From Burkholderiales bacterium (lineage in GTDB: Bacteria > Pseudomonadota > Gammaproteobacteria > Burkholderiales > SG8-39), in the NCBI GenBank assembly GCA_036496555.1, contig DASXKY010000066.1, positions 5,834 through 69,833 of the forward strand: a DNA stretch of 64,000 bases. The letters are read 5' to 3'. The translations under genes were made by a program, and so were the position numbers. Positions within the stretch are counted from its first letter, which is position 1. Every line of letters begins with the position of its first letter. This document shows positions 1 to 64,000 of the stretch, piece after piece. The notes below the pieces were generated by a model. The model ran no database searches. It was not told the origin of the DNA and saw nothing but the letters and a program-made list of their open reading frames with translations.

Positions 1-1
1 G

Positions 2-1270
2 CTGTTCCTCGCCCTGGTCGCCACCGCGGCGCTCGGCGTTGCGCTCGCCCCGGCGATCGCCTGGATCTCGGCGCCGGGCTTCGCCGCCGAGCCCGACAAG
101 TTTGCGGTGACGGTGCGCATGCTGCGCATCACCTTCCCGTACATAGCGTTCATCTCGCTCGTCGCCTTCGCCTCGGGCGTGCTGAACACGTGGAACCGCT
201 TCTCGGTACCGGCGCTCACGCCGGCGTTCCTCAACATCGCCTTCATCGTCGGCGCCGCCTTCTTCGCCGGCTGGTTCGATCCGCCGGTGGTGGTGCTCGC
301 CTGGGCGGTGTTCGCAGGCGGCGTGCTGCAGCTCGCCTTCCAGGTGCCCTTCCTCGTCAGGCTGGGCCTGTTCCCGCGCTGGCGGCTCGATCTTTCGCAT
401 CCGGGCGTGCGGCGCATCCTCACGCTCATGCTGCCGGCCGCGTTCGGCGTCTCGGTGAGCCAGGTCTCGCTGCTGATCAACACCATCTTCGCCTCGTTCC
501 TGCCCTCGGGGAGCGTGTCCTGGCTCTACTACGCCGACCGCCTGATGGAGTTTCCGGCGGGGGTGCTCGGCGTCGCGGTGGGCACGATCCTGCTGCCGAG
601 CCTGTCGAAGTACCACGCCGACGCGGACCACGCCGAGTACGCCAAGCTGCTCGACTGGGGCCTGCGCATCACGATCCTGCTCGCGGTGCCGGCCGCCGCG
701 GCGCTCGCCGTCCTCGCGCTGCCGCTCGCCGCGACGCTCTTCAAGTACGGCCGCTTCACCGCCGCCGACGTCTCGATGACGCAGCACGCGCTCGTCGCCT
801 ACAGCATCGGCCTGGTCGGCATGATCCTCGTCAAGATCCTCGCCCCCGGCTTCTACGCCCGTCAGGACGTGGTGACGCCGGTGAAGATCGGCGTCCTCAC
901 GCTGCTCGTCACGCAGGCGATGAACTTCGCCTTCATCGGGCCGCTGCGCCATGCCGGCCTTGCGCTCGCCATCGGCCTCGGTGCGTGCCTGAACGCTTCT
1001 CTGTTGTTCTGGATCCTGAAAAAACAAAAGGTCTACGTACCGCAGCCGGGCTGGCTGCTGTTCGTCCTGAAAGTGGCCGCGGCGGTCGGCCTCATGGCGG
1101 TCGTGCTGTTTTCCACGATGGGCGAGCCGGCGTGGTGGCTGCATGCCGCGTGGCAGGGTAAAGTCGCCTGGATCATGGGACTGGTGGTGCTCGGAGCCGC
1201 GGTCTACGCCGCCTGCCTGCTCGCGCTAGGCTTCCGCCCGCGCGATTTCTCGCGCCAGGGAGCCGCGTAG
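2..1270 (+). CDS. murJ: Lipid II flippase MurJ/MviN, C-terminal ~422 codons (5' end upstream of window)
   Basis: The frame is open from the window edge to TAG 1268-1270. The polytopic membrane sequence (FPYIAFISLVAFASGVLNTWNRFSVPALTPAFLNIAFI, YYADRLMEFPAGVLGVAVGTILLPSLS) is typical of MurJ. Confidence 0.85.
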   Translation: MFLALVATAALGVALAPAIAWISAPGFAAEPDKFAVTVRMLRITFPYIAFISLVAFASGVLNTWNRFSVPALTPAFLNIAFIVGAAFFAGWFDPPVVVLAWAVFAGGVLQLAFQVPFLVRLGLFPRWRLDLSHPGVRRILTLMLPAAFGVSVSQVSLLINTIFASFLPSGSVSWLYYADRLMEFPAGVLGVAVGTILLPSLSKYHADADHAEYAKLLDWGLRITILLAVPAAAALAVLALPLAATLFKYGRFTAADVSMTQHALVAYSIGLVGMILVKILAPGFYARQDVVTPVKIGVLTLLVTQAMNFAFIGPLRHAGLALAIGLGACLNASLLFWILKKQKVYVPQPGWLLFVLKVAAAVGLMAVVLFSTMGEPAWWLHAAWQGKVAWIMGLVVLGAAVYAACLLALGFRPRDFSRQGAA

Positions 1271-2133
1271 TGTCCGAGATGCGGGCCGCCCTCGGGGTCT
1301 TCGAGCAGATCCTGGCCGAGCAGGACGAACGCATCGACCTCGCGCGCGCCTGCCTGCTGATCGCGCAGGACGCCTATCCCGAGCTCGACGTCGACCGCTA
1401 TCTCGGCGACATCGAGCGCCTGGCGATCCGCCTGCGCGCCCGCCTGCCGCAGTCCGCCCAACCCGACGAGCTGGTGGTCGCGCTCAACCAATTCCTCTAC
1501 GGCGATCTGGGCTTCTGGGGCAATACCGACGACTACTACGATCCCCGCAACAGCTACCTCAACGAGGTGATCGACCGCCGCACCGGTATCCCGATCACGC
1601 TCGGCATCCTGTACATCGAGCTCGGCCGCCGCGTCGGCCTGCCGCTGCACGGCGTATCGTTTCCCGGCCATTTCCTCGTGCGGTTAGTCCTGCGCGGCGG
1701 CACCCTGGTGCTCGATCCATTCTCCGGCGGCGCGCCGCAGGGCGAGGACGAGCTGCGCCGGCGCCTGGAGCGCGTGATTCCCGACCACGCACGGCGCGGC
1801 GTGCCGCTCGCCGAGCTGCCCATCGACCAGTTCCTCGAGCCGGCGTCGAAGCGCCAGATCCTGTCGCGCCTGCTGCGCAATCTGAAGGGCATCTACCGCG
1901 AGGCCGACAAGCCCGAGCGCATGCTCGAAGTGCTCAACCGCATGCTGCTCGTTTCCCCGGAGGCAAGCGCCGAGCTGCGCGACCGCGGCTATCTCTACCG
2001 GCGGCTGGAATGCTGGCGCCCGGCGCTCAAGGACCTCACCGACTACCTGGAGCGCGAGCCTGACGCGCCCGACCTGGACGACGTGCGGGCCGAGCTGCTC
2101 GATCTTTCGGCGCGCTGCGCGCGGCTGAATTGA
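1270..2133 (+). CDS. SirB1/YchA-like protein (transglutaminase-like N-domain plus TPR-like C-domain)
   Basis: 287-codon ORF. GTG 1270 overlaps the murJ stop (TAGTG); alternative ATG at 1279. Family assigned from sequence recall (NSYLNEVIDRRTGIPITLGILYIELGRRVGLPLHGVSFPGHFLVR). Confidence 0.55.
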   Translation: MSEMRAALGVFEQILAEQDERIDLARACLLIAQDAYPELDVDRYLGDIERLAIRLRARLPQSAQPDELVVALNQFLYGDLGFWGNTDDYYDPRNSYLNEVIDRRTGIPITLGILYIELGRRVGLPLHGVSFPGHFLVRLVLRGGTLVLDPFSGGAPQGEDELRRRLERVIPDHARRGVPLAELPIDQFLEPASKRQILSRLLRNLKGIYREADKPERMLEVLNRMLLVSPEASAELRDRGYLYRRLECWRPALKDLTDYLEREPDAPDLDDVRAELLDLSARCARLN

Positions 2134-2172
2134 GACTAAAATCCGTTTTCCTATCCTGAGGAGGGGGTTCGC

Positions 2173-3282
2173 ATGAAACGCAGATCATTCCTGAAAAAAG
2201 CCGCGGCCGGCCTGGCCGTCGGCAGCGTCGCCGCGCCGGCCATTGGCCAGACGCAGCCGACGTTGAACTGGCGGATGGCCGCCAGCTGGCCGAAAAGCCT
2301 GGACACGCTCTACGGCGGCGCCGAGCTCATCTGCAAGCGCGTGTCCGATGCGACGAACGGCAAGTTCAACATCAAGCTGTTCGCTGCCGGCGAGATCGTC
2401 GGCGGCCTGCAGGTGATGGACGCCGTGCAGAACGGGACGGTGGAGTGCGGCCATACCGCCGCCTACTACTACTTCGGCAAGGACCAGACCTTTGCCTTCG
2501 GCACGAACATCCCGTTCGGCCTGAACGCGCGCCAGCAGTTCGCCTGGTACCAGCACGGCGGCGGCATGGAGCTGATGCGCGATTTCTACAAGGACTACAA
2601 CATCGTCAACATCCTGGCGGGCAGCACCGGCTGCCAGATGGGCGGCTGGTACCGCAAGCCGATCAAGTCGCTGGCCGACCTGAAGGGGCTCAAGTTCCGC
2701 ATCGGCGGCACCGGCGGCACGGTGCTGACGCGGCTCGGCGTGGTGCCGCAGCAGATCGCGGGCGGCGACATCTACCCGGCGCTCGAGAAAGGCACCATCG
2801 ACGCGGCGGAGTGGGTGGGGCCGTATGACGACGAGAAGCTCGGCTTCTACAAGGTCGCCAAGAACTATTACTACCCGGGCTGGTGGGAGAGCGGCTCGTC
2901 GCTCGAGCTGTTCGTCGGCACCAAGGCGTGGGAATCGCTGCCCAAGGACTACCAGGCGATCCTCGAGGCCGCGTGCCACGAAGCCTACATCTGGATGCTG
3001 TCCAAATACGACGCCCTCAACCCGGCGGCCCTGAAGCGCCTCCTCGCGCAGGGAGTGCACCTCGCGCCCTTCCCGAACGACGTTCTGGCGGCCTGCTACA
3101 AGGCCTCCGAGGAGCACTACGAGGAAGTCGCTTCCAAGAACCCTAAGTTCCGCAAGGTCTACGAGCCTTGGAAGAAGTTCCGCGCCGAGCAAGTGGAGTG
3201 GTTCTCGATCGCGGAAGGTCGGCAGGACAACTTCATGTTCGCCGCGCAGCGCATGGCCCAGAAAGCCGGCAAGAAGGGCTAG
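2173..3282 (+). CDS. TRAP transporter periplasmic solute-binding subunit (DctP-type)
   Basis: The ATG is preceded by GAGGAGGGGG. Twin-arginine signal MKRRSFLKKAAAGLAVGSVAAPAIG. Sequence resembles TRAP solute-binding proteins, and TRAP permease genes are adjacent. Confidence 0.85.
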   Translation: MKRRSFLKKAAAGLAVGSVAAPAIGQTQPTLNWRMAASWPKSLDTLYGGAELICKRVSDATNGKFNIKLFAAGEIVGGLQVMDAVQNGTVECGHTAAYYYFGKDQTFAFGTNIPFGLNARQQFAWYQHGGGMELMRDFYKDYNIVNILAGSTGCQMGGWYRKPIKSLADLKGLKFRIGGTGGTVLTRLGVVPQQIAGGDIYPALEKGTIDAAEWVGPYDDEKLGFYKVAKNYYYPGWWESGSSLELFVGTKAWESLPKDYQAILEAACHEAYIWMLSKYDALNPAALKRLLAQGVHLAPFPNDVLAACYKASEEHYEEVASKNPKFRKVYEPWKKFRAEQVEWFSIAEGRQDNFMFAAQRMAQKAGKKG

Positions 3283-3303
3283 CCCACGTTTCGCAGCAGG
3301 CGC

Positions 3304-3336
3304 AAAAAGCCCCGCGCATGCGGGGCTTTTTCTTTT
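3304..3336. terminator. Bidirectional intrinsic terminator between convergent TRAP genes
   Basis: AAAAA-GCCCCGC-GCAT-GCGGGGC-TTTTTCTTTT: a 7-bp GC stem flanked by an A-run on one side and a T-run on the other, so it reads as hairpin plus U-tract on both strands. Confidence 0.8.
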
Positions 3337-3354
3337 CGAGGGACGAGCGCGGGA

Positions 3355-5103
3355 TTACTTCTTGCCGCCCAGCGCTCGCTCGAAAGCCTTCACTTCGGCA
3401 TCCTGGTCTTCGGCGGAGGAGGAGCCGGCGGGTGGGGCGCTGCTCCCGGGCGCTTCCACAGGCGGCGCCGCGTCGGTGCCGGGCTCGTCGGGCGGGATTT
3501 CAATCTGGATCTGGTCGGTGTTGATGACCGCCTTCTTCGTCAGGCCGCCGGTCACCAGTCCGGGGAAGGCGATGATGAGGACCACCATCACGCACTGGAT
3601 GATCACGAACGGCACCGCGCCCCAATAGATCTGCCCGGTCGTGACTCTGGGCGTCATCTTGCGGGTGATGCGGTCGACGAAGTCCTTGGCGGGCGCGACG
3701 CTACGCAGGTAGAACAGGGCGAAGCCGAACGGCGGGTGCATGAACGAGGTCTGCATGTTCACGCCGAGCAGGATGCCGAACCAGATGAGATCGATGCCCA
3801 GCTTCTCCGCCACCGGACCGAGCAGCGGGATGACGATGAAGGCGAGCTCGAAGAAGTCGAGGAAGAACGCGAGCAGGAAGACGAGGACGTTTACGACGAT
3901 CAGGAAGCCGAGCTGGCCGCCGGGCAGATTGAGCAGCAGATTCTCGACCCAAATGTGCCCGTCCACGCCGTAGAAGGTGAGGCTGAACACGCGCGCGCCG
4001 ACCAGGATGAAGACCACGAACGAGGTCAGCTTGGCGGTGGTGTTCATCGCCTGGCGCAGCAGGCCGAACGAAATGCGCCGGCGCGCCAGCGCCATCACCA
4101 GCGCTCCGCTCGCGCCCATGGCGCCGCCCTCGGTGGGGGTCGCCACGCCGAGGAAGATGGTGCCCAGCACGAGGAAAATCAGCGCGAGCGGCGGAATCAG
4201 CACGAACGTCACGCGCTCCGCCATGCGCGAGAGCAAGCCGAGCTTGAACAGGTGGTTGACGACCGAGGCGAAGAAAGCGACGCCGACACCCACCGCGGTG
4301 GATAGCACGAGCAGCTCGTCCATCGGCGGCTCGGCCTCCGGATAGTGCACCTTGGCGAAGACCACCGCCGCGATGCTCGACGCGACGGCGAGGACGATCA
4401 GCGAGGTCACGCCGCTCGAGCCGTTCGGCTCGCGGAACGTGCGCGCTTCCGGCGGCACGGCAGGCGCCCACGACGGCCGGAAGATCGCGATGCCGACGGC
4501 GTAGAGCGCGTACAGGCCGGCCAGCGTGAGGCCGGGAATGAAGGCGCCGGCATACATGTCGCCGACCGATTTGCCGAGCTGGTCGGCCATCACGATGAGG
4601 ACCAGCGACGGCGGGATGATCTGTGCGAGCGTGCCCGAGGCGGCGATGACGCCGGCGGCCAGGCGTCGGTCGTAGCCGTAGCGCAGCATGATGGGCAGCG
4701 AGATCAGCCCCATCGAGATGACCGAGGCGGCGACCACGCCGGTGGTCGCCGCGAGCAGGGCGCCGACAAAGATCACGGCGAGGGCGAGGCCGCCGCGCAG
4801 CGGGCCGAACAGCTGGCCGACGGTGTCGAGCAGGTCCTCCGCCATGCCGCTTCGCTCGAGGATCAACCCCATGAAAGTGAAGAACGGCACGGCGAGCAGC
4901 GTGTCGTTGGACATCACCGCCCAGATGCGTTGCGGCAGCGCCTGGAAAAGCGACGGCTCGAGCAGGCCGAGCTGCACGCCGAGCAGGCCGAAGAAAATAC
5001 CGTTGGCGGCGAGCGCGAAAGCGACCGGGTAGCCGAACAGCATGACGATGATGAGCGACGCGAACATCAGCGGCGCCATGTTGTGTACGAGGAACGCGGT
5101 CAC
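3355..5103 (-). CDS. TRAP transporter large permease (DctM-type) with acidic/Pro-rich C-terminal tail
   Basis: GTG 5103 overlaps the stop of the upstream small-permease gene (GTGA); alternative ATG at 5079. Polytopic DctM-like sequence. The track ORF extension to 5529 is Arg/Pro-rich and overlaps dctQ. Confidence 0.85.
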   Translation of the reverse strand: MTAFLVHNMAPLMFASLIIVMLFGYPVAFALAANGIFFGLLGVQLGLLEPSLFQALPQRIWAVMSNDTLLAVPFFTFMGLILERSGMAEDLLDTVGQLFGPLRGGLALAVIFVGALLAATTGVVAASVISMGLISLPIMLRYGYDRRLAAGVIAASGTLAQIIPPSLVLIVMADQLGKSVGDMYAGAFIPGLTLAGLYALYAVGIAIFRPSWAPAVPPEARTFREPNGSSGVTSLIVLAVASSIAAVVFAKVHYPEAEPPMDELLVLSTAVGVGVAFFASVVNHLFKLGLLSRMAERVTFVLIPPLALIFLVLGTIFLGVATPTEGGAMGASGALVMALARRRISFGLLRQAMNTTAKLTSFVVFILVGARVFSLTFYGVDGHIWVENLLLNLPGGQLGFLIVVNVLVFLLAFFLDFFELAFIVIPLLGPVAEKLGIDLIWFGILLGVNMQTSFMHPPFGFALFYLRSVAPAKDFVDRITRKMTPRVTTGQIYWGAVPFVIIQCVMVVLIIAFPGLVTGGLTKKAVINTDQIQIEIPPDEPGTDAAPPVEAPGSSAPPAGSSSAEDQDAEVKAFERALGGKK

Positions 5104-5690
5104 GCGACCTCTCCGCGCTGCTTGCGCAGCTCTTCGGCGAGCTGCTCCTCGTCGCTCGGCCCTTCGTCCTTGTCGGCCGGGTCCGGGATCATGCCGCGCA
5201 GAAAGGCGACGCGCTTGATCAGTTCGGAGAGCCCCTGCAGCACGAGCAGCAGGAAGCCGATCGGCACCATCAGCCGGCCCGGCCAGACCAGCAGGCCGCC
5301 GGCGTTGGTCGACACTTCGTCGCTGCGCCAGGCGTCGAGGAATACCGGCCAGGAAAGCCACATGATCGCTACCGCCATCGGCAGCAGAAAGAAGATCGTG
5401 CCGAGGATGTCGATCCAGGCCCGGCCCCTCGCCGAGAGCAGCCCGGAGAGGATGTCGATGCGCACGTGCTGGTTGTGCAGCAGGGTGTAGCCGGCGCAGA
5501 ACAGGAAGACGAAGGAGAACAGGTACCACTGAATTTCCAGCCAGGCATTGGAGCTCATGTTGAGCGAGTAGCGCACCACCGCGTTGCCGGTGCTGATCAG
5601 TACCGCGGCGAGGATCAGCCAGTAGGTCAGTTTGCCGACCTCCTCGTTCAGCCAGTCGATCGCGCGCGAAAACGCAAGCAGTGGTTTCAT
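5100..5690 (-). CDS. TRAP transporter small permease (DctQ-type)
   Basis: 196-aa, 4-TM-like protein directly upstream of and overlapping the DctM-type gene. Confidence 0.8.
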   Translation of the reverse strand: MKPLLAFSRAIDWLNEEVGKLTYWLILAAVLISTGNAVVRYSLNMSSNAWLEIQWYLFSFVFLFCAGYTLLHNQHVRIDILSGLLSARGRAWIDILGTIFFLLPMAVAIMWLSWPVFLDAWRSDEVSTNAGGLLVWPGRLMVPIGFLLLVLQGLSELIKRVAFLRGMIPDPADKDEGPSDEEQLAEELRKQRGEVA

Positions 5691-5717
5691 GTGCTCCCGA
5701 TTCTAGAAAGCTTTTTT

Positions 5718-6254
5718 CTAACTTGCAGGCGTAAGCTTTGCGTCAGACGCCGCCGTCCGCATGCGCAGCGCCCGCTCCTGAACCTCGGCATGCAGCCGCG
5801 GCTTATAGCCGAGCGCGAAGAACGCCTCGGCCGCGAGGAACAGCGGTGCAATGAAGATCTGGAATAAATTGTCGGCGAGCGCCGGCTTCCTGCCCTCGAA
5901 CACATGCCCGACGAGCTGCAGGATCCAGCCGCCGATGAACAGAGCGCCGAACCATGCCCAGCCCCGCACCGCGCCCTGCGCGGCGAGGGTCTGCCCGCCC
6001 CAAAGAAGGACTGCGTTCACCGCCAGCATGGCGAGCGCGAGCGGCACGTCGAGCAGGAAGTAGTAGACGAGGACGGCGGCGGCGAACAGCATCGCCGCGG
6101 TGATCGTCGCACCGCCCAAGTCCACGCGCAGCCATGCGAGCGGGATGAAGAGCGACAGCATGATGGCTGGTACGCCGACGAAATGCGTGACCTTGTTGCG
6201 GCCATCCTGATGGTAGGCCGCATAGAAGCTCATCTGGTCTTGCAGGGACTTCAT
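5718..6254 (-). CDS. DUF962 / Mpo1-like membrane protein
   Basis: 178 aa with the N-terminal motif FYAAYHQDGRNKVTHFVGVPAI followed by TM helices. Confidence 0.6.
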   Translation of the reverse strand: MKSLQDQMSFYAAYHQDGRNKVTHFVGVPAIMLSLFIPLAWLRVDLGGATITAAMLFAAAVLVYYFLLDVPLALAMLAVNAVLLWGGQTLAAQGAVRGWAWFGALFIGGWILQLVGHVFEGRKPALADNLFQIFIAPLFLAAEAFFALGYKPRLHAEVQERALRMRTAASDAKLTPAS

Positions 6255-6293
6255 GGGAGCTGCGCAGTCCTCCTCCGAAAGACACTATAATTC

Positions 6294-7226
6294 ATGGTTT
6301 TAACCGAGTCCATGGTCGTTACGCACGGCTCTTTGCAGAGCGCCCGGGGCCGGTGTGCGCTGACCATAGGCAACTTCGACGGCGTGCACCGCGGCCACCG
6401 CGCGCTCATCGAGCACGTCACGGCAAAGGCGCGCGAGCTGCGACTGACTTCCTGCGTCCTCACCTTCGAGCCGCATCCGCGCGAGTTCTTCGCGCGAGAG
6501 GCGGCGCCCGCGCGCATCACACGCCTGCGCGACAAGCTCGAGCTGATGGCGGCGGCCGGCGTGAAGCGCGTGCACGTCGCGCGCTTCGACGCGCGTTTCG
6601 CGGCGCTCCCGGCGGCGCGTTTCATCGACCAGGTGCTGGTGCGCGGCCTCGGCGTGCGCTGGCTGCTCGTCGGCCGCGACTTCCGCTTCGGCGAGCGGCG
6701 CAGCGGCGACTTCGCCACGCTCGAGGACGCGGCGCTGCGCCATGGCTTCGATCTGGAGGAGATGCCCGACGTGCTGTTCGACGGCGAACGCGTGTCGAGC
6801 TCGGCGGTGCGCGCCGCGCTCAAAGCGGGCGACCTGCAGGGCGCCGAGCGGCTGCTCGGCCATCCGTACACCATCAGCGGCCGCGTAGCGCACGGCGCGA
6901 AGCTGGGCCGCGGCCTGGGTTTTCCGACCGCCAACATCGTTCTGCGCAGGACCGCGCCGGTGTCGGGCATCTTCGCGGTCGAGGTCGAAGGCTTGGGCCA
7001 GGGAGTCGCGAGCGTCGGGCGCCGGCCCACGGTGAACCCGGTGCCCATTCCCCTGCTGGAAGTGCACCTGTTCGACTGCGACCGCGATCTCTACGGCGAG
7101 CACATCAAGGTGCGCTTCTTGAAAAAGCTGCGTGACGAGCAGAAGTACGAAGGCCTCGAGGCGCTGCGGCGGGCCATCGCCCGCGACGCCGAGCAGGCAA
7201 AGGAATATTTCGCGACGCATGGCTGA
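6294..7226 (+). CDS. ribF: Bifunctional riboflavin kinase / FMN adenylyltransferase
   Basis: [17 protein letters not shown] motif and a full-length RibF-like sequence. Alternative start ATG 6312, because a TATAAT box (6286-6291) sits only 2 nt before ATG 6294. Confidence 0.9.
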
Positions 7227-9993
7227 CTACAAAGACACGCTCAACCTTCCTGAAACGCCATTTCCCATGCGCGGCGACCTAGCCAAGCGCGAGCCGCAGT
7301 GGGTGAAGGAGTGGCACGAGAAAGGGGTCTACCAACGCCTGCGCCAGATCGCCAAGGGCCGGCCCCGCTTCGTGCTGCACGACGGGCCGCCGTACGCCAA
7401 CGGCGACATCCACATCGGCACCGCGGTCAACAAGATCCTCAAGGACCTCATCGTCAAGTCGAAGACGCTCGCCGGCTTCGACGCGCCCTACGTTCCCGGC
7501 TGGGACTGCCACGGCATGCCGATCGAGGTGCAGATCGAGAAAAAGTACGGCAAGAACCTGCCGCCGGCCGAAACGCAGCGCCTGTGCCGCGCCTTCGCCA
7601 CCGAGCAGATCGTGAGCCAGAAGAAGGATTTCGAGCGGCTCGGCGTGCTCGGCGACTGGGACCATCCGTATCTCACAATGGCCTACGGCAACGAGGCCGA
7701 CGAGATCCGCGTCCTCGGCCGCCTGCTCGAAAAGGGATACGTCTATCGCGGCCTCAAGCCGGTCAACTGGTGCTTCGACTGCGGCTCGGCGCTCGCCGAA
7801 GCCGAAGTCGAGTACGAGGACCGCAAGGACCCCGCCATCGATGTCGCTTTTCCTCTGTTGGACGAGGATCGGCCCAAAGTAGAGAAGATTTTCAAGGCAA
7901 GCGCAGCGAAGCAGGTTTTCGCCGTTATCTGGACCACCACGCCGTGGACGATTCCGTCCAACCAGGCGCTCAACGTCCATCCTGACCTGACCTATCAGCT
8001 GGTCGACACCGAAAAAGGGCTCCTCGTCCTGGCGGACGATTTGCGCGAGGCGTCGCTCAAGCGGTTTGGCTTGCAGGGAACGGTCGTGGGAGAGACGAAG
8101 GGCAAGAACCTGGAGAAGCTGCGCTTCAGGCATCCGTTCTACGACCGGCTCGCGCCGGTCTATCTGGGCGAGTACGTCACCACCGAGAGCGGCACCGGCA
8201 TCGTGCACTCCGCGCCGGCGTACGGCGTGGAGGACTTCGATTCGTGCCGCCGCTACGGCATGAAGGACGACGAAATCCTCACGCCGGTGATGGGCGACGG
8301 GAAATTCGCGCCGTCGCTGCCGCTATTCGGCGGGCTGTCGATCTGGGACGCCAACCCGAAGATCATCAAAACTCTGGAGGAGAAGGGCGAGCTGTTGTCG
8401 GTCGACTGGAAGCACACGCACAGCTACATGCATTGCTGGCGCCACAAGACGCCGGTGATCCTGCGCGCCACCACGCAGTGGTTCGCCTCGATGGACAAGC
8501 CGGTCGCCGGGGAATCGCTCAGGCAGCTCGCCCTGCGCGGCGTCGAGAAGACCCGGTTCTTCCCGGACTGGGGCCAGGCGAGGCTGCACGGCATGATCGC
8601 CAACCGGCCCGACTGGACGCTCTCGCGCCAACGGCAGTGGGGCGTGCCGATGCCCTTCTTCCTGCACCGCGAGACCGGGGCGCTGCACCCGCGCACGCCC
8701 GAGCTGCTGGAGGAAGTGGCCAAGCGCGTGGCGAAGGGCGGCATCGAGGCCTGGCAAAGCGTCACCGCGGAAGAGCTTTTGGGCTCCGAGAGCTCCAGCT
8801 ATGAAAAGGGCAAAGACACGCTGGACGTCTGGTTCGACTCGGGCAGCACGCACTTCACCGTCCTGCGGCGCTCCCACAAGGAAGAGTCGACTTATCCCGC
8901 CGACATGTACCTCGAGGGCTCCGACCAGCACCGCGGCTGGTTCCATTCGTCTCTGCTTACCGCCTGCATGCTCGATGGCCATCCACCTTACAAGAGCCTG
9001 CTGACGCACGGCTTCGTCGTCGCCGGCGACGGCCGCAAGATGTCGAAGTCGCTCGGCAACACGATGGCGCCGCAGAAGATCTCGGGCACGCTCGGCGCGG
9101 AGATCCTGCGCCTTTGGGTGGCGAGCACCGACTACTCCGGGGAGCTCGCGATTTCCGACGAGATCCTGAAGCGGGTCGTCGAGAGCTATCGCCGCATCCG
9201 CAACACGCTGCGTTTCCTGCTCGCCAATACCTCGGACTTCGACCCGAAGAAGCACGCCGTGCCGGTCGCCGAGCTGGTCGAGATCGACCGCTACGCGCTC
9301 GCGCTGACCGCCAGGCTGCAGAAGGCCGTGGCGGACGACTTCGCCGCCTACCAGTTCCACCTGGTAGTACAGAAGCTGCAGACCTTCTGCTCCGAGGACC
9401 TCGGCGCGTTCTACCTCGACATCCTGAAGGACCGCCTGTACACCTGCGGCGCGGAATCGCGGCCGCGCCGCTCGGCGCAGACGGCGCTCTGGCATATCAC
9501 GGATAGCCTGGTGCGCCTGATGGCGCCGGTGCTCTCATTTACCGCCGAGGAGGTTTGGCAGACCTTCACCGGAGGACGCGAAAACGCCACGGACGACAGC
9601 GTGTTCTTCCAGACCTGGCACGCGCTGCCGGCCATCTCCGACGCTGCCGCGCTGCTCATGCGGTGGACGCGCCTGCGCGAGCTGCGCGACCCGGTGCGCA
9701 AGCAGATCGAGGAGCTGCGCGCCGCCGGCAAGGTTGGTTCTTCGCTTCAGGCCGAGGTCGAAATCGGCGCGAAGGGCGAGGACCGTGCGCTGCTCGAGTC
9801 CCTCGGCGACGACCTGAAATACGTTTTCCTGACCTCGGCCGCACGCGCGAGCGACGAAACGCTGGTCAAACCCAGCGAAAACCCCAAATGTGACCGCTGC
9901 TGGCACTATCGCCCCGATGTGAACGCGGAAGGGCTCTGCGGCCGCTGCGTGAGCAACCTGAAGGGGCCCGGTGAGGCCAGGAAGCATGCATAG
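7219..9993 (+). CDS. ileS: Isoleucine--tRNA ligase
   Basis: Start at [21 protein letters not shown] (ATG 7219, 8-nt overlap with ribF). Class I HIGH-type signature ([12 protein letters not shown]), KMSKS, and C-terminal Zn-finger cysteines. Confidence 0.95.
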
Positions 9994-10480
9994 AGCTGCG
10001 CCCTGGTTCGGAGCCTCCGCAGCGATCATCGTGGTCGATCAGGTCGTGAAATGGTCAGTGCTCGGCTATTTTTCGGGGCGCAGCCCGGTCGAGCCGGTCA
10101 CCGGCTTCTTCAACCTGGTCCTCGCCTGTAACCGGGGCGCCGCCTTCAGCCTGCTCGCCGACGCGCCGGGGTGGCAGACGCCGGTATTCACGGCCTTCGC
10201 CCTGGTCGCGTCGATCGTGATCGGCATACTCATCGTGCGCAGCCCCGGCCGGCTCCTGTTCCTGGCTGGCCTCGCGCTGATCCTGGCCGGCGCGCTCGGC
10301 AACGTCGTCGACCGCCTGCGCTTCGGCTGCGTGGTCGACTTCCTCGACTTCCACGCCGGCGCTTGGCACTGGCCGGCCTTTAATGTTGCCGATTCGGCGA
10401 TTACCATCGGTGCTGTGCTGCTGATACTCGACAGCTTCATCGGCCGGGAGAGACTGAGCGATGGAAGTCCTACTCGCTAG
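9986..10480 (+). CDS. lspA: Lipoprotein signal peptidase II
   Basis: LspA-like sequence ([49 protein letters not shown]). ATG 9986 overlaps the ileS end; alternative GTG at 9971. Confidence 0.85.
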
Positions 10481-11390
10481 CCCGCGCGGCTTCTGCGCCG
10501 GCGTCGAGCGTGCGATCGAGATCGTCGAGCGCGCCATCGAGCAATATGGCGCGCCGATCTACGTGCGCCACGAGATCGTCCACAACAAATACGTGGTGGA
10601 GAACCTGCGCCTGAAGGGCGCGGTGTTCGTCGAGGAGCTCGACGAGGTGCCCGCTGGAGGGATCGTCATCTTCAGCGCGCACGGCGTGGCGAAGGCGGTG
10701 CGCGCGCATGCCGAGCACCGCGGCCTGAAGGTGTTCGACGCCACCTGCCCGCTCGTCACCAAGGTGCACCTCGAAGTCCACAAGATGCTGCGCGCCGGCT
10801 ACGAGATCGTGATGATCGGCCACCACGGCCATCCGGAGTCGGAGGGCACCATGGGGCAGGCGGCCTCGGGCATGTACCTCGTCGAGACGCTCGACGATGT
10901 GGCGAAGCTCGTCCCGCGCGACCCCTCGCACCTCGCCTACGTCACGCAGACCACGCTTTCCGTCGACGATGCGGCGACGATGGTGGCGGCGCTGAAGGAG
11001 CGCTTTCCCGGCATCCGCGGGCCGAAGAAGGACGACATCTGCTACGCCACGCAGAACCGGCAGGACGCAGTCAAGTTCATGGCGCCCAAGTGCGACGTGG
11101 TGATCGTCGTCGGCTCGCCGAACAGCTCCAACTCCAACCGCCTGCGCGAGGTGGCGCGGAGCAGCGGCAGCGACGCCTACATGGTCGACAACGCCGGCGA
11201 GCTGAAAGCCGAATGGATCGCCGGCAAGTCGCGCGTAGGCGTGACCGCGGGCGCCTCGGCGCCGGCCGTGCTGGTCGAGCAGGTCGTCGCCCGGCTGCGC
11301 GAGCTCGGCGCACAGCGTGTCACGCAGCTCTCCGGCATCGAGGAGCACATGGTGTTCCCGCTGCCCAAGGAGCTCAGGACCGCCGTTTGA
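10461..11390 (+). CDS. ispH: 4-hydroxy-3-methylbut-2-enyl diphosphate reductase
   Basis: [23 protein letters not shown] and a full-length IspH/LytB-like sequence, within the conserved ribF-ileS-lspA-ispH order. Confidence 0.95.
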
Positions 11391-12028
11391 GCCCGCCCTG
11401 GCCGCGCCTGGGGCTCGCGCTTGGCGTCTCGGCGCTGCTGCATCTCGCCGTGCTGCTTGTGTTGCGCGAGCCGGCGCAATGGACGAAAAGCGACTTCCCG
11501 CTGGTCGTACTGATGGACGCGCCAGCGCCCGCAGCGCAGCCCGCCGCGCCGCCGGATCGGGTGTCCCCCGCCAAGCCCGAGCGGCCGGCGGCGCGCGAAG
11601 CACGCAAAGCTACGCCCGCCGCGCCGACGCCCGCCGAATCGTCGAACGCGCGCCGCCCGTCGGCATCGGTCACGGCCGGGCCGGCCTCGCGGCCCCGTCT
11701 GCTGGCGCCCGAGTCCGGCCTCGCGGACGCGGCAACTTACGTAGACGCCAGCCAGCTGCGGCGCGGGCCGAGGCTCGTTGGCCCGTTCGCGGCGACGTAT
11801 CCGCCGCAGGCATATCAGCAGCGCCGCAAGGGCGTGGTGCTAGTGCAGCTGATGATCGACGAGAGCGGCGAGGTCAGCGAAGCGGTCGCGCTGCCCGGCG
11901 CGAGCGACGATCTCGCTGCAGCGGCGCTGGGGGCGCTGCGCCGCGCCCGTTTCCATCCCGCCGAAGGGCCGGAGGGGCGTCCGGTGCGCGCGCGCGCCTA
12001 CTTCGCGGTCAGCTTCGTGCTCGAGTAG
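11387..12028 (+). CDS. TonB C-terminal-domain protein (N-terminal TM, Pro/Ala-rich linker)
   Basis: There is no ATG or GTG after the ispH stop. An in-frame TTG at 11387 overlaps the ispH TGA (TTGA). The C-terminus [26 protein letters not shown]...ARFHPAEG is TonB_C-like. Confidence 0.6.
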
Positions 12029-12034
12029 CCCGCG

Positions 12035-15000
12035 CTATCTCACGCGGTAGGAGAAGCGCTTCACGATCGTGCCGGACGCGTTGGTGTTCACGCTCGACGT
12101 CGTCTTGGTGGTGTCGGCACCGGTCGTGATCGCCTTGATGGCGCCGTTCGGAAGCTGGACCACCGCCACACCCACCGTGATCGTCTTCTGGTTCGCCCAG
12201 CCCACCGCTCCGTTCGGCGACGTGCTGATCGGCAGGCCGCTCCTGAAGTCGAACTGGTACTGGAAGCTCGACCCGCCGACCGCGCACACTGCGCCGCCCG
12301 CGGTGTTCGCCGGGACGTTGGTGGTGGCGAACACCGTGCCGTTAATCAGGCGCGGGTCGACCAGGTTGATGCCTTCGCCCGGGCTGTCCTGGATTCCGGA
12401 GAAGACCGGGTTGAAGTCGATGAACCAGCCGTCGTTGGTATTCCAGTTCATCGTCACGACCGGGCTGTTGCTGATGCCGCGTTCGGTGGGCGAGACCTGC
12501 GTGAAAGTGCGCTGCACGAGCGCAGTGTCGGTTCGCAGGCTGCCTTGCACGCCAGCGCTGTACGCCTTGTCTTTGAAGGCGTAGTACGACTGCTGCCACG
12601 ACGACGCGCCCGCGCCCTGGTCGCTCAAATCGGGCGTCCCGAGGTAGCGGCCCGTGCCGATGAAGAGGACGTAGTCGGTGCCGATGATTGAGGGAATCGG
12701 CCGCGAGGTGATCGGTTGTGCGCGGCCCGAGGCATCCTTCAGCGTCGTGATCTTGGTAATGACCACGGGCGCCGGGGTGGTGACCGTCGCGGGCAGCACC
12801 GGCGGCAGACCGACGTCGAGGCGCCAGACGTTGCCGAGCTGGTCGCCGGCGTAGATGTACTGGAACGTAGCGTCGATCTTGCCGCCGTTGGTGTAGTAGG
12901 GCGCCTGTTTCATCAGGCCCGAAGGCGTGGTGACAGTGCCGACACCGGTGCTGACCTTATTGAGGAGCGCGCCGGTGATGGCGTCGACCACCCAGAAAGT
13001 CCCTTTGCCGCTGCCGGTGCTGCCGCCTATGGTGAGGTTGTTGTTCAGCCCGGAGGTAAACACCACGACCCAGCGGCCGTCATAGGCGCGCTTGCCGAAG
13101 ACCGGGTTGCCGTAGGTGAGCCCGATGTCCACATCGGCGGTCGTCGGATCGCACTGGTTCGCGTCGGCGCACCATTCCCACAGCACCTTCGGCGAGGCAG
13201 GGTCGGTCACGTCGAGCGCGTAGTACCCGCGGCCGCCGCCCGCCGCGCCGCCGACCAGAACGGTCTTCCACGCGCTCGCGGTAGCGTCGAAGACGTCGTT
13301 CACCTCCGGCGAGCCCTCGACGAAATACGTGTGCGTCGTCGAATAGGTTCTGTCGGCCAGGACCGACATCATCGGCATCAGGAAGCGCGGCACGTAGGCC
13401 CAGGACTCGGCGCCGGTGACGCCGTCGAAGGCGTGCAGGTAGCCGTCGTTCGCACCGACGTAGACGCGCGGCGCGCGGCTCGCCTGCGCGGTGATGAAGC
13501 TGCTGTAGGTGCCGCCGTAGTCGAAGATCGGCGCACGCACGTAGTTCGGCTTGGCGCTGATCGTGTCGCCCATGATCGTTTGTGTCACCGCGCCGGTGGC
13601 GGGATCGATGACGGTCCGGTCGCGATACAACGGCGAGGTGGAACCCGGCGAGGATTCGTTGCCGGTCTGCCCGCGCAGGAAGTCGACCAGGGTGGTGCCG
13701 GCGTTGATGGTGGTCTGCTGCGCCCCCGTGACGCTCGTGCACTGGGAGAGCAGCGCGACGGGATACAGAGTGCTGCCGATGTTGGTGTCGCACTTGTGGG
13801 TGAAGAATGCCTGCTCGGTCGAGTTCAGCGAGGCGAACGTGAAGCTCTTTACCTTGTTGGTCCCTGCCGGATCAAAAGTGAGGATCGTTCGCGTATCCGT
13901 CGTCGCCGTGACCCGGCCGAGGAGGAGCTGGTCGCCCTGCCACTGGATCGTGGGATCGACATTGCCGGTCGCCGGATCGATCGTCTGCGCGAACACGCGG
14001 CCCGCCCACGTATTGGTCTCGTAGGTGGTGCTGAAGATCTGGTTGTCGGTCTGCGTCACGTTCGGGCTCGAGGTTGCCGAAGCGGAGGCCGCCGCGAACT
14101 GCGAGCCGAGCGCCGTCAGTGTGTTCTGAATGCCGCTCGCCAGCGCGTCGACGTTGGTGGCGAGATAGAACTGTCCGCGGCCGTTCACCGCCGCGTGCCA
14201 GAGATCATCGAGCGCAGCGGGCGTGTCGTGGATCGGCTCGGGCCAGTTGCAGGCGCCGCTCGACCAGAAACAGGCGTTTGGCGTGCCGGATTTGATATTC
14301 GCGAAGTCTCCGGTCGTGGAGCTGTCGTAGTCCGACTGATATCGCAAGTTGCCGTCCGCCAGTCCGACGGTAAAGGTCACCATGGCCTGGTGAGCCGCGT
14401 AGTTCTTCGATCCGGAGGTGACCGGGACGTTGTTTGCCGACACATCGACGCCCGCGGCGTTGAGGGCCGGGCCGGTGGAGTTGCCCTTCGTATCCTTGCC
14501 GCCGCGCAGATCGCTTCGGTAGTAGTACATGGCCACGTCGGCGAGCGTGTCGTCGTAGCCGCCCGCGACGGCGACGTTGACGAGCGGTGTGCCTACGACA
14601 GGCGCGCTCGGGTTGGGGCTGATCAGCGCCAGGCTGGTGCCGCTACCCGAGGCGCCGGCGACGGGGCTGCCGTTGTTCGTGGGCGTCGGGCCCGACGCGC
14701 CGTTGTTGCTAGTGCTGCAGGCGGAACTGCTTGCCGGCACAGTGGTGGTCCAATTGCTACCGCCGTCTTTGCTGTACTCGTAAGTAGAGGAAGCGACGTT
14801 CGTAAAGGCCGTCGAAAGGTCGGTCTGGAAGCCGTCGACCGTGGTCGTGGTCTTGTCCTGCGTGGCGGTTTGCCGGATCAGGACGTATCGCGCGCCGCTG
14901 CTGCTGGTCGCGCAGTTATTGCAGGAGGCCGTGCCGCCGTTAGGGAACGACACCGGGTTGTTGTTGTTGTTCCGGCGGTCGCAGACAATGCTTTGCTTGA

Positions 15001-17368
15001 CGGTCTGGTGCTGGATCGACGTGGTGTAGGTTCCCTGCGAGCAGGTGCCGTCCGGTGCCGCGGCGGGTGCGAAGGTGGTGTTGCTCGTGGTCGTGGTACC
15101 CGGCGAGCCGCCGCCGACGGTAACGTTCTGGGTGGTGACGGTGGTGCGGTCCATGACGCGATGCTGCGTAATACCGCAGCCGCAGGCCGTGTCGCCGCCG
15201 CCGGCGAAGTTCGTCTGCAGGTTGCCCTCGCAGACCACCTGCTTATCCTGCGTGGTCGGCGTGCTGGTCGTCGTGGAGGAGGCTGCGGCGCCGTCAAAGG
15301 TCCCGGTCGAGGTGCGGTCGACCGCCACCGTCGTGTAAGGCGTATCGGTTTGCGGGTTGACGCTGTCGGTGGTTCCGATCGCATTCCCGTTCAGGTCCTG
15401 CGGACCGTTTCCGTTCCAGTAGCCGTCGGTGGTCAGCAGCGTGAAATGGCGCTGACACGAGGCGATGACCGGATCGTCCGCAGTCGGAATGCCGTCAGTG
15501 AGGCCGGTATTAAGCTTGCCGGCGTAGATCCAACCCGCCCGCGAGAGCGCCTCGCGCAGCGGCGTGCTCTGGTCCGGAATCTGCGCGTAGAACTTCGTGA
15601 ACCAGTTGTCGGCCTGATTGCCCGAGCCGCCGCGGAAGGTGTCGATCTTCAGGTACTTCGAGCTCTGCACGGTGCCGTGGTCGCTGGAGCCCGAGGCGTT
15701 GTTGTAGGTCGGGTTGATCGTGATGAAGCCGACGCGCAGCTTGTCGTTCGCCGACCCGGTCGAGATGAGCGGGAGGAAAGCGCGGCCCGCGGTCGTCTTC
15801 ATCATCTGCATCCGCGTGCGGTAATAGGTGAACCAGCGCGCATAGTTCTGGATTTCTTCGGCGTACGTACAGTCGGGCGCGGTGCCGCTGGTCGTGCAAT
15901 CCGCGCGGTTTGGCCGGTTCTTGAACGGCGCGGCGCCACTGATGATGTTCTCTTTCGCGAACCAGCCGTAGCGCCCGAATTTCCAGGACGGGCTGGCGCC
16001 GTAGCCGATGTACTTGCTGCGGCAGCGCGGCGTGCCGGAGGCGTCGCCGATGGCGTCGGGCGCCAGCGCCTGTTCCGCCGTCTGGCAGAAGCGCAAGTAC
16101 GCCGGGAAGGTGAAGCCGCTCGGCGGCGTGTTGCCCGGCAGCACCTGAGCGCAGTTGGTGAGGTTCGCGTCGCTGCAGTATTCCACCGGCGTGATCGTGT
16201 ACGCGATCGCCGCGCCATTCACCGTGCCGCGCTGGTTGTACAGGCCGGTTCGCACCCAGTGGCCGGTGGTATTGCGCGCCGTACTACTAGTGGTGTTGAA
16301 CGTAAAGTGGTCTGCGTCGAGTACGGTAATCGGAACGTTGGTTAGATTCAGCGTGCTGTCGCCCGCCGCATTGCCGGTAGTCGTAATGACATCACCGGTC
16401 TGAAGCCCGTGCGCCGTGGTTGTCACGCGGGTCAGTGAGGTAGGCAAACCGACAAAGGTCAGGAGGGTGTCCCTTACGAACGTCACGGCGTTGTAGCACT
16501 TGCGGAAGGAGCCGAGCGTCGAGCCGATGGTGCCCGACGAGCCGGCAGTATAGGTAAAGGTGCTGGCCGTAACGCTGTTGATGGCCACGCAAACGGCGTC
16601 GAAGTTGTTGTTGGTCGAATCGACCCATATGCGATCCGACGTCGTTAGGCCATGGGGCGCGAGCGTGGTCGCGGTCACAGTAGAGCCGCTGCGCGCGAAC
16701 TGGCCCATCGCCATCATCTCTGGCAGGCCGAAGATCGCGGTGCTGGAGTTGGTGAGGTGCGTGCGATACGGGAACTGGCCGGCGTTCGGGATGGTATTGC
16801 CTTGCCCGTCCTTGCCGTTCGCGGCTGTCAGCGTCGTATTGTCGCCGGTCGCGCCGTTACGCTTGCAGACGCTGTTGCTGTTGCAGAACTTGTTGTCCTG
16901 GATCGACGCAGTGATGTCGATGGTGCTCGTGCTTTGCGCCTGGAAGGCGTCGACCGGAACCGAAGTCACGCTGAGCGGAGAGGCGGAGACCGTGGTGCCG
17001 TCAGCCTTGAGCGCCGGCTTGTAGAACACGCGCGGGTCGTAGGCCACGCCGTTGGTACCGAACGCGCCGCCCGTGTACCAGATCGGATCGCCAGCCTGAC
17101 AGTCGTTGCTGCCGCCGGAGCGGGTCATGCACTGGTTGTTGCCGCTGTCCTCGTTGTTGAGGTAGTCGGGCAGGTAGTCCCAGTCCATGCTGCCCGAGCC
17201 GTCGAGGGTGAACAGCAGATTCGGCAGCACGGAGGCGCCGCCGCCGGCGGTGGCGAGCGGCGTGTTAGAGATCGTGACGTTGCCCGCGAAGGCCGGCTGC
17301 ATGGCGATCGAGCTCGCGAGCAGCCAGGCGAGGCTTCGGTAGAGGACGAGTTTCAGGTTCTTTTTCAT
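12035..17368 (-). CDS. pilY1: Type IV pilus tip-associated adhesin PilY1 (1777 aa, vWA-like N-region plus C-terminal beta-propeller)
   Basis: ATG 17368 with GGGAG upstream and signal peptide MKKNLKLVLYRSLAWLLASSIAMQPAFA. MIDAS-like LLFTLDGSGSMDWD. PilY1 propeller signature RVYVGANDGYLHAFDGVTGAESWAYVP and YAGDQLGNVWRLDV. Last gene of the minor-pilin operon. Confidence 0.9.
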   Translation of the reverse strand: MKKNLKLVLYRSLAWLLASSIAMQPAFAGNVTISNTPLATAGGGASVLPNLLFTLDGSGSMDWDYLPDYLNNEDSGNNQCMTRSGGSNDCQAGDPIWYTGGAFGTNGVAYDPRVFYKPALKADGTTVSASPLSVTSVPVDAFQAQSTSTIDITASIQDNKFCNSNSVCKRNGATGDNTTLTAANGKDGQGNTIPNAGQFPYRTHLTNSSTAIFGLPEMMAMGQFARSGSTVTATTLAPHGLTTSDRIWVDSTNNNFDAVCVAINSVTASTFTYTAGSSGTIGSTLGSFRKCYNAVTFVRDTLLTFVGLPTSLTRVTTTAHGLQTGDVITTTGNAAGDSTLNLTNVPITVLDADHFTFNTTSSTARNTTGHWVRTGLYNQRGTVNGAAIAYTITPVEYCSDANLTNCAQVLPGNTPPSGFTFPAYLRFCQTAEQALAPDAIGDASGTPRCRSKYIGYGASPSWKFGRYGWFAKENIISGAAPFKNRPNRADCTTSGTAPDCTYAEEIQNYARWFTYYRTRMQMMKTTAGRAFLPLISTGSANDKLRVGFITINPTYNNASGSSDHGTVQSSKYLKIDTFRGGSGNQADNWFTKFYAQIPDQSTPLREALSRAGWIYAGKLNTGLTDGIPTADDPVIASCQRHFTLLTTDGYWNGNGPQDLNGNAIGTTDSVNPQTDTPYTTVAVDRTSTGTFDGAAASSTTTSTPTTQDKQVVCEGNLQTNFAGGGDTACGCGITQHRVMDRTTVTTQNVTVGGGSPGTTTTSNTTFAPAAAPDGTCSQGTYTTSIQHQTVKQSIVCDRRNNNNNPVSFPNGGTASCNNCATSSSGARYVLIRQTATQDKTTTTVDGFQTDLSTAFTNVASSTYEYSKDGGSNWTTTVPASSSACSTSNNGASGPTPTNNGSPVAGASGSGTSLALISPNPSAPVVGTPLVNVAVAGGYDDTLADVAMYYYRSDLRGGKDTKGNSTGPALNAAGVDVSANNVPVTSGSKNYAAHQAMVTFTVGLADGNLRYQSDYDSSTTGDFANIKSGTPNACFWSSGACNWPEPIHDTPAALDDLWHAAVNGRGQFYLATNVDALASGIQNTLTALGSQFAAASASATSSPNVTQTDNQIFSTTYETNTWAGRVFAQTIDPATGNVDPTIQWQGDQLLLGRVTATTDTRTILTFDPAGTNKVKSFTFASLNSTEQAFFTHKCDTNIGSTLYPVALLSQCTSVTGAQQTTINAGTTLVDFLRGQTGNESSPGSTSPLYRDRTVIDPATGAVTQTIMGDTISAKPNYVRAPIFDYGGTYSSFITAQASRAPRVYVGANDGYLHAFDGVTGAESWAYVPRFLMPMMSVLADRTYSTTHTYFVEGSPEVNDVFDATASAWKTVLVGGAAGGGRGYYALDVTDPASPKVLWEWCADANQCDPTTADVDIGLTYGNPVFGKRAYDGRWVVVFTSGLNNNLTIGGSTGSGKGTFWVVDAITGALLNKVSTGVGTVTTPSGLMKQAPYYTNGGKIDATFQYIYAGDQLGNVWRLDVGLPPVLPATVTTPAPVVITKITTLKDASGRAQPITSRPIPSIIGTDYVLFIGTGRYLGTPDLSDQGAGASSWQQSYYAFKDKAYSAGVQGSLRTDTALVQRTFTQVSPTERGISNSPVVTMNWNTNDGWFIDFNPVFSGIQDSPGEGINLVDPRLINGTVFATTNVPANTAGGAVCAVGGSSFQYQFDFRSGLPISTSPNGAVGWANQKTITVGVAVVQLPNGAIKAITTGADTTKTTSSVNTNASGTIVKRFSYRVR

Positions 17369-17394
17369 GATGTGCTCCCTTTGCAGCGCGCTTT

Positions 17395-18042
17395 TTATTG
17401 GAGGCGGATATGCGTCTGCACGATGGTGACCGAATTGCGCGGTCCGACGGACCGCGCGGTGACGCGGTAATGGATCGAGGGCGGCTTGGTGAAGAAGTTG
17501 GGCTGGCTCATGTCGAGGCCTTCGCCGCTGAGGACGGCCGCGTCGGGCGTCGACAGGCACAGGTTGGTCGCGCTGTTGCACGTCGCGTTCGGCGCACAGG
17601 TGAGGCCGGACTGGCTGCACAGGCGCTCGACGATGTAGGAGACGGTGTTGCCCGAGGCGTCGGCCAGGCCTCCATTGATTGCGGCCGCGTTGGCCCAGGT
17701 GCCGGAGCTGCTGAAATCCTTGTCCCGGCCCAGCACATCCACGCTGGCCCAGTAGCCGGTGCTGGAAACGCCCGCCACGTTGTGGTCGAGGTAGAGCTGA
17801 GTCTGATCCGCGACGGACTGAGTCGCGAGGTAAGCCTGGCCTGCCTGGATGCCCTGGTCTGCGCCGTTCATCGCCGACTCTTTGAACGCAATGTTGCCGG
17901 CGACGAGCGCGCTGGTATCCACCGAACGCATGGTGGCAATGCCGGCGAGCGACATGGCGACCAGCACGATGAGGGCGATGATCAGCGTCGCACCGGTCTG
18001 GCGGCGCGGATGATACGCGTGGCGCGAGGGCGAATGGGTCAT
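17395..18042 (-). CDS. pilX: Type IV pilus minor pilin PilX
   Basis: Start at MTHSPSRHAYHPRRQTGATLIIALIVLVAMSLAG (PilX_N-like, no Glu5). ATG 18042 lies 2 nt after the pilW stop. Confidence 0.8.
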   Translation of the reverse strand: MTHSPSRHAYHPRRQTGATLIIALIVLVAMSLAGIATMRSVDTSALVAGNIAFKESAMNGADQGIQAGQAYLATQSVADQTQLYLDHNVAGVSSTGYWASVDVLGRDKDFSSSGTWANAAAINGGLADASGNTVSYIVERLCSQSGLTCAPNATCNSATNLCLSTPDAAVLSGEGLDMSQPNFFTKPPSIHYRVTARSVGPRNSVTIVQTHIRLQ

Positions 18043-18044
18043 GG

Positions 18045-19295
18045 TCAGCTCGATTTCCAGATCCAGTTGCGCAGCGGCACCGTGGTCTCGAACGTCTTGT
18101 ACCGGTAGCACTGCCAGTTGCCGTCGGCCGAGAGATCGAGCGAGATCATCGTCAGCGCCGGCGTAACTGCAGGCCAGCCCTGCGCGGACCAGGTCGGGTA
18201 GGCGGAGGTCGTGTCGCAAGGCGAGCCCGGGCCGCCGGAGCCCACTTCGGGTTGCGCGCTTCTGGCCACCAGCACCAGGCGCACGGCGATCACGCTCGTC
18301 CAGGGGTTGCCGAGTCCCGCGAACTTCGGCGCGTCGACGAAGCGGTCGATCTTCCCGTCGCCGGCGACCGCGGCGCCGACCTGGTAGGGCACGGTCGCGT
18401 CGGAGGTGCCGTCGTCCAGCCCGTAGAGCGCGCGCATGTGCACGATGTTGTCCGCGACCGCGTTCGCCGCCGCGGGGCCGGTGGTGTTGAAGGCCGACGA
18501 GACGGTAAGCGTCGTAGTAGAGACGGCGTAGGTGTTGTAGACGGGCATCGTCGCCCCGTTATAGGCGTACGTGCCGTTGATGTCGTACAGATTGCCGAGG
18601 TTGAAGACGCGCGTGGCATTCGCGCCCGCCGAGGCGTAGCTCGTCGGGCTGGCCCACCCTCCAGGCCGGTTGAAGCGCGAGTTCTTGCTCGGAGTTCCGA
18701 TCGCCCAGTTCAGCTGGTAGGTGGTCGCGGACCGGTGATCCATGAAGTTGCTGCCCGGCACCGCCGTTACCTCCATCATCGAGCAGTTCTTGATACCGCC
18801 CGGTTCCAAAAGCACGACAAGATCGCCCACGCGCGTGCCGAAGCTGTTCTGCGTCTGGAAGCTGACGTCGGTCGCCAGATTGTCGATCGACCGCGACAGC
18901 GTCGTGGCATTGCCCACGATCTGCTGCGAGCCGTAGAAGACTGTCAGCCGGTCGGCCGTGCGGGCGTTGCCGCCGCTCGTGATCTGCACGGGCAGGAGCG
19001 AGAGGGTGTAGTCAGTGGGCGAGCGTTGCGAGTCGTAGGCCTGGATCGTGCAGCCAACATAGGGCGTGTCGTTGAAGCCCATCCCGGCCTGGCGCAGGTC
19101 GTTCTCCATGACGTAGAGGCCGATGACGCCGTTCTGCTGCGAGTCGCCGCCGCTGGTCGTGGAGCGCTTGATGCCCTCTGACACCTCGAAAACCTGGAAC
19201 ATGATGATGGTGCCCATCAGCGCAATCACCATCGCGACCATCAGCTCGACCATGCTGAGGCCCGTCTGGAAGCGGCGGCGCGAAAGAGGGTGCAT
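18045..19295 (-). CDS. pilW: Type IV pilus minor pilin PilW
   Basis: Start at MHPLSRRRFQTG/LSMVELMVAMVIALMG (prepilin leader, Glu5). ATG 19295 lies 2 nt after the pilV stop. The 170 upstream codons of the track ORF are Arg-rich and overlap pilV. Confidence 0.8.
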   Translation of the reverse strand: MHPLSRRRFQTGLSMVELMVAMVIALMGTIIMFQVFEVSEGIKRSTTSGGDSQQNGVIGLYVMENDLRQAGMGFNDTPYVGCTIQAYDSQRSPTDYTLSLLPVQITSGGNARTADRLTVFYGSQQIVGNATTLSRSIDNLATDVSFQTQNSFGTRVGDLVVLLEPGGIKNCSMMEVTAVPGSNFMDHRSATTYQLNWAIGTPSKNSRFNRPGGWASPTSYASAGANATRVFNLGNLYDINGTYAYNGATMPVYNTYAVSTTTLTVSSAFNTTGPAAANAVADNIVHMRALYGLDDGTSDATVPYQVGAAVAGDGKIDRFVDAPKFAGLGNPWTSVIAVRLVLVARSAQPEVGSGGPGSPCDTTSAYPTWSAQGWPAVTPALTMISLDLSADGNWQCYRYKTFETTVPLRNWIWKSS

Positions 19296-19297
19296 GG

Positions 19298-19750
19298 TCA
19301 GTTCGTGAACACCGAAGCAATAAGGGTGTAGTTGCGCGCGGGCAGGCCCTGCGAGGCCTCCTCCGGGAGCTGCCAGTAGACCGTGATCTGCACAGTCGCT
19401 CCGCTCGCGGTGGCGCCCGAGACCGCGATCACTGGCTGCGCCGCGGTGGTCCCCGGCAGGCGGGAACCGACGTCGCTCACCCAGTTCGTGAGCCGCGCGG
19501 GAACCGTGCCGGTGCCGGGGTAGGCGTAGGCCGAGACGTTTCCGGCATCGGTCCACATCTGCGTGAGCAGCTGGTTGGCGAGAAATGCCGCCTCGCTGCG
19601 GTACTTCGAATCGCTCACGGTGCGGATCGCCGTGGCCTGCATGCCGACGACGGCCAGGATGCCGATCGAGAAGATCAGGATGCCGATCAGCGCTTCGAGG
19701 AGGGCGACGCCGCGCTGGCCGCGCGCGGTTTTCATGGTGGAGGGGATCAT
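19298..19750 (-). CDS. pilV: Type IV pilus minor pilin PilV
   Basis: MIPSTMKTARGQRG/VALLEALIGILIFSIGILAV. GAGGAA lies 7 nt upstream of ATG 19750; alternative ATG at 19735. Confidence 0.8.
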   Translation of the reverse strand: MIPSTMKTARGQRGVALLEALIGILIFSIGILAVVGMQATAIRTVSDSKYRSEAAFLANQLLTQMWTDAGNVSAYAYPGTGTVPARLTNWVSDVGSRLPGTTAAQPVIAVSGATASGATVQITVYWQLPEEASQGLPARNYTLIASVFTN

Positions 19751-19761
19751 CGGAAGGTTCC

Positions 19762-20319
19762 TCACGGGCACGCCCGCGGATCGGGCGGCGTTGCGGCGGG
19801 GTCAAGCTTGGGATCGCACATCTTGATGCTGCCGCCGCCGGTGACGACGATGCGCAGGCAGCGCATATTGCCGGCCGGGCTGTCGGTCTCGCAGCCGCCG
19901 CCCGACGGATTGACGAAATCCATCCGCGTGACGCCGGACGGGTCGACCGTCACCGCGCCGAGCGGGGTGAAGGTCACCTTGAAGGCACCCGCCGGCAGCG
20001 TGTTGACGCCGACGTTGGGCGTGCCTTCCTCATGCACGCGCGTTTGAATCACCGACCCGCTCGTGACCTCCGATACGGTCCAGCCGCTGCCGGGACCGAC
20101 GGCTAGCTGCACCTGAAGATTGCGCGCGATGGCATTGGCGCGGGCGACCTGCAGGCCGTTCTGCATGGCATTGGCGGCGGCGCGGATCTGCGAGTTCTGC
20201 ATGAAGCCGAAGAAGCTCGGCCCCGCCATGGCGACGAGCACGCCCAGCACCACCAGCGAGATCAGCACCTCGATGATGGTGAAGCCGCGTGCGGCGGCGG
20301 GTCGGCGCCTGCTCAGCAT
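19762..20319 (-). CDS. fimT: Type IV pilus minor pilin FimT/FimU (GspH-like)
   Basis: MLSRRRPAAARG/FTIIEVLISLVVLGVLVAMAGPSF. ATG 20319 overlaps the pilE-like stop by 7 nt; alternative TTG at 20343. Confidence 0.75.
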   Translation of the reverse strand: MLSRRRPAAARGFTIIEVLISLVVLGVLVAMAGPSFFGFMQNSQIRAAANAMQNGLQVARANAIARNLQVQLAVGPGSGWTVSEVTSGSVIQTRVHEEGTPNVGVNTLPAGAFKVTFTPLGAVTVDPSGVTRMDFVNPSGGGCETDSPAGNMRCLRIVVTGGGSIKMCDPKLDPAATPPDPRACP

Positions 20320-20735
20320 TGCCCGCTTTTCTTGGTGGCCCAACAGTTGGTGCTCGGCAGCGACCAGCCCGTGGGTACGTGGGTGGTACTGCGCGTGTTG
20401 GCTTGGTCGATCGTGTAGGTGAAGCCGTTCATGTCCTGCTGGCCGGTTGCCGTCACCGTGTAGGTCTGCGACGGCGAGGCCGCGAAGGTGCAGGCGAGGC
20501 CGAAGTACTTCTGGTTCGCTGGCATGCCGGCGGTGCAGCCGCCGTCGTAGCGGCGGTTGTCCTGGTAGTACTGCTCGAGCTTGGTGCGCACGGCGAGGAG
20601 GTTGGTCGTCGCTTCCTGGATCTTTCCGCGCTTCACGTAGTCGCTATAGGACGGAAGCGCGACCGCCGCCAGGATGGCGATGACCGCCACCGTGACCATG
20701 AGTTCGATGAGGGTGAATCCCCTTTGCTTGCGCAT
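20313..20735 (-). CDS. pilE: Type IV pilin-like protein PilE (minor pilin)
   Basis: MRKQRG/FTLIELMVTVAVIAILAAVALPSYSDYVKRGK with a C-terminal Cys pair. AAGGGGG lies upstream of ATG 20735. Confidence 0.8.
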   Translation of the reverse strand: MRKQRGFTLIELMVTVAVIAILAAVALPSYSDYVKRGKIQEATTNLLAVRTKLEQYYQDNRRYDGGCTAGMPANQKYFGLACTFAASPSQTYTVTATGQQDMNGFTYTIDQANTRSTTHVPTGWSLPSTNCWATKKSGQC

Positions 20736-20888
20736 GCTGCCCCCTTTTCTGAATGCCATCTTAGGAAGCGCCGCGCTGGACCGCAAAACCCGGCGATCAG
20801 CGGCTGGAATCGCAGACCGAACGGCGCGATGCGGCGCAGTATATCGGAAGTAGTTCACGCTTCCGGCCGGCCGGCGAAGGGGGGTGGG

Positions 20889-20894
20889 TATAAT
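20889..20894 (+). promoter_or_regulatory. -10-like TATAAT box upstream of tRNA-Thr
   Basis: A perfect TATAAT 10 nt before tRNA position 1. No convincing -35 was found. Confidence 0.4.
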
Positions 20895-20904
20895 TGGTTG
20901 CTCT

Positions 20905-20977
20905 GCTGGCGTAGCTCAGTTGGTAGAGCAGTCGCTTCGTAAGCGTCAGGTCGCGTGTTCGAGTCACGCCGCCAGCA
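20905..20977 (+). tRNA. tRNA-Thr (anticodon CGT)
   Basis: Hand-folded cloverleaf. Acceptor GCTGGCG/CGCCAGC, D arm GCTC-AGTTGGTA-GAGC, anticodon loop TT-CGT-AA, T arm GCGTG-TTCGAGT-CACGC, discriminator A. The 3' CCA is not encoded (ACCG). Confidence 0.9.
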
Positions 20978-20988
20978 CCGAGCCACCC

Positions 20989-21369
20989 ATGGCCGCGAAT
21001 ATCCTCATCGTCGACGACGACGAAAACATCCGGGAGCTGCTGCGGCTGCATCTGAGCGCCGCCGGATACGAGGTGCACGTGGCCGAGGACGCGATCTCGG
21101 CGGGCTATATGGTGCTGCGCAGCCCGCCCGACCTGATCATCACCGACATCAACATGCCGCATATGGACGGGTTCGAGTTCATCGCCGCCCTGAAGTCCGA
21201 CAAGTCGCTGCCGCGCATCCCGGTGATCTGCCTCACCTCCTTCGAGGAAGGCGACCTGCGCGGCAAGGAGCTCGGCGTGGTCGGCTACGTCACCAAGCCG
21301 GTGCGCGCCGATCGCCTGCTGTCCCTCGTCGCCCAGCACGTCCCGGGCGGCGCGCATCCCATCGGATAG
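20989..21369 (+). CDS. Stand-alone CheY-like response-regulator receiver protein
   Basis: MAANILIVDDDENIRELL...DLIITDINMPHMDGFEFI...GYVTKP (acidic pocket, phospho-acceptor Asp and conserved Lys are recognisable). 126 aa with no output domain. Confidence 0.85.
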   Translation: MAANILIVDDDENIRELLRLHLSAAGYEVHVAEDAISAGYMVLRSPPDLIITDINMPHMDGFEFIAALKSDKSLPRIPVICLTSFEEGDLRGKELGVVGYVTKPVRADRLLSLVAQHVPGGAHPIG

Positions 21370-21375
21370 GTCCGC

Positions 21376-22134
21376 TCAGGGCGCGGGGCAGGCCTTCAGT
21401 TCGCTCCCCTCGACGGTCCTGGCGATCTCCTTCAGGCGCGCCTCGAGCGGCGCGTCGACGCTCTTCACCTGCAGCCAGACCTTGGGCACCAGCATCTCGC
21501 GCGGGCCGACTCGCGCGGAGCGCACGCCCTGCGTGCGCAGGGTGGCGAGGCGCGCCTGCGCCGCGTCCTCGTTGCGAAACACGCCGAGCGACAGCGCCCA
21601 GCGGTAAGGCCCTTCGTCGCCGACGATGAAGAATTCGTCGAGGCCGAGCTTCTTCAGCTCGGCCGCTTTCTTGAACGCCGCCTGGCGACTCCCCTGCGGC
21701 GGCATGAACACCCACCAGCCCGCGAGCTCCTCGGTGCGGCGCTGCGCGAGGCGCGAGCCGAGGGCCAGCGGCTCGAGGGCCTTCTCCATCTTAGGTGCAT
21801 CGGTCAGCGTGAAGCTGCCCCATTCGAGGCAGGCCAGGGGCGCGAGCGAGGCGGGCTTCGGCACCGCGGCGGCTTGCGCGGGTGGCGTAGCGGCAGTCGG
21901 AACCGGGGCCGGCGCGGCGGGTGCCGTAGCGGGTGGCGTGGCGGGTGCCGTAGCGGTTGCCTTTTTGGCCGCCAAGCGCGCCAGCTCGGCCGCCGGCACG
22001 ATCTTCAGCTTGTCGGGCTCGATCTGTCGCGAGAGCGGTTGGCGGTCGAGGCCCGCGTCGGTCGGCGAGAGGTAGCGCCACCAGGCGAAGACAGCGAGGT
22101 TGGCGAGCACCAGCAGCAGCGCGAGCGCTCTCAT
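21376..22134 (-). CDS. SPOR (peptidoglycan-binding) domain protein with Ala/Pro/Thr-rich linker
   Basis: ATG 22134 overlaps the coaX stop (ATGA). N-terminal TM MRALALLLVLANLAVFAWW, and the C-terminal half is SPOR-like. Part of the conserved birA-coaX-SPOR order. Confidence 0.7.
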   Translation of the reverse strand: MRALALLLVLANLAVFAWWRYLSPTDAGLDRQPLSRQIEPDKLKIVPAAELARLAAKKATATAPATPPATAPAAPAPVPTAATPPAQAAAVPKPASLAPLACLEWGSFTLTDAPKMEKALEPLALGSRLAQRRTEELAGWWVFMPPQGSRQAAFKKAAELKKLGLDEFFIVGDEGPYRWALSLGVFRNEDAAQARLATLRTQGVRSARVGPREMLVPKVWLQVKSVDAPLEARLKEIARTVEGSELKACPAP

Positions 22135-22892
22135 TTCGTCGCGTTCCGCGCCGCCACGCGCTCGCTCAGCGCGATGCGGGCGAGGCCCTCGAGCACCAGG
22201 TTCTCGACATAGCGCCGCGGCATGGTCAGCTGATCGGCGAGGGGGCGGCCGGCGCCGCCCGAGACGATGCACAGCGGCGTGCCGTCGAGGTCGCGGAACG
22301 CGCGGTACATGCGCTCCACCGCGCCGGCCTGCGCGTGGCGGCAGCCGGTCTCGATGGCGTCGACGGTGTTGCGCGGCATGTCGCGCGGCGTGCCCTCCTG
22401 GATCGGCAGCCGGCCGGTGTGCTCGTGCAGCACGAAGCGCATCAGCTCGACGCCGGGCAGGATCGCACCGCCGAGGAAGCTGCCGTCGGCGGCGAGCATG
22501 TCGACGGTGGTGGCGGTGCCGGCGTTCACCACCAGGCTGGCGCCGGAATGCAGGCTGCGCGCGGCGACCAGCGCGGCCCAGCGGTCGGCGCCGAGCTGCT
22601 CCGGGCGCTCGTAGCGGTTGGTCACGCCGCAGCGCTCGGGCTCGCCGCGCAGCCATAGAGGCTCGGCGTCGAAGATGCTGGTCCAGTTGACCAGCAGCTG
22701 GTGCGCGCCTTCGCCGGCGACGTTCGAGATGACGATGCGCTCGGGGTCGGCATGCGTGACCGAGAACGGATTGACGTGGTCGCTTGAGGCTGCGAATTCG
22801 ATGAGCGACACGCTAGCGACGCTTTGCCAGTCGGTCCCGTCATGCCAGCCCCACTTCACCCGCGAGTTGCCGGCGTCGATGGCGAGGATCAT
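22131..22892 (-). CDS. coaX: Type III pantothenate kinase
   Basis: MILAIDAGNSRVKWG and GADRWAALVAA motifs. ATG 22892 overlaps the birA stop (ATGA). Confidence 0.9.
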   Translation of the reverse strand: MILAIDAGNSRVKWGWHDGTDWQSVASVSLIEFAASSDHVNPFSVTHADPERIVISNVAGEGAHQLLVNWTSIFDAEPLWLRGEPERCGVTNRYERPEQLGADRWAALVAARSLHSGASLVVNAGTATTVDMLAADGSFLGGAILPGVELMRFVLHEHTGRLPIQEGTPRDMPRNTVDAIETGCRHAQAGAVERMYRAFRDLDGTPLCIVSGGAGRPLADQLTMPRRYVENLVLEGLARIALSERVAARNATK

Positions 22893-23629
22893 GCAGCCCT
22901 CACGGTGCCGCTGCGGATGCTGCGGATTCCGCTCCGCGTTCGCAGCGACAGCGCGCCGTCTTCGCCGAGCCCTGTCGCGACGCCCGTCACCGATCTGCCG
23001 TTTGCCAGCCTGACCTTGACGCGCTGGCCGGCGTGGGCGTGCATCGCTTCCCAATCGCGTCGCGCTGGCTCGAAGCCTTCTGCTTCGAACGCGTCGACTG
23101 CGCTCATGAGAGCAGCGGCGATCTTCTGCAGGATGAAGTCGCCATCGCCGACCGCGACAAACCGGTCCAGAGACGCGACCGGTCTGCGCAGGCGGCGGGA
23201 AAGCTCGTCCGCGCCGCGCAGGTTGATGCCGATGCCGACCACCGCCAGCGTTTCGCGGCCCGCCGCGCGGGTTTCGACCAGGATTCCGCCGAGCTTGCCG
23301 CCGCTTGCGACGAGATCGTTGGGCCACTTCAGCTCTGCCGGCGCGCCAAGGGCGCGCAGCGCGCGCGCCGCGGCCACGCCGGCGACGAGCGAGAGCGCGG
23401 CGAGCTCGCGCAGCGGCCGGCGCAGGCGCCGCGCGAGCGAGAAGCTGAGGCTGGCGCCCGGCGCGCCGATCCAGCGCCGTCCGCGCCGTCCGCGGCCGGC
23501 GGTTTGCTCGTCGGCGACGAGGAGCACCGGCGCGGCCGGGGCCTGCGCGAGCAGGACGCTGTTGGTCGAGCCACAGCGCGCCACGCGGCGGACTTCGACG
23601 CCGGGCAGGGCCATCGCGGGAATCGTCAT
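22889..23629 (-). CDS. birA: Biotin--[acetyl-CoA-carboxylase] ligase (no N-terminal HTH domain)
   Basis: STNSVLL...VADEQTAGRGRRGRRW signature. At 246 aa it is the group I (non-repressor) size. Confidence 0.85.
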   Translation of the reverse strand: MTIPAMALPGVEVRRVARCGSTNSVLLAQAPAAPVLLVADEQTAGRGRRGRRWIGAPGASLSFSLARRLRRPLRELAALSLVAGVAAARALRALGAPAELKWPNDLVASGGKLGGILVETRAAGRETLAVVGIGINLRGADELSRRLRRPVASLDRFVAVGDGDFILQKIAAALMSAVDAFEAEGFEPARRDWEAMHAHAGQRVKVRLANGRSVTGVATGLGEDGALSLRTRSGIRSIRSGTVRAA

Positions 23630-23672
23630 GGGCCGTAGTTTATCCTTCCACCTTCACTGTTCCGGACCCACC

Positions 23673-25175
23673 ATGAGTCGAATCGCCGTCGGCGGCTTCC
23701 AGCACGAGACCAATACCTTCGCCCCGTCGAAGGCCACCTACGCCATGTTCGAGCAAGGCGGCGGCTGGCCGGGCGCGCAGTATGGCGAGCCCATTTTCAG
23801 TGCGGTGGAAGGCGCCAACATTCCCGCTGCCGGTGCGATCCAGGCGCTGCGCGCTCTGGGCCATACCCTGGTCGGCACCGCTTGGGCCTCGGCCAGCCCG
23901 TCCGCGCATGTCACGGCGGACGCTTTTGAGAGAATTTTGAACGGCATGACAAAAAATCTGCAGGACGCCGGAAAGGTCGACGGCGTGTACCTCGACCTCC
24001 ACGGCGCCATGGTGTCCGAGGAATTCGAGGACGGCGAGGGCGAGATTCTGCGGCGCGTGCGCGAAGTGGTGGGGCCGCGCGTGCCGGTCGTCGCGAGTCT
24101 CGATCTCCACGCCAACGTGACGCGCGCGATGGTCGAGCGCGCGGACGCAATGGTCGCCTACCGCACGTACCCGCACGTCGACATGGCCGATACCGGCGCG
24201 CGCGCCGCTCGTCTGCTCGACCAGATGCTGAAGACCGGGCAGCGGCCGGCCGGCGGCTTCCACACGCTCGACTACCTTACCGGCCTTTCTTCGCAGTGCT
24301 CCTTCATCGAGCCCTGCAGGAGCATCTACGCGGAGCTGGAGAAGCTGGAGAACCAATACAACTGCGTCCTGTCCTTCGCCCCGGGCTTCCCGATGGCTGA
24401 TTTCGAAGAGTGCGGCATGTCCGTATTTGGTTTTGGGATGGAAAAATCCAAAACCGAGGCCGCGGTCGAGCGGCTGCGCCAGATCGTCGCCGATGCCGAG
24501 AAGGATTTCGTGCTCGAGCTGCATGCGGCGGGCGACGCGGTGCAGCGCGCTAAGGCTCGCGGCGAGCCCGGCAAGCCGGTGGTGCTCGCCGACACGCAGG
24601 ACAACCCGGGCGCCGGCGGCAACGGTGACACGACTGGTTTACTGCGAGCGCTGATTCAGCAGAACGCGCAGGATGCAGTCCTAGGGTTGCTCATCGATGC
24701 GCCTTCGGCGCAACGCGCCCATGAGGCCGGCAAAGATGCCAATGCGGTCTTCACACTGGGCGGTCTGTCGAAAATTCCGGGCGATGCGCCGCTGGGCGGC
24801 GAGTTCACGGTCGAAGCGCTCGCCGACGGCAAGTTCACCTGCACCGGCCCCATGTTCAAGGGCTTTCGCATGACGCTCGGCAACATGGCGCTGCTGCGCA
24901 GCCGCGCCGCGCCGGGCGTGCGGGTGGTGGTCGCCTCCCGCAAGGTGCAGGCCGCCGACCAGGAGATGTTCCGCCATGTCGGCGTCGAGCCGCGCTCGCA
25001 GCGCATCGTCGCGCTCAAGAGCTCGGTGCACTTCCGCGCCGACTTCGAGCCCATCGCGCGCGAGGTACTGGTCGTCAAGGCGCCCGGCCCGGCGCTCGCC
25101 GACCCGGTCGAGTTTGAGTGGACGAAGCTGCGCAAGGGCATTCGCCTGCGGCCGCTCGGTCCGGTACATGCGTAG
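23673..25175 (+). CDS. M81 family metallopeptidase (MlrC-like)
   Basis: Start at MSRIAVGGFQHETNTFAP. 500 aa with MlrC N- and C-domain-like sequence. The track ORF extension from 22824 is antisense to birA. Confidence 0.75.
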   Translation: MSRIAVGGFQHETNTFAPSKATYAMFEQGGGWPGAQYGEPIFSAVEGANIPAAGAIQALRALGHTLVGTAWASASPSAHVTADAFERILNGMTKNLQDAGKVDGVYLDLHGAMVSEEFEDGEGEILRRVREVVGPRVPVVASLDLHANVTRAMVERADAMVAYRTYPHVDMADTGARAARLLDQMLKTGQRPAGGFHTLDYLTGLSSQCSFIEPCRSIYAELEKLENQYNCVLSFAPGFPMADFEECGMSVFGFGMEKSKTEAAVERLRQIVADAEKDFVLELHAAGDAVQRAKARGEPGKPVVLADTQDNPGAGGNGDTTGLLRALIQQNAQDAVLGLLIDAPSAQRAHEAGKDANAVFTLGGLSKIPGDAPLGGEFTVEALADGKFTCTGPMFKGFRMTLGNMALLRSRAAPGVRVVVASRKVQAADQEMFRHVGVEPRSQRIVALKSSVHFRADFEPIAREVLVVKAPGPALADPVEFEWTKLRKGIRLRPLGPVHA

Positions 25176-25581
25176 CGCGTGGATTGTCGCGCTCGCGCTG
25201 GCGGGCTGCGGCGGCATGTATTTCAGCGATTTCACTGTCGACGCGGCGGAACCCGGCTACACGGCGCGCGAGCAGTTCGATGACATCAAGCGCTACGCAC
25301 TCGAGCGCGGGCTGCATGTAACGGGGGAAGGCGCCGGCTTCGCCAAGTTCGAGCTGGACCCGGCCAACGCGCTCGAAATGCGCCTGGACCCGGACCGCGT
25401 GCAGCTCACGCTGGTGCGGATATCATCCGGGGCGGGGTTCTCCGAGGCCGAGACGCGGGAGTTCGAGAACCGGCTGGAGGCGCGCCTGCGCGAGCGGGGG
25501 CGGAACGTACGAGTGCGCTTCGTCGGCGAGCGCGAACGCCCGCGAAGCAACGTGACCTTTCCCGGTGGGGGGCTGCCATGA
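25168..25581 (+). CDS. Hypothetical lipoprotein
   Basis: MRSAWIVALALAGC lipobox. ATG 25168 overlaps the MlrC-like stop by 8 nt. No family recognised. Confidence 0.55.
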   Translation: MRSAWIVALALAGCGGMYFSDFTVDAAEPGYTAREQFDDIKRYALERGLHVTGEGAGFAKFELDPANALEMRLDPDRVQLTLVRISSGAGFSEAETREFENRLEARLRERGRNVRVRFVGERERPRSNVTFPGGGLP

Positions 25582-25642
25582 GCACTTTTTTCGCTTTCCT
25601 GCATCACGCCGCGATGATGGCGCGCGGCATCGGGGTGTTCCA

Positions 25643-25996
25643 ATGAGCCTGCTTGCGTCAGTCGCAGTCGCGCTCGTCGCGCTGCTGCACCTTTATTTCC
25701 TCGCGCTCGAGATGTTTCTCTGGGACAAGCCATTCGGCATGAAGACCTTCGGTCTCACGCCGGAGAAGGCTGCGACCACGAAGTCGCTGGCGATGAACCA
25801 GGGGCTCTACAACGGATTCCTCGCCGCGGGGCTGGTCTGGGGGCTGGCCGCGGATCTGTTCCAGGTGAAGGTCTTCTTCCTTGCCTGCGTGATCGTGGCC
25901 GGGGTATTCGGCGCCGCTACGGCAAGCCGCAAGATCCTGTGGGTGCAGGCGCTGCCCGGGGCGGTCGCCCTCGGCCTGGTTTTCGGAATTCGCTGA
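25643..25996 (+). CDS. DUF1304 family membrane protein
   Basis: MSLLASVAVALVALLHLYFLALEMFLWDKPFG... 117 aa with 4 TM-like segments. Confidence 0.65.
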   Translation: MSLLASVAVALVALLHLYFLALEMFLWDKPFGMKTFGLTPEKAATTKSLAMNQGLYNGFLAAGLVWGLAADLFQVKVFFLACVIVAGVFGAATASRKILWVQALPGAVALGLVFGIR

Positions 25997-26128
25997 AGAA
26001 ACAGCAATTAGACTCGTAGTCCTAGCGGACTACGGCCGTGCCATAGATCTGTCGAGAGGAAAGTCGCATGATCTCGACCCATGTGTAGGACGTGATCTAC
26101 ACATCGACAGACGAACGGCCAGCACACT

Positions 26129-26197
26129 GTTAGCAGCCCCCGCCTCGAGCAGTACGTTTCATGGCAGGGCCAAACAAAGCGCAGTCGTCAGTTTGAT
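26129..26197 (+). repeat. 69-nt direct repeat, copy 1
   Basis: GTTAGCAGCCCCCGCCTCGAGCAGTACGTTTCATGGCAGGGCCAAACAAAGCGCAGTCGTCAGTTTGAT. It differs from copy 2 at 3 positions by hand alignment. Confidence 0.9.
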
Positions 26198-26226
26198 CGC
26201 CGCACCTGGTATCTGAGGGCAATCCC

Positions 26227-26255
26227 GGGGGGCACAGTTAGCAGCTGTGCCCCCC
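26227..26255 (+). other. 11-bp-stem hairpin GGGGGGCACAG-TTAGCAG-CTGTGCCCCCC
   Basis: Perfect inverted repeat read directly from the sequence. The loop is identical to that of the hairpin at 26351-26375. No adjacent T-run (CTCGTTGTT lies 17 nt downstream). Confidence 0.8.
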
Positions 26256-26276
26256 GCTTAAAGCGGCCAGCTCGTT

Positions 26277-26345
26277 GTTACCAGCCCCCGCCTCAAGCGG
26301 TACGTTTCATGGCAGGGCCAAACAAAGCGCAGTCGTCAGTTTGAT
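26277..26345 (+). repeat. 69-nt direct repeat, copy 2
   Basis: GTTACCAGCCCCCGCCTCAAGCGGTACGTTTCATGGCAGGGCCAAACAAAGCGCAGTCGTCAGTTTGAT, 148 bp after copy 1. Confidence 0.9.
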
Positions 26346-26350
26346 TCCGG

Positions 26351-26387
26351 AGGGCACAGTTAGCAGCTGTGCCCTTCGTTGTTTTCT
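26351..26387 (+). terminator. Intrinsic terminator-like hairpin plus T-tract (+ strand)
   Basis: AGGGCACAG-TTAGCAG-CTGTGCCCT followed by TCGTTGTTTTCT. The reverse strand lacks a T-tract. Confidence 0.65.
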
Positions 26388-26487
26388 ACCGCCGCGAAGC
26401 CATTCTCCTGCAGCGCGCATCCCTTCGCTATCGCCGCCCACCGCTAAAACGTGTCGCGTTTCGTGGCGGCGTATTCTCGCCGATCGT

Positions 26488-27915
26488 TTACGTCGCCATC
26501 GGGCGTCGTTGCGGCGGACGCAGGCGCTCGACGAGCTTCGCCATCCGTAGTACGCCGGCGTCGTCGAAACGCTGACCGACGATCTGCACGCCGATCGGCA
26601 ATCCGTCGGCGCTGTAGCCCCAGTTGATCGAAGCCGCCGGCTGCTCCGACATGTTGAACGGCACGGTGAAGGCGATGTGCGGCAGAGCGTTGTGCGAGTC
26701 GTTGCCCGGGGCCGGCAGCTCGGCTTCGTAGGGAAGGATCGGCGAGGTCGGCGACAGGATGAAGTCATACTGGCGCGACGCGTTCACTGCCGCTTCGCGC
26801 ATCGCCATCACACTGTTGTAGGCCTGCATGACGTCGCGCCCGGTGAACTTAGCGCCGCGCCAGGAGCACCACTCGACGATGAACGGCAGCACCTTCTGGC
26901 GCTTGGGCGCCCGCAGCAGCATGTAGTCGTTGTACGAGCGCGCCTCGAAGAAGCGGCAGACGCCGTCGAGCATCTCCTCGGTGAGGAACGAGCGGATCGA
27001 CTCGACATTGCAGCCGGCCGCGGCGAGCGCGGTCGCGGCGCCCTCCGCCGCGGCGCGCACCTCGCGGTCGATCGACAGGCCGACGCCCATGTCGGGCAGC
27101 AAGCCGACCTTGACGCGTCCCGGGTCGAGGTCGTCGAGCCCTTTCGCGTAGTCCTGCGCCTGCGCCGGCAGCGACATGAAGTCGCGGGCGTCAGGCCGCG
27201 AGAGTACGTTCATCATCAGCGCCGCGTCCTCGACGGTCCGGGTCATGGGACCTGCGACGCGGCCCATGTACGGCGGGTACACGGGTACCCGGCCGAGCGA
27301 GGGCTTGAGCGCAAAGATGCCGCAATGCGTGGCCGGCAGCCGCACCGAGCCGCCGATGTCGGTGCCGAGGTGCAGCGGCGCGTAGCCCGCGGCGCACGCC
27401 GCGCCCGCGCCCGAGCTCGAGCCCGACGGATTGCGGTCGAGCCGCCATGGATTGCGGGTGATGCCGTGCAGGCTGGAGAGCCCCGAGGACAGCATGCCGT
27501 AGTCGGGCATGGTGGTCTTGCCGAGCAGCACGCAGCCCGCCTCGCGCAGGCGCGCCGCGGCGGGCGCGTCCTCCGGCTGCGGCGGCGCGTCCTCGTTCGC
27601 CCGCGTGCCGATCGGCGCCGGCGCGCCGCGCGTATGGATGTTCTCCTTGATGGTGAGCGGGATGCCGTCGAGCGCCGAGAGCGGCGTGCCGGACTCGAGG
27701 CGCGCCTCCGCCGCGCGCGCCTGCTCGAGGGCGCCTTCGCGGTCGACGCGGTACATCGCATTCAGCTTCGGCTCGAGCTCGGCGATGCGAGCAAGCGACG
27801 CGCGCGTCGCTTCCATGGGCGAGAGCTCGCCGCGCCGGAAGGCGGCTGCGAGCTCGGCGGCGCTGCGCTCGTGCAATGCGGCTTTCACCTCCCGAATATA
27901 TACTGCGCGCGACAT
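26488..27915 (-). CDS. Amidase (amidase-signature family)
   Basis: GGSSSGAGAACAAGYAPLHLGTDIGGSVRLPA signature. Start ATG 27915 (MSRAVYIREVKAALHE); alternative GTG at 27888. Confidence 0.85.
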   Translation of the reverse strand: MSRAVYIREVKAALHERSAAELAAAFRRGELSPMEATRASLARIAELEPKLNAMYRVDREGALEQARAAEARLESGTPLSALDGIPLTIKENIHTRGAPAPIGTRANEDAPPQPEDAPAAARLREAGCVLLGKTTMPDYGMLSSGLSSLHGITRNPWRLDRNPSGSSSGAGAACAAGYAPLHLGTDIGGSVRLPATHCGIFALKPSLGRVPVYPPYMGRVAGPMTRTVEDAALMMNVLSRPDARDFMSLPAQAQDYAKGLDDLDPGRVKVGLLPDMGVGLSIDREVRAAAEGAATALAAAGCNVESIRSFLTEEMLDGVCRFFEARSYNDYMLLRAPKRQKVLPFIVEWCSWRGAKFTGRDVMQAYNSVMAMREAAVNASRQYDFILSPTSPILPYEAELPAPGNDSHNALPHIAFTVPFNMSEQPAASINWGYSADGLPIGVQIVGQRFDDAGVLRMAKLVERLRPPQRRPMAT

Positions 27916-29221
27916 GCTGCGGTGCGCGATCCTCGCTCTGGTTCTCGCCTGCGTTGCGGCGCCGGCCCGCGCGCAGTGGGAAGTCCGTTTCTGGCACACG
28001 ATGAGCGGCACGCCGCGCGCCGAGCTGGAAAGCCTGGTCGAGCGGTTCAACGCGGCGCAGGAAGACTACCGCGTGGTGCTTTCCTACAAGGGAAGCTACG
28101 ACGAGACGCTGGCGGCGGTCATGGCGACGCAGCGGCGCTGGTCGTGGACCGCGCCGCCGCACATCGTTCAGGTGCAGGAGGCCGCCACCGCGGGCATGCT
28201 CGCGCGGCGCGGCCTGGTGAAGCCGCTGTGGCAGGTGATGCAGGAGGCGGGCGAGTCGCTCGACGGCTACCTGCCGGCGGTGCAGGCGCCTTTCGCGGAC
28301 GCGGAAGGGCGGCTCCTCGCGCTGCCCTTCAGCGCCGCCACGCCGGTCCTCTATTTCAACCGCGACGCGCTGCGGCGGGCCAAGCTGCCGGCCGACGCGC
28401 CGGTGACGTGGTACCAGATGCCGGGGGTCCTCGCCGCGCTGTCGAGCGCCGGCTACGGCTGCGCCTATACCACCGCCTTCCCGTCGCTGCTGCTCGAGAG
28501 CATGAGCGCCTGGCACGACCAGCCCTTCGCCACCCACGCGAACGGCATGGCGCCGGGCGAGGCGCGCCTCGCCTTCAACAGCCGGCTGATGGTGCGCTGG
28601 GTCGCGACGCTCTCGACCTGGCGCCAGGCGGGCTACTTCAGCTACTCGGGTCGTGGCGACGAGGCGGAGGCGCGCTTCGCTTCAGGCGAGTGCGCGCTGC
28701 TCACCTCGAAGTCGACGAGCTACGCGGCGCTGCGCGCGCGCGCCAGCTTCGACCTCGGCGTGGCGCAGCTGCCCTACTACGACGACTTCGACGACGCGCC
28801 GCAGAACACGCTCGCCGCCGCCGCCGGGCTGTGGGTCCTCGCCGGCAAGCCGCCGGTGGAGTATCGCGGGGTGGCGCGCTTCTTCGCTTTCCTCGCGCAA
28901 CCGAACGTGCAGGCCGAGTGGCATCAGAAGACGGGCGAGATCCCGCTCACTTACGCCGCCTACGAGCTCACGCGCAAGCAGGGTTTCTACGCCGCCAACC
29001 CGGCGCAGGAGATCGCCGTGCGCCAGATCCTGCTCAAGCTGCCCACCGAAGACTCGCGCGGCATCCGCTTGCGCGGGCTGCCGCAGATCCGCGGCATCAT
29101 CAACGACGAGCTTGAGCAGGTGTGGGGCGGCCACAAGTCGGCGCTCGATGCGCTCAACGCGGCGGTGGCGCGCGGCAACGCTTTTCTAGAGGAGCGGGAA
29201 AAAGCCGACGTCGGGCAATGA
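27914..29221 (+). CDS. ABC-transporter extracellular solute-binding protein (UgpB-like), orphan
   Basis: Signal peptide MLRCAILALVLACVAAPARAQ. Family 1 solute-binding-like sequence (VRFWHTMSG...VLYFNRDAL). No permease or ATPase gene is adjacent. Confidence 0.75.
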   Translation: MLRCAILALVLACVAAPARAQWEVRFWHTMSGTPRAELESLVERFNAAQEDYRVVLSYKGSYDETLAAVMATQRRWSWTAPPHIVQVQEAATAGMLARRGLVKPLWQVMQEAGESLDGYLPAVQAPFADAEGRLLALPFSAATPVLYFNRDALRRAKLPADAPVTWYQMPGVLAALSSAGYGCAYTTAFPSLLLESMSAWHDQPFATHANGMAPGEARLAFNSRLMVRWVATLSTWRQAGYFSYSGRGDEAEARFASGECALLTSKSTSYAALRARASFDLGVAQLPYYDDFDDAPQNTLAAAAGLWVLAGKPPVEYRGVARFFAFLAQPNVQAEWHQKTGEIPLTYAAYELTRKQGFYAANPAQEIAVRQILLKLPTEDSRGIRLRGLPQIRGIINDELEQVWGGHKSALDALNAAVARGNAFLEEREKADVGQ

Positions 29222-29676
29222 GTCCCCGCCTTCTGCGCTGGGGCATGAACCTCTGGCCGCCGTTCCGCGGCGCCGGCATCCGTGTACGGCACATCGCTGA
29301 CGACTGGAGCGAGGCGCGCGTCGAGCTGCGCGAGGGCCTGTTCAACCGCAACTTCGTCGGCACGCATTACGGCGGCAGCCTGTTCTCGATGACCGACCCG
29401 TTCTACGCGCTGATGCTGATGCACCGCCTCGGCGGGCAATACCTGGTGTGGGACCAGGCAGCGAACATCGATTTCATCGCGCCGGGGCGCGGCAGGGTCG
29501 CCGCGGTCTTTTCGTTGAACGAAAAACGAGTAGAAGATATTCGCGAGCAAGCGGCCGCAGGGGAAAAGGTGCTGCCGCAATTCGACGTGGAAATAAGAGA
29601 CGAAGCGGGCCAGCTGGTGGCCCGCGTTCGCAAGACTTTGTACGTCAGATTGAAGCCGCGCTACCGGCCACAGTAG
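29218..29676 (+). CDS. DUF4442 / hotdog-fold thioesterase-like protein
   Basis: ATG 29218 overlaps the solute-binding protein stop (ATGA). Contains FVGTHYGGSLFSMTDPFYALML. 152 aa. Confidence 0.55.
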   Translation: MSPRLLRWGMNLWPPFRGAGIRVRHIADDWSEARVELREGLFNRNFVGTHYGGSLFSMTDPFYALMLMHRLGGQYLVWDQAANIDFIAPGRGRVAAVFSLNEKRVEDIREQAAAGEKVLPQFDVEIRDEAGQLVARVRKTLYVRLKPRYRPQ

Positions 29677-29679
29677 AGG

Positions 29680-30000
29680 CTATTTCGCGGTCTGCGGGTC
29701 GTGTTTCTGGCGGTAGATCTTGCGGCTCTGCGCGTTCTGCGCTTGATCGATCTTCTCGCGTTCTTTCTTCGTCACCTTGCCGTCGGCCTCGGCCTTGGTC
29801 TCCATCTTCTGCACGTGCGCCTGGCCCTTCTCGAGACGCTGCGACTCCTTCTGCGTGAGGGCGCCGGACTTCTCGCCCTGCTCGATGCGCCGCTGCTGGT
29901 TGGCCTCGCGCTGGTCGATGCGGCGCGTGTCCTGCGCCTGCGACGGCAGCCAGACGGTAGCGAGCGCGGCGGCGGCGACGAGTTTTGCGAAGTTCTTCAC
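29680..30000 (-). CDS. Small secreted Lys/Gln/Glu-rich hypothetical protein
   Basis: GTG 30000 with AAGGAGG 7 nt upstream. Signal peptide MKNFAKLVAAAALATVWLPSQAQ. No family recognised. Confidence 0.6.
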   Translation of the reverse strand: MKNFAKLVAAAALATVWLPSQAQDTRRIDQREANQQRRIEQGEKSGALTQKESQRLEKGQAHVQKMETKAEADGKVTKKEREKIDQAQNAQSRKIYRQKHDPQTAK

Positions 30001-30082
30001 GGTTCTGCCTCCTTGGTAGTGGACGACAGGCAGAACAACGCCGGGCGGGCAGCGGCGTTTACGGCGGAGTTGTTACTAATCG

Positions 30083-30604
30083 TTACTCGGCGAGGAGCTT
30101 GTCGATCGCGCCGGTCAGCTTCGGGTCGTTCGGCTCGATGCGGGTGGCGAAGCTCTCCACGCGCCGGCCGCTGCGGTCGACGAGGTATTTGTGGAAGTTC
30201 CACTTCGGCGCCTGGCCGCTCGCTTTCTCGAGGTCCGAGTAGAGCGGATTGGTCTTCAGGTCGGTCTTGGCGAACATCGGGAAATCGATGGCGTACTGGT
30301 TGACGCAGAACGCCGAGATCTCCTTGTTCGAGCCGGGCTCCTGGCCGCCGAAGTCGTTCATCGGGAAGCCGAGCACCACCAGGCCGCGGTCCTTGTACTT
30401 GCGATAGAGCGCCTCGAGCCCGTCGTATTGCGGGGTGTAGCCGCACTGGCTCGCGGTGTTGACCACGAGCACCACCTTACCGGAGTACTCGCAGAGCGAC
30501 TGCGGCTTGTCGAAGATGGTGTTCATGCTGCGGTCGAGCAGGCCGGGACAGCCAGCCATGGCGTTACCCGTGACGAGTAGGAAGCTAATAAGGAAGAGGC
30601 GCAT
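30083..30604 (-). CDS. Glutathione peroxidase (Cys-type, signal peptide)
   Basis: VVLVVNTASQCGYTPQY, LGFPMNDFGGQEPG and WNFHKYLVD motifs. Confidence 0.9.
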   Translation of the reverse strand: MRLFLISFLLVTGNAMAGCPGLLDRSMNTIFDKPQSLCEYSGKVVLVVNTASQCGYTPQYDGLEALYRKYKDRGLVVLGFPMNDFGGQEPGSNKEISAFCVNQYAIDFPMFAKTDLKTNPLYSDLEKASGQAPKWNFHKYLVDRSGRRVESFATRIEPNDPKLTGAIDKLLAE

Positions 30605-31955
30605 CGGGCTTGAGCGGCTGGAGCGCCGCGCGAAAATCCTTCTTGATCCGTTCCAGGGCGGAATTGGAGTCCGCTTCGAAGCGTAGCACGATCACCGGCG
30701 TGGTGTTGGAGGCGCGCGCCAGGCCGAAGCCGTCGGCGTACTCGACGCGCACGCCGTCGATGGTGAGGATGCGTCTGGCGCCGGGGAAGGGTCTGCTGGC
30801 CTGCAACTTGGCGACGAGAGCATGCGGCTCGCCTTCCTCGAGGTGCCAGTGCAGCTCGGGCGTGGATGGCGCATTGGGGAGCGACTTCAGCGTCTGCTGC
30901 GGATCCTTTTCGCGCGACAGGATCTCGAGCAGCCGCGCGCCGGCGTAGAGCGCGTCGTCGAAGCCGTACCAGCGCTCCTTGAAGAAGGTGTGGCCCGACA
31001 TCTCACCGGCGAGAAGCGCCCCGGTCTCTCTCAGCTTCGCCTTGATCAGCGAGTGGCCGGTCTTCCAGATGGTGGCGCGGCCGCCGTGGCGCGCGATCCA
31101 CGGCTCGAGCAGCCGCGTCGACTTGACGTCGTAGATGATCTCGGCGCCCGGATTGCGCGAGAGCACGTCCTTCGCGAACAGCATCAGCTGGCGGTCGGCG
31201 AAGACGATCTCGCCGTCCTTCGCTACCAGGCCGAGGCGGTCGCCGTCGCCGTCGAAGGCGAAGCCGAGCTCGCCGGACTTCTTCAGCGTGGCGATCAGGT
31301 CCTGCAGGTTCTTCGGCACCGATGGGTCCGGGTGATGGTTCGGGAAGCGCCCGTCGACTTCGCAGAACAGCTCGATGACCTCGCAGCCGAGCGCGCGATA
31401 GAGCCGCGGCGCCAGCATGCCGGCGACGCCGTTGCCGCAGTCGACGGCGATGTGCATCTTGCGCGCGAGCTTGACGTCGCCGGCAATTCGCTGCACGTAG
31501 GCGTCCAGAACGCTTGCGGCGCTGCGCTTGCCTTGGCCACTCGCGTACTGGTTTCTCTCAATTCTGTTTTTCAATCCCTGGATGTCATCGCCGTAGAGCG
31601 TCTCGCCGGCGACGACCAGCTTGAGGCCGTTGTAATCGGGCGGGTTGTGGCTGCCGGTGACCGACACGCAACTGCCGCAGCCGAGGTGGTGCGCGGCGAA
31701 GTAGGTGACCGGCGTCGGCGCCATGCCGATGTCGACGACGTCGGCGCCGGCAGCGTTGAGGCCGTCGGCGAGCGCGCCGGCGAGCTCGGGACCCGACAGG
31801 CGACCGTCGCGGCCGATGGCGAAAGTCGGCGCCCCTCTCTCCCGCGCCAGCGAGCCCAGGGCGCGGCCGATGTCGCGCACGATCGCCGGCGTGAGCGTCT
31901 TGCCGACGATGCCGCGGATGTCGTAGGTGCGGAAGATTTCTGCCGGAACGGTCAT
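30585..31955 (-). CDS. algC: Phosphomannomutase / phosphoglucomutase
   Basis: MTVPAEIFRTYDIRGIVG and the active-site VTGSHNPPDYNGLK. ATG 31955 overlaps the upstream hydrolase stop (ATGA). The track extension to 32873 is spurious. Confidence 0.9.
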   Translation of the reverse strand: MTVPAEIFRTYDIRGIVGKTLTPAIVRDIGRALGSLARERGAPTFAIGRDGRLSGPELAGALADGLNAAGADVVDIGMAPTPVTYFAAHHLGCGSCVSVTGSHNPPDYNGLKLVVAGETLYGDDIQGLKNRIERNQYASGQGKRSAASVLDAYVQRIAGDVKLARKMHIAVDCGNGVAGMLAPRLYRALGCEVIELFCEVDGRFPNHHPDPSVPKNLQDLIATLKKSGELGFAFDGDGDRLGLVAKDGEIVFADRQLMLFAKDVLSRNPGAEIIYDVKSTRLLEPWIARHGGRATIWKTGHSLIKAKLRETGALLAGEMSGHTFFKERWYGFDDALYAGARLLEILSREKDPQQTLKSLPNAPSTPELHWHLEEGEPHALVAKLQASRPFPGARRILTIDGVRVEYADGFGLARASNTTPVIVLRFEADSNSALERIKKDFRAALQPLKPDAPLPY

Positions 31956-32893
31956 GGTTGCTCGAAGAATTCGAAGAGCCGTTGCGGCAGCCAGGCGTGG
32001 CGGCCGGGAAACGGCCCGCTGAGAAAACCGGCGTGGCCGCCGTCTGCAGGAAATTCTAGCAGCAGCGCCGGCGCGGGCCGCTGCGCCGCGGCCTCGAGGG
32101 CATGCGCCGGAAGGAAGGGGTCGTTGCGCGCGTTGAGCACCAGGGTCGGCACGCGGATGCGCTCGAGGTACTGCCCGCTCGAGGCGCGCGACCAGTAGTC
32201 GTCGGTGTCGCGGAAGCCATGCAGCGGCGCGGTGACGAGATTGTCGAATTCGTAGAAGGTGAGTGCGCCGCGCAGCCGCGCCGCGTCGTACAGGCCCGGG
32301 AAGCGCTCGAGCTTGGCGAGCGACTTCGGCTTCAGGGTGGCGAGGAAGTGCCGCGTGTAGAGCAGGCGGTTGAAGCCGCGATCGAGCGCGCGTCCCGATG
32401 CCGCCAGGTCGAGCGGCGCCGACACCGCAGCGGCACGCCGCACTACGGCAGCCGCGGCCTCGCCGCGCTCGCCGAGCCATTTGAGGAGCGCATTGCCGCC
32501 GAGGGACACGCCGGCAGCGTAAAGCGGAATTTTGAAATTTCCGAGAATCCAGTCGACTTCCTCGCTGTCGCCCGAGTGATAGGCGCGCGGTCGCTCGTTC
32601 GGCTCGCCCGAGCAGCCGCGAAAGTGCGGGATGGCGACGCGCCAGCCGCGGTGCTCGCCGGCGTGGGCGAGCGCGCGCGCGTAGTGGCTGTCCGAGCCGC
32701 CCTCGAGGCCGTGGAACAGCACCAGCAGCCGCCCGGCGCCCGGGTCGCCGGCAAAATCGACGTCGACAAAGTCGCCGTCGGGCGTACGCCAGCGCTCGCG
32801 CTCGAATTGGACGCGCGGCGGCGGACGCAGCGACGGGTAGATGGACTGCAGGTGGCCGCCCGGCAGCCACCACGGCGCCTTATAGGGTTCCAC
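31952..32893 (-). CDS. Alpha/beta-fold hydrolase (YheT-like)
   Basis: LLVLFHGLEGGSDSHYA...AAGVSLGGNALL (nucleophile-elbow-like). 313 aa. Confidence 0.7.
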   Translation of the reverse strand: MEPYKAPWWLPGGHLQSIYPSLRPPPRVQFERERWRTPDGDFVDVDFAGDPGAGRLLVLFHGLEGGSDSHYARALAHAGEHRGWRVAIPHFRGCSGEPNERPRAYHSGDSEEVDWILGNFKIPLYAAGVSLGGNALLKWLGERGEAAAAVVRRAAAVSAPLDLAASGRALDRGFNRLLYTRHFLATLKPKSLAKLERFPGLYDAARLRGALTFYEFDNLVTAPLHGFRDTDDYWSRASSGQYLERIRVPTLVLNARNDPFLPAHALEAAAQRPAPALLLEFPADGGHAGFLSGPFPGRHAWLPQRLFEFFEQP

Positions 32894-32897
32894 GCGC

Positions 32898-33338
32898 CTA
32901 GTGAAGAATCTTGGGTGGGCCCTTGCGCGCCGGCGCGGCAGCCTCCGGCTGCGCCGGCGCGGGGGAGGCGTGGTGCACGAGCATGCGCCAGCCCGCCGCC
33001 GTGCGCAGGTACACGTTGGTGGCGAGGATCGTCGCGGTGGGCCGCGGATCGCCCTCGACGGTGAAGTTCTCGTGCACGCTGTGCACCGCCAGCATCATCG
33101 CGCTGATCGCCACCTGCTGCGACACGGTAACGCGCGCGCGCGGGCCGTTGGCGAAGAGGCGCGCCCAGCTCTCGCGCACCTCGTCCTGCCCCGACAGGCG
33201 CGTGCCGGCCGGATGCACGCAGACGATTTCCTCGTCCTCGGCCCAGACCGCCATCATGCCCTCCAGGTCGCCGCGCTCGAGCGCCTCGTAGAAGGCGTTC
33301 TCGGCGTCCTGCGCGGTGGGAAAGATCTTGCCGCTCAC
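32898..33338 (-). CDS. SnoaL-like / NTF2-fold (DUF4440-like) protein
   Basis: GTG 33338 overlaps the waaF stop (GTGA). Contains AENAFYEALERGDLEGMMAVWAEDEEIVCVHP. Confidence 0.6.
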   Translation of the reverse strand: MSGKIFPTAQDAENAFYEALERGDLEGMMAVWAEDEEIVCVHPAGTRLSGQDEVRESWARLFANGPRARVTVSQQVAISAMMLAVHSVHENFTVEGDPRPTATILATNVYLRTAAGWRMLVHHASPAPAQPEAAAPARKGPPKILH

Positions 33339-34306
33339 GCGGCGGCCTTGAGCTGGTCCAGCACCATCCCGACGCTCATCTCGCGCATGCACTTGAAATG
33401 CCCGAGAGGGCATTCTCTCTGGTAGCAAGGGCTGCACTCGACCCGCAGCCAGAGCACGCGGGCCGCAGCCGATCCCGGCGGCGTGTGCTGCGGGCTCGAC
33501 GAGCCGAACAGCGCCACCAGCGGCCGCCCGAGCGCCGCCGCGACGTGCATCAGCCCCGAATCGTTGCTCACCACGGCGCTCGCGCCCGCGATGAGCGCGA
33601 TGGCCTCGTCCAGCGTGGTCCCGCCCACCAGGTTGGTCCCTTCGATGCCAAGCGCCGACTGTACGTCGGCTGCCGAGCCAAGCGCTACCGCGGGCGCGCC
33701 CAGCTGCTGCGAGAGCGCGGCGAAATACGGCCAGCGCTTCGCCGGGCCGAATTCGGCGCCGGGGCACAGCGCGACATAGCGCCCGGGAACGCCGAATTTC
33801 TCACGCACGGCGGCGACTTCCTGCGGATCGACGCGCAACTGCGGGCGCGGCAGCGGCGTCGACGGCGGCGTTCCGGGGCGCTCGGAGAGCGCGGCGTAGA
33901 ACAGGCGCATGTCGGGGCGCTCGTCGCCCGCTTCCTTTCGGTAGAGAAGGTTGAGCAACCCATAGCGCGACTCGCCGATGTAGCCGCTGCGCAGCGGGAC
34001 GTCGGCGAAGAACGGCACCAGCGCCGACTTCCAGGTGTTCGGCAGCACGATTGCCTGGTCGTATCCACGGGCCTTCAGGCTGCGGCCGAGCCGCCAGCGC
34101 CGCCCGAGCTGCAGCTGCCCGTGGCGCAGCGGCGCGTCAAATACCTCGGCCACTTCAGGCATGCGGCGCACGACCGGCGCCACCCATTCGGGCGCGAGCA
34201 CATCGATGCGCAGCCCCGGCCGCTTCTCGTGCAGGCGCGCAAGCAGCGGCTGCGCCATCAGCGCGTCGCCGATCCAGTTCGGCGCGACGACGAGGATCCG
34301 CGGCAA
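33335..34306 (-). CDS. waaF: ADP-heptose--LPS heptosyltransferase II
   Basis: Close to E. coli WaaF throughout (ILVVAPNWIGDALMAQPL, LPNTWKSALVPFFA, CPGAEFGPAKRWP, NDSGLMHVAAALGRPLVALFG). Confidence 0.9.
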   Translation of the reverse strand: MPRILVVAPNWIGDALMAQPLLARLHEKRPGLRIDVLAPEWVAPVVRRMPEVAEVFDAPLRHGQLQLGRRWRLGRSLKARGYDQAIVLPNTWKSALVPFFADVPLRSGYIGESRYGLLNLLYRKEAGDERPDMRLFYAALSERPGTPPSTPLPRPQLRVDPQEVAAVREKFGVPGRYVALCPGAEFGPAKRWPYFAALSQQLGAPAVALGSAADVQSALGIEGTNLVGGTTLDEAIALIAGASAVVSNDSGLMHVAAALGRPLVALFGSSSPQHTPPGSAAARVLWLRVECSPCYQRECPLGHFKCMREMSVGMVLDQLKAAA

Positions 34307-34310
34307 AGGG

Positions 34311-34496
34311 CTAGTGCCCCCTGGGAGGAGCTCCGGTGTACACGTATTTCGTGCCGCAATAGGGGCACAGCGCCTCGCCCTCGTGCGCCACGTCGAGGAA
34401 TACGCGCGGGTGGCGCGCCCAGAGCGGCGCGCCGGGCAGCGGGCAGTGCAGCGGCAGGTCTTTCTCGGACACTTCGATCTTGCGCGGGTCGGCCAT
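34311..34496 (-). CDS. Zinc-finger (zf-CHCC-like) small protein
   Basis: 61 aa: LHCPLPG...ARHPRVFLDV...ALCPYCGTKY. ATG 34496 shares one base with the ilvE stop (TAATG). Confidence 0.65.
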   Translation of the reverse strand: MADPRKIEVSEKDLPLHCPLPGAPLWARHPRVFLDVAHEGEALCPYCGTKYVYTGAPPRGH

Positions 34497-35446
34497 TACT
34501 TCACCTTGGTGAGCCACTTGTGGCGCTTCTTGTCCTTGCCCGTGACGACGTCGAAGAACGCCTTCTGGATCGCCTTGGTGACCGGGCCGGCGCGCCCGGC
34601 GCCGATGACGCGGCCGTCGAGCTCGCGGATCGGCGTCACCTCGGCGGCGGTGCCGGTGAAGAAGCACTCGTCGGCGATGTAGATGTCGTCGCGCGTGAGG
34701 CGCTTGGAGATCACCTCGTAGCCGAGCTCCTCGGCCAGCTCGATCACCGAGCTGCGGGTGATCCCGGTGAGGGCCGAGGTGAGCTCGGGCTCGTATATTT
34801 TCCGATCTTTCACCACGAAAATATTTTCACCGGCCCCCTCGGCGACGAAGCCGTCGACGTCGAGCAACAGCCCTTCGTCGTAGCCGTGCTGCGTGGCCTC
34901 CAGCGTCGCCAGCACCGAGTTCGGATAAGTGCCCGACATCTTCGCGCGCGCCATGGTGACGTTGACGTGGTGGCGCGCGTAGGACGAGGTCTTGACGCGG
35001 ATGCCCTTCTCGAGCGCGTCAGGGCCGAGGTAGGCGCCCCAGGGCCACGCGGCGATGGCGACGTGCACCTTCGCGCCGACCGGCGAGACGCCCATCTTCT
35101 CAGAGCCGTAGAAGGCGATCGGCCGCAGGTAGCAGGCCTCGTGCTTGTTCGCCTTCACCACTTCGATCTGCGCCTTCATCAGCTGCTCGCGCGTGAACGG
35201 AATCTTCATCATGTAGATGTGCGCGGAGTTGAACAGGCGGTCGGTGTGCTCCTTCAGTCGGTAGACGGCGGTGCCGATCGCCGTCTTGTAGGCGCGCACC
35301 CCCTCGAACACGGCGAGGCCGTAGTGCAGCGAGTGGGTGAGCACGTGGGTGGTCGCGCTGCGCCAAGGCACCAGCTTGCCGTCGTACCAGATCCAGCCGT
35401 CGCGGTCCGCCATCGACAGGGGCGCTGCGGCGTTCTTCTTTGCCAT
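34496..35446 (-). CDS. ilvE: Branched-chain-amino-acid aminotransferase
   Basis: MADRDGWIWYDGKLVPW...HSLHYGLAVFEGVRAY...FFTGTAAEVTPIRELDGR. Start ATG 35446 (MAKKNAAAPLS). Confidence 0.9.
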   Translation of the reverse strand: MAKKNAAAPLSMADRDGWIWYDGKLVPWRSATTHVLTHSLHYGLAVFEGVRAYKTAIGTAVYRLKEHTDRLFNSAHIYMMKIPFTREQLMKAQIEVVKANKHEACYLRPIAFYGSEKMGVSPVGAKVHVAIAAWPWGAYLGPDALEKGIRVKTSSYARHHVNVTMARAKMSGTYPNSVLATLEATQHGYDEGLLLDVDGFVAEGAGENIFVVKDRKIYEPELTSALTGITRSSVIELAEELGYEVISKRLTRDDIYIADECFFTGTAAEVTPIRELDGRVIGAGRAGPVTKAIQKAFFDVVTGKDKKRHKWLTKVK

Positions 35447-35475
35447 CGAAACTTCTCCCGTGGTGGAGCGGCGAT

Positions 35476-35528
35476 TTGAACACAGGACGCGTCGGCATGC
35501 CATAATGATTAACATGGCGGTTAATCAT
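35476..35528 (+). promoter_or_regulatory. Putative arsR-family promoter (TTGAAC-N19-CATAAT) with overlapping 9-6-9 palindromic operator
   Basis: TTGAAC 35476-35481 and CATAAT 35501-35506. Perfect inverted repeat ATGATTAAC-ATGGCG-GTTAATCAT at 35505-35528, immediately before ATG 35529. Confidence 0.5.
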
Positions 35529-35831
35529 ATGGATGGGGTGTTCGAGGCGCTGGCCTCGCTGCCGCGGCGGCAGATGCTCGCGTTCCTGTCGCAGACCGCG
35601 CTCAGCACCGCCGAGCTCGCCGTGCGCTTCGGCATGAGCGCGCCGGCGGTGTCGCGCCACCTCGCGGTGCTGGCGCGCGCCGGGCTGGTCTCCGGCGAGC
35701 GCGAGGGCCAGCGGGTGCTCTACCGCCTCAACCGCGATGCGCTGCTCGGCGCGCTGGCGAGCCTGGCACACGAAGTCGACGGTCCGCTGCGCGGGCCGCC
35801 GCGCCGCGACCGGCCGCGCGAGGCGATTTAA
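35529..35831 (+). CDS. ArsR/SmtB-family transcriptional regulator
   Basis: MDGVFEALASLPRRQMLAFLSQTALSTAELAVRFGMSAPAVSRHLAVLARAGLV (wHTH). In-frame alternative ATGs at 35505 and 35514 lie inside the palindrome. Confidence 0.8.
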   Translation: MDGVFEALASLPRRQMLAFLSQTALSTAELAVRFGMSAPAVSRHLAVLARAGLVSGEREGQRVLYRLNRDALLGALASLAHEVDGPLRGPPRRDRPREAI

Positions 35832-35849
35832 AATCCTGTAACTCGACGC

Positions 35850-36650
35850 ATGCATCCTTCCGGCATGAAGCTGAAATCGATGGTCTGCGCGCTGGGCGGC
35901 GCCGCGCTGCTCGCCGCCTGCGGCGCGCTCGCGCCGGTCGACGAACTCACCTGGTCGAGGGAGCTGGCGAGGACGCTGCCGCTCGAAGAAGGGCCGGTGG
36001 TCGAGGTGGCGCGCTTCTCGGAGCAGCGTCCCGGCGCGACCTACCTCGGCGAGTGGGAGCCTTGGGCGGTGGTGGAGGGCGGGGCGCCGACCGACTACCG
36101 CCTGGTCGAGAGCGACGGCGTGGTAGTGGTCGAGGCCGATTCCGGCCCCGAAGGCGGCTCGGCCTTTTTCCGCCGGATTCACATCGATCTGCACCGCACG
36201 CCGATCCTCGAGTGGCGCTGGCGCGTGCCGCGCGATTCGGGCGCCGGCGCCGTCTCGCGCGCGAGCCCGCCGGTGCGCCTGTCGCTTGCCTTCGACGGCG
36301 ACCCGGCGAAGCTCGACTTCGACGACCGGGCGAAGCTGCGCCTCGCCAAGGCGCTCACGGCTAACGGCCTGCCCTACGCCTCGCTGCTCTACGTTTGGCT
36401 GAACAGCCAGCCGGCGGAGACCATCTATTCGAGCCCCCACACCGAGCGCGTCCGCCACGTGGTGGTGGAAAGCGGCGAGAAGCGCCTCGACCAGTGGATC
36501 ACGGTGCGGCGCAACGTGCTGGAAGACTACCGGCGCGCATACGGCGAGGACCCGGGCGACATCGTCGCGGTCGGCATCATGACCGACTACGGCGACAACG
36601 GCGCGCCGCGACGCGCGCAGTACGGCGACATCACCTTCCGGCGTCGGTAG
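35850..36650 (+). CDS. DUF3047 domain protein (probable lipoprotein)
   Basis: ALGGAALLAAC lipobox, then TDYRLVESDGVVVVEADSGPEGGSAFFRRIHIDLHRTPILEWRWRV. Confidence 0.6.
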   Translation: MHPSGMKLKSMVCALGGAALLAACGALAPVDELTWSRELARTLPLEEGPVVEVARFSEQRPGATYLGEWEPWAVVEGGAPTDYRLVESDGVVVVEADSGPEGGSAFFRRIHIDLHRTPILEWRWRVPRDSGAGAVSRASPPVRLSLAFDGDPAKLDFDDRAKLRLAKALTANGLPYASLLYVWLNSQPAETIYSSPHTERVRHVVVESGEKRLDQWITVRRNVLEDYRRAYGEDPGDIVAVGIMTDYGDNGAPRRAQYGDITFRRR

Positions 36651-36693
36651 GCGCGCTCGCGGCACTCAAATTGCTGCGAGGGCAGGAGACGCC

Positions 36694-37119
36694 ATGGCCA
36701 GCCCGCTGCGCTTTTCAAGCTTCGCCCGCTCCATCGCGACGCTCGCGGGGCGTCCGGTCGTGTTCGCGCTGGCGATTCTCGGCGTGCTTGCCTGGGGCGC
36801 CACGGGGCCGCTCTTCGGCTACAGCGACACCTGGCAGCTCGTAATCAACACCACCACGACGATCATCACCTTCTTGATGGTGTTCGTGATCCAGAACACG
36901 CAGAACCGCGACACCGCAGCGATCCAGATCAAGCTCGACGAGCTGATCCGTGCCACGCAGGGCGCGCACAATGCGATGCTCGACCTTGAGCATCTCGAGG
37001 AGGAGGAGCTCGTGCAGTACCTCAAGCGATACGAAAAGCTCGCCGCCCTCGCGCGCGACAAGCTGAGGACCGGGCGGCTCGACGTCGACGTGCCCGAGAT
37101 CAAGTCGTCGGCTCGATAA
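36694..37119 (+). CDS. Low-affinity iron permease family (PF04120-like) membrane protein
   Basis: SDTWQLVINTTTTIITFLMVFVIQNTQNRDTAAIQIKLDELI. Confidence 0.65.
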   Translation: MASPLRFSSFARSIATLAGRPVVFALAILGVLAWGATGPLFGYSDTWQLVINTTTTIITFLMVFVIQNTQNRDTAAIQIKLDELIRATQGAHNAMLDLEHLEEEELVQYLKRYEKLAALARDKLRTGRLDVDVPEIKSSAR

Positions 37120-39616
37120 GCGTCGCCCACAGCTCGCGCACCGCTGCGGCGGGCGCGGCGGCGGCTGCGGGCGGCACGCGCGCGTAGCGGGCGCCATTCA
37201 GGCGCAGCGCGTGCTGCAGCCGCCGAAACTCGCGGTAGGCCTCGCGGCAGCGCTCGGCGAGCGCAGGCGGGATCAGACCGAGTTCCGCTGCCATGCCGAG
37301 CAGCGCGATGTTTCCAAGATTCTTTGTCAAAGAAGAAAATTCATCGGCGTGGCCGAGCACGAGGTACTGGATCGCGAACTCGATGTCGATCATGCCGCCG
37401 CGGTCGTGCTTGACGTCGAACAGGTCCGACTTGTTCGGATGCGCGGCGTGCATCTTTTCGCGCATCGCGAGGATTTCCCTAGCCAGATCGGATCGGTCGC
37501 GCGTTCTTTTCAATATTCTTTCGCGAATCGCCTCGAACTTCTCTCCCACCTTCGCGTCGCCGGCGCAGTAGCGCGCGCGGGTGAGCGCCTGGTGCTCCCA
37601 CACCCACGCGTCCTTCTCCTGATAGCGCTCGAAGGCTTCGACGGAGGACACCATCAGGCCTGATGCGCCGCTCGGCCGCAGCCGCAGATCGGTGTCGAAG
37701 AGCACGCCGGCCGAGGTGTGCGCGGTGAGCCAGTGGTTCATGCGCTGGGCGAGGCGCGCATAGGCCTCCGGCGCGCGCTCGTCGGCGTCGTCGTAAAGGA
37801 AAATGATGTCGAGGTCGGAGGCGTAGCCGAGCTCCTTGCCGCCGAGCTTGCCGTAGGCGATGACCGCGAACGCCGGTTCTTCGCGGTGGCGGACGCGCAG
37901 ATCCTGCCACACCACGCGCAGGACCTCGCCGAGCACGAGATCGGCCAGCGCCGACAGGTGGTCGGCGAGCCGCTCGACGGTGAGCAGCCCTGTGAGGTCC
38001 TGCGCGAGCAGGCGGAACACTTGCGCCTGGTGCAGCTCGCGCAGATCGTTCATCTGCCGCTCGGTGTCGCCAGCATGAGCTGCAAGCTGATTTTGTAGAT
38101 TCTTAGAGAAAAAACTTAAATCTATCGGCGCATACAGCACTCTGTCGTCGAGCAGCTCGTCGAGCAGCAGCGGATGGCGCGTGACGAAGGCCGCCGCCCA
38201 GCTCGAAGCGCCAATGATGCGTGCGACGCGCGCGAGGGCCGCCGGGTTCTCGGCGAGCAGCGCGAGGTAGGCGGCGCGGCTCGCCACGGCCTCGAGCAGG
38301 TCGGCGCCGCGCGCGATGGTCTCCTGCGGATCGGGCGTCGCCGCCGCGGCGCGCGCGAGCGCCGGCACCACCGCGTCGAGGCGCCGCCGCGAGTCCTCCG
38401 GCAGCGCGGCATAGCGCTGGCTCGCACGCAGCGCGGAGAGGCGCGGGTGCTCGGGCCAGGGCTCGACCGCCGCCTGCCTCTCCTCGGCGAACACCGCCTG
38501 GAAATGGCGGGTCACCGCGGCGCGATGGGTTTGCAGTTTTTCAGAGAACGAGAGCCATGACGGGAAGCCACACATCGCGGCGAGCAGATCGCAGTCCTCG
38601 CCTTCGGCCGGCAGCTCGTGGCGCTGCGCGTCGTCGAGGTACTGCAGGCGGTGCTCGACGTTCCTCAGGAAGACGTAGGCTTCACTCAGTTCCTGCGCGG
38701 CTTTTTCCGGCAGGAGATGCTTTTGTGAAAGCAAAGACAACACCGTGAGGGTCGGCTTCACGGTGAGCTCGGCATCGCGCCCGCCGCGGACGAGCTGCAG
38801 CGCCTGCGCGATGAACTCGATCTCGCGGATGCCGCCCGGACCGAGCTTGACGTTGCCGGCGAGTTCGCGCCGCTCCACTTCGCGGCGCACTTCGGCGTGC
38901 AGGCGGCGCATCGCCGTCAGCGTCGCGTAGTCGAGGTACTTGCGGAACACGAACGGCCGCACCGTGCGCTCGAGCGCCTCGCCGAGCGCACCGGTGAGCG
39001 GGCGCGCCTTGATCCAGGCGTAGCGCTCCCATTCGCGGCCCTGCGTGACGAAGTAGTGCTCGAGGAACTCGAGGTTGCAGGCGAGCGGGCCCGCATCGCC
39101 GTAGGGGCGCAGCCGCATGTCGACGCGGAACGCGAAGCCGTCGCCGGTGGTCTCAGACAGGAGCCGGATCAGCGCTCGGCCGGCGCGCTCGTAGCGCTCG
39201 CCGGCGTCCGCCTCGCCCGGATGCACGAACACGAGGTCGATGTCGGACGAAACGTTGAGCTCGCGGCCGCCGAGCTTGCCCATGCCGATCACGGCGAGCT
39301 CCTCGCAGCGCGCGAAGCGCAGGCAGGCGGCGATCGAGCACTCGGCGAGGTCGCTCATCGTGCCGCACACCTCGTCGAGGCTTGCGCGGCCCGTCAGGTC
39401 GCGCGCCATCACGCGCAGCAGCACGCGCTGGCGCAGGCGCCGCAGGCGAGCCTGCAGCGCGGCGAAGTCGTCCGCGTCGGCGCCGGCGAGCGCGGCGGCC
39501 ATCTCGGCGCGAGCGAACGGCGGCGCCGACGCGCCGGCTTCGGCCGCGAGCTCCGGACGCGCCGCGAGCAGTCGCCGCGCATAGCGCGAGCGGGTTATTT
39601 CCTCAATCGGATCCAA
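37100..39616 (-). CDS. glnE: Bifunctional glutamine synthetase adenylyltransferase / adenylyl-removing enzyme
   Basis: Two nucleotidyltransferase halves (GMGKLGGRELNVSSDIDLVFV and YGKLGGKELGYASDLDIIFLY). 838 aa. The 3' end overlaps the convergent permease-family gene by 20 nt. Confidence 0.9.
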   Translation of the reverse strand: MDPIEEITRSRYARRLLAARPELAAEAGASAPPFARAEMAAALAGADADDFAALQARLRRLRQRVLLRVMARDLTGRASLDEVCGTMSDLAECSIAACLRFARCEELAVIGMGKLGGRELNVSSDIDLVFVHPGEADAGERYERAGRALIRLLSETTGDGFAFRVDMRLRPYGDAGPLACNLEFLEHYFVTQGREWERYAWIKARPLTGALGEALERTVRPFVFRKYLDYATLTAMRRLHAEVRREVERRELAGNVKLGPGGIREIEFIAQALQLVRGGRDAELTVKPTLTVLSLLSQKHLLPEKAAQELSEAYVFLRNVEHRLQYLDDAQRHELPAEGEDCDLLAAMCGFPSWLSFSEKLQTHRAAVTRHFQAVFAEERQAAVEPWPEHPRLSALRASQRYAALPEDSRRRLDAVVPALARAAAATPDPQETIARGADLLEAVASRAAYLALLAENPAALARVARIIGASSWAAAFVTRHPLLLDELLDDRVLYAPIDLSFFSKNLQNQLAAHAGDTERQMNDLRELHQAQVFRLLAQDLTGLLTVERLADHLSALADLVLGEVLRVVWQDLRVRHREEPAFAVIAYGKLGGKELGYASDLDIIFLYDDADERAPEAYARLAQRMNHWLTAHTSAGVLFDTDLRLRPSGASGLMVSSVEAFERYQEKDAWVWEHQALTRARYCAGDAKVGEKFEAIRERILKRTRDRSDLAREILAMREKMHAAHPNKSDLFDVKHDRGGMIDIEFAIQYLVLGHADEFSSLTKNLGNIALLGMAAELGLIPPALAERCREAYREFRRLQHALRLNGARYARVPPAAAAAPAAAVRELWATLIEPTT

Positions 39617-39666
39617 GGTCTACGGTTAAAATGAATCGCGCGTGGGTGTCAAACGTTAATTCCACC

Positions 39667-42600
39667 ATGAAGTGGCTCTGGCGAGCGATAGAGGTTCTCG
39701 CCTGGACGGCGCTTTTCGCGTTCGCCAGCCTGGTGCTCGCGCTGCGCTTCTGGGTGCTTCCCAACGTCGAACGGTACCGCGCCGAGATCGTTTCGGCGGT
39801 GGCGGGCGCACTCGGCCGGCCGGTAAAGATCGGCGCCATCGACGCCGGCTGGGACGGCCTGCGGCCGCAGATCGGCTTCAGCGACGTGCGCATCTTCGAC
39901 GGCGAGGGCCGCGAGGCGCTGGTGCTGCCGCGGGTGGAGAGCGTGGTGGCGTGGAATTCGCTCCTGCACGGCGACCTGCGCCTGTTCTCGCTCGCCGTCG
40001 AGGCGCCGCGGCTGGTCGTGCGGCGCGACCAGGAAGGGCGCTTCTACGTTGCCGGCCTGAGGCTCGGCGAGCACTCGGGCCAGGGTCGCGGCAGCGACTG
40101 GATCCTCGCGCAGCACGAGATCCTGGTGCACGGCGCGGAGATCGAATGGCGCGACGAGCTGCGCGGCGCGCCGCCGCTCGTTCTGCGCAGCCTGACGCTG
40201 CGCGTGCGCAATACGGACGACGAGCACGCGGTGGGCGTCACCGCGCAGCCTCCGCCCGAGCTCGCCGCGACCCTCGAGCTGCGCGCGACGCTCGGCGGGC
40301 ACACGCTGAACGACCTCACCGCCTGGAACGGGCGCATTTACGCCGAGGTCGGCTATACCGATCTCGCCGCGTGGCGTCCATGGTTCGACTATCCGATCAA
40401 CATCCGTGAGGGGCAAGGCGCGCTGCGCGTTTGGGCGTCGCTGCGCAACGGCACGGTGACCGAGGGCACCGCCGACCTTGCGCTCGCCGGCGTGCGCGCG
40501 AGCCTCGGCGACGAGCTCGACCCGCTCGAGCTGGTCTCGCTGCAAGGCCGCGTGCACGGACGCGCGCTCGCCGACGGCGTCGAACTGTCCGGCCGCGGTC
40601 TTGCGCTCGTCATGGAGCGAGGGCGGTCGATCCCGCCGACCGATTTCGAGATCGTCTGGCGGCCGCAGGCGGGCGGCGCGCTGGCGGCGAGCCTGATCGA
40701 CCTCGAGGCGACGGCGGGCATCGTCGAGGCGCTGCCGGTGCCGCCGCAGCTCGCGGGCATCCTGCGCGAGCTGCAGCCGCGCGGGCGGCTCGTCGACTCG
40801 CGCCTGGAGTGGACCGGCCCGTTCGACGCGCCCAGGCGCCTCTCGGCGCGCAGCCGCTTCAGCGACCTCGCCCTGCGCCCGACCGGCGTGATCCCCGGCT
40901 TCAGCGGGCTCGACGGCAGCGTCGAGGCGACCGAGGCGAAAGGCACGCTTACGCTCAACACGCGCAAGGGCGAGTTCGAGCTGCCGAAGGTGTTTACCGA
41001 GCCGCGCCTGTTTCTCGAGACGCTGAACGGCCGCCTCGAATGGCAGCGCCAGGGCGGCGCCCTGATAGTGCAGTCGCCCGCGCTCACCTTCGCCAACGCC
41101 GACCTGAGCGGCACGGTGAACGGCTCCTATACGTACACCGGCGAAGGGCCGGGCAGCTCGGACCTGTCGGTGCTGCTCAGCCGCGTCGACGGCCGCCAGG
41201 TGGGCCGCTACCTGCCCCTCGGCACGATCATGGGACCGGGCACACACGACTGGATCGTGCGCTCGGTGCTCGACGGGCAGGGCAGCGACGTGCGGCTGCG
41301 TCTGCGCGGCGACTTGCGCCAGTTTCCCTTCAACGACCCGGCGAGCGGCGAGTTCCGCATCTCCGCGCGCGTCGAGCGCGGGGTGCTGCGCTACGCCGAG
41401 GGCTGGCCGGAGATCCGCGACATCGACGCCGACCTGCTGTTCGAGAGAAAGCGCATGGAGGTCGCCGCCCGCGGCGGCACGGTCCTCGGGGCGCGCCTGG
41501 GCAACGTGCGCGCGAGCGTCGCCGAGCTCGGCCGCAACGCGCACCTCGTCATCTCGGGCCAGGCGAGCGGCCCGACCGCCTCGTTCCTCAAGTACCTGCA
41601 GGAGAGCCCGCTGTCGCAGCGGCTGCACGGCTTCACCGACAGCATGACCGTGCACGGCGACGGCCGGCTGCTGCTGCGGCTCGACCTCGCGCTCGCGGAC
41701 ATGGAAAAGACGCAGGTTCAGGGCGACTACGAGTTCTCGTCGAACGACATCGTGCTGCACCCGGCGATCCCGCCGATCGAGCGCGCCGCGGGCAAGCTCG
41801 GCTTTACCGAGTCGACGCTATCGGCGAACAACGTGCGCGGCCGCCTGGCCGGCGGCGCAGTGCACGTCGAAGGCGGGCCGAAGCCCGACGGCGGCCTCGA
41901 GTTCGTCGCGCGCGGCGACGCGCGCGGCGACGCGCTGCCGCTCGACGAGCCGTTCCACGGCCGGTTGTCGGGCATTCTGCGCTACACGGCACGCGTCGCG
42001 CTGAGCGAGGGGCAGGCGCGCTTCACGATCGACTCCCCGCTCGTCGGCCTGGCGAGCGCGCTGCCGGCGCCGTTCACGAAGAGCGCCGCCGCCTCGCTGC
42101 CGCTGCACGTCGAGATCCATCCGGGGGGCGAAAGCGGCCGCGACCGCATCTCGGCGACGCTCGGCCGGCTTGCCGCAGCCGAGATCCTGCGCCGGCGGCA
42201 GGGCAACGAGATGGTGGTGCAGCGCGCCGCGCTGTGGATGTCGCCCGCGCCGGGGCAGCCGATCCGGCTGCCCGAGCGGCCCGGCATGCTGGTCTACGGC
42301 ACGCTGCCGTCCCTCGACCTCGACCGCTGGCTCGCGCTGCCCGGCGGCCGCGGCGGCGGCAGCGCCTCGATTGACGTGCGCATCGGCACGCTCGACGCGC
42401 TCGGCAAGCGCTTCAACAAGGTGGCGGTGCGCGCCGGCGCCGACGCCGCCGGCTGGTCGGCGAGCGTGGGCGCGGAGGAGGCGGCGGGCGAGCTCTCGTA
42501 TCGCAACGCGGGCGGCGGCCGACTTACCGCGCGGCTCGAGCGCCTGAGCGTGCCGCAGGATTCGCCCGGCACGCGGCCGCAGGCGGGCGCGGTGCAACAG

Positions 42601-43431
42601 AACCTGCCGGCGCTCGACTTCGTCGCCGAGCAGTTCTCGTTCGGCGACAAGCCGCTCGGCCGCGTCGAGATCCAGGCGCAGCGCGCCGGCGCCGACTGGC
42701 GCGTCGACAAGCTGGCGATGCAGAACCCCGACGCCTCGCTCACCGCCAAGGGCCTCTGGCGCCGGGGCGTCGCCCAGAACACCACGGTCGACTTCGACCT
42801 GCAGGCGGCCGACGCGGGCAAGTTCCTCGGCCGCGTCGGCAGCCCCGGCCTGCTGCGCGGCGGCCGCGTGCACCTGCAAGGCATGCTGACCTGGAACGGC
42901 GAGCCGACCGCGATCGACTACCCGAGCCTGTCGGGCGACATGCAGATGCAGGCCGAAGACGGCCAGTTCCTCGAGGTCGATCCCGGCCTCGGCAAGCTGA
43001 TCTCGCTCATGAACCTGCAGGCGCTGCCGCGCCGCGTCGCGCTCGACTTCCGCGACGTGTTCTCGAAAGGCTTCCAGTTCGACCGCATCACCTCGAGCAG
43101 CCATGTCGAGCGCGGGGTCATGGCGATCCACGACTTCCGCATGCGCGGCTCGGCGGCGCAGGTCGAGATGTCGGGCAGCGTCGACGTCGCGCGCGAGACA
43201 CAGGACCTGAAAGTGCGCATCATCCCCAGTCTTGGCGACACCGCCGCGGCGGTGCTCGCCTTCGTCAACCCGCTGCTGCTCTTTCCTGCGGCGCTGGCGC
43301 AGCGCATCTTGAAAGATCCGCTCGGGCACATATTTTCCTTTGAGTACGCCGTGACCGGCACCTGGTCCGACCCGACGGTGAAACGCACCAACGTCGACGT
43401 GCGCACGGTGACGCCGAACGATTCCAGATAG
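39667..43431 (+). CDS. yhdP: YhdP-family (AsmA-like, DUF3971) large envelope protein
   Basis: N-terminal [34 protein letters not shown]. About 1250 aa with the conserved C-terminal block [15 protein letters not shown]...GTWSDP. Alternative ATG at 39631. Confidence 0.8.
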
Positions 43432-43445
43432 GAGAAAATAGGCCC

Positions 43446-44879
43446 TTGCTTCTCGATACCGCCACCAGCACCCTCCTGACCCCGTTCGACCTCGAGACCG
43501 GCAAGCTCGAGCGCGTCTTCGGTACGCTCGCCGGGCGCAAGGTCGACTATGCCGACCTCTACTTCCAGTACTCGCGCTACGAGGGCTGGAGCCTGGAGGA
43601 GGGCATCGTCAAGAGCGGCAGCTTCAACATCGAGCAGGGCGTTGGCGTGCGCGCCGTGTCGGGCGAGAAGACCGCCTTCGCCTACTCGGACGAGATCAGC
43701 TTCGACGCGCTGCAGGACGCGGCGAAGGCGGCGCGCGCCATTGCCGCTGCAGGACAGGTTCGTCGTGTAAAAGCTTCTTCTGAAAAATCAGAAATAGTCC
43801 CTCTGTACAAGGAAGTGGATCCGATCGCGTCGCTGCCGTCGCAGGACAAGGTCGCGCTGCTGGAGAAGCTCGAGAAGAAGTGCCGCGCGCTCGACCCGCG
43901 CGTCACGCAGGTGATGGCGAGTCTCGGCGGCGAATACGAAGTCGTGCTGATCGCGCGCGCCGACGGCGGCGTCGCCGCCGACGTGCGGCCGCTGGTGCGG
44001 CTGTCGGTGCAGGTGATCGCCGAGCAGAACGGCCGGCGCGAGTCCGGCTCGGGCGGCGGCGGCGGGCGCACCGACTACTCGCACTTCACCGACGCGGCGC
44101 TCGACCAGTATGCGAAGCAGGCGGTCTCGCAGGCGCTCGCCAACCTCGAGGCGCGCCCGGCGCCGGCGGGAACCATGACCGTCGTGCTCGGCCCGGGTTG
44201 GCCCGGCGTGCTGCTGCACGAGGCGGTCGGCCACGGTCTCGAAGGCGACTTCAACCGCAAGGGCAGCTCGGCGTTCGCCGGGCGCATGGGCCAGCGCGTT
44301 GCTTCACCCGGCGTCACCGTGGTCGACGACGGCACGCTGCCCGGGCGGCGCGGCTCGCTCACCATCGACGACGAGGGCACGCCGACCAGCCGCACGGTGC
44401 TGATCGAGGACGGCGTGCTGCGCGGCTACCTGCAGGACAGCCTGAACGCGCGCCTGATGAAGATGCCGCTCACCGGCAACGCGCGGCGCGAGTCGTTCGC
44501 CCACATGACGATGCCGCGCATGACCAATACTTATATGCTGGCCGGCCCGCACGATCCGCAGGAAATCATCCGCAGCGTGAAGAAGGGCCTCTACGCCACC
44601 AATTTCGGCGGCGGCCAGGTCGACATCACCAACGGCAAGTTCGTCTTCTCGACCGCCGAGGCGTATCTCATCGAGGATGGCAAGGTGACGCAGCCGGTGA
44701 AGGGCGCGACGCTGATCGGCAACGGCCCCGACGCGCTCACGCGCGTGGCGATGATCGGCAACGACCTCGCGCTCGATTCCGGCATCGGCACCTGCGGCAA
44801 GGAAGGCCAGAGCGTGCCGGTCGGCGTCGGCCAGCCGACGCTGCGCATCGACGGTTTGACGGTGGGAGGCACGGCCTGA
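43446..44879 (+). CDS. tldD: Metalloprotease TldD
   Basis: Collinear with E. coli TldD ([35 protein letters not shown]). TTG 43446 lies 11 nt after GGAG. Confidence 0.9.
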
Positions 44880-44903
44880 GGTTTCGCTAGAGGAGGAGGG
44901 GAC

Positions 44904-45935
44904 ATGAGAAGCACGCTTGCCTTGTTGCTGCTCGGCCTTGCCGGCGCTGCGTTCGCCGCCGGACCGCAAGTCGCGATGGAAGAGTTCATGGTGCCGGCTG
45001 CGGATCCTGGCATCCAGCTCTACGTCCGCAACAAACATCCGCGGGGCGCCAACAAGTTCCCGGCGGAGAAGATCCTCCTCTACGTGCACGGCGCGACGTA
45101 TCCGTCGGAGACGGCGTTCGATCTCCAGCTGAACGGGCTCTCTTGGATGGACTACATCGCGCAGCGCGGCTACGACGTCTACCTCGTCGATCTCCGCGGC
45201 TATGGCCGCTCGACGCGGCCGCCGGAAATGGACAAGCCAGCCGCCGAGAACGAGCCGATCGTGCGCACCGCCACCGCGGTCAAGGACGTCGGCGCGGCGG
45301 TCGACTTCATCCGCAAGCGCCGCGGCGTCGACAAGCTGAACCTCCTCGGCTGGTCGTGGGGCACCAGCATCATGGGCTGGTACACCGTCCAGAACAACGA
45401 CAAGGTGGCGAAGCTGGTGCTCTACGCGCCGCAGTGGATCCGCAACACCGCGTCGCTCACCGACAGCGGCGGCAAGCTCGGCGCGTACCGCAGTGTCTCG
45501 CGCGACGCGGCGAAGGCGCGCTGGCTCACCGGCGTGCCCGAGGACAAGAAGGCCGAGCTCATTCCGGCGGGCTGGTTCGAAGCCTGGGCCGACGCGACGT
45601 TCGCCACCGACCCCGTCGGCTCGAAGCAATCGCCGCAGGTGCTGCGCGCGCCGAACGGCGTGCAGCAGGACAGCCGAGAGTACTGGAGCGCCGGCAAGGC
45701 GCTCTACGATCCGGCCGGCATCCGCGTGCCGACCTTCCTCGCGCACGCCGAGTGGGATGCCGACCTGCCGAGCTACATGCTGCACGAGTACTTCGCCAAG
45801 CTGACCAATGCGCCGTACAAGCGCTACGTCCAGATCGGCGAGGGCACGCACACCGTGATCATGGAAAAGAACCGCATGCAGCTATTCCAGGCGGTGCAGC
45901 AGTTCCTCGACGAGAAGCTCGACCCGGGCCTGTGA
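44904..45935 (+). CDS. Secreted alpha/beta-fold hydrolase
   Basis: Signal peptide MRSTLALLLLGLAGAAFAAG. LLYVHGATY...LLGWSWGTSIMG (GxSxG-type elbow). GAGGAGGAGGGG lies upstream. Confidence 0.7.
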   Translation: MRSTLALLLLGLAGAAFAAGPQVAMEEFMVPAADPGIQLYVRNKHPRGANKFPAEKILLYVHGATYPSETAFDLQLNGLSWMDYIAQRGYDVYLVDLRGYGRSTRPPEMDKPAAENEPIVRTATAVKDVGAAVDFIRKRRGVDKLNLLGWSWGTSIMGWYTVQNNDKVAKLVLYAPQWIRNTASLTDSGGKLGAYRSVSRDAAKARWLTGVPEDKKAELIPAGWFEAWADATFATDPVGSKQSPQVLRAPNGVQQDSREYWSAGKALYDPAGIRVPTFLAHAEWDADLPSYMLHEYFAKLTNAPYKRYVQIGEGTHTVIMEKNRMQLFQAVQQFLDEKLDPGL

Positions 45936-46732
45936 CCTTCGCGGCGCGCGACCTTGCGGCGCGCATCCCCGACGGCGCGTTGCTCGCGCTGCCGCCGGAC
46001 TACTCCATCCCGGCGATGGAAGTGGTCAGGTGTTTGATAAGAAGAAAATCGAAGGGACTTCGGCTGCTCGGCGTCCCCATCCTGGGCATGAGCGCGGACC
46101 TGCTGATCGGCGCGGGCTGCGTGGTCGAAGTCGAGACAAGTGCCGTCTCGCTCGGCGAAGCCGGGCTCGCACCGCGCTTCACCGAAGCGGTGGAAGGTAA
46201 TCTCATCGAGGTGAAGGACGCCACCTGCCCGGCGATCCACGCCGCGCTGCAGGCGGCCGAGAAGGGCGTGAGCTTCATGCCGGTGCGCGGCATCGGCGCC
46301 TCCGACCTGGTGAAGGCGCGCAAGGACTGGATCGTCCAGGGCGAGGTCGTGCTGGTGCCGGCCGTCCGGCCCGACGTCGCGCTGTTCCACGCCCGCTGGG
46401 CCGACGACGCCGGCAATGTGTGGGTCGGCCGCCGCCGCGAGCTCGCCACCGCGGCGCACGCGGCGCGCGAGAGCTTCGTGACCTATGAGGAGAAGCGGGA
46501 AGGCGACATGCTCGAGGACGAGCTGCTCGCGCCTGGCGTGATCTCGTCGCTCTACGTTTCCGCGGTCGCGCAGGCGCCGCGCGGCGCCTGGCCGTTGGGC
46601 GTGCCGGGCGTCTATGGCGTCGACGACGCGCACCTCTCGCTGTACGCGAGAGCGGCAAAGACGCGCGAGGGTTTCGACCGCTACCTGGACGAATGGATCC
46701 TTACGCCAAGGAAGAGCTTCTCGCCTGCGTGA
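45932..46732 (+). CDS. CoA-transferase subunit A (glutaconate-CoA-transferase-like)
   Basis: GTG 45932 overlaps the hydrolase stop (GTGA). 266 aa. Family call from recall, with a paired B subunit downstream. Confidence 0.65.
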   Translation: MTFAARDLAARIPDGALLALPPDYSIPAMEVVRCLIRRKSKGLRLLGVPILGMSADLLIGAGCVVEVETSAVSLGEAGLAPRFTEAVEGNLIEVKDATCPAIHAALQAAEKGVSFMPVRGIGASDLVKARKDWIVQGEVVLVPAVRPDVALFHARWADDAGNVWVGRRRELATAAHAARESFVTYEEKREGDMLEDELLAPGVISSLYVSAVAQAPRGAWPLGVPGVYGVDDAHLSLYARAAKTREGFDRYLDEWILTPRKSFSPA

Positions 46733-47373
46733 TCGCGCGGCTGCTGGAGGGCGCGCGTCATGCGGCCATCGGCGCTTCGTCGCCCATTCCCGCTTCAGGA
46801 TGCTTTCTCAAGAAGATTTCCGATCCTTCCTTTCGCGTGTCGCTTCAACAACGGCGCGCGGCGAACCCCTTTACCGAGGGCTCGCGCGAGCTGTTCGATC
46901 TCGCCGGGCAGGGGCGCATCGACGTGTTCTTCCTCGGCGGCGCGCAGATCGACGGAACCGCGGCGATCAACCTGGTGCGCGCCGACGGCAGGCGCTTTCC
47001 CGGTTCCTTCGGTTCGGCCTACATGTATCCCGCCGTCAAGAACGTGATCCTCTTTCGCGAGGAGCACTCCCGGCGAACGCTGGTACCGAAGGTGGAGTTC
47101 GTCTCCGCGCGCGGCGACCCGCGCGCGCTGCTCACCGGCAAGGCGCTGTTCGGCTGGCAGAAGGATAAGCGCCGCTTCCGGCTGGAGAGCATTCACCCCG
47201 GCCACACCCTGGACGAGATCTTGCAAGATACGGGCTTCGATTTCGACCGTGGGGAAACGAAAATCACTGAACAGCCTTCAAAACAAGAGCTTTCGTCGCT
47301 GAGGGGGCCGGTCGCGAAAACGATTCAAGCGGACTACCCCGATTTCGCCCGCAAAGTATGGGGATTAAACTAA
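46693..47373 (+). CDS. CoA-transferase subunit B
   Basis: 226 aa, overlapping subunit A by 40 nt. Contains HAAIGASSPIPASG...DVFFLGGAQIDGTAAINLV. Confidence 0.6.
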   Translation: MDPYAKEELLACVIARLLEGARHAAIGASSPIPASGCFLKKISDPSFRVSLQQRRAANPFTEGSRELFDLAGQGRIDVFFLGGAQIDGTAAINLVRADGRRFPGSFGSAYMYPAVKNVILFREEHSRRTLVPKVEFVSARGDPRALLTGKALFGWQKDKRRFRLESIHPGHTLDEILQDTGFDFDRGETKITEQPSKQELSSLRGPVAKTIQADYPDFARKVWGLN

Positions 47374-47377
47374 CGTC

Positions 47378-48285
47378 ATGAACGCTCCCGAGAAACTCAA
47401 GCAGTACGACCGCGACGCGCAGAGCGTCGGCAACATCGTCCATCTCGAGCACTTCAACGTGGTGATCCCCGACCAGCGCCTGGCGACGCTGTTCTACGTC
47501 ACCGGCCTGGGCGGCACGCGCGACCCGTATCTGTTCACCGGCCTGGAGAACATGTGGGTCAACTTCGGCCGCACGCAGGTGCACCTGCCGAGCCGCGCCG
47601 AGCCGCCGCGCGCGGAGGTGCTGCGCGGCACCGCCGGCTTCGTCGTGCCGAGTCTCGAGGAGCTGCTGAAGCGGCTTGAGCATGCCGGACACGAAATGAA
47701 GCGGGTGGCGCCGGAAATTCCCAATAAATTTGCTTTCAAAAAACTAAACAACACCGTTGAAGCCACCTGCCCCTGGGGCAACCGCGTGCGCTGCCACGAG
47801 CCTTCGGCCGAGCTCGGCCCGATCGAGCTCGGCATGGCGTACGTCGACTTCGACGTGCCGCAGGGCACAGCCGACGGCATCGCGCGCTACTACAAGGAAG
47901 TGATGCGGGCGCCCAGCAGGGTAGAGTCAGGCGCTTCGAAAGGGCGCGCCATCGTGAGCGTGGGCCGCTACCAGAAGCTGATCTTCACCGAGACCGCCGC
48001 CGCGCTGCCCGAGTACGACAACCACCACATCCAGATCTACATCGCCGACTTCGGCACGCCCTACCACTGGCTGAAGGAGCGCGACCTGATCACGATGGAG
48101 ACCGACGCCAACGAGTGGCGCTTCCAGTGGATCGTCGACCCGAAGGATGGCCGCAAGCTGTTCCAGATCGAGCACGAGGTGCGCAGCATGAAGCACCGCC
48201 TGTTCGGCCGACCGCTGGTGAACCGCAACCACGGCATCAGTAACATGACCTACGAAGCGAACTCCGATGCCTTCAGAGGAACCGT

Positions 48286-48289
<4 letters not shown>
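47378..48289 (+). CDS. Uncharacterised protein, possibly VOC/glyoxalase-fold
   Basis: 303-aa ORF 4 nt after subunit B. The N-terminal [28 protein letters not shown] resembles VOC-fold beta-alpha-beta starts, but the assignment is weak. Confidence 0.45.
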
Positions 48290-49767
<1,478 letters not shown>

Positions 49768-49774
49768 GCGGCCA

Positions 49775-49786
49775 ATTCTATAGAAT
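49775..49786. promoter_or_regulatory. 12-bp perfect palindrome ATTCTATAGAAT in the 28-bp glpK / DUF2889 divergent spacer
   Basis: Read directly from the sequence. Each half reads TAGAAT (-10-like) toward its gene, 7 nt from GTG 49767 and 9 nt from ATG 49796. Confidence 0.45.
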
Positions 49787-49795
49787 GCGCCCCTT

Positions 49796-50338
49796 ATGCC
49801 ATTGCCCGTCATCGAAGTGGAGCGCGAGCTCACCCATACCCGCCGCGTCCGCTACGAGGGCTACAAGCGCGCCGACGGCCTGTGGGATATCGAGGCGCAC
49901 CTCTCGGACACCAAGAACCACGACTACCGCCTGAAGACCGGCGTGCGCCGCGCCGGGCAGGCGATCCACGACATGTGGCTGCGGGTGACGATCGACCGGG
50001 CGTTCGTGATCCGCGGCGCGACGGCCTCGTCCGATGCCGTGCCTTATCCCGGCGGCTGCGACGCCATCGCGCCGGCCTACCGGAAGCTGGTCGGCTTGAG
50101 CCTGATCAAGGATTTCCGCCGCAAAACGCGCGAAGTTCTGGGCGGCGTGCAGGGGTGCACGCACCTCACCGAGATGCTGGGCGGCCTGCCGACCGCGGCG
50201 ATCCAGACCTTCGCCGGCGAGATGAGCGAAGACAGGGAGGACGGCAGCAAGCCGTTCCAGCTCGACCAGTGCCACGCGCTCGACACGAGCGGCGGCACGG
50301 TCAAACAGTGGTATCCGAAATGGCATAGAGCAAAATGA
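49796..50338 (+). CDS. DUF2889 domain protein
   Basis: 180 aa with [22 protein letters not shown]. The stop overlaps the sucC ATG (ATGA). Confidence 0.65.
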
Positions 50339-51566
50339 AAATCCACGAGCACCAGGGCAAGGAAATCTTCCGCAAGTTCGGCATCACGACGCCGCGCGGC
50401 TTCCCCGCTTTCAGCGTCGATGAAGCCGTCGAGGCGGCGAAGAAGCTCGGCGGCAGCGTCTGGGTGGTCAAGGCGCAGATCCACGCCGGCGGCCGCGGCA
50501 AGGGCGGCGGAGTAAAGGTCGCGAAGTCGGTGGATGAAGTTCGAAAATTTGCTGCTTCCATTTTGGGGATGCAGCTCAAAACCCATCAAACGGGACCGCA
50601 GGGCCAGAAAGTCAGGCGCCTGTTGATTGAAGAAGGCGCCGACATCAAGAAGGAGCTGTACCTTGGCATGGTGGTCGACCGCGGCACGCAGAAGGTCGCG
50701 TTGATGGCCTCTTCCGAGGGCGGCATGGACATCGAGGAAGTCGCCGCCCACACGCCCGAGAAGATCCACAAGGTCTTCATCGATCCGGCGACGGGCCTCA
50801 AGGATGACGAAGCAAGGGGCGTGGCGAAAAAGATCGGCATCCCCGACTCCGCCCTTGCCGAAGCCGGAGCGCTTTTCAAAAACCTGTACCGCTGCTTCTG
50901 GGATACCGATGCCTCGCTTGCGGAGATCAACCCTCTCATCCTGAACGGAGCCGGCAAGGTCATCGCGCTCGACTCGAAGATGAACTTCGACGACAACGCG
51001 CTGTTTCGCCACCCCGACATCGTGGCGATGCGCGACCTCGACGAGGAGGACCGGTTCGAGATCGAGGCCTCGAAGTACGACCTCAACTACATCTCGCTCG
51101 AGGGCAACATCGCCTGCATGGTGAACGGCGCCGGCCTCGCCATGGCGACGATGGACACGGTGAAGCTGTTCGGCGGCTCGCCGGCCAACTTCCTCGACGT
51201 CGGCGGCGGCGCGACCGCGGAGAAGGTCACCGCGGCGTTCAAGATCATGCTCTCCAACCCGAAGGTGAAGGCGATCCTCGTCAACATCTTCGGTGGCATC
51301 ATGAAGTGCGACACCATCGCGACCGGCGTGGTCGCGGCGGCGCGCGAGGTCAAGCTGTCGATCCCGCTGGTGGTGCGCATGAAGGGCACCAACGAGGACC
51401 TCGGCAAGAAGATCCTCAAGGACTCCGGCCTGCCGATCATCTCGGCCGACAACATGGCGCAGGCCGGCCAGAAAGTGGTCGCCGCGATCGCGAAGAAGAA
51501 AAAGCCTGCGGCGAAGAAAAAATCCAAACCGGCGAAGAAGAAAAAGCCGGTGAAGAGGAAAAAGAA

Positions 51567-51570
<4 letters not shown>
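50335..51570 (+). CDS. sucC: Succinate--CoA ligase beta subunit with poly-Lys C-terminal extension
   Basis: [17 protein letters not shown]... is collinear with E. coli SucC up to QKVVAAI. It then continues [26 protein letters not shown]. Confidence 0.95.
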
Positions 51571-52451
<881 letters not shown>

Positions 52452-54472
52452 TCCGCCTTCCGCTCGCCGCCGCGCTGCCGTACGCGGCGACGATCTTCCT
52501 TTCGTCGTTCCTGCTGTTCCTGGTGCAGCCGGTGATCGCCAAGCAGATCCTGCCCTGGTTCGGCGGCTCAGCGGGCGTCTGGACTACCTGCATGGTGTTC
52601 TTCCAGACCCTCCTGCTGGCGGGCTACGGCTACGCCGACCTGACGATGCGCCTCGGCGCGCGCCGCCAGGCGATGCTGCATGTCGCGCTGCTCGGCGCGT
52701 CGCTGCTGTTCCTGCCGATCCTCGCCTCGAGCGGCTGGAAGCCGCAGGGCGACGAGGAGCCGATCGGCCGCATCCTGCTGCTGCTGCTCGCTACCATCGG
52801 GCTGCCGTACTTCCTGCTCTCCAGCACCACGCCGCTGCTGCAGGCCTGGTACTACCGGCGCTGGCACGCCGCCGTGCCGTATCGCCTGTTCGCGCTTTCC
52901 AACTTCGCCTCGCTGCTCGCGCTGCTCGGCTTTCCGCTGATCTTCGAGCCGGCGTTCGACCTGAATACGCTCGGCTGGGCATGGTCGTTCCTGTATGCCG
53001 GGTTCGTCGTCCTGTGCGGCACCGTCGCGCTGATGTCGGGGAACGGGGCCGCGGTTTCTCAAAAGAAGAACGTTTCCGAGAAACCAAAAGGCAAGCAGCA
53101 GATGCTCTGGCTCGCGCTCTCCGCCATGGGCTCGGTGATGCTGCTCGCGGTCACCAACCACATCACGCAGAACATCGCGAGCGTGCCGTTCCTGTGGGTG
53201 CTGCCGCTGGCGCTGTACCTGATCACCTTCATCCTCGCCTTCGACCATCCGCGCTGGTACCTGCGGCCCGCGTTCCTCGCCGCGCTGGTGGTCCTGCTGC
53301 CGCTGATGGCGTGGTACGTGCCCTCGCTCGACCTGAAGATCGCCGTGCCGCTTTATCTCGCCGGCATGTTCGTCGCGTGCATGGTGTGCCACGGCGAGCT
53401 GTCGCGGCTGCGGCCGGACCCGGCGCACCTGACGCGCTTCTTCCTGATGATCTCGGTCGGCGGCGCGCTCGGCGCCGTGCTGGTGGCGATCGTGGCGCCG
53501 CTCGCGCTGCCGGGCTACTTCGAGCTCGGCATCGCACTGGTGGCGCTCGCCGCGGTCCTCAGCGTCAGCCTGAAGAAGCTGTTCCGCCTCGTCGCAGTCG
53601 CCACCACCGTGGCGACTGCGTTCTTCGTGGTGCGCGGTGCGCAGGACTACACGAGGGGCGTGCGCGTCATGGAGCGCGATTTCTACGGCGTCGTGCGCAC
53701 GGTCGACTTCTACGAGCCGGTCGCCTACCGCTCGATGTACCACGGGCCCATCATGCACGGCGGCCAGCTGCTCGGTTACTCGTTCCGCAACACGCCCGCC
53801 GACTACTTCAGCCCCGGCTCGGGCTACGGCCGCGTGTTCCGCTCCATCCGCGCGGTGCACGCGAAGAAGGGGCTCAACGTCGGCGTGATCGGCCTCGGCG
53901 CGGGCGTCATCGGCGCCTGGATGCGGCCGGGCGACACGCTGGTGTTCTACGAGATCAGCCCGCGCGTGGTCGACATCGCCAAGCGCGAGTTCACCTACCT
54001 GCACGACACGCCGGCGCGTACCGAGGTGGTGATGGGCGACGGCCGCCTGTCGCTCGAGCGCGAGCCGCCGCGCGGCTACGACGTGCTCGGCATCGACGCC
54101 TTCTCCGGCGACTCGATCCCGATGCACCTCATCACGCGCGAGGCGATGGCGATCTACGTCAGGCACCTCAAGCCCGACGGCGTGATCGTGTTCCAGGCCA
54201 CCAACCGCTTCATCGACCTGCTGCCGGTGGTGAAGCGCCTCGCCGCCGAGTTCGGCATGGAGGCAGTCAACGTCTCCGACTCGCCCTCCGGCGAAGAGGG
54301 TCCGGAGTACTGGTACTCCGCCACCGACCAGGTCATAGTCACGCGCAACAAGAAGCTGCTCGCCGCGCCCCTCATCGCCGACGGCGCCGACGCGATCGAG
54401 GACCGGCAGGACCTGCCGATCTTCACGGATTCGCATCACAATCTGCTCAGGATCCTGAAGTAGAATTTTCCG

Positions 54473-55291
54473 GTGGAGCTGAAGCTCAAGCAGGTGGACG
54501 TCTTCACCGACCGCCCTTTCCTCGGTAATCCCGTCGCCGTGGTCTTCGGCGGCGAGGCACTCGATACCGCGGCCATGCTGCGCATCGCGAACTGGACCAA
54601 TCTCTCCGAGACTACCTTCCTCCTGCCGTCAAAGGCCGCCGACTACAAGCTGCGCATCTTCACGCCCCGGCTCGAGCTGCCCTTCGCCGGCCACCCAACT
54701 ATCGGCAGCGCCTACGCCGCGATCGAGTCCGGCTTCGCCAAGCCGGTGGACGGCAAGCTGCAGCAGGAATGCCGCGCCGGGATCGTGGACCTGAAGGTGG
54801 AGGCGGGCGGCCGCATCTTCCTCAAGTCCCCCGAGGCAAAGATCGCCGACGTGCGCGGCAAGCTGCCGTTCGCGAAGAAGCTCCTGCGCGTCGACGTCGG
54901 CCCGGTCTGGATCGTCGGCGAGGCGGAGAGCGCCGAGGCGCTCGCGGCGCTGAAACCCGACCAGGCCGCGATCGCCCAGTTCACCACCGACCTCGAGGCG
55001 ACCGGGGTCACCGTCTTCGCCGAGTCGAAGGACGGCGAATCGAAGATCCACGTGCGCACCTTCGCCCCGCTGTTCGGCATTCCCGAGGATCCGGTGTGCG
55101 GCAGCTGCAACATCAGCGTCGCCGCCTACCTGAAGGCGACCAACCAGGTCGACCGTTTCGGCTATCACTACACCGCCCGCCAGGGCATGCAGATGGGTCG
55201 CGACGGCCGCGTCTACGTCCGCATCGACATCGACGGCATCCGCATCGGCGGCGACGCGGTGACCTGCGTGGAAGGAACCTTAAGAACCTGA
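54473..55291 (+). CDS. PhzF-family isomerase-like protein
   Basis: GTG 54473. VDVFTDRPFLGNPVAVV...NLSETTFLLP...FTPRLELPFAGHPTIGS. Confidence 0.8.
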   Translation: MELKLKQVDVFTDRPFLGNPVAVVFGGEALDTAAMLRIANWTNLSETTFLLPSKAADYKLRIFTPRLELPFAGHPTIGSAYAAIESGFAKPVDGKLQQECRAGIVDLKVEAGGRIFLKSPEAKIADVRGKLPFAKKLLRVDVGPVWIVGEAESAEALAALKPDQAAIAQFTTDLEATGVTVFAESKDGESKIHVRTFAPLFGIPEDPVCGSCNISVAAYLKATNQVDRFGYHYTARQGMQMGRDGRVYVRIDIDGIRIGGDAVTCVEGTLRT

Positions 55292-58066
55292 GTCGGGTTC
55301 GCCGCAGCGTTTCAGAATTTCGGCGCGCACCTCGTCGCGCAGCTTCACCACCGCGTTCCAGTCGCTCCCCGCGGGCTGCACCGGCGGCGCGAGGTTCACC
55401 GTCACCGGGCTGCGGCGCAGGAACCACGTGCCTTCGCGCAGCACGGAGCGCGCGCCGCGGATCGCCGCCGGCGCTACCGGCGCGCCGGCCTGCGCTGCGG
55501 CCTGGAATCCGCCGGCGCGGAACGGCATCAGGCCGGCCTGGCGCTGGAAGGTGCCCTCCGGGAAGACGATCAGCGACACGCCGCGCTTCACCGCCGCGGT
55601 CAGCTCGTCGACATGCTCGACGCTCTTCTGCACATCGAAGCGCTCGACGAACTCGGCGCCGAGGCCGGCGACGATTACACGCGTGACCAGGTTTGCCTTC
55701 AGCTCGCGCTTGGCGACGAAAGCGAAGGGTCGCCCGGCGAGCGCCGCCAGCAGCGCCACCCCGTCGAGGTAGCTGGTGTGGTTGACGGCGAGCACGCAGG
55801 GAGCGGCAGGCAGGTTCTCCAGCCCGCGCGCCACGAACGGGATGCGCGCAAGGCGGAAGAAAAGCCGGGCGCACTTGCCCGTGACGCGCCACGCGGGCGC
55901 GCCCGGGATGATCCAGCAAGACAGGAATACGAGCGGAAACAGCATGCCGATCACCGCCCAGGCCCGCGCGGCGAAGAGCAGGCCGCGCGCGGTGCGCCAG
56001 CCGCGCCGCAGTTGGGGGCCGACGCCGGCCAGCCCCAGGTGCACGAACTGCAGCCACACTGCCCGCGGCTTCACCGCCCGCGGCCCGCGCTCGTAGTACT
56101 CGCGCGCCGCGACGCGCCGGATCTTGCCGCTCGAGGTCTTCGGCACCGTGGCCGGCGGCGCGAGCACGATGTCGTCGGCCGGCCCGGCGATCAGGCTTAC
56201 GGCGAGGGCGCTGATCTTCTTCTTGAGCTCCTGGTGCAGCGCCGGATCCTGCTCGCGCGTCTCAGCGAGCACCACCACCCGCTCGGTACCGCTCGCGCGG
56301 TCCATCGAGCCGAACACCGCGACGCAGCCGCGGCGGATGCCAGGAAGGTCGCCGACCGCCTCCTCGAGCTCGTAGGGGCTGATGTTGCGGCCGCCGCGGA
56401 TGATGATGTCCTTCTCGCGGCCGGTGATGTACAGCATGCCGTCGGCGAGGTAGGCGCGGTCGCCGCTGTTCAGCCAGCCGCCGCCGGCGAAGAGCGCCTT
56501 GGTCGCTTCGGGGTTGTGGTAGTAGCCGGTGGTCGCCGAGGGGCCGCGGAACTGCAGCGCACCCTCGTAGCGGTCGGGCAGCTCGAGCCCGGCGCCGTCG
56601 ACCACGCGCACGTCGTGCGCGGCAATCGGATGGCCGCAGCCCACCACCCTGAGCGGCGAAGGATCGCCCGGCGCCGCGTCGACCGCCTCGCCGCTCGCGC
56701 TGAAGGTGTCGCGGTCGAGCGTGTCGACGCGCCATGGCTCGCCCATCGGGGTGAAGGCGAGGCCGACCGAGCACTCCGCCAGGCCGTAGCAGGGGTTCAT
56801 GGCGGTCTGCGGAAACCCGTGACGCGAGAATCGATCGCCGAAGGCGGTCATCGTCTCCGGGCTCACCGGCTCGGCGCCGTTGAAGGCGAAGCGCCAGCTG
56901 GAGAGGTCGATGCCTTCCATTTCTTTTTCTTCTGTTCTTCTGATGCATAACTCATAAGAAAAATTCGGCCCGCCGGAGATCGTGCCGCGGTGGCGGTGGA
57001 TCGCGCGCAGCCACGAGCTCGGCCGCGAGAGGAAAGCGAGCGGCGACATCAGCACCACCGGGAAGCCGAGGAACATCGTAGCGAAGCAGCCGCCGATCAG
57101 GCCCATGTCGTGGTAGAGCGGCAACCAGCTCACGAACACATCGGCGGGCCCGGCGTTCACCGCCTTGCCCATCGCCTGCACGTTGGCGAGCAGGTTCTCG
57201 TGCGTGAGCACGACGCCCTTCGGGTTGCCGGTGCTGCCCGAGGTGTACTGCAGGAAGCCGATGTGCCCGCCGCGCCCCTTCACGGGGCTAAAGCTTGAAT
57301 TCGAATTCGATTCGAAGTCACTTGGTGTCAGAACGGATCTGAGAGATTCGACCTGAGCACGAAGCAGGTAAGCGAGCGGCTTCGCCTCGGCAACGGTGAT
57401 CATGATCGTCGCGCCGGCGCTCTTCAGGATGCCGACGTGGCGCGTCATGTGATCTTCGATGGTGGTGAGGCGCGCAGGCGGGTAGAGCGGCACCGGCACC
57501 CCGCCGGCGAGCAGCGTGCCGTAGAAGGAGAACAGATATTCCTTCGAGGTCGGCAGCATGATCGCCACCATCTGCCCCGGCTGCAGGCCCTCTTCCGCGA
57601 GCCGCGCTGCGTACGCCAGCGAGCCGTCGTAGAGCGCCTGGTATGTGATCGGCGTCTCTTTCTTCTCCTCGTAGAGGAATACCGTCAGGCGATCGGGCTG
57701 CTTTTCGACGTGGTATTCGAGCGCCTCGGTAAGCGTCTGCGCATGAACCGGCGGCCGCACGCCCTCTGACTGCACCAGGCTCGCCACGCTGCGGTCGGCG
57801 GCGTGCGGCGCTTGGCCGGCGCCGGCGAGGAGGAAGCGCAGCAGATCGCGCGGCGTCTCGGCGGTGGCGAGCGCCTGCTCCGGCAGGCTCACGCCGAACT
57901 CGCGCTCGAGGCGCAGCACCACCTCGACGCGCGCCAGGCTGTCGAGGCCGAGGTCGCGCTCGAGCGAGCTGTCGAGCGCGACGTAGGCGTCGACGTTAGG
58001 GCGCGCCTCGCGCGCGACTTGCTGCACGAGCGCGAGCATGCGATTCGCGTCGACTGGGGAATCCAT
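55280..58066 (-). CDS. Tri-domain protein: acyl-carrier domain + fatty-acyl-AMP ligase-like adenylation domain + 2 TM + PlsC-type acyltransferase
   Basis: ATG 58066 (MDSPVDANRML). Carrier motif DLGLDSLARVEVV. Adenylation motifs LQYTSGSTGNPKGVVLTH, YGLAE, GWLNSGDRAY and SSGKIRR. Acyltransferase motifs NHTSYLDG and VFPEGT. Confidence 0.8.
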   Translation of the reverse strand: MDSPVDANRMLALVQQVAREARPNVDAYVALDSSLERDLGLDSLARVEVVLRLEREFGVSLPEQALATAETPRDLLRFLLAGAGQAPHAADRSVASLVQSEGVRPPVHAQTLTEALEYHVEKQPDRLTVFLYEEKKETPITYQALYDGSLAYAARLAEEGLQPGQMVAIMLPTSKEYLFSFYGTLLAGGVPVPLYPPARLTTIEDHMTRHVGILKSAGATIMITVAEAKPLAYLLRAQVESLRSVLTPSDFESNSNSSFSPVKGRGGHIGFLQYTSGSTGNPKGVVLTHENLLANVQAMGKAVNAGPADVFVSWLPLYHDMGLIGGCFATMFLGFPVVLMSPLAFLSRPSSWLRAIHRHRGTISGGPNFSYELCIRRTEEKEMEGIDLSSWRFAFNGAEPVSPETMTAFGDRFSRHGFPQTAMNPCYGLAECSVGLAFTPMGEPWRVDTLDRDTFSASGEAVDAAPGDPSPLRVVGCGHPIAAHDVRVVDGAGLELPDRYEGALQFRGPSATTGYYHNPEATKALFAGGGWLNSGDRAYLADGMLYITGREKDIIIRGGRNISPYELEEAVGDLPGIRRGCVAVFGSMDRASGTERVVVLAETREQDPALHQELKKKISALAVSLIAGPADDIVLAPPATVPKTSSGKIRRVAAREYYERGPRAVKPRAVWLQFVHLGLAGVGPQLRRGWRTARGLLFAARAWAVIGMLFPLVFLSCWIIPGAPAWRVTGKCARLFFRLARIPFVARGLENLPAAPCVLAVNHTSYLDGVALLAALAGRPFAFVAKRELKANLVTRVIVAGLGAEFVERFDVQKSVEHVDELTAAVKRGVSLIVFPEGTFQRQAGLMPFRAGGFQAAAQAGAPVAPAAIRGARSVLREGTWFLRRSPVTVNLAPPVQPAGSDWNAVVKLRDEVRAEILKRCGEPDSGS

Positions 58067-58074
58067 GGCGTCGG

Positions 58075-58088
58075 CGAGTGTACACTCG
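58075..58088. promoter_or_regulatory. 14-bp perfect palindrome CGAGTGTACACTCG in a 43-bp divergent spacer
   Basis: Read directly from the sequence, between ATG 58066 (minus strand) and ATG 58110 (plus strand). Confidence 0.4.
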
Positions 58089-58109
58089 GGTTCCAAGGGG
58101 GGATTCGAA

Positions 58110-59183
58110 ATGAGAATGAGCCTGCCGGCCAGCGCGCTGCTCGCGTTTTCCTTTTCCGCCGCGGCGGCCGACACCGGCGCGCTATGGGAGATCACCTCAC
58201 AGATGAACATGCCGGGCATGCCGGCCGGCATGGGCGCGCGCACCAACCGCGTCTGCCAGGGCGACGATCCCGAGCGGCAGCAGGGCAAGGAGCGCTCGGA
58301 CTGCAAAGTCACCGACAAGAAGACGACGGCCACGCGCACCCAGCTCACGCTGGTGTGCAAGGACGGCGGCACGATGACCATCGACCAGACCTACAACGCC
58401 GCGCGCACCGAGTTCAAGGGTGTGATGGCCATGAAGTCGAGCAAGGGCGACGTCACCATCAACACCACCGGTCGCAAAGTGGGCACCTGCGACGCGGTCG
58501 CGGAGCGCAAGGCGCGCGACGCCAAGATGGACGACATGAAGAAGCAGGTCGTAGCGGGCCAGGCGGCGGCCGCCGCGTCGATGAAGGATGCGAATGACCG
58601 GCAGATCAAGCAGTGCTCCGAGGCGCTGGAGAAGATGGACTGGCACGGCTTCGGCATGTATGCCACCTGCTACAAGAAGCAGGGCGACAAGAACTGCGCC
58701 TTCATGGACGCGCAGGCCAAGAACCAGCCGGGAGCGACCAAGGCCTGCAACGCCGGCCTGGGCGAGTTCTGCAAGCGCTTCCAGGGCGCCGAGGGCTTCA
58801 TGCGGACGAAGAACAGGGAGGACGCGGCGAAGATGTGCGGCGTCACCATCGATTCGATCAAGACCGCGCAGTGCCCGCGCGTGGCGAAGACGCAGTCGCC
58901 ACTCTCCTTCCTCGGCGGCTATTGCCCGGTCGAAGCGAAGCCGATCGCGCAGGAGAACTGCACCGGCCGCGACTACACCTCGAAGATGGGCGGCAAGTAC
59001 GCCGCGTTCTGCCAGCACTACCTCGCGAATGCCGATTTCGACAAGCCGCGCGGCGGCTCGGGATCCGCGGCCGCGGCAACCGTGCCGGCGCAGGACAAGA
59101 CGGCGGGGCAGAAATCCGCCGACGCGGTCAAGGAGGGCGTCAGCCAAGGGGTGAACAAGCTGAAAGGACTGTTCGGCCGGTAG
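58110..59183 (+). CDS. Secreted DUF3617-like protein with Cys-rich C-terminal extension
   Basis: Signal peptide MRMSLPASALLAFSFSAAAA. GALWEITSQMNMPGMPAG...RVC is DUF3617-like. The C-terminal ~200 aa contain more than 10 Cys. Confidence 0.6.
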   Translation: MRMSLPASALLAFSFSAAAADTGALWEITSQMNMPGMPAGMGARTNRVCQGDDPERQQGKERSDCKVTDKKTTATRTQLTLVCKDGGTMTIDQTYNAARTEFKGVMAMKSSKGDVTINTTGRKVGTCDAVAERKARDAKMDDMKKQVVAGQAAAAASMKDANDRQIKQCSEALEKMDWHGFGMYATCYKKQGDKNCAFMDAQAKNQPGATKACNAGLGEFCKRFQGAEGFMRTKNREDAAKMCGVTIDSIKTAQCPRVAKTQSPLSFLGGYCPVEAKPIAQENCTGRDYTSKMGGKYAAFCQHYLANADFDKPRGGSGSAAAATVPAQDKTAGQKSADAVKEGVSQGVNKLKGLFGR

Positions 59184-59981
59184 ATGCTCCGGCTCCTCCT
59201 CGCCGCCGCCTTCCTCGCGCCGGGCGCGGCGCGGGCGGCGGACGATCCCGCGCACGATCCCTATCCGTGGATCGGCGCCGCCTACGTGGTGAAGCGCGAC
59301 GGCGCGCTGCTGTGGGCCGGCTCCGCCGACCGGAGTCTGCCACCGGCGAGCCTCGCGAAAATGATGACCGCGCTGCTCGCGCTCGAGCGCGGCAGGCTCG
59401 ACGAGCCGGTGACGGTGGGGAAGGGCGTCCTCCAGGAAACCGGCACTCGCATGGGCCTCAAGCCGGGCGAGACGCTGCGCGCCGGGGATCTTCTCGCCGC
59501 GACCGTCGTACGCTCCGCGAACGACGCGTGTCGTTCGCTCGCGGAATCTTTCGGGCCTTCCGTAGACGAATTCGCATCCAGGATGAATGCGCGTGCCGCA
59601 GCCCTGGGCATGAAGAACACCCATTTCGTCGAGCCGTGCGGGCATGATCGCGAGGGGCAGTACGCGAGCGCCGCCGACTTGGTCCTGCTCGCCGAGCAGG
59701 TGATGAGGCATGACGAGTACCTGCGCCTTTCAAGGCTGGCGAAGGTCTCTTTCAGGACGCTTGAAGGGCGCGCGTTCACGCTACGCAATACCAACGCACT
59801 GATCGGCCGCTATGACGGAGCGATCGGCCTGAAGACCGGCTACACGCAGGGCGCCGGCAATTGCCTGGTCGCGCTCGCCGAGCGCGACGGCGTACGCGTG
59901 CTGGCGGTGCTGCTGAACGCGCCCAACCGCTGGTGGAACGCGGTGGGGCTGCTCGACCGCGCGTTCGCCGCGCCGCGATGA
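59184..59981 (+). CDS. D-alanyl-D-alanine carboxypeptidase (S11, PBP5/6-like catalytic domain only)
   Basis: SLAKMMT (SxxK), SAND (SxN) and KTGYT (KTG). The ATG immediately follows the upstream TAG. Confidence 0.8.
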   Translation: MLRLLLAAAFLAPGAARAADDPAHDPYPWIGAAYVVKRDGALLWAGSADRSLPPASLAKMMTALLALERGRLDEPVTVGKGVLQETGTRMGLKPGETLRAGDLLAATVVRSANDACRSLAESFGPSVDEFASRMNARAAALGMKNTHFVEPCGHDREGQYASAADLVLLAEQVMRHDEYLRLSRLAKVSFRTLEGRAFTLRNTNALIGRYDGAIGLKTGYTQGAGNCLVALAERDGVRVLAVLLNAPNRWWNAVGLLDRAFAAPR

Positions 59982-61237
59982 GGCCGGCGCTCGCCGTCGC
60001 CGCGGCGGCCGCGCTCGCCTTCCTGCCGTCGCTCGGCGGCGTGTTTCACTTCGACGACTACAACGTCATCGTCAACTACGACACCGTCCACTCGTGGCGC
60101 GCGCTCTTCGAGCGTGCAGGCCTTGGCGTGCGGCCGCTGCTCAAGGCGAGCTACACGTTCAACTGGCTCTTCGGTGGATTTGCTTTGCTCAACATCGCGT
60201 TTCACGCGATGAACGCCGCCCTGCTCTTTCTCATCGGCAACGAACTCTTCAGGGACCGCAGGGCCGCATGGATTGCGGCACTTCTCTTCGCGCTCCATCC
60301 GGCCGCCACCGAAGCGGTCACCTACATCAGCGGGCGCTCGTCGTCGATGATGGCGGTGTTCTACCTCGGCGCGATGCTCGCTTATCTGCGCGGATATCGC
60401 CGGACCTCGGTGATCCTCTTCGTCATGGCGGTGGCGACGCGCGAGACGGCGGTGACGCTGCCCGCGGCGCTCCTGCTGTGCGAGCTCTGCCGGCCCAATT
60501 TTTCATTCAGAACTGCTTTTCAACGGCAGTGGGCTCACTGGGCGCTGCTGTTCGCGGGGGCAGTCTTTGTTCTTCTCAACCAGCGCTACTTCGACCTCGT
60601 CGCCTATGGCTACGGCGAGCGCAGCCTGGGCGAGAACCTCATCACGCAGGTCGGCGGCGTATCCTATCTGGTACTGCGACTCATATCGCTGCAGGGCTAC
60701 AACATCGATCCGGCGCTGCCGACGCTCATCGGGTGGGACCCGACGGCTGTCTTCCAGGCGCTGCTATTGCTGGCTTTGTTCATGATGGGGATAGCCAACC
60801 TGAGGGCCAGGCCCTGGATCGCGTTCGGCATCCTGTGGTTCTTCCTGCAGCTCACCCCCACGAACTCGATCGTCCCTCGGTTGGACGTCGCCAATGACCG
60901 GCAGCTCTATCTCGCCTCGTGGGGACTGTTTCTCGCTGTGTCGGTTGAATTGAAGAGTGACTTGAGAGTCATGGTGCCAATACTTCTGGCATTCGCCGTC
61001 GCCAGCGTCATTCGGCAGCTGGACTACCGCAGCGAGATCGCGCTGTGGGAGTCGAGCGTGGCCCTGGCGCCGTGGAACGCGAGAGGGCACAACAACCTCG
61101 GCTACGCGTACCAGGCGGCCGGGCGGATCGAGGATGCCCGCCGCGAATACCGGGCGGCGCTGCTCTTCGAGCCTCGCCATGAGAAGGCGCGCTTCAATCT
61201 CATGTTTCTGCCGCCGGAAAATGTGAAGAAGCCGTGA
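59978..61237 (+). CDS. Polytopic membrane protein with C-terminal TPR (GT-C / TMTC-like putative glycosyltransferase)
   Basis: ATG 59978 overlaps the dac stop (ATGA). First-loop FHFDDYNVI motif, about 9 TM segments, and a C-terminal GHNNLGYAYQAAGRIEDARREYRAALLFEP TPR. Confidence 0.6.
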   Translation: MRPALAVAAAAALAFLPSLGGVFHFDDYNVIVNYDTVHSWRALFERAGLGVRPLLKASYTFNWLFGGFALLNIAFHAMNAALLFLIGNELFRDRRAAWIAALLFALHPAATEAVTYISGRSSSMMAVFYLGAMLAYLRGYRRTSVILFVMAVATRETAVTLPAALLLCELCRPNFSFRTAFQRQWAHWALLFAGAVFVLLNQRYFDLVAYGYGERSLGENLITQVGGVSYLVLRLISLQGYNIDPALPTLIGWDPTAVFQALLLLALFMMGIANLRARPWIAFGILWFFLQLTPTNSIVPRLDVANDRQLYLASWGLFLAVSVELKSDLRVMVPILLAFAVASVIRQLDYRSEIALWESSVALAPWNARGHNNLGYAYQAAGRIEDARREYRAALLFEPRHEKARFNLMFLPPENVKKP

Positions 61238-61301
61238 AGAATGCGGTCCGGTGCATGGCGCGCGCTTGCTTCGCGGCCCGCGAGCGGGCGACCATCCGCC
61301 G

Positions 61302-62624
61302 GTGAAGCCAGGCCTTACGCTCAAGCTGTTCCTCGCCATCCTCGCCGCCAGCGCGGTGGCGGCGATCGCCATGGCTTTCGCTACGCGGATGTCGTTCGAG
61401 TCGGGCTTCCTCGGCTACCTCAATCAGGTCGACGGCGAGCGCCTCGATCTGCTCACCGGCCGCCTCGCGCAGGAGTACCGCAGGCACGGCGGCTGGGACT
61501 TCATCGGCAACGACTACCGGCGGCTGCGCGAGATGGCGATCCCCGAGCAGCCGGTGCAGCGCCTCACGCTGCTCGACGCGTCGCGGCGTACTGTGGTGGG
61601 AAATCCCGAGCTTGCCGACGACGTCGCGGTGCGCCCGGTCGTGGTCGATGACCGCGTGGTCGGCTGGGTGGCGCGCGCGCCGTACCGCCGGCTCACCAGC
61701 GCGGCCGACCTCGCCTTCCAGCAGGAGCAGATGCGCGCGGCGTGGGTCATCGCCGCGCTCGCGGTGGTGCTCGCCGCTGCGCTCGCGGTGGTGCTCGCGC
61801 GCGCGTTCCTGCTGCCGCTCAAGCGCGTGGCGCAGGCCACGCACCGGCTCGCCGCCGGCGCCTACGACACGCGCGTCGCCGTGCGCTCGCGCGACGAGGT
61901 CGGCCAGCTCGGCGCCGACTTCAACGAGCTCGCGCGCACGCTGGAGAAGAACGAGCAGCTGCGCCGGCGCTTCATCGCCGACGTGTCGCACGAGCTGCGC
62001 ACGCCGCTCGCGGTGGCGCGCGCCGAGATCGAGGCGATCGAGGACGGCGTGCGGCCGCTCACGCGCGAGTCGATCGACTCGCTCAAGCACGAGATCGGCG
62101 CGCTCGGCAAGCTGGTCGAGGACCTCTACCAGCTTTCGCTCGCCGACGTCGGCGCGCTCGCCTATAGGAAGGAGCGAATAGATGTCGCCGAAGTGGCGCG
62201 CGAGACGGTGGAGGCGTTCGGTGAGCGGCTGAGCGAGCGCCGCCTGAAGGTGGAAGCGGATCTGCGTCGCGCGGACGTGTTCGGCGACGGCGACCGCCTG
62301 GCGCAGGCGTTCCGCAACCTGCTGGAGAACTCGCTGCGCTACACCGACGCCGGCGGCCGGCTGCGCATCGGCGTGCGGCCCGACGCCGGGCGCGTCGCGG
62401 TCGAGTTCGAGGACTCGGCACCCGGCGTGCCCGCCGACTCGCTGCCGCATCTGTTCGAGCGCTTCTATCGCGTCGAGGGCTCGCGCAACCGCGCGCATGG
62501 CGGCGCCGGGCTCGGCCTCGCCATCGTGCGCAGCATCGTCGAGGCGCACGGCGGCGAGATCGTCGCGCGCGCGTCGCCCTTGGGCGGGCTCGCGGTGCAG
62601 ATCGCATTGCCTCAGGTAGGCTGA
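61302..62624 (+). CDS. baeS: Envelope-stress sensor histidine kinase BaeS-like
   Basis: The N-terminus KPGLTLKLFLAILA...MSFESGFLGYLNQVDGERL parallels E. coli BaeS. H-box FIADVSHELRTPL plus N, G1 and G2 boxes. Alternative GTG at 61251. Confidence 0.8.
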   Translation: MKPGLTLKLFLAILAASAVAAIAMAFATRMSFESGFLGYLNQVDGERLDLLTGRLAQEYRRHGGWDFIGNDYRRLREMAIPEQPVQRLTLLDASRRTVVGNPELADDVAVRPVVVDDRVVGWVARAPYRRLTSAADLAFQQEQMRAAWVIAALAVVLAAALAVVLARAFLLPLKRVAQATHRLAAGAYDTRVAVRSRDEVGQLGADFNELARTLEKNEQLRRRFIADVSHELRTPLAVARAEIEAIEDGVRPLTRESIDSLKHEIGALGKLVEDLYQLSLADVGALAYRKERIDVAEVARETVEAFGERLSERRLKVEADLRRADVFGDGDRLAQAFRNLLENSLRYTDAGGRLRIGVRPDAGRVAVEFEDSAPGVPADSLPHLFERFYRVEGSRNRAHGGAGLGLAIVRSIVEAHGGEIVARASPLGGLAVQIALPQVG

Positions 62625-62626
62625 GC

Positions 62627-63286
62627 GTGGAAGAAATTCTCATCGTCGAGGACGAGCCCAAGCTGGCCGCGCTGGTCGCCGACTACCTGCGTGCAGAGGC
62701 GTTCGGCGTGCACCTGATCGACGACGGGCTGCAGGTCGTACCCTGGGTGCGCGAGAACAAGACAGACCTCATCCTGCTCGACCTGATGCTCCCCGGCCGC
62801 GATGGCCTGGAGATCTGCCGCGAGCTGCGCAGCTTCACCGACGTGCCGGTGGTGATGGTCACGGCTCGCGTCGAGGAGATCGACCGCCTGGTCGGCCTCG
62901 AAGCCGGCGCCGACGACTACGTCTGCAAGCCGTTCAGCCTGCGCGAGCTGGTGGCGCGGGTGAAAGCGATCCTGCGCCGGCCGCGCGGCGCGAAGCGAGC
63001 CGCCGGCCTGGCGCTCGACGCGTCGCGCCACGTCGCCGAGCTCGACGGCACCGCGCTCGACCTTACGCCGGTTGAGTTCCGCCTGCTCGCCATGCTCGCC
63101 GAAGCACCGGGCAAGGTGTTCTCGCGCGGGACGCTGCTCGAGCGCCTCTATCCCGACCATCGCGTGGTGACCGATCGCACCGTCGATACCCACGTCAAGA
63201 ACCTGCGCAAGAAGATCGCCGAGATCCGGCCGAGCGAGGACCCGATCCCGTCGATCTACGGCGTGGGCTACAAGCTGGAACTCTGA
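62627..63286 (+). CDS. baeR: OmpR-family response regulator BaeR-like
   Basis: Receiver domain (ILIVEDEPKL...LILLDLMLPGRDG...DDYVCKPF) plus winged-helix (LTPVEFRLL...VDTHVKNLRKKI). GTG start. Confidence 0.85.
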   Translation: MEEILIVEDEPKLAALVADYLRAEAFGVHLIDDGLQVVPWVRENKTDLILLDLMLPGRDGLEICRELRSFTDVPVVMVTARVEEIDRLVGLEAGADDYVCKPFSLRELVARVKAILRRPRGAKRAAGLALDASRHVAELDGTALDLTPVEFRLLAMLAEAPGKVFSRGTLLERLYPDHRVVTDRTVDTHVKNLRKKIAEIRPSEDPIPSIYGVGYKLEL

Positions 63287-64000
63287 TGCGACGTCTTCGT
63301 ACTCTCCTGATCGTTATTTTTTCAATCCTGATGGTTGGCGGGGGGCTCTATCTGCTCCGCGAGCGCTACCAGGCGCAGAACCCGGTGCAGCCGAAAGGCG
63401 CCGGGGGCCGGCCGGGGGCATCGGGTGGCGTCGGCGCCGGGCCGACGCCGGTCGTCGCGCTGCCGGCGAGCCTCGGCTCGCTCGATGTGGTGATGAACGG
63501 GCTCGGCACCGCCACGCCGCTGCGCACAGTGACAGTCCGCTCGCGCGTCGACGGCGAGCTGGTGCAGGTGAAGTTCGACGAAGGGCAGCTGGTGAAGCCG
63601 GGCCAGCTCCTCGCCGAGATCGACCCGCGCGCCTTCCAGGTGCAGCTCGACCAGGCGCAGGGCATGCTCGCGCGCGACCAGGCGCTGCTCGAGAACGCGA
63701 AGCTCGACCTCGAGCGCTACCAGGGCCTGTTCAAGCAGGACTCGATCGCGAAGCAGCAGGTCGACACGCAGGTCTCGCTGGTGCGCCAGTACGAGGGCGC
63801 GGTGAGGGTTGACAAGAGCCAGGTCGATAACGCCAAGCTGCAACTGGCCTACACGCGCATCACCGCGCCGGTCGGCGGCCGCGTCGGCCTGCGCCTCGTC
63901 GACCAGGGCAACATCGTGCACTCGGGCGACGCCAACGGCATCGTCGTCATCGCGCAGCTGGCGCCGATCGCGGTGGTGTTCACCGTGCCGCAGGACAGCG
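63286..64000 (+). CDS. mdtA: RND efflux membrane-fusion protein MdtA-like (3' end beyond window)
   Basis: Not in the ORF track because there is no stop within the window. ATG 63286 overlaps the baeR stop (TGATG). My translation, ...TVTVRSRVDGELVQVKFDEGQLVKPGQLLAEIDPRAFQVQLDQAQG...RITAPVGGRVGLRLVDQGN, is collinear with E. coli MdtA. Confidence 0.85.
   Translation, partial: MRRLRTLLIVIFSILMVGGGLYLLRERYQAQNPVQPKGAGGRPGASGGVGAGPTPVVALPASLGSLDVVMNGLGTATPLRTVTVRSRVDGELVQVKFDEGQLVKPGQLLAEIDPRAFQVQLDQAQGMLARDQALLENAKLDLERYQGLFKQDSIAKQQVDTQVSLVRQYEGAVRVDKSQVDNAKLQLAYTRITAPVGGRVGLRLVDQGNIVHSGDANGIVVIAQLAPIAVVFTVPQDS

Follow-up and report, generated by a model that had tools for sequence, protein, structure and literature searches.

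Does the DNA between two convergent genes of an uncultured betaproteobacterium hold small-RNA genes of its own and, if so, of what kind? The DNA in question is a 491-nt gap that separates a DUF1304 gene (+ strand) from a convergent amidase gene (- strand) in the window, that is, the whole 64-kb stretch analysed here. From its repeats, promoter-like hexamers and hairpins, the original prediction proposed a pair of sibling small RNAs. Comparison with related loci indicates that the gap is a real, selected, + strand non-coding locus, whose most likely identity is a new, narrowly distributed sibling small-RNA family of familiar kind. The reading that we prefer, with a probability of roughly 0.5, is that of PrrF1/2-like sibling small-RNA genes, which would be independently transcribed and would stem from the amplification of one gene to 1-4 tandem copies.

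Layout of the locus and its repeat units

A non-coding module begins straight after the DUF1304 stop codon and comprises, in its full form and in this order, hairpin a, a purine-rich block, hairpin b, one or two units, a terminator and a trailer of ~100 nt (Table 1). The conserved module is larger than the repeats, and its two upstream palindromes and its trailer had not been described in the original prediction.

Table 1. Positions of the features of the DUF1304/amidase gap and of its flanking genes, numbered from the first letter of the window.
Feature	Position	Strand	Remarks
DUF1304 membrane protein gene, 117 aa	25643-25996	+	exact protein on 5 metagenome contigs, annotated PF06993
Upstream palindrome/hairpin a, GTAGTCC-TAGC-GGACTAC	26016-26033	+	arms invariant in 20 modules
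Purine-rich GAGAGGAAAG, then mini-ORF ATG..TAG (MISTHV*)	26054-26088	+	sequence kept, ORF not
Upstream palindrome/hairpin b, ATGTGTAG-GACGTGAT-CTACACAT (N8 loop)	26081-26104	+	arms invariant
Unit 1, 82-nt repeat	26116-26197	+	-35-like TTAGCA 26130-26135, 17-nt spacer, -10-like TACGTT 26153-26158, invariant core GGCAGGGCCAAACAAAGCGCAGTCGTCAGTTTGAT 26163-26197
Predicted unit 1 RNA start	~26164-26166	+	
Linker CGCCGCACCTGGTATCTGAGGGCAATCC, type A units only	26198-26225	+	alignment of 31 units
Hairpin 1, 12-bp perfect G+C stem, loop TTAGCAG	26226-26256	+	no U-tract, CTTAAAG follows
Unit 2, 82-nt repeat	26264-26345	+	-35-like TTACCA 26278-26283, -10-like TACGTT 26301-26306, core 26311-26345
Predicted intrinsic terminator of the array, CGGAGGGCACAG-TTAGCAG-CTGTGCCCTTCG then TTGTTTTCT	26348-26387	+	terminator scan match
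Module trailer up to the amidase stop codon	26388-26487	.	conserved blocks CTACCGCCGCGAAATCATTCTCC, CGCTATCGCCG, GTGTCGCGTTTCGTGGC; 71-91% identical to relatives
Amidase gene, 475 aa, PF01425, convergent flank	26488-27915	-	

Two 69-nt direct repeats had been reported from this gap, and their period of 148 nt, their 3 mismatches and the identity of their last 45 nt hold, but the repeat really measures 82 nt, with 93% identity between its two copies. Copy 1 had likewise been described as starting with TTAGCA at 26129, a position that is occupied by the G preceding that hexamer (26130). Because neither the 45-mer nor the TTAGCAG-loop hairpin is expected in shuffled sequence (0 of each), while the window contains exactly 2 of each, a chance origin of the repeats and hairpins is excluded.

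An alignment of 31 units resolves them into two types. A type B unit consists of a promoter-like region, the core, a hairpin and a T-tract; a type A unit has the same parts and, in addition, a linker of 26 nt, and its hairpin is devoid of the T-tract when another unit follows.

Conservation and coding potential

The DUF1304/amidase junction is the syntenic position in all loci that carry the core, which allows the gap to be compared directly with its surroundings. Identity to the window amounts to ~81% in the DUF1304 coding sequence (61-69% at third codon positions), to 84-86% over the last 300 nt of the amidase gene and to 86-92% in the region upstream of the units (for the trailer, see Table 1); in unit 1 (85 nt) it reaches 93-100%, a range to be read with the knowledge that the majority of loci were recovered through exact matches to the core, a bias that makes the core look more invariant. 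Free of this bias are L007 and L110, two loci found via protein, in which unit 1 is 95% and 100% identical. Judged by these identities, unit 1 is under purifying selection, far above the flanking coding DNA.

Such conservation raises the question of whether peptides are encoded. The identical 45 nt span the ATG..TGA of an 11-codon ORF (MAGPNKAQSSV), and a second candidate, the mini-ORF MISTHV at 26068-26088, is preceded by GAGGAAAG 4 nt upstream of its ATG at 26068. No Shine-Dalgarno sequence stands ahead of the ATG of the 11-codon ORF, and this ATG is replaced by AGG or AAG in L007 (both units), L013_u2-u4, L014_u3 and u4, and L015_u2, the rest being unchanged. The ATG of the mini-ORF is AAG or ATC in L017 (AAG), L021, L024 and all second modules (ATC), and substitutions affect the first and second positions of its third codon. 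Furthermore, the T-tract region differs by 2 nt in length between lineages, a frame-breaking change. Because start codons are lost in relatives while the surrounding sequence stays conserved, the locus is, on this comparative evidence, non-coding, and the small-peptide explanation can be regarded as refuted.

Hairpins, termination and the predicted transcribed strand

A hairpin with a shared 7-nt loop had been predicted after each copy. Both stems exist and share the loop TTAGCAG, but the terminator signal lies behind copy 2 only. There, the second hairpin (26348-26378) has 12 bp with one G·T and is the only one to be followed by the T-rich tail TTGTTTTCT; a terminator scan identified this as the sole terminator-like site in the gap, on the + strand. 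Hairpin 1 is probably a leaky or vestigial terminator. Since it has no U-tract, read-through of unit 1 is likely, and the separate RNA of ~110 nt that the original prediction assigned to copy 1 is doubtful.

Across the 31-unit alignment, both-sided changes with pairing kept occur at 6 of the 12 pairs of the G+C hairpin, a figure matched by 0 of 500 shuffles. In the terminal hairpin, CACAG/CTGTG has become CACGG/CCGTG or CGCAG/CTGCG, and GGGG/CCCC has become GAAG/CTTC; hairpin 1 has compensatory variants in L007, L021 and L023, and its second-module counterparts are degenerate. Every terminal unit retains an intact hairpin, while the internal hairpins of second modules are decaying. Moreover, some of the pairs hold on one strand only: the conserved G·U in CGGAGGG/CCCTTCG pairs in + strand RNA only, as do the type A variants CCCTCC, CTCCCC and CCTCCC (each a single C-to-T change) opposite GGGGGG. 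These one-strand G·U pairs, together with terminal hairpins that are always intact while internal ones decay, constitute good evidence, at the level of substitution patterns, for a + strand transcript predicted to end at 26379-26387.

The same findings weigh on the proposal that the module acts as DNA, as an insulator or similar element that terminates or separates the convergent transcription units, its palindromes and repeats serving as protein-binding sites. Such a role would agree with the abutting or overlapping genes of relatives without the module and with palindrome arms that are invariant in sequence and not merely in pairing. However, the G·U asymmetry and the T-tract speak of selection on one strand, and the terminator scan of the gap found none for the amidase strand; the 35-nt core, where conservation is highest, is neither palindrome nor terminator, and insulation has no need of amplification to four copies. 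Altogether, we consider a DNA-level element improbable.

Distribution, insertion and amplification

The gap does not belong to any catalogued RNA family: as the original prediction had surmised, no Rfam family is recognised in it at gathering or permissive thresholds. The best permissive match in the gap, to Pseudomonas P18, scores 20.1 bits against a threshold of 60 and lies on the opposite strand, and the sole gathering-level match in the window is a tRNA at 20905. A blastn search of the whole gap against plasmids and phages gave no match.

A second concern of the original prediction was that the repeats might be scattered copies of a REP- or MITE-type element, two of which happen to sit here. 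Resemblances to REP, BIME and MITE elements exist, in that the locus has G+C-rich imperfect palindromes in a convergent intergenic position and is patchily present among close relatives. However, exact, 3-mismatch and HMM searches of the 64-kb window found two core copies and no other, and an HMM built from the 31 distinct units found no further copy in the window, in the longer contigs or in 80 related genome loci. An exact 22-mer of the core had no match in 185,579 species genomes and matched 14 metagenome contigs, on all of which (14/14, by tblastn) it lies at the DUF1304/amidase junction, with the same flanking genes. Furthermore, the two ends of the module, AGAAACAG... and ...GATCGT, read directly, have neither inverted nor direct repeats in common, terminal inverted repeats are absent, and extra copies have arisen by segmental tandem duplication that takes in a piece of the amidase 3' end. 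A dispersed repeat is thereby largely refuted and, in our estimation, very improbable.

The module is, by the collections searched, confined to a narrow group of uncultured soil Burkholderiales. Near-identical strain variants of the window occur on JGI metagenome contigs. The closest species genomes, with at most 75% amidase identity, are all named Burkholderiales or Betaproteobacteria MAGs, and the 80 loci fetched by means of the amidase, likewise at no more than 75% identity, have no DUF1304 neighbour. A series of presence and absence (L007-L009, L110 and others) was reached via amidase homologues. The module is present in L007-L009 and L110 (85-86% amidase identity). The amidase gene abuts or overlaps the next convergent gene, with no gap, in L006 and L111 (87%) and in L010, L105 and L106 (77-79%), the neighbour being DUF1304 in L006, L111, L010 and L106 and an unannotated 86-aa gene in L105. 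In L107, a same-strand gene follows the amidase gene; in L108 and L109, DUF1304 is absent and a degenerate unit without terminator adjoins the amidase stop codon. Because distant and also some close relatives have both genes abutting, the comparison indicates that the module is a lineage-specific insertion into a formerly gap-less junction, which took place in one sub-lineage and was amplified later.

Copy number differs among the carriers. L016, L018 and L022 have a single unit each; the window has two, as do about seven further lineages. L017 and L024 carry two one-unit modules, and L013 and L014 carry two two-unit modules, hence four units. A copy, ~25 nt long, of the amidase 3' end stands ahead of the second module in L013 and L017; because these second modules carry this piece, segmental tandem duplication, and not transposition, would account for the amplification.

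Promoter-like signals and further RNA structure

With regard to initiation, the original prediction had pointed to TTAGCA or TTACCA followed, after 17 nt, by TACGTT. This geometry is exact in both copies, but the hexamers are sub-consensus (4/6 and 3/6). A consensus sigma-70 promoter scan found no site in the gap, and a perfect TATAAT is present in the promoter of the organism's tRNA-Thr gene. As motifs, the promoter signals of the units are weak and candidate only. A loose geometry search, which admitted any -35 with at least 4/6 matches, a 17-nt spacer and TAnnnT, returned 4 occurrences in 128 kb of the G+C-rich window, 2 of which are the units; the geometry is rare there.

Among the 31 units, substitutions cluster just upstream of the -35-like hexamer, in 5 nt of the spacer beside the -10-like hexamer, and between the latter and the core. 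Indels, frequent in linker and loops, are absent from the stretch between the hexamers. Invariance begins at GCAGGGCC, the predicted start site. In the promoter-like half, invariance equals that of the core and extends to the spacer CAGCCCCCGCC and to the CA that follows the -10-like hexamer; a promoter alone is insufficient to explain this. Sigma-54, RpoH, RpoE, ECF, attC, CRP-like and Fur-box readings were compared by eye with consensus sequences, and none fits.

Sequence related to TTAGCAG had also been noticed both at the -35-like position and in the hairpin loops. This observation is upheld: GTTAGCAGC recurs in the terminator loop, and the recurrence hints at an RNA-level motif.

A different account of the promoter-like half would make the units parts of RNAs derived from the DUF1304 3'UTR. 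The whole gap would then be transcribed from the operon promoter and end at the terminator at 26348-26387; the units would have no promoters, their promoter-like half would be one arm of an RNA stem formed with the core, and they would be released by RNase or act in cis. The array does lie directly downstream of a small same-strand gene, with no terminator-like site before 26348 and a U-tract on the last hairpin only, each unit presents two UUAGCAG motifs, and a precedent is offered by CcsR1-4 of Rhodobacter sphaeroides, which RNase processing releases from the 3'UTR of ccaF1 (PMC8034643). Hairpins a and b, too, are conserved while their closing pairs change on both sides: in second modules, the closing pair of hairpin a has gone from G-C to C-G and the outer pair of hairpin b from A-T to C-G, the latter being G·T in L024.

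Equally relevant is the RNAalifold consensus, in which the core (columns 52-78) is the pairing partner of the promoter-like half (columns 3-33). Support for this long hairpin comes from a few wobble-compatible changes, including G·U to A-U, and from one double change, in which L013_u3 and L014_u3 have TGCT for TGTT and AGCA for AACA. The double change is, however, probably a single evolutionary event, 76 of 500 shuffles reach an equal number of pairs, and shuffled sequence folds just as stably (z = -0.1 to -0.9); a long hairpin of promoter-like arm and core is possible, if weakly supported. A 3'UTR origin would, moreover, render the exact 17-nt hexamer geometry of every unit a coincidence at the expected rate of ~0.03 per kb, and it sits poorly with units that are free of indels despite a variable 8-nt stretch. 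It is the main alternative to the preferred reading and, in our estimation, the less probable of the two.

Two other sets of stems were considered. The CAAAC-N15-GTTTG stem-loop, which the original prediction placed in a shared 5' region, is present in the window but shows 0 compensatory changes and 8 broken cells, like shuffles, and T-to-C changes in GTTTG (5 units), among others, break its pairing. Neither L007 nor L018 preserves the long-range upstream stems predicted in the window, GGCCGT/ACGGCC and CTGTCGA/TCGACAG.

A model of independently transcribed sibling small RNAs

The proposal of a sibling small-RNA pair thus draws on conservation, on + strand hairpin covariation, on the non-coding nature of the sequence and on its confinement to a single locus, and its weak points are hairpin 1, which has no U-tract, and the CAAAC/GTTTG stem, for which comparison gives no support. 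According to the preferred reading of independently transcribed sibling genes, the inserted module would carry a tandemly duplicated small-RNA gene between otherwise abutting genes. Each unit would possess a weak sigma-70-like promoter (TTAGCA, 17 nt, TACGTT), followed by an invariant, largely unstructured segment of ~35 nt, GGCAGGGCCAAACAAAGCGCAGUCGUCAGUUUGAU, as the putative target-pairing region, and would be closed by a G+C hairpin, of which only the last has a U-tract. Unit 2 would give rise to an RNA of ~75 nt and unit 1 to a longer read-through RNA with both cores, in the manner of PrrH at prrF1-prrF2. The promoters, transcript ends, action in trans and targets are elements of this model that we infer only.

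Upstream of unit 1, hairpins a and b could be regulator sites for the weak promoter or else RNA hairpins of the DUF1304 3'UTR; the centre of hairpin b lies near position -72 relative to the start predicted for RNA 1. Within the model, these two invariant palindromes are candidate regulator sites, the promoter being presumably too weak to fire alone. As regards targets, a comparison of the core with the window found 3 10-mer complementarities against ~3.8 expected, and the best target duplex in the window, at -39.6 kcal/mol, does not stand out from a null range of -36 to -45; complementarity of the core to the window is at chance level.

A further reading, which we regard as unlikely, would see in the ~350-nt module a small-RNA gene caught early in life. 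Nested tandem duplication would have produced its 0, 1, 2 or 4 copies, with the L108 remnant decaying; the 5' half would double as promoter DNA and, in read-through RNA, as an arm that masks the downstream core, and the UUAGCAG loops may bind a partner.

Significance and comparison with known systems

If transcribed, the locus would represent an undescribed small-RNA family in an uncultured but widespread soil and rhizosphere lineage of Burkholderiales, a group in which, to our knowledge, riboregulators are almost unknown. No concept is changed by it, tandem sibling small RNAs and 3'UTR-derived arrays being already well known. Its main added interest lies in the series of birth, amplification and decay visible among close relatives: lineages with 0, 1, 2 and 4 copies, together with one decaying copy, provide a natural series for the birth, amplification and loss of a small-RNA gene.

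Among known systems, PrrF1 and PrrF2 of Pseudomonas aeruginosa resemble the candidate genes of this locus in arrangement: two near-identical copies stand head to tail in one intergenic region, each with a hairpin and promoter signals, which here are promoter-like hexamers. When transcription passes the first terminator at PrrF1, PrrH results, with both copies and the spacer (PMC4211561), and a like transcript is predicted here from the U-less hairpin 1. In contrast to PrrF, the present locus shows no sequence or covariance-model similarity to that family and no evident Fur box at its candidate promoters, and it resides in an uncultured betaproteobacterium with 1-4 copies among close relatives.

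The CcsR1-4 array resembles the present one as a series of homologous stem-loops directly downstream of a small same-strand gene, with one terminator. Its loop motif is reportedly CCUCCUCCC; here, UUAGCAG recurs. Unlike CcsR1-4, the units of this locus have promoter-like hexamers at exact spacing, and the upstream gene encodes a DUF1304 membrane protein, whereas that of CcsR encodes a DUF1127 RNA-binding protein.

Adjacent siblings that go back to local duplication are also known from OmrA/OmrB of E. coli, AbcR1/AbcR2 of Rhizobiales and NgncR_162/163 of Neisseria, the last of these being a betaproteobacterial precedent (PMC9973317). The members of these pairs have diverged (65-80% identity, or identity at the ends only) and their targets and regulators are known, whereas the copies described here are 93% identical and, unlike the diverged pairs, the same over 45 nt that include the -10-like hexamer and core, with no Rfam match. 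In copy number, finally, the 1, 2 or 4 units found among relatives resemble the Omr and csRNA loci, and Omr is single-copy in Yersinia and Erwinia (PMC4211561).

Duplication and apparent decay of the module in relatives

In the metagenome contigs L013 and L017, some 25 nt from the 3' end of the amidase gene (GATCGGTTACGTCGCTGATGGGCGTC) recur 5' of the second module; these junctions show a segmental tandem duplication in which the whole gap between the DUF1304 and amidase genes was copied as one segment. L108 has a variant form of the locus at 3400-3614, and L109 has it over the same range: DUF1304 is missing, and one degenerate unit immediately adjoins the amidase stop, with TTATCA, CACGTT, three changes in the core and no terminator hairpin. 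This unit looks like a decaying remnant.

Conserved elements flanking the units

Both palindromes 5' of unit 1 are kept in the duplicated second modules, with their closing pairs flipped, and could represent regulator-binding sites or 3'UTR hairpins. The sequence of the purine-rich block between unit 1 and the DUF1304 gene is likewise kept among relatives, yet several of them lack the ATG that opens a six-codon mini-ORF (MISTHV*), whose stop codon lies within the second palindrome; a leader-peptide reading of MISTHV* was therefore rejected. Beyond the terminator, the trailer also holds a hairpin (CGCCGCCCAC...GTGGCGGCG), which is followed by a T-tract on neither strand.

The recurrent 9-mer occupies the -35-like position of the units and the loop region of both hairpins that follow them. 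The hairpin loop is mostly retained in relatives, even where the stems are altered on both sides, and the recurrence could mean either that the two segments have a common origin or that there is a motif acting at the RNA level.

Positions of elements in and around the gap, and of the second-module junctions in relatives
Feature	Position	Detail
Palindrome GTAGTCC-N4-GGACTAC	window 26016-26033	invariant arms
Purine-rich GAGAGGAAAG and ATG-opened mini-ORF	window 26054-26088	GAGAGGAAAG 4 nt 5' of ATG
Palindrome ATGTGTAG-N8-CTACACAT	window 26081-26104	invariant arms
9-mer GTTAGCAGC (GTTACCAGC in unit 2)	window 26129-26137, 26235-26243, 26277-26285, 26359-26367	
Trailer, terminator to amidase stop	window 26388-26487	conserved blocks CTACCGCCGCGAAATCATTCTCC, CGCTATCGCCG, GTGTCGCGTTTCGTGGC
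Second-module junctions	L013 ~600-640 (oriented region positions); L017 ~480-515	amidase 3'-end copy

Other features of the window

Perfect 10-nt complements to the core occur in the window at chance level (3 observed vs ~3.8 by chance). A 10-nt perfect complement to the core 5' end, TGGCCCTGCC (23604-23613, - strand), sits 16 nt inside the start of a BirA-like ORF (22889-23629, -).

By-eye reading of - strand ORFs at 17395-20860 finds pilin-like N-termini (e.g. FTLIELMVT, GFTIIEVLISLV), which suggests a cluster of minor-pilin genes for a type IV pilus. Upstream of tRNA-Thr(CGT) (20905-20979) lies a perfect TATAAT at 20889-20894, evidence that the host organism's strong promoters rely on the canonical -10 element.

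Follow-up and report, generated by a model that had tools for sequence, protein, structure and literature searches.

A carrier–fatty acyl-AMP ligase–acyltransferase fusion protein of a Burkholderiales bacterium, a candidate stand-alone enzyme for the transfer of free fatty acids to membrane lipids

A single gene in the analysed window (the whole 64,000-nucleotide stretch of Burkholderiales DNA to which all positions refer) encodes a protein in which a carrier domain, a fatty acyl-AMP ligase (FAAL) domain, a hydrophobic membrane anchor and an AGPAT/PlsC-like acyltransferase domain follow one another from the N- to the C-terminus. By its sequence, the adenylation (A) domain is a true FAAL. The protein is proposed, with a probability of roughly 55 %, to be a stand-alone enzyme that would convert free fatty acid into membrane lipid on the cytoplasmic side of the inner membrane by means of its own carrier. 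Its features, with the neighbouring gene, are the following:

54473..55291, plus strand, PhzF gene, converging with the fusion gene
55280..58066, minus strand, complete ACP-FAAL-acyltransferase gene (ORF list; 928 aa; stop codon 55280..55282)
55304..55840, minus strand, AGPAT/PlsC-like acyltransferase domain, residues 743-921 (Pfam, TIGR00530, PDB)
55550..55564, minus strand, motif III FPEGT, residues 835-839 (conservation)
55763..55780, minus strand, catalytic HX4D motif, H763-D768, HTSYLD (conservation)
55850..56062, minus strand, membrane-anchor region, residues 669-739 (hydropathy, hydrophobic moment, family profile, AF2)
56084..57733, minus strand, FAAL domain, residues 112-661 (NCBIfam, PDB, Foldseek)
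56639..56743, minus strand, FAAL-specific insertion (FSI), residues 442-476 (gapless alignment to E. coli FAAL)
57023..57046, minus strand, FAAL-specific helix (FSH) segment SPLAFLSR, residues 341-348 (alignment to EcFAAL)
57734..57820, minus strand, linker joining carrier and FAAL, unstructured, residues 83-111 (29 residues; AF2 model)
57821..58048, minus strand, carrier (ACP-like) domain, residues 7-82, four-helix bundle (Pfam PP-binding, AF2 model)
57938..57940, minus strand, codon of Ser43, predicted 4'-phosphopantetheine site in GLDSL (conservation, N-terminal end of model helix II)

The 928-aa reading frame of the preliminary description is genuine, its ATG at 58066 being backed by the N-termini of homologues. 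A longer ORF of 1033 aa, with its start at 58381, was dismissed, since the homologues begin within a few residues of the methionine at 58066 and the upstream extension also runs into the divergent DUF3617 gene. NCBI holds an identical protein under the title 'MAG TPA: AMP-binding protein [Burkholderiales bacterium]'. The promoter and terminator scan gave no signal above chance. The sequence motifs quoted earlier all lie at the expected places, i.e. LGLDSLARVEVV at residues 39-50, LQYTSGSTGNPKGVVLTH at 272-289, SSGKIRR at 645-651, NHTSYLDG at 762-769 and FPEGT at 835-839. Conservation was assessed in 134 homologues of 38-84 % identity, and Ser43, K648, H763/D768 and E837/G838 are unchanged in all of them. 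The full-length AF2 model prepared from this 134-sequence alignment (pLDDT 89.7, pTM 0.81) comprises the four-helix carrier, a flexible linker, the FAAL fold, a helical anchor and then the acyltransferase core; an earlier model from a shallow 14-sequence alignment (pLDDT 52) was discarded. HMM, PDB and structure-prediction evidence together with the invariant key residues uphold the carrier, adenylation and acyltransferase domain calls, and Pfam mapping matched all three, including the carrier and the acyltransferase.

The A domain was matched by Pfam AMP-binding at residues 117-516 (E 1.3e-67). Its top NCBIfam match was PRK09192 (fatty acyl-AMP ligase), which at 430 bits missed the curated cut-off of 600 bits, though it scored highest of all families. 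The best PDB matches were the FAALs of E. coli (3pbk, E 8.5e-88) and of Legionella (3kxw), and the FAAL part of the model was superimposed on 3pbk by Foldseek with a TM score of 0.92 and an rmsd of 2.6 Å. Adenylation motifs A3, A5, A7, A8 and A10 are invariant across the homologue alignment, as is K648. The sequence criteria for FAALs, namely the FSI, the FSH and bulky pocket residues, were taken from PMC8460268, as was their functional meaning, CoA rejection and dependence on holo-ACP. The FSI, located after motif A5, has no counterpart in E. coli FadD, where the alignment shows gaps of 9 and 18, or in Aas, with gaps of 21 and 8. The SPLAFLSR segment aligns with TQDFAMR of EcFAAL (T252-R258 in the numbering of PMC8460268), where the alignment with FadD of E. 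coli leaves a gap of 6 residues. The pocket residues W314, M321 and F369 match W224, M231 and F279 of EcFAAL; W314 and F369 are invariant in the 134 sequences and M321 is conserved in at least 90 %. With all three traits present, the domain, initially called FAAL/FadD-type, is of the FAAL and not the FACL type, and is therefore expected to reject CoA and to require a carrier. The case for the protein's own carrier as acyl acceptor becomes stronger with this outcome.

The carrier was recognized by Pfam PP-binding at residues 14-79 (E 3.8e-11, 43.5 bits vs a cutoff of 20.8), and ACP families matched the region in the NCBIfam search. In the model it forms a bundle of four helices (7-21, 43-57, 63-68 and 72-82), with the invariant serine of the DSL motif, Ser43, at the start of helix II. 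Ser43 presumably carries phosphopantetheine (the holo form); no PPTase gene was found within the 64-kb window. The linker that follows has no secondary structure and a lowered pLDDT (65-69) in the model, and is strongly conserved in close relatives only.

The anchor region is composed of a hydrophobic helix (669-686), an uncharged hydrophobic core (696-720) and a basic amphipathic helix (723-739), with AF2 helices at 670-680, 682-719 and 723-739. Of the 'two TM helices' proposed previously, the hydrophobic stretches 669-686 and 696-720 stand, but it is doubtful that both cross the membrane, given the Arg/Lys flanks and the location of the region. In the family profile Lys or Arg flanks the 25-residue hydrophobic core on either side, and the region sits where residues 1-62 of Thermotoga maritima PlsC lie, ahead of the aligned core. 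T. maritima PlsC is said to have a monotopic two-helix anchor, in the structural work of Robertson et al. from 2017, and for the fusion protein a PlsC-like monotopic anchor is no less probable than two TM helices and fits better. The basic flanks of the core are compatible with every domain being cytoplasmic, which is the topology assumed in the scheme proposed below. The 38-residue model helix 682-719 could also span the bilayer once, in which case the acyltransferase would be periplasmic and beyond the reach of the carrier.

The C-terminal domain was matched by Pfam PF01553 at residues 747-869 (E 4.7e-23, 81.9 bits vs a cutoff of 23) and lies below the curated cut-offs of all named NCBIfam models: TIGR00530 gave 79.9 bits (E 1.3e-22) under a cut-off of 102.95, the Aas-type models 50 bits, the PlsC equivalog PRK15018 40.9 bits vs 501 and OlsA 38 bits. 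Its sole PDB sequence match was T. maritima PlsC 5kym (E 6.3e-17). LPLAT motifs I-IV are present as NHTSYLD, FVER, FPEGT and APVAP, with R809 invariant besides H763, D768, E837 and G838; N762 and S765 are likewise found in 134/134 sequences. The residue following FPEGT, position 840, is Phe in 117, Leu in 13 and Met in 2 sequences, so that 132 of the 134 have one of these three in place of the Arg of PlsC-type EGTR. This Arg of motif III makes contact with the phosphate of the acceptor and is typically lost in acyltransferases using head-group-bearing lysolipids. R842, three residues beyond FPEGT and present in 115/134 sequences, might substitute for it.

The cross-genome survey suggested in the preliminary description revealed the three-domain layout in 112 of the 150 top-scoring cluster representatives (50 % identity). 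The architecture occurs in several proteobacterial classes, Thermodesulfobacteriota and Nitrospinota, and cultured organisms with a family member include Cupriavidus, Paraburkholderia and Methylobacterium. An apparent 'ACP-FAAL + unknown C-terminal domain' architecture among the representatives was dismissed: the Arg/Ala/Gly/Pro-rich tails of these proteins are frameshift products of high-GC DNA.

The neighbours of the gene are those named before, a convergent PhzF gene with a 12-nt overlap and a divergent DUF3617 gene upstream. Close relatives share only local synteny (sucCD, a spermidine-synthase-like membrane protein and PhzF), and no neighbour gene recurs in the distant lineages examined, a pattern to be expected of a protein that can do without a dedicated partner. 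In three Burkholderiaceae a fadD orthologue lies directly upstream, which ties the fusion gene to the handling of free long-chain fatty acids. At the Cupriavidus locus, the USP, FtsH and PRTase neighbours hinted at the low-oxygen (lxa) locus of Burkholderia. No gene of the fusion family is listed in the published lxa gene table, and the connection is a weak lead.

In the proposed reaction the FAAL domain would form a long-chain acyl-adenylate from fatty acid and ATP, and the acyl group would be loaded in cis onto the phosphopantetheine arm of the protein's own Ser43 and not onto CoA, which a FAAL is expected to reject. The carrier, hung on its flexible linker, would then swing over to the AGPAT-like domain kept at the membrane surface by the hydrophobic anchor, where the HX4D dyad would pass the acyl chain to the hydroxyl group of a lipid in the membrane, with a lysophospholipid as the likeliest acceptor; we infer both the in-cis loading and this acceptor. 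With the carrier covalently tethered, neither the soluble ACP nor the CoA pool would take part. The net reaction, fatty acid + ATP + lysolipid to diacyl lipid, would match the one catalysed by E. coli Aas, which runs the same two-step chemistry via acyl-ACP (PMC11416262). The N-terminal position of the carrier counts against such a relay, since it is unusual among FAALs, in which the ACP is normally downstream (PMC11837247). Further points against the scheme are that an lplT-like transporter gene is not nearby, in contrast to aas, and that the acyltransferase stays under the cut-off of each named NCBIfam model.

The same relay could deliver the acyl chain to glycerol-3-phosphate or lysophosphatidic acid, so that exogenous fatty acid would enter de novo phosphatidic acid in a PlsB/PlsC bypass and the enzyme would not serve lysolipid repair. 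These acceptors would fit the top-scoring acyltransferase profile (TIGR00530, a generic model for 1-acylglycerol-3-phosphate O-acyltransferase), the single structure matched by sequence, T. maritima PlsC, and the AGPAT-type motifs NHxSxxD, AKxEL, FVER and a motif IV resembling VPVxP. The TIGR00530 and PlsC equivalog scores fall short of their cut-offs, however, and motif III is EGT-F throughout the family, not the EGTR of PlsC, and we consider these acceptors unlikely. An equally low chance is given to a specialised lipid product, with a non-glycerophospholipid acceptor (a lyso-aminolipid, a hydroxy-fatty-acyl lipid or an ElbD-like ether-lipid precursor) and a FAAL that picks an unusual fatty acid. 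FAALs typically channel fatty acids to specialised lipids (PMC8460268, PMC11837247), and in Myxococcus the ether-lipid enzyme ElbD likewise brings together adenylation, ACP and AGPAT-like domains. Motif III is atypical in the fusion family, and OlsA-type lyso-ornithine-lipid acyltransferase models match it weakly (about E 1e-9), yet they are outscored by the AGPAT and Aas-type models. The protein also has no reductase domain in Pfam; no olsB, elbB/elbE, AGPS, reductase or other lipid-pathway gene is conserved alongside in any lineage examined; and the gene is present in many phyla, looks single-copy and stands in a housekeeping context.

It is very improbable that the domains are fused without any relay, with the acyl-carrier handed to another enzyme or the acyltransferase drawing on cellular acyl-ACP or acyl-CoA, and the fusion serving membrane co-localisation. 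Such an arrangement gains from the conjectural nature of the in-cis transfer, and E. coli Aas reportedly releases acyl-ACP under some in vitro conditions, according to the Rock laboratory. Against it speak the strictly conserved three-domain order, the invariance of all three active or cargo sites in 134 diverse sequences, the lack of a conserved partner gene and the compact, confidently predicted model with its pTM of 0.81.

FAAL-lysophospholipid-acyltransferase (FAAL-LPLAT) fusions are mentioned in two bioinformatic surveys (eLife 2021; Protein Sci 2026). Our literature search found survey mentions only and no biochemical characterisation of any family member; a characterised enzyme with a known product, which the preliminary description had named as grounds for abandoning its proposal, was thus not encountered. 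Bacteria incorporate exogenous fatty acids by three known pathways, FadD/acyl-CoA, Aas or AasS/acyl-ACP and FakAB/acyl-phosphate. If the stand-alone relay is true, the carrier-tethered FAAL-acyltransferase would be a fourth design, one shared by thousands of proteobacteria from the environment and by some in culture. Primary membrane-lipid metabolism, and not polyketide or lipopeptide synthesis, would then clearly have recruited a FAAL, and FAAL carrier specificity and LPLAT donor recognition would both be accessible on a single polypeptide. A wider and more doubtful proposal is that this widespread family provides many Gram-negatives with a CoA- and soluble-ACP-independent route from free fatty acids to membrane lipids, in which the acyl chain would stay on the polypeptide throughout. 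This route would be insulated from FASII and β-oxidation and may be specialised for membrane maintenance under stress or low growth or for an undescribed lipid. Bypass routes of such a kind bear on the efficacy of FASII-directed antibiotics and could be of use in engineering lipid composition.

Among known systems, E. coli Aas likewise combines an adenylate-forming fatty-acid activator with a PF01553 acyltransferase in one polypeptide, uses acyl-carrier thioester chemistry and is membrane-associated on the cytoplasmic side, as the fusion protein probably is; the two transferase domains share 28 % identity across an aligned stretch of 181 residues. As the preliminary description pointed out, the order is reversed, from transferase to synthetase in Aas to carrier, ligase, anchor and transferase here, and a PP-binding domain fused at the N-terminus replaces the free holo-ACP of Aas. 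The Aas ligase lacks the FAAL insertion, the ligase domains are just 23 % identical, and the Aas equivalog cut-offs are missed (PRK08043 32.6 vs 886 bits, PRK08633 169 vs 1221 bits). Whereas lplT comes after aas, no lplT-like gene is present in the window, in agreement with the earlier account, or in about 90 related loci.

The A domain is 33 % identical to known FAALs (3pbk, 3kxw, FadD32, olefin-synthase FAAL) and collinear with them through the FSI and FSH, with the pocket-blocking residues and the fold conserved. Known FAALs supply PKS/NRPS systems, with the ACP downstream or in trans (PMC8460268, PMC11837247), whereas the fusion protein has its ACP at the N-terminus and a glycerolipid-type acyltransferase as the partner downstream, with no PKS/NRPS nearby. 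Myxococcus xanthus ElbD, compared by description only, also unites adenylation, ACP and AGPAT-like domains in one membrane-lipid-synthesis protein, and ElbD homologues without the reductase domain occur in other phyla. In ElbD, however, the order is reductase, A, ACP and acyltransferase, the protein was purified in soluble form and its gene belongs to the elbA-E operon; the fusion protein has no reductase match, its carrier is in front, it has a membrane anchor, and its gene is flanked by PhzF and DUF3617 genes and not by elb genes. The lysophosphatidic acid acyltransferase PlsC of T. maritima (5kym) shares motifs I-IV and a helical segment of roughly 60 residues before the catalytic core, but is a stand-alone protein using soluble acyl-ACP, and has EGTR in motif III where the fusion family has EGTF.

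The gene for the tri-domain protein (window 55280-58066, minus strand) was read in the preliminary description as one 928-aa ORF, and this assignment was borne out by 14 homologues of 73–84 % identity, which begin within a few residues of the ATG at 58066. The ORF ending at 55280 can be extended back to 58381 to give 1033 aa; this longer version was rejected on the basis of the homologue starts at ~58066 and its overlap with the divergent DUF3617 gene. An identical protein is deposited in NCBI as "MAG TPA: AMP-binding protein [Burkholderiales bacterium]". Since the G+C content is 62–73 % across the whole window and housekeeping genes (IleRS, GlnE, YhdP, TldD, sucCD) are present, the gene was considered chromosomal and not compositionally foreign. 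All quoted motif peptides were found at their places in the protein, and Pfam mapping detected the carrier, adenylation and acyltransferase domains:

Residues 14-79, carrier domain (PP-binding), Pfam E 3.8e-11
Residues 117-516, AMP-binding domain, Pfam E 1.3e-67
Residues 747-869, acyltransferase domain (PF01553), Pfam E 4.7e-23

By every sequence feature open to testing, the protein belongs to the FAAL (fatty acyl-AMP ligase), carrier-protein and PF01553 superfamilies.

The N-terminal carrier with its DSL site is supported by the PP-binding match and by Ser43 (in GLDSL), kept in all 134 family members of the alignment (38–84 % identity). The confident AlphaFold model shows the carrier as a four-helix bundle in which Ser43, presumably pantetheinylated, takes the canonical place at the first turn of helix II. 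The model places a 29-residue segment devoid of secondary structure directly after the carrier domain. The linker (residues 83-111, window 57734-57820; …DRSVASLVQSEGVRPP…) is nearly invariant in relatives of 72–84 % identity, lacks conservation across the wider family, is predicted to be unstructured, and may be a lineage-specific docking element.

Whether the adenylation domain is of the FAAL or the FACL type was decided by the FAAL-specific insertion, helix and pocket residues, all of which were found. The top NCBIfam family was PRK09192 "fatty acyl-AMP ligase" (430 bits, under the 600-bit cut-off), and the best matching solved structures were E. coli FAAL (EcFAAL, 3pbk; E 8.5e-88) and Legionella FAAL (3kxw). 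Residues 442-476, forming the insertion, align to EcFAAL without gaps, and this region is gapped in E. coli FadD (27 residues in total) and Aas (29 in total). The FAAL-specific helix SPLAFLSR (341-348) has its counterpart in EcFAAL 252-258, and FadD lacks it. In EcFAAL the CoA pocket is blocked by three bulky residues, W224, M231 and F279 (PMC8460268); their equivalents here are W314, M321 and F369, the first and last invariant and M321 at least 90 % conserved in the family alignment of 134 sequences. Also invariant are K648, the lysine of A10, and motifs A3, A5, A7 and A8, and the modelled domain superposes on 3pbk with a TM score of 0.92 and an rmsd of 2.6 Å (Foldseek). Because the domain has the published hallmarks of FAALs, it should form acyl-AMP, refuse CoA and need a pantetheinylated carrier. 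A carrier of the kind that FAALs require is part of the same polypeptide.

The C-terminal acyltransferase domain (NHTSYLDG, FPEGT) was confirmed by PF01553 and by motifs I (NHTSYLD), II (FVER), III (FPEGT) and IV, with H763, D768, K786, R809, E837 and G838 invariant in the 134-member alignment. Its best model match was TIGR00530, a generic AGPAT family (E 1.3e-22, 79.9 bits, cut-off 102.95), and the solved structure of T. maritima PlsC, 5kym, matched at E 6.3e-17; Aas-type models (9.5e-14), the E. coli-type PlsC model (1.8e-10) and OlsA (~1e-9) all matched far under their cut-offs. [quoted passage not shown] Directly behind EGT, at residue 840 (window 55547-55549), 132 of 134 members carry Phe, Leu or Met, whereas PlsC has Arg (EGTR); a conserved Arg occurs three residues further on. 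Loss of the EGTR Arg is typical of acyltransferases that use head-group-bearing lysolipids rather than lysophosphatidic acid (LPA). Motif III without this Arg may bear on the choice of acceptor and hints weakly, from the residue pattern, at a head-group-bearing lysolipid.

The two TM helices proposed earlier are doubtful: two hydrophobic stretches exist, but a two-pass hairpin would go against the positive-inside rule. The stretch 696-720 (25 residues) is uncharged, hydrophobic and aromatic-rich, Gly707 and Pro711 lie near its centre, and Arg/Lys residues are present on both sides family-wide (RR 687-688; basic 722, 725, 730 and 734). The stretch 669-686, hydrophobic in this protein, has an invariant Gln in the family, with Lys/Arg at position 676 in 90 % of members, and a basic amphipathic helix (hydrophobic moment 0.61) lies at 723-739. 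The AlphaFold model has helices at 670-680, 682-719 and 723-739, immediately ahead of the catalytic core; in T. maritima PlsC the corresponding place, ahead of the aligned core, would be that of its first ~62 residues. The hairpin is disfavoured because its loop RRGWRTARG would be periplasmic, and a single pass because carrier and acyltransferase would end up on opposite sides of the membrane. The preferred topology is a monotopic anchor like that of PlsC, which would keep everything cytoplasmic.

The best-supported reading, to which we give a probability of 0.55, has a single polypeptide carry out a relay of three steps: the FAAL domain would adenylate a fatty acid, the acyl group would pass in cis as a thioester to the tethered carrier, and the AGPAT-like domain would use it to O-acylate a membrane lipid at the inner leaflet, the acceptor being of the lysophospholipid type. 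Glycerol 3-phosphate or LPA as acceptor appears unlikely; the generic AGPAT model and the PlsC structure match the domain, and residue 840 is not the Arg of PlsC. An equally improbable reading is a specialised, non-glycerophospholipid product. That the domains are fused with no relay between them is very improbable. The analysis demonstrates the anatomy of the protein and how well it is conserved; pantetheinylation, loading in cis, the acceptor and the topology are inferred.

When 1.84 billion cluster representatives were scanned in full with HMMER, 17,769 proteins passed E<=1e-30, the majority being no more than adenylating enzymes. The survey of the architecture proposed in the preliminary description found the complete carrier-FAAL-acyltransferase order in 112 of the best 150 representatives (34–52 % identity). 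Members in the profile search were labelled Gamma-, Alpha- and Deltaproteobacteria, Thermodesulfobacteriota (including cultured Desulforhabdus amnigena), Campylobacterota and Nitrospinota. Close relatives occur in 241 species genomes, and nearly all of the 80 loci listed come from MAGs of uncultured Burkholderiales/Betaproteobacteria. Full-length homologues (42–48 % identity) are encoded on chromids or plasmids of Cupriavidus spp., Paraburkholderia phymatum, P. caribensis, P. aromaticivorans, Burkholderia sp., Sinorhizobium sojae, Methylobacterium nodulans ORS 2060 and a Photobacterium. Apparent "carrier-FAAL-unknown" variants with a ~250-aa tail were rejected as frameshifted high-GC gene calls, their tails being rich in Arg, Ala, Gly and Pro:

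P0212, P0215, P0219, P0220, P0224, P0229, P0253: 50 %-cluster representatives with frameshift-type tails

The tail of record P0225 is acyltransferase-like but lacks the HX4D histidine (CRSGPED). The MAG labels "uncultured Enterobacteriaceae", "Clostridia bacterium" and "Bordetella parapertussis" on close relatives (loci L003, L013, L019, L020, L028, L039, L042, L051, L060 and L067; about 70–76 % identity, same high-GC betaproteobacterial synteny) look like binning or taxonomy errors.

The neighbours were as described before: a convergent PhzF-family gene overlapping by 12 nt and a divergent upstream gene for a DUF3617 secreted protein. The latter ORF is listed as 58038-59183 (plus strand), a start that would overlap the start codon of the tri-domain gene; a Met at ~58110 precedes the signal-peptide-like MRMSLPASALLAFSFSAAAA and is likely the true start. 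No sigma-70-like promoter matched in the resulting ~45-bp divergent gap. Among the 80 close loci sucCD is often retained on the downstream side, alone or together with PhzF and a spermidine-synthase-like membrane protein, and the upstream side is variable. Beyond PhzF lies the gene for a 692-aa protein (window 52385-54463, plus strand) with a multi-helix hydrophobic N-half and a spermidine-synthase-like C-half; it had no Pfam match at E 1e-3 and recurs in 20 of the 80 loci. A full-length YhdP-family protein (window 39382-43431, plus strand; E 3e-272), of a family in intermembrane phospholipid transport, is encoded 12 kb away, and a 1861-aa PilY1-domain protein (window 12035-17620, minus strand) farther still.

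No neighbour gene recurs across seven distant lineages, and LplT homologues, searched for in all loci, were absent, as the preliminary description had noted for this one. Only one association is suggestive: in three Burkholderiaceae replicons the tri-domain gene is directly preceded, on its own strand, by a fadD orthologue (47 % identity to E. coli FadD), which overlaps it by 17 nt in Cupriavidus:

L087:5206-6981, fadD of Cupriavidus sp. USMAHM13
L089:5173-6831, fadD of Paraburkholderia aromaticivorans
L090:7182-8840, fadD of Burkholderia sp. JP2-270

An adjoining upstream fadD is absent from the window and the 80 close-relative loci. The pattern fits an enzyme without a dedicated partner, acting on free long-chain fatty acids. 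The Cupriavidus homologue (L087:1-15168) has genes for FtsH, universal stress protein and phosphoribosyltransferase around it, and after it come acsA, PDH-like E1alpha/E1beta/E2 and a separate ACP; behind a distant homologue from a metagenome (L093:10414-14823) stand FtsH, ribonucleotide reductase and phosphoribosyltransferase. These surroundings resemble low-oxygen or stress islands; the published B. cenocepacia lxa gene table contains no such enzyme.

Fusion of FAAL-like domains to lysophospholipid acyltransferases in a few bacteria was noted by Patil et al. (eLife 2021, PMC8460268), who class the fusions as PKS/NRPS-independent recruitments; a second survey (Protein Sci 2026) also mentions FAAL-acyltransferase fusions, and a 2025 FAAL review does not discuss them. 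A literature search found no assay, knock-out or product for such a fusion, nor a biochemical study of the architecture with a known product, which the preliminary description had named as a refutation; the architecture is thus already known to exist and functionally uncharacterised. Identity with ElbD, the ether-lipid multidomain enzyme of Myxococcus xanthus, was rejected, since the tri-domain protein lacks a reductase, arranges its domains differently and is not accompanied by elb genes. E. coli Aas performs the same chemistry with non-covalently supplied holo-ACP (PMC11416262), and the tri-domain protein would work in the same way. Its general logic will not surprise a lipid biochemist; the enzyme is abundant, has a mechanistically tidy design and could be tested directly in cultured carriers. 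Yet it stands outside the Aas family: Aas equivalog scores fail, lplT is missing from its loci, its ligase falls in the FAAL clade and is not of the Aas type, and, as first described, the order of domains is reversed and the carrier is built in.
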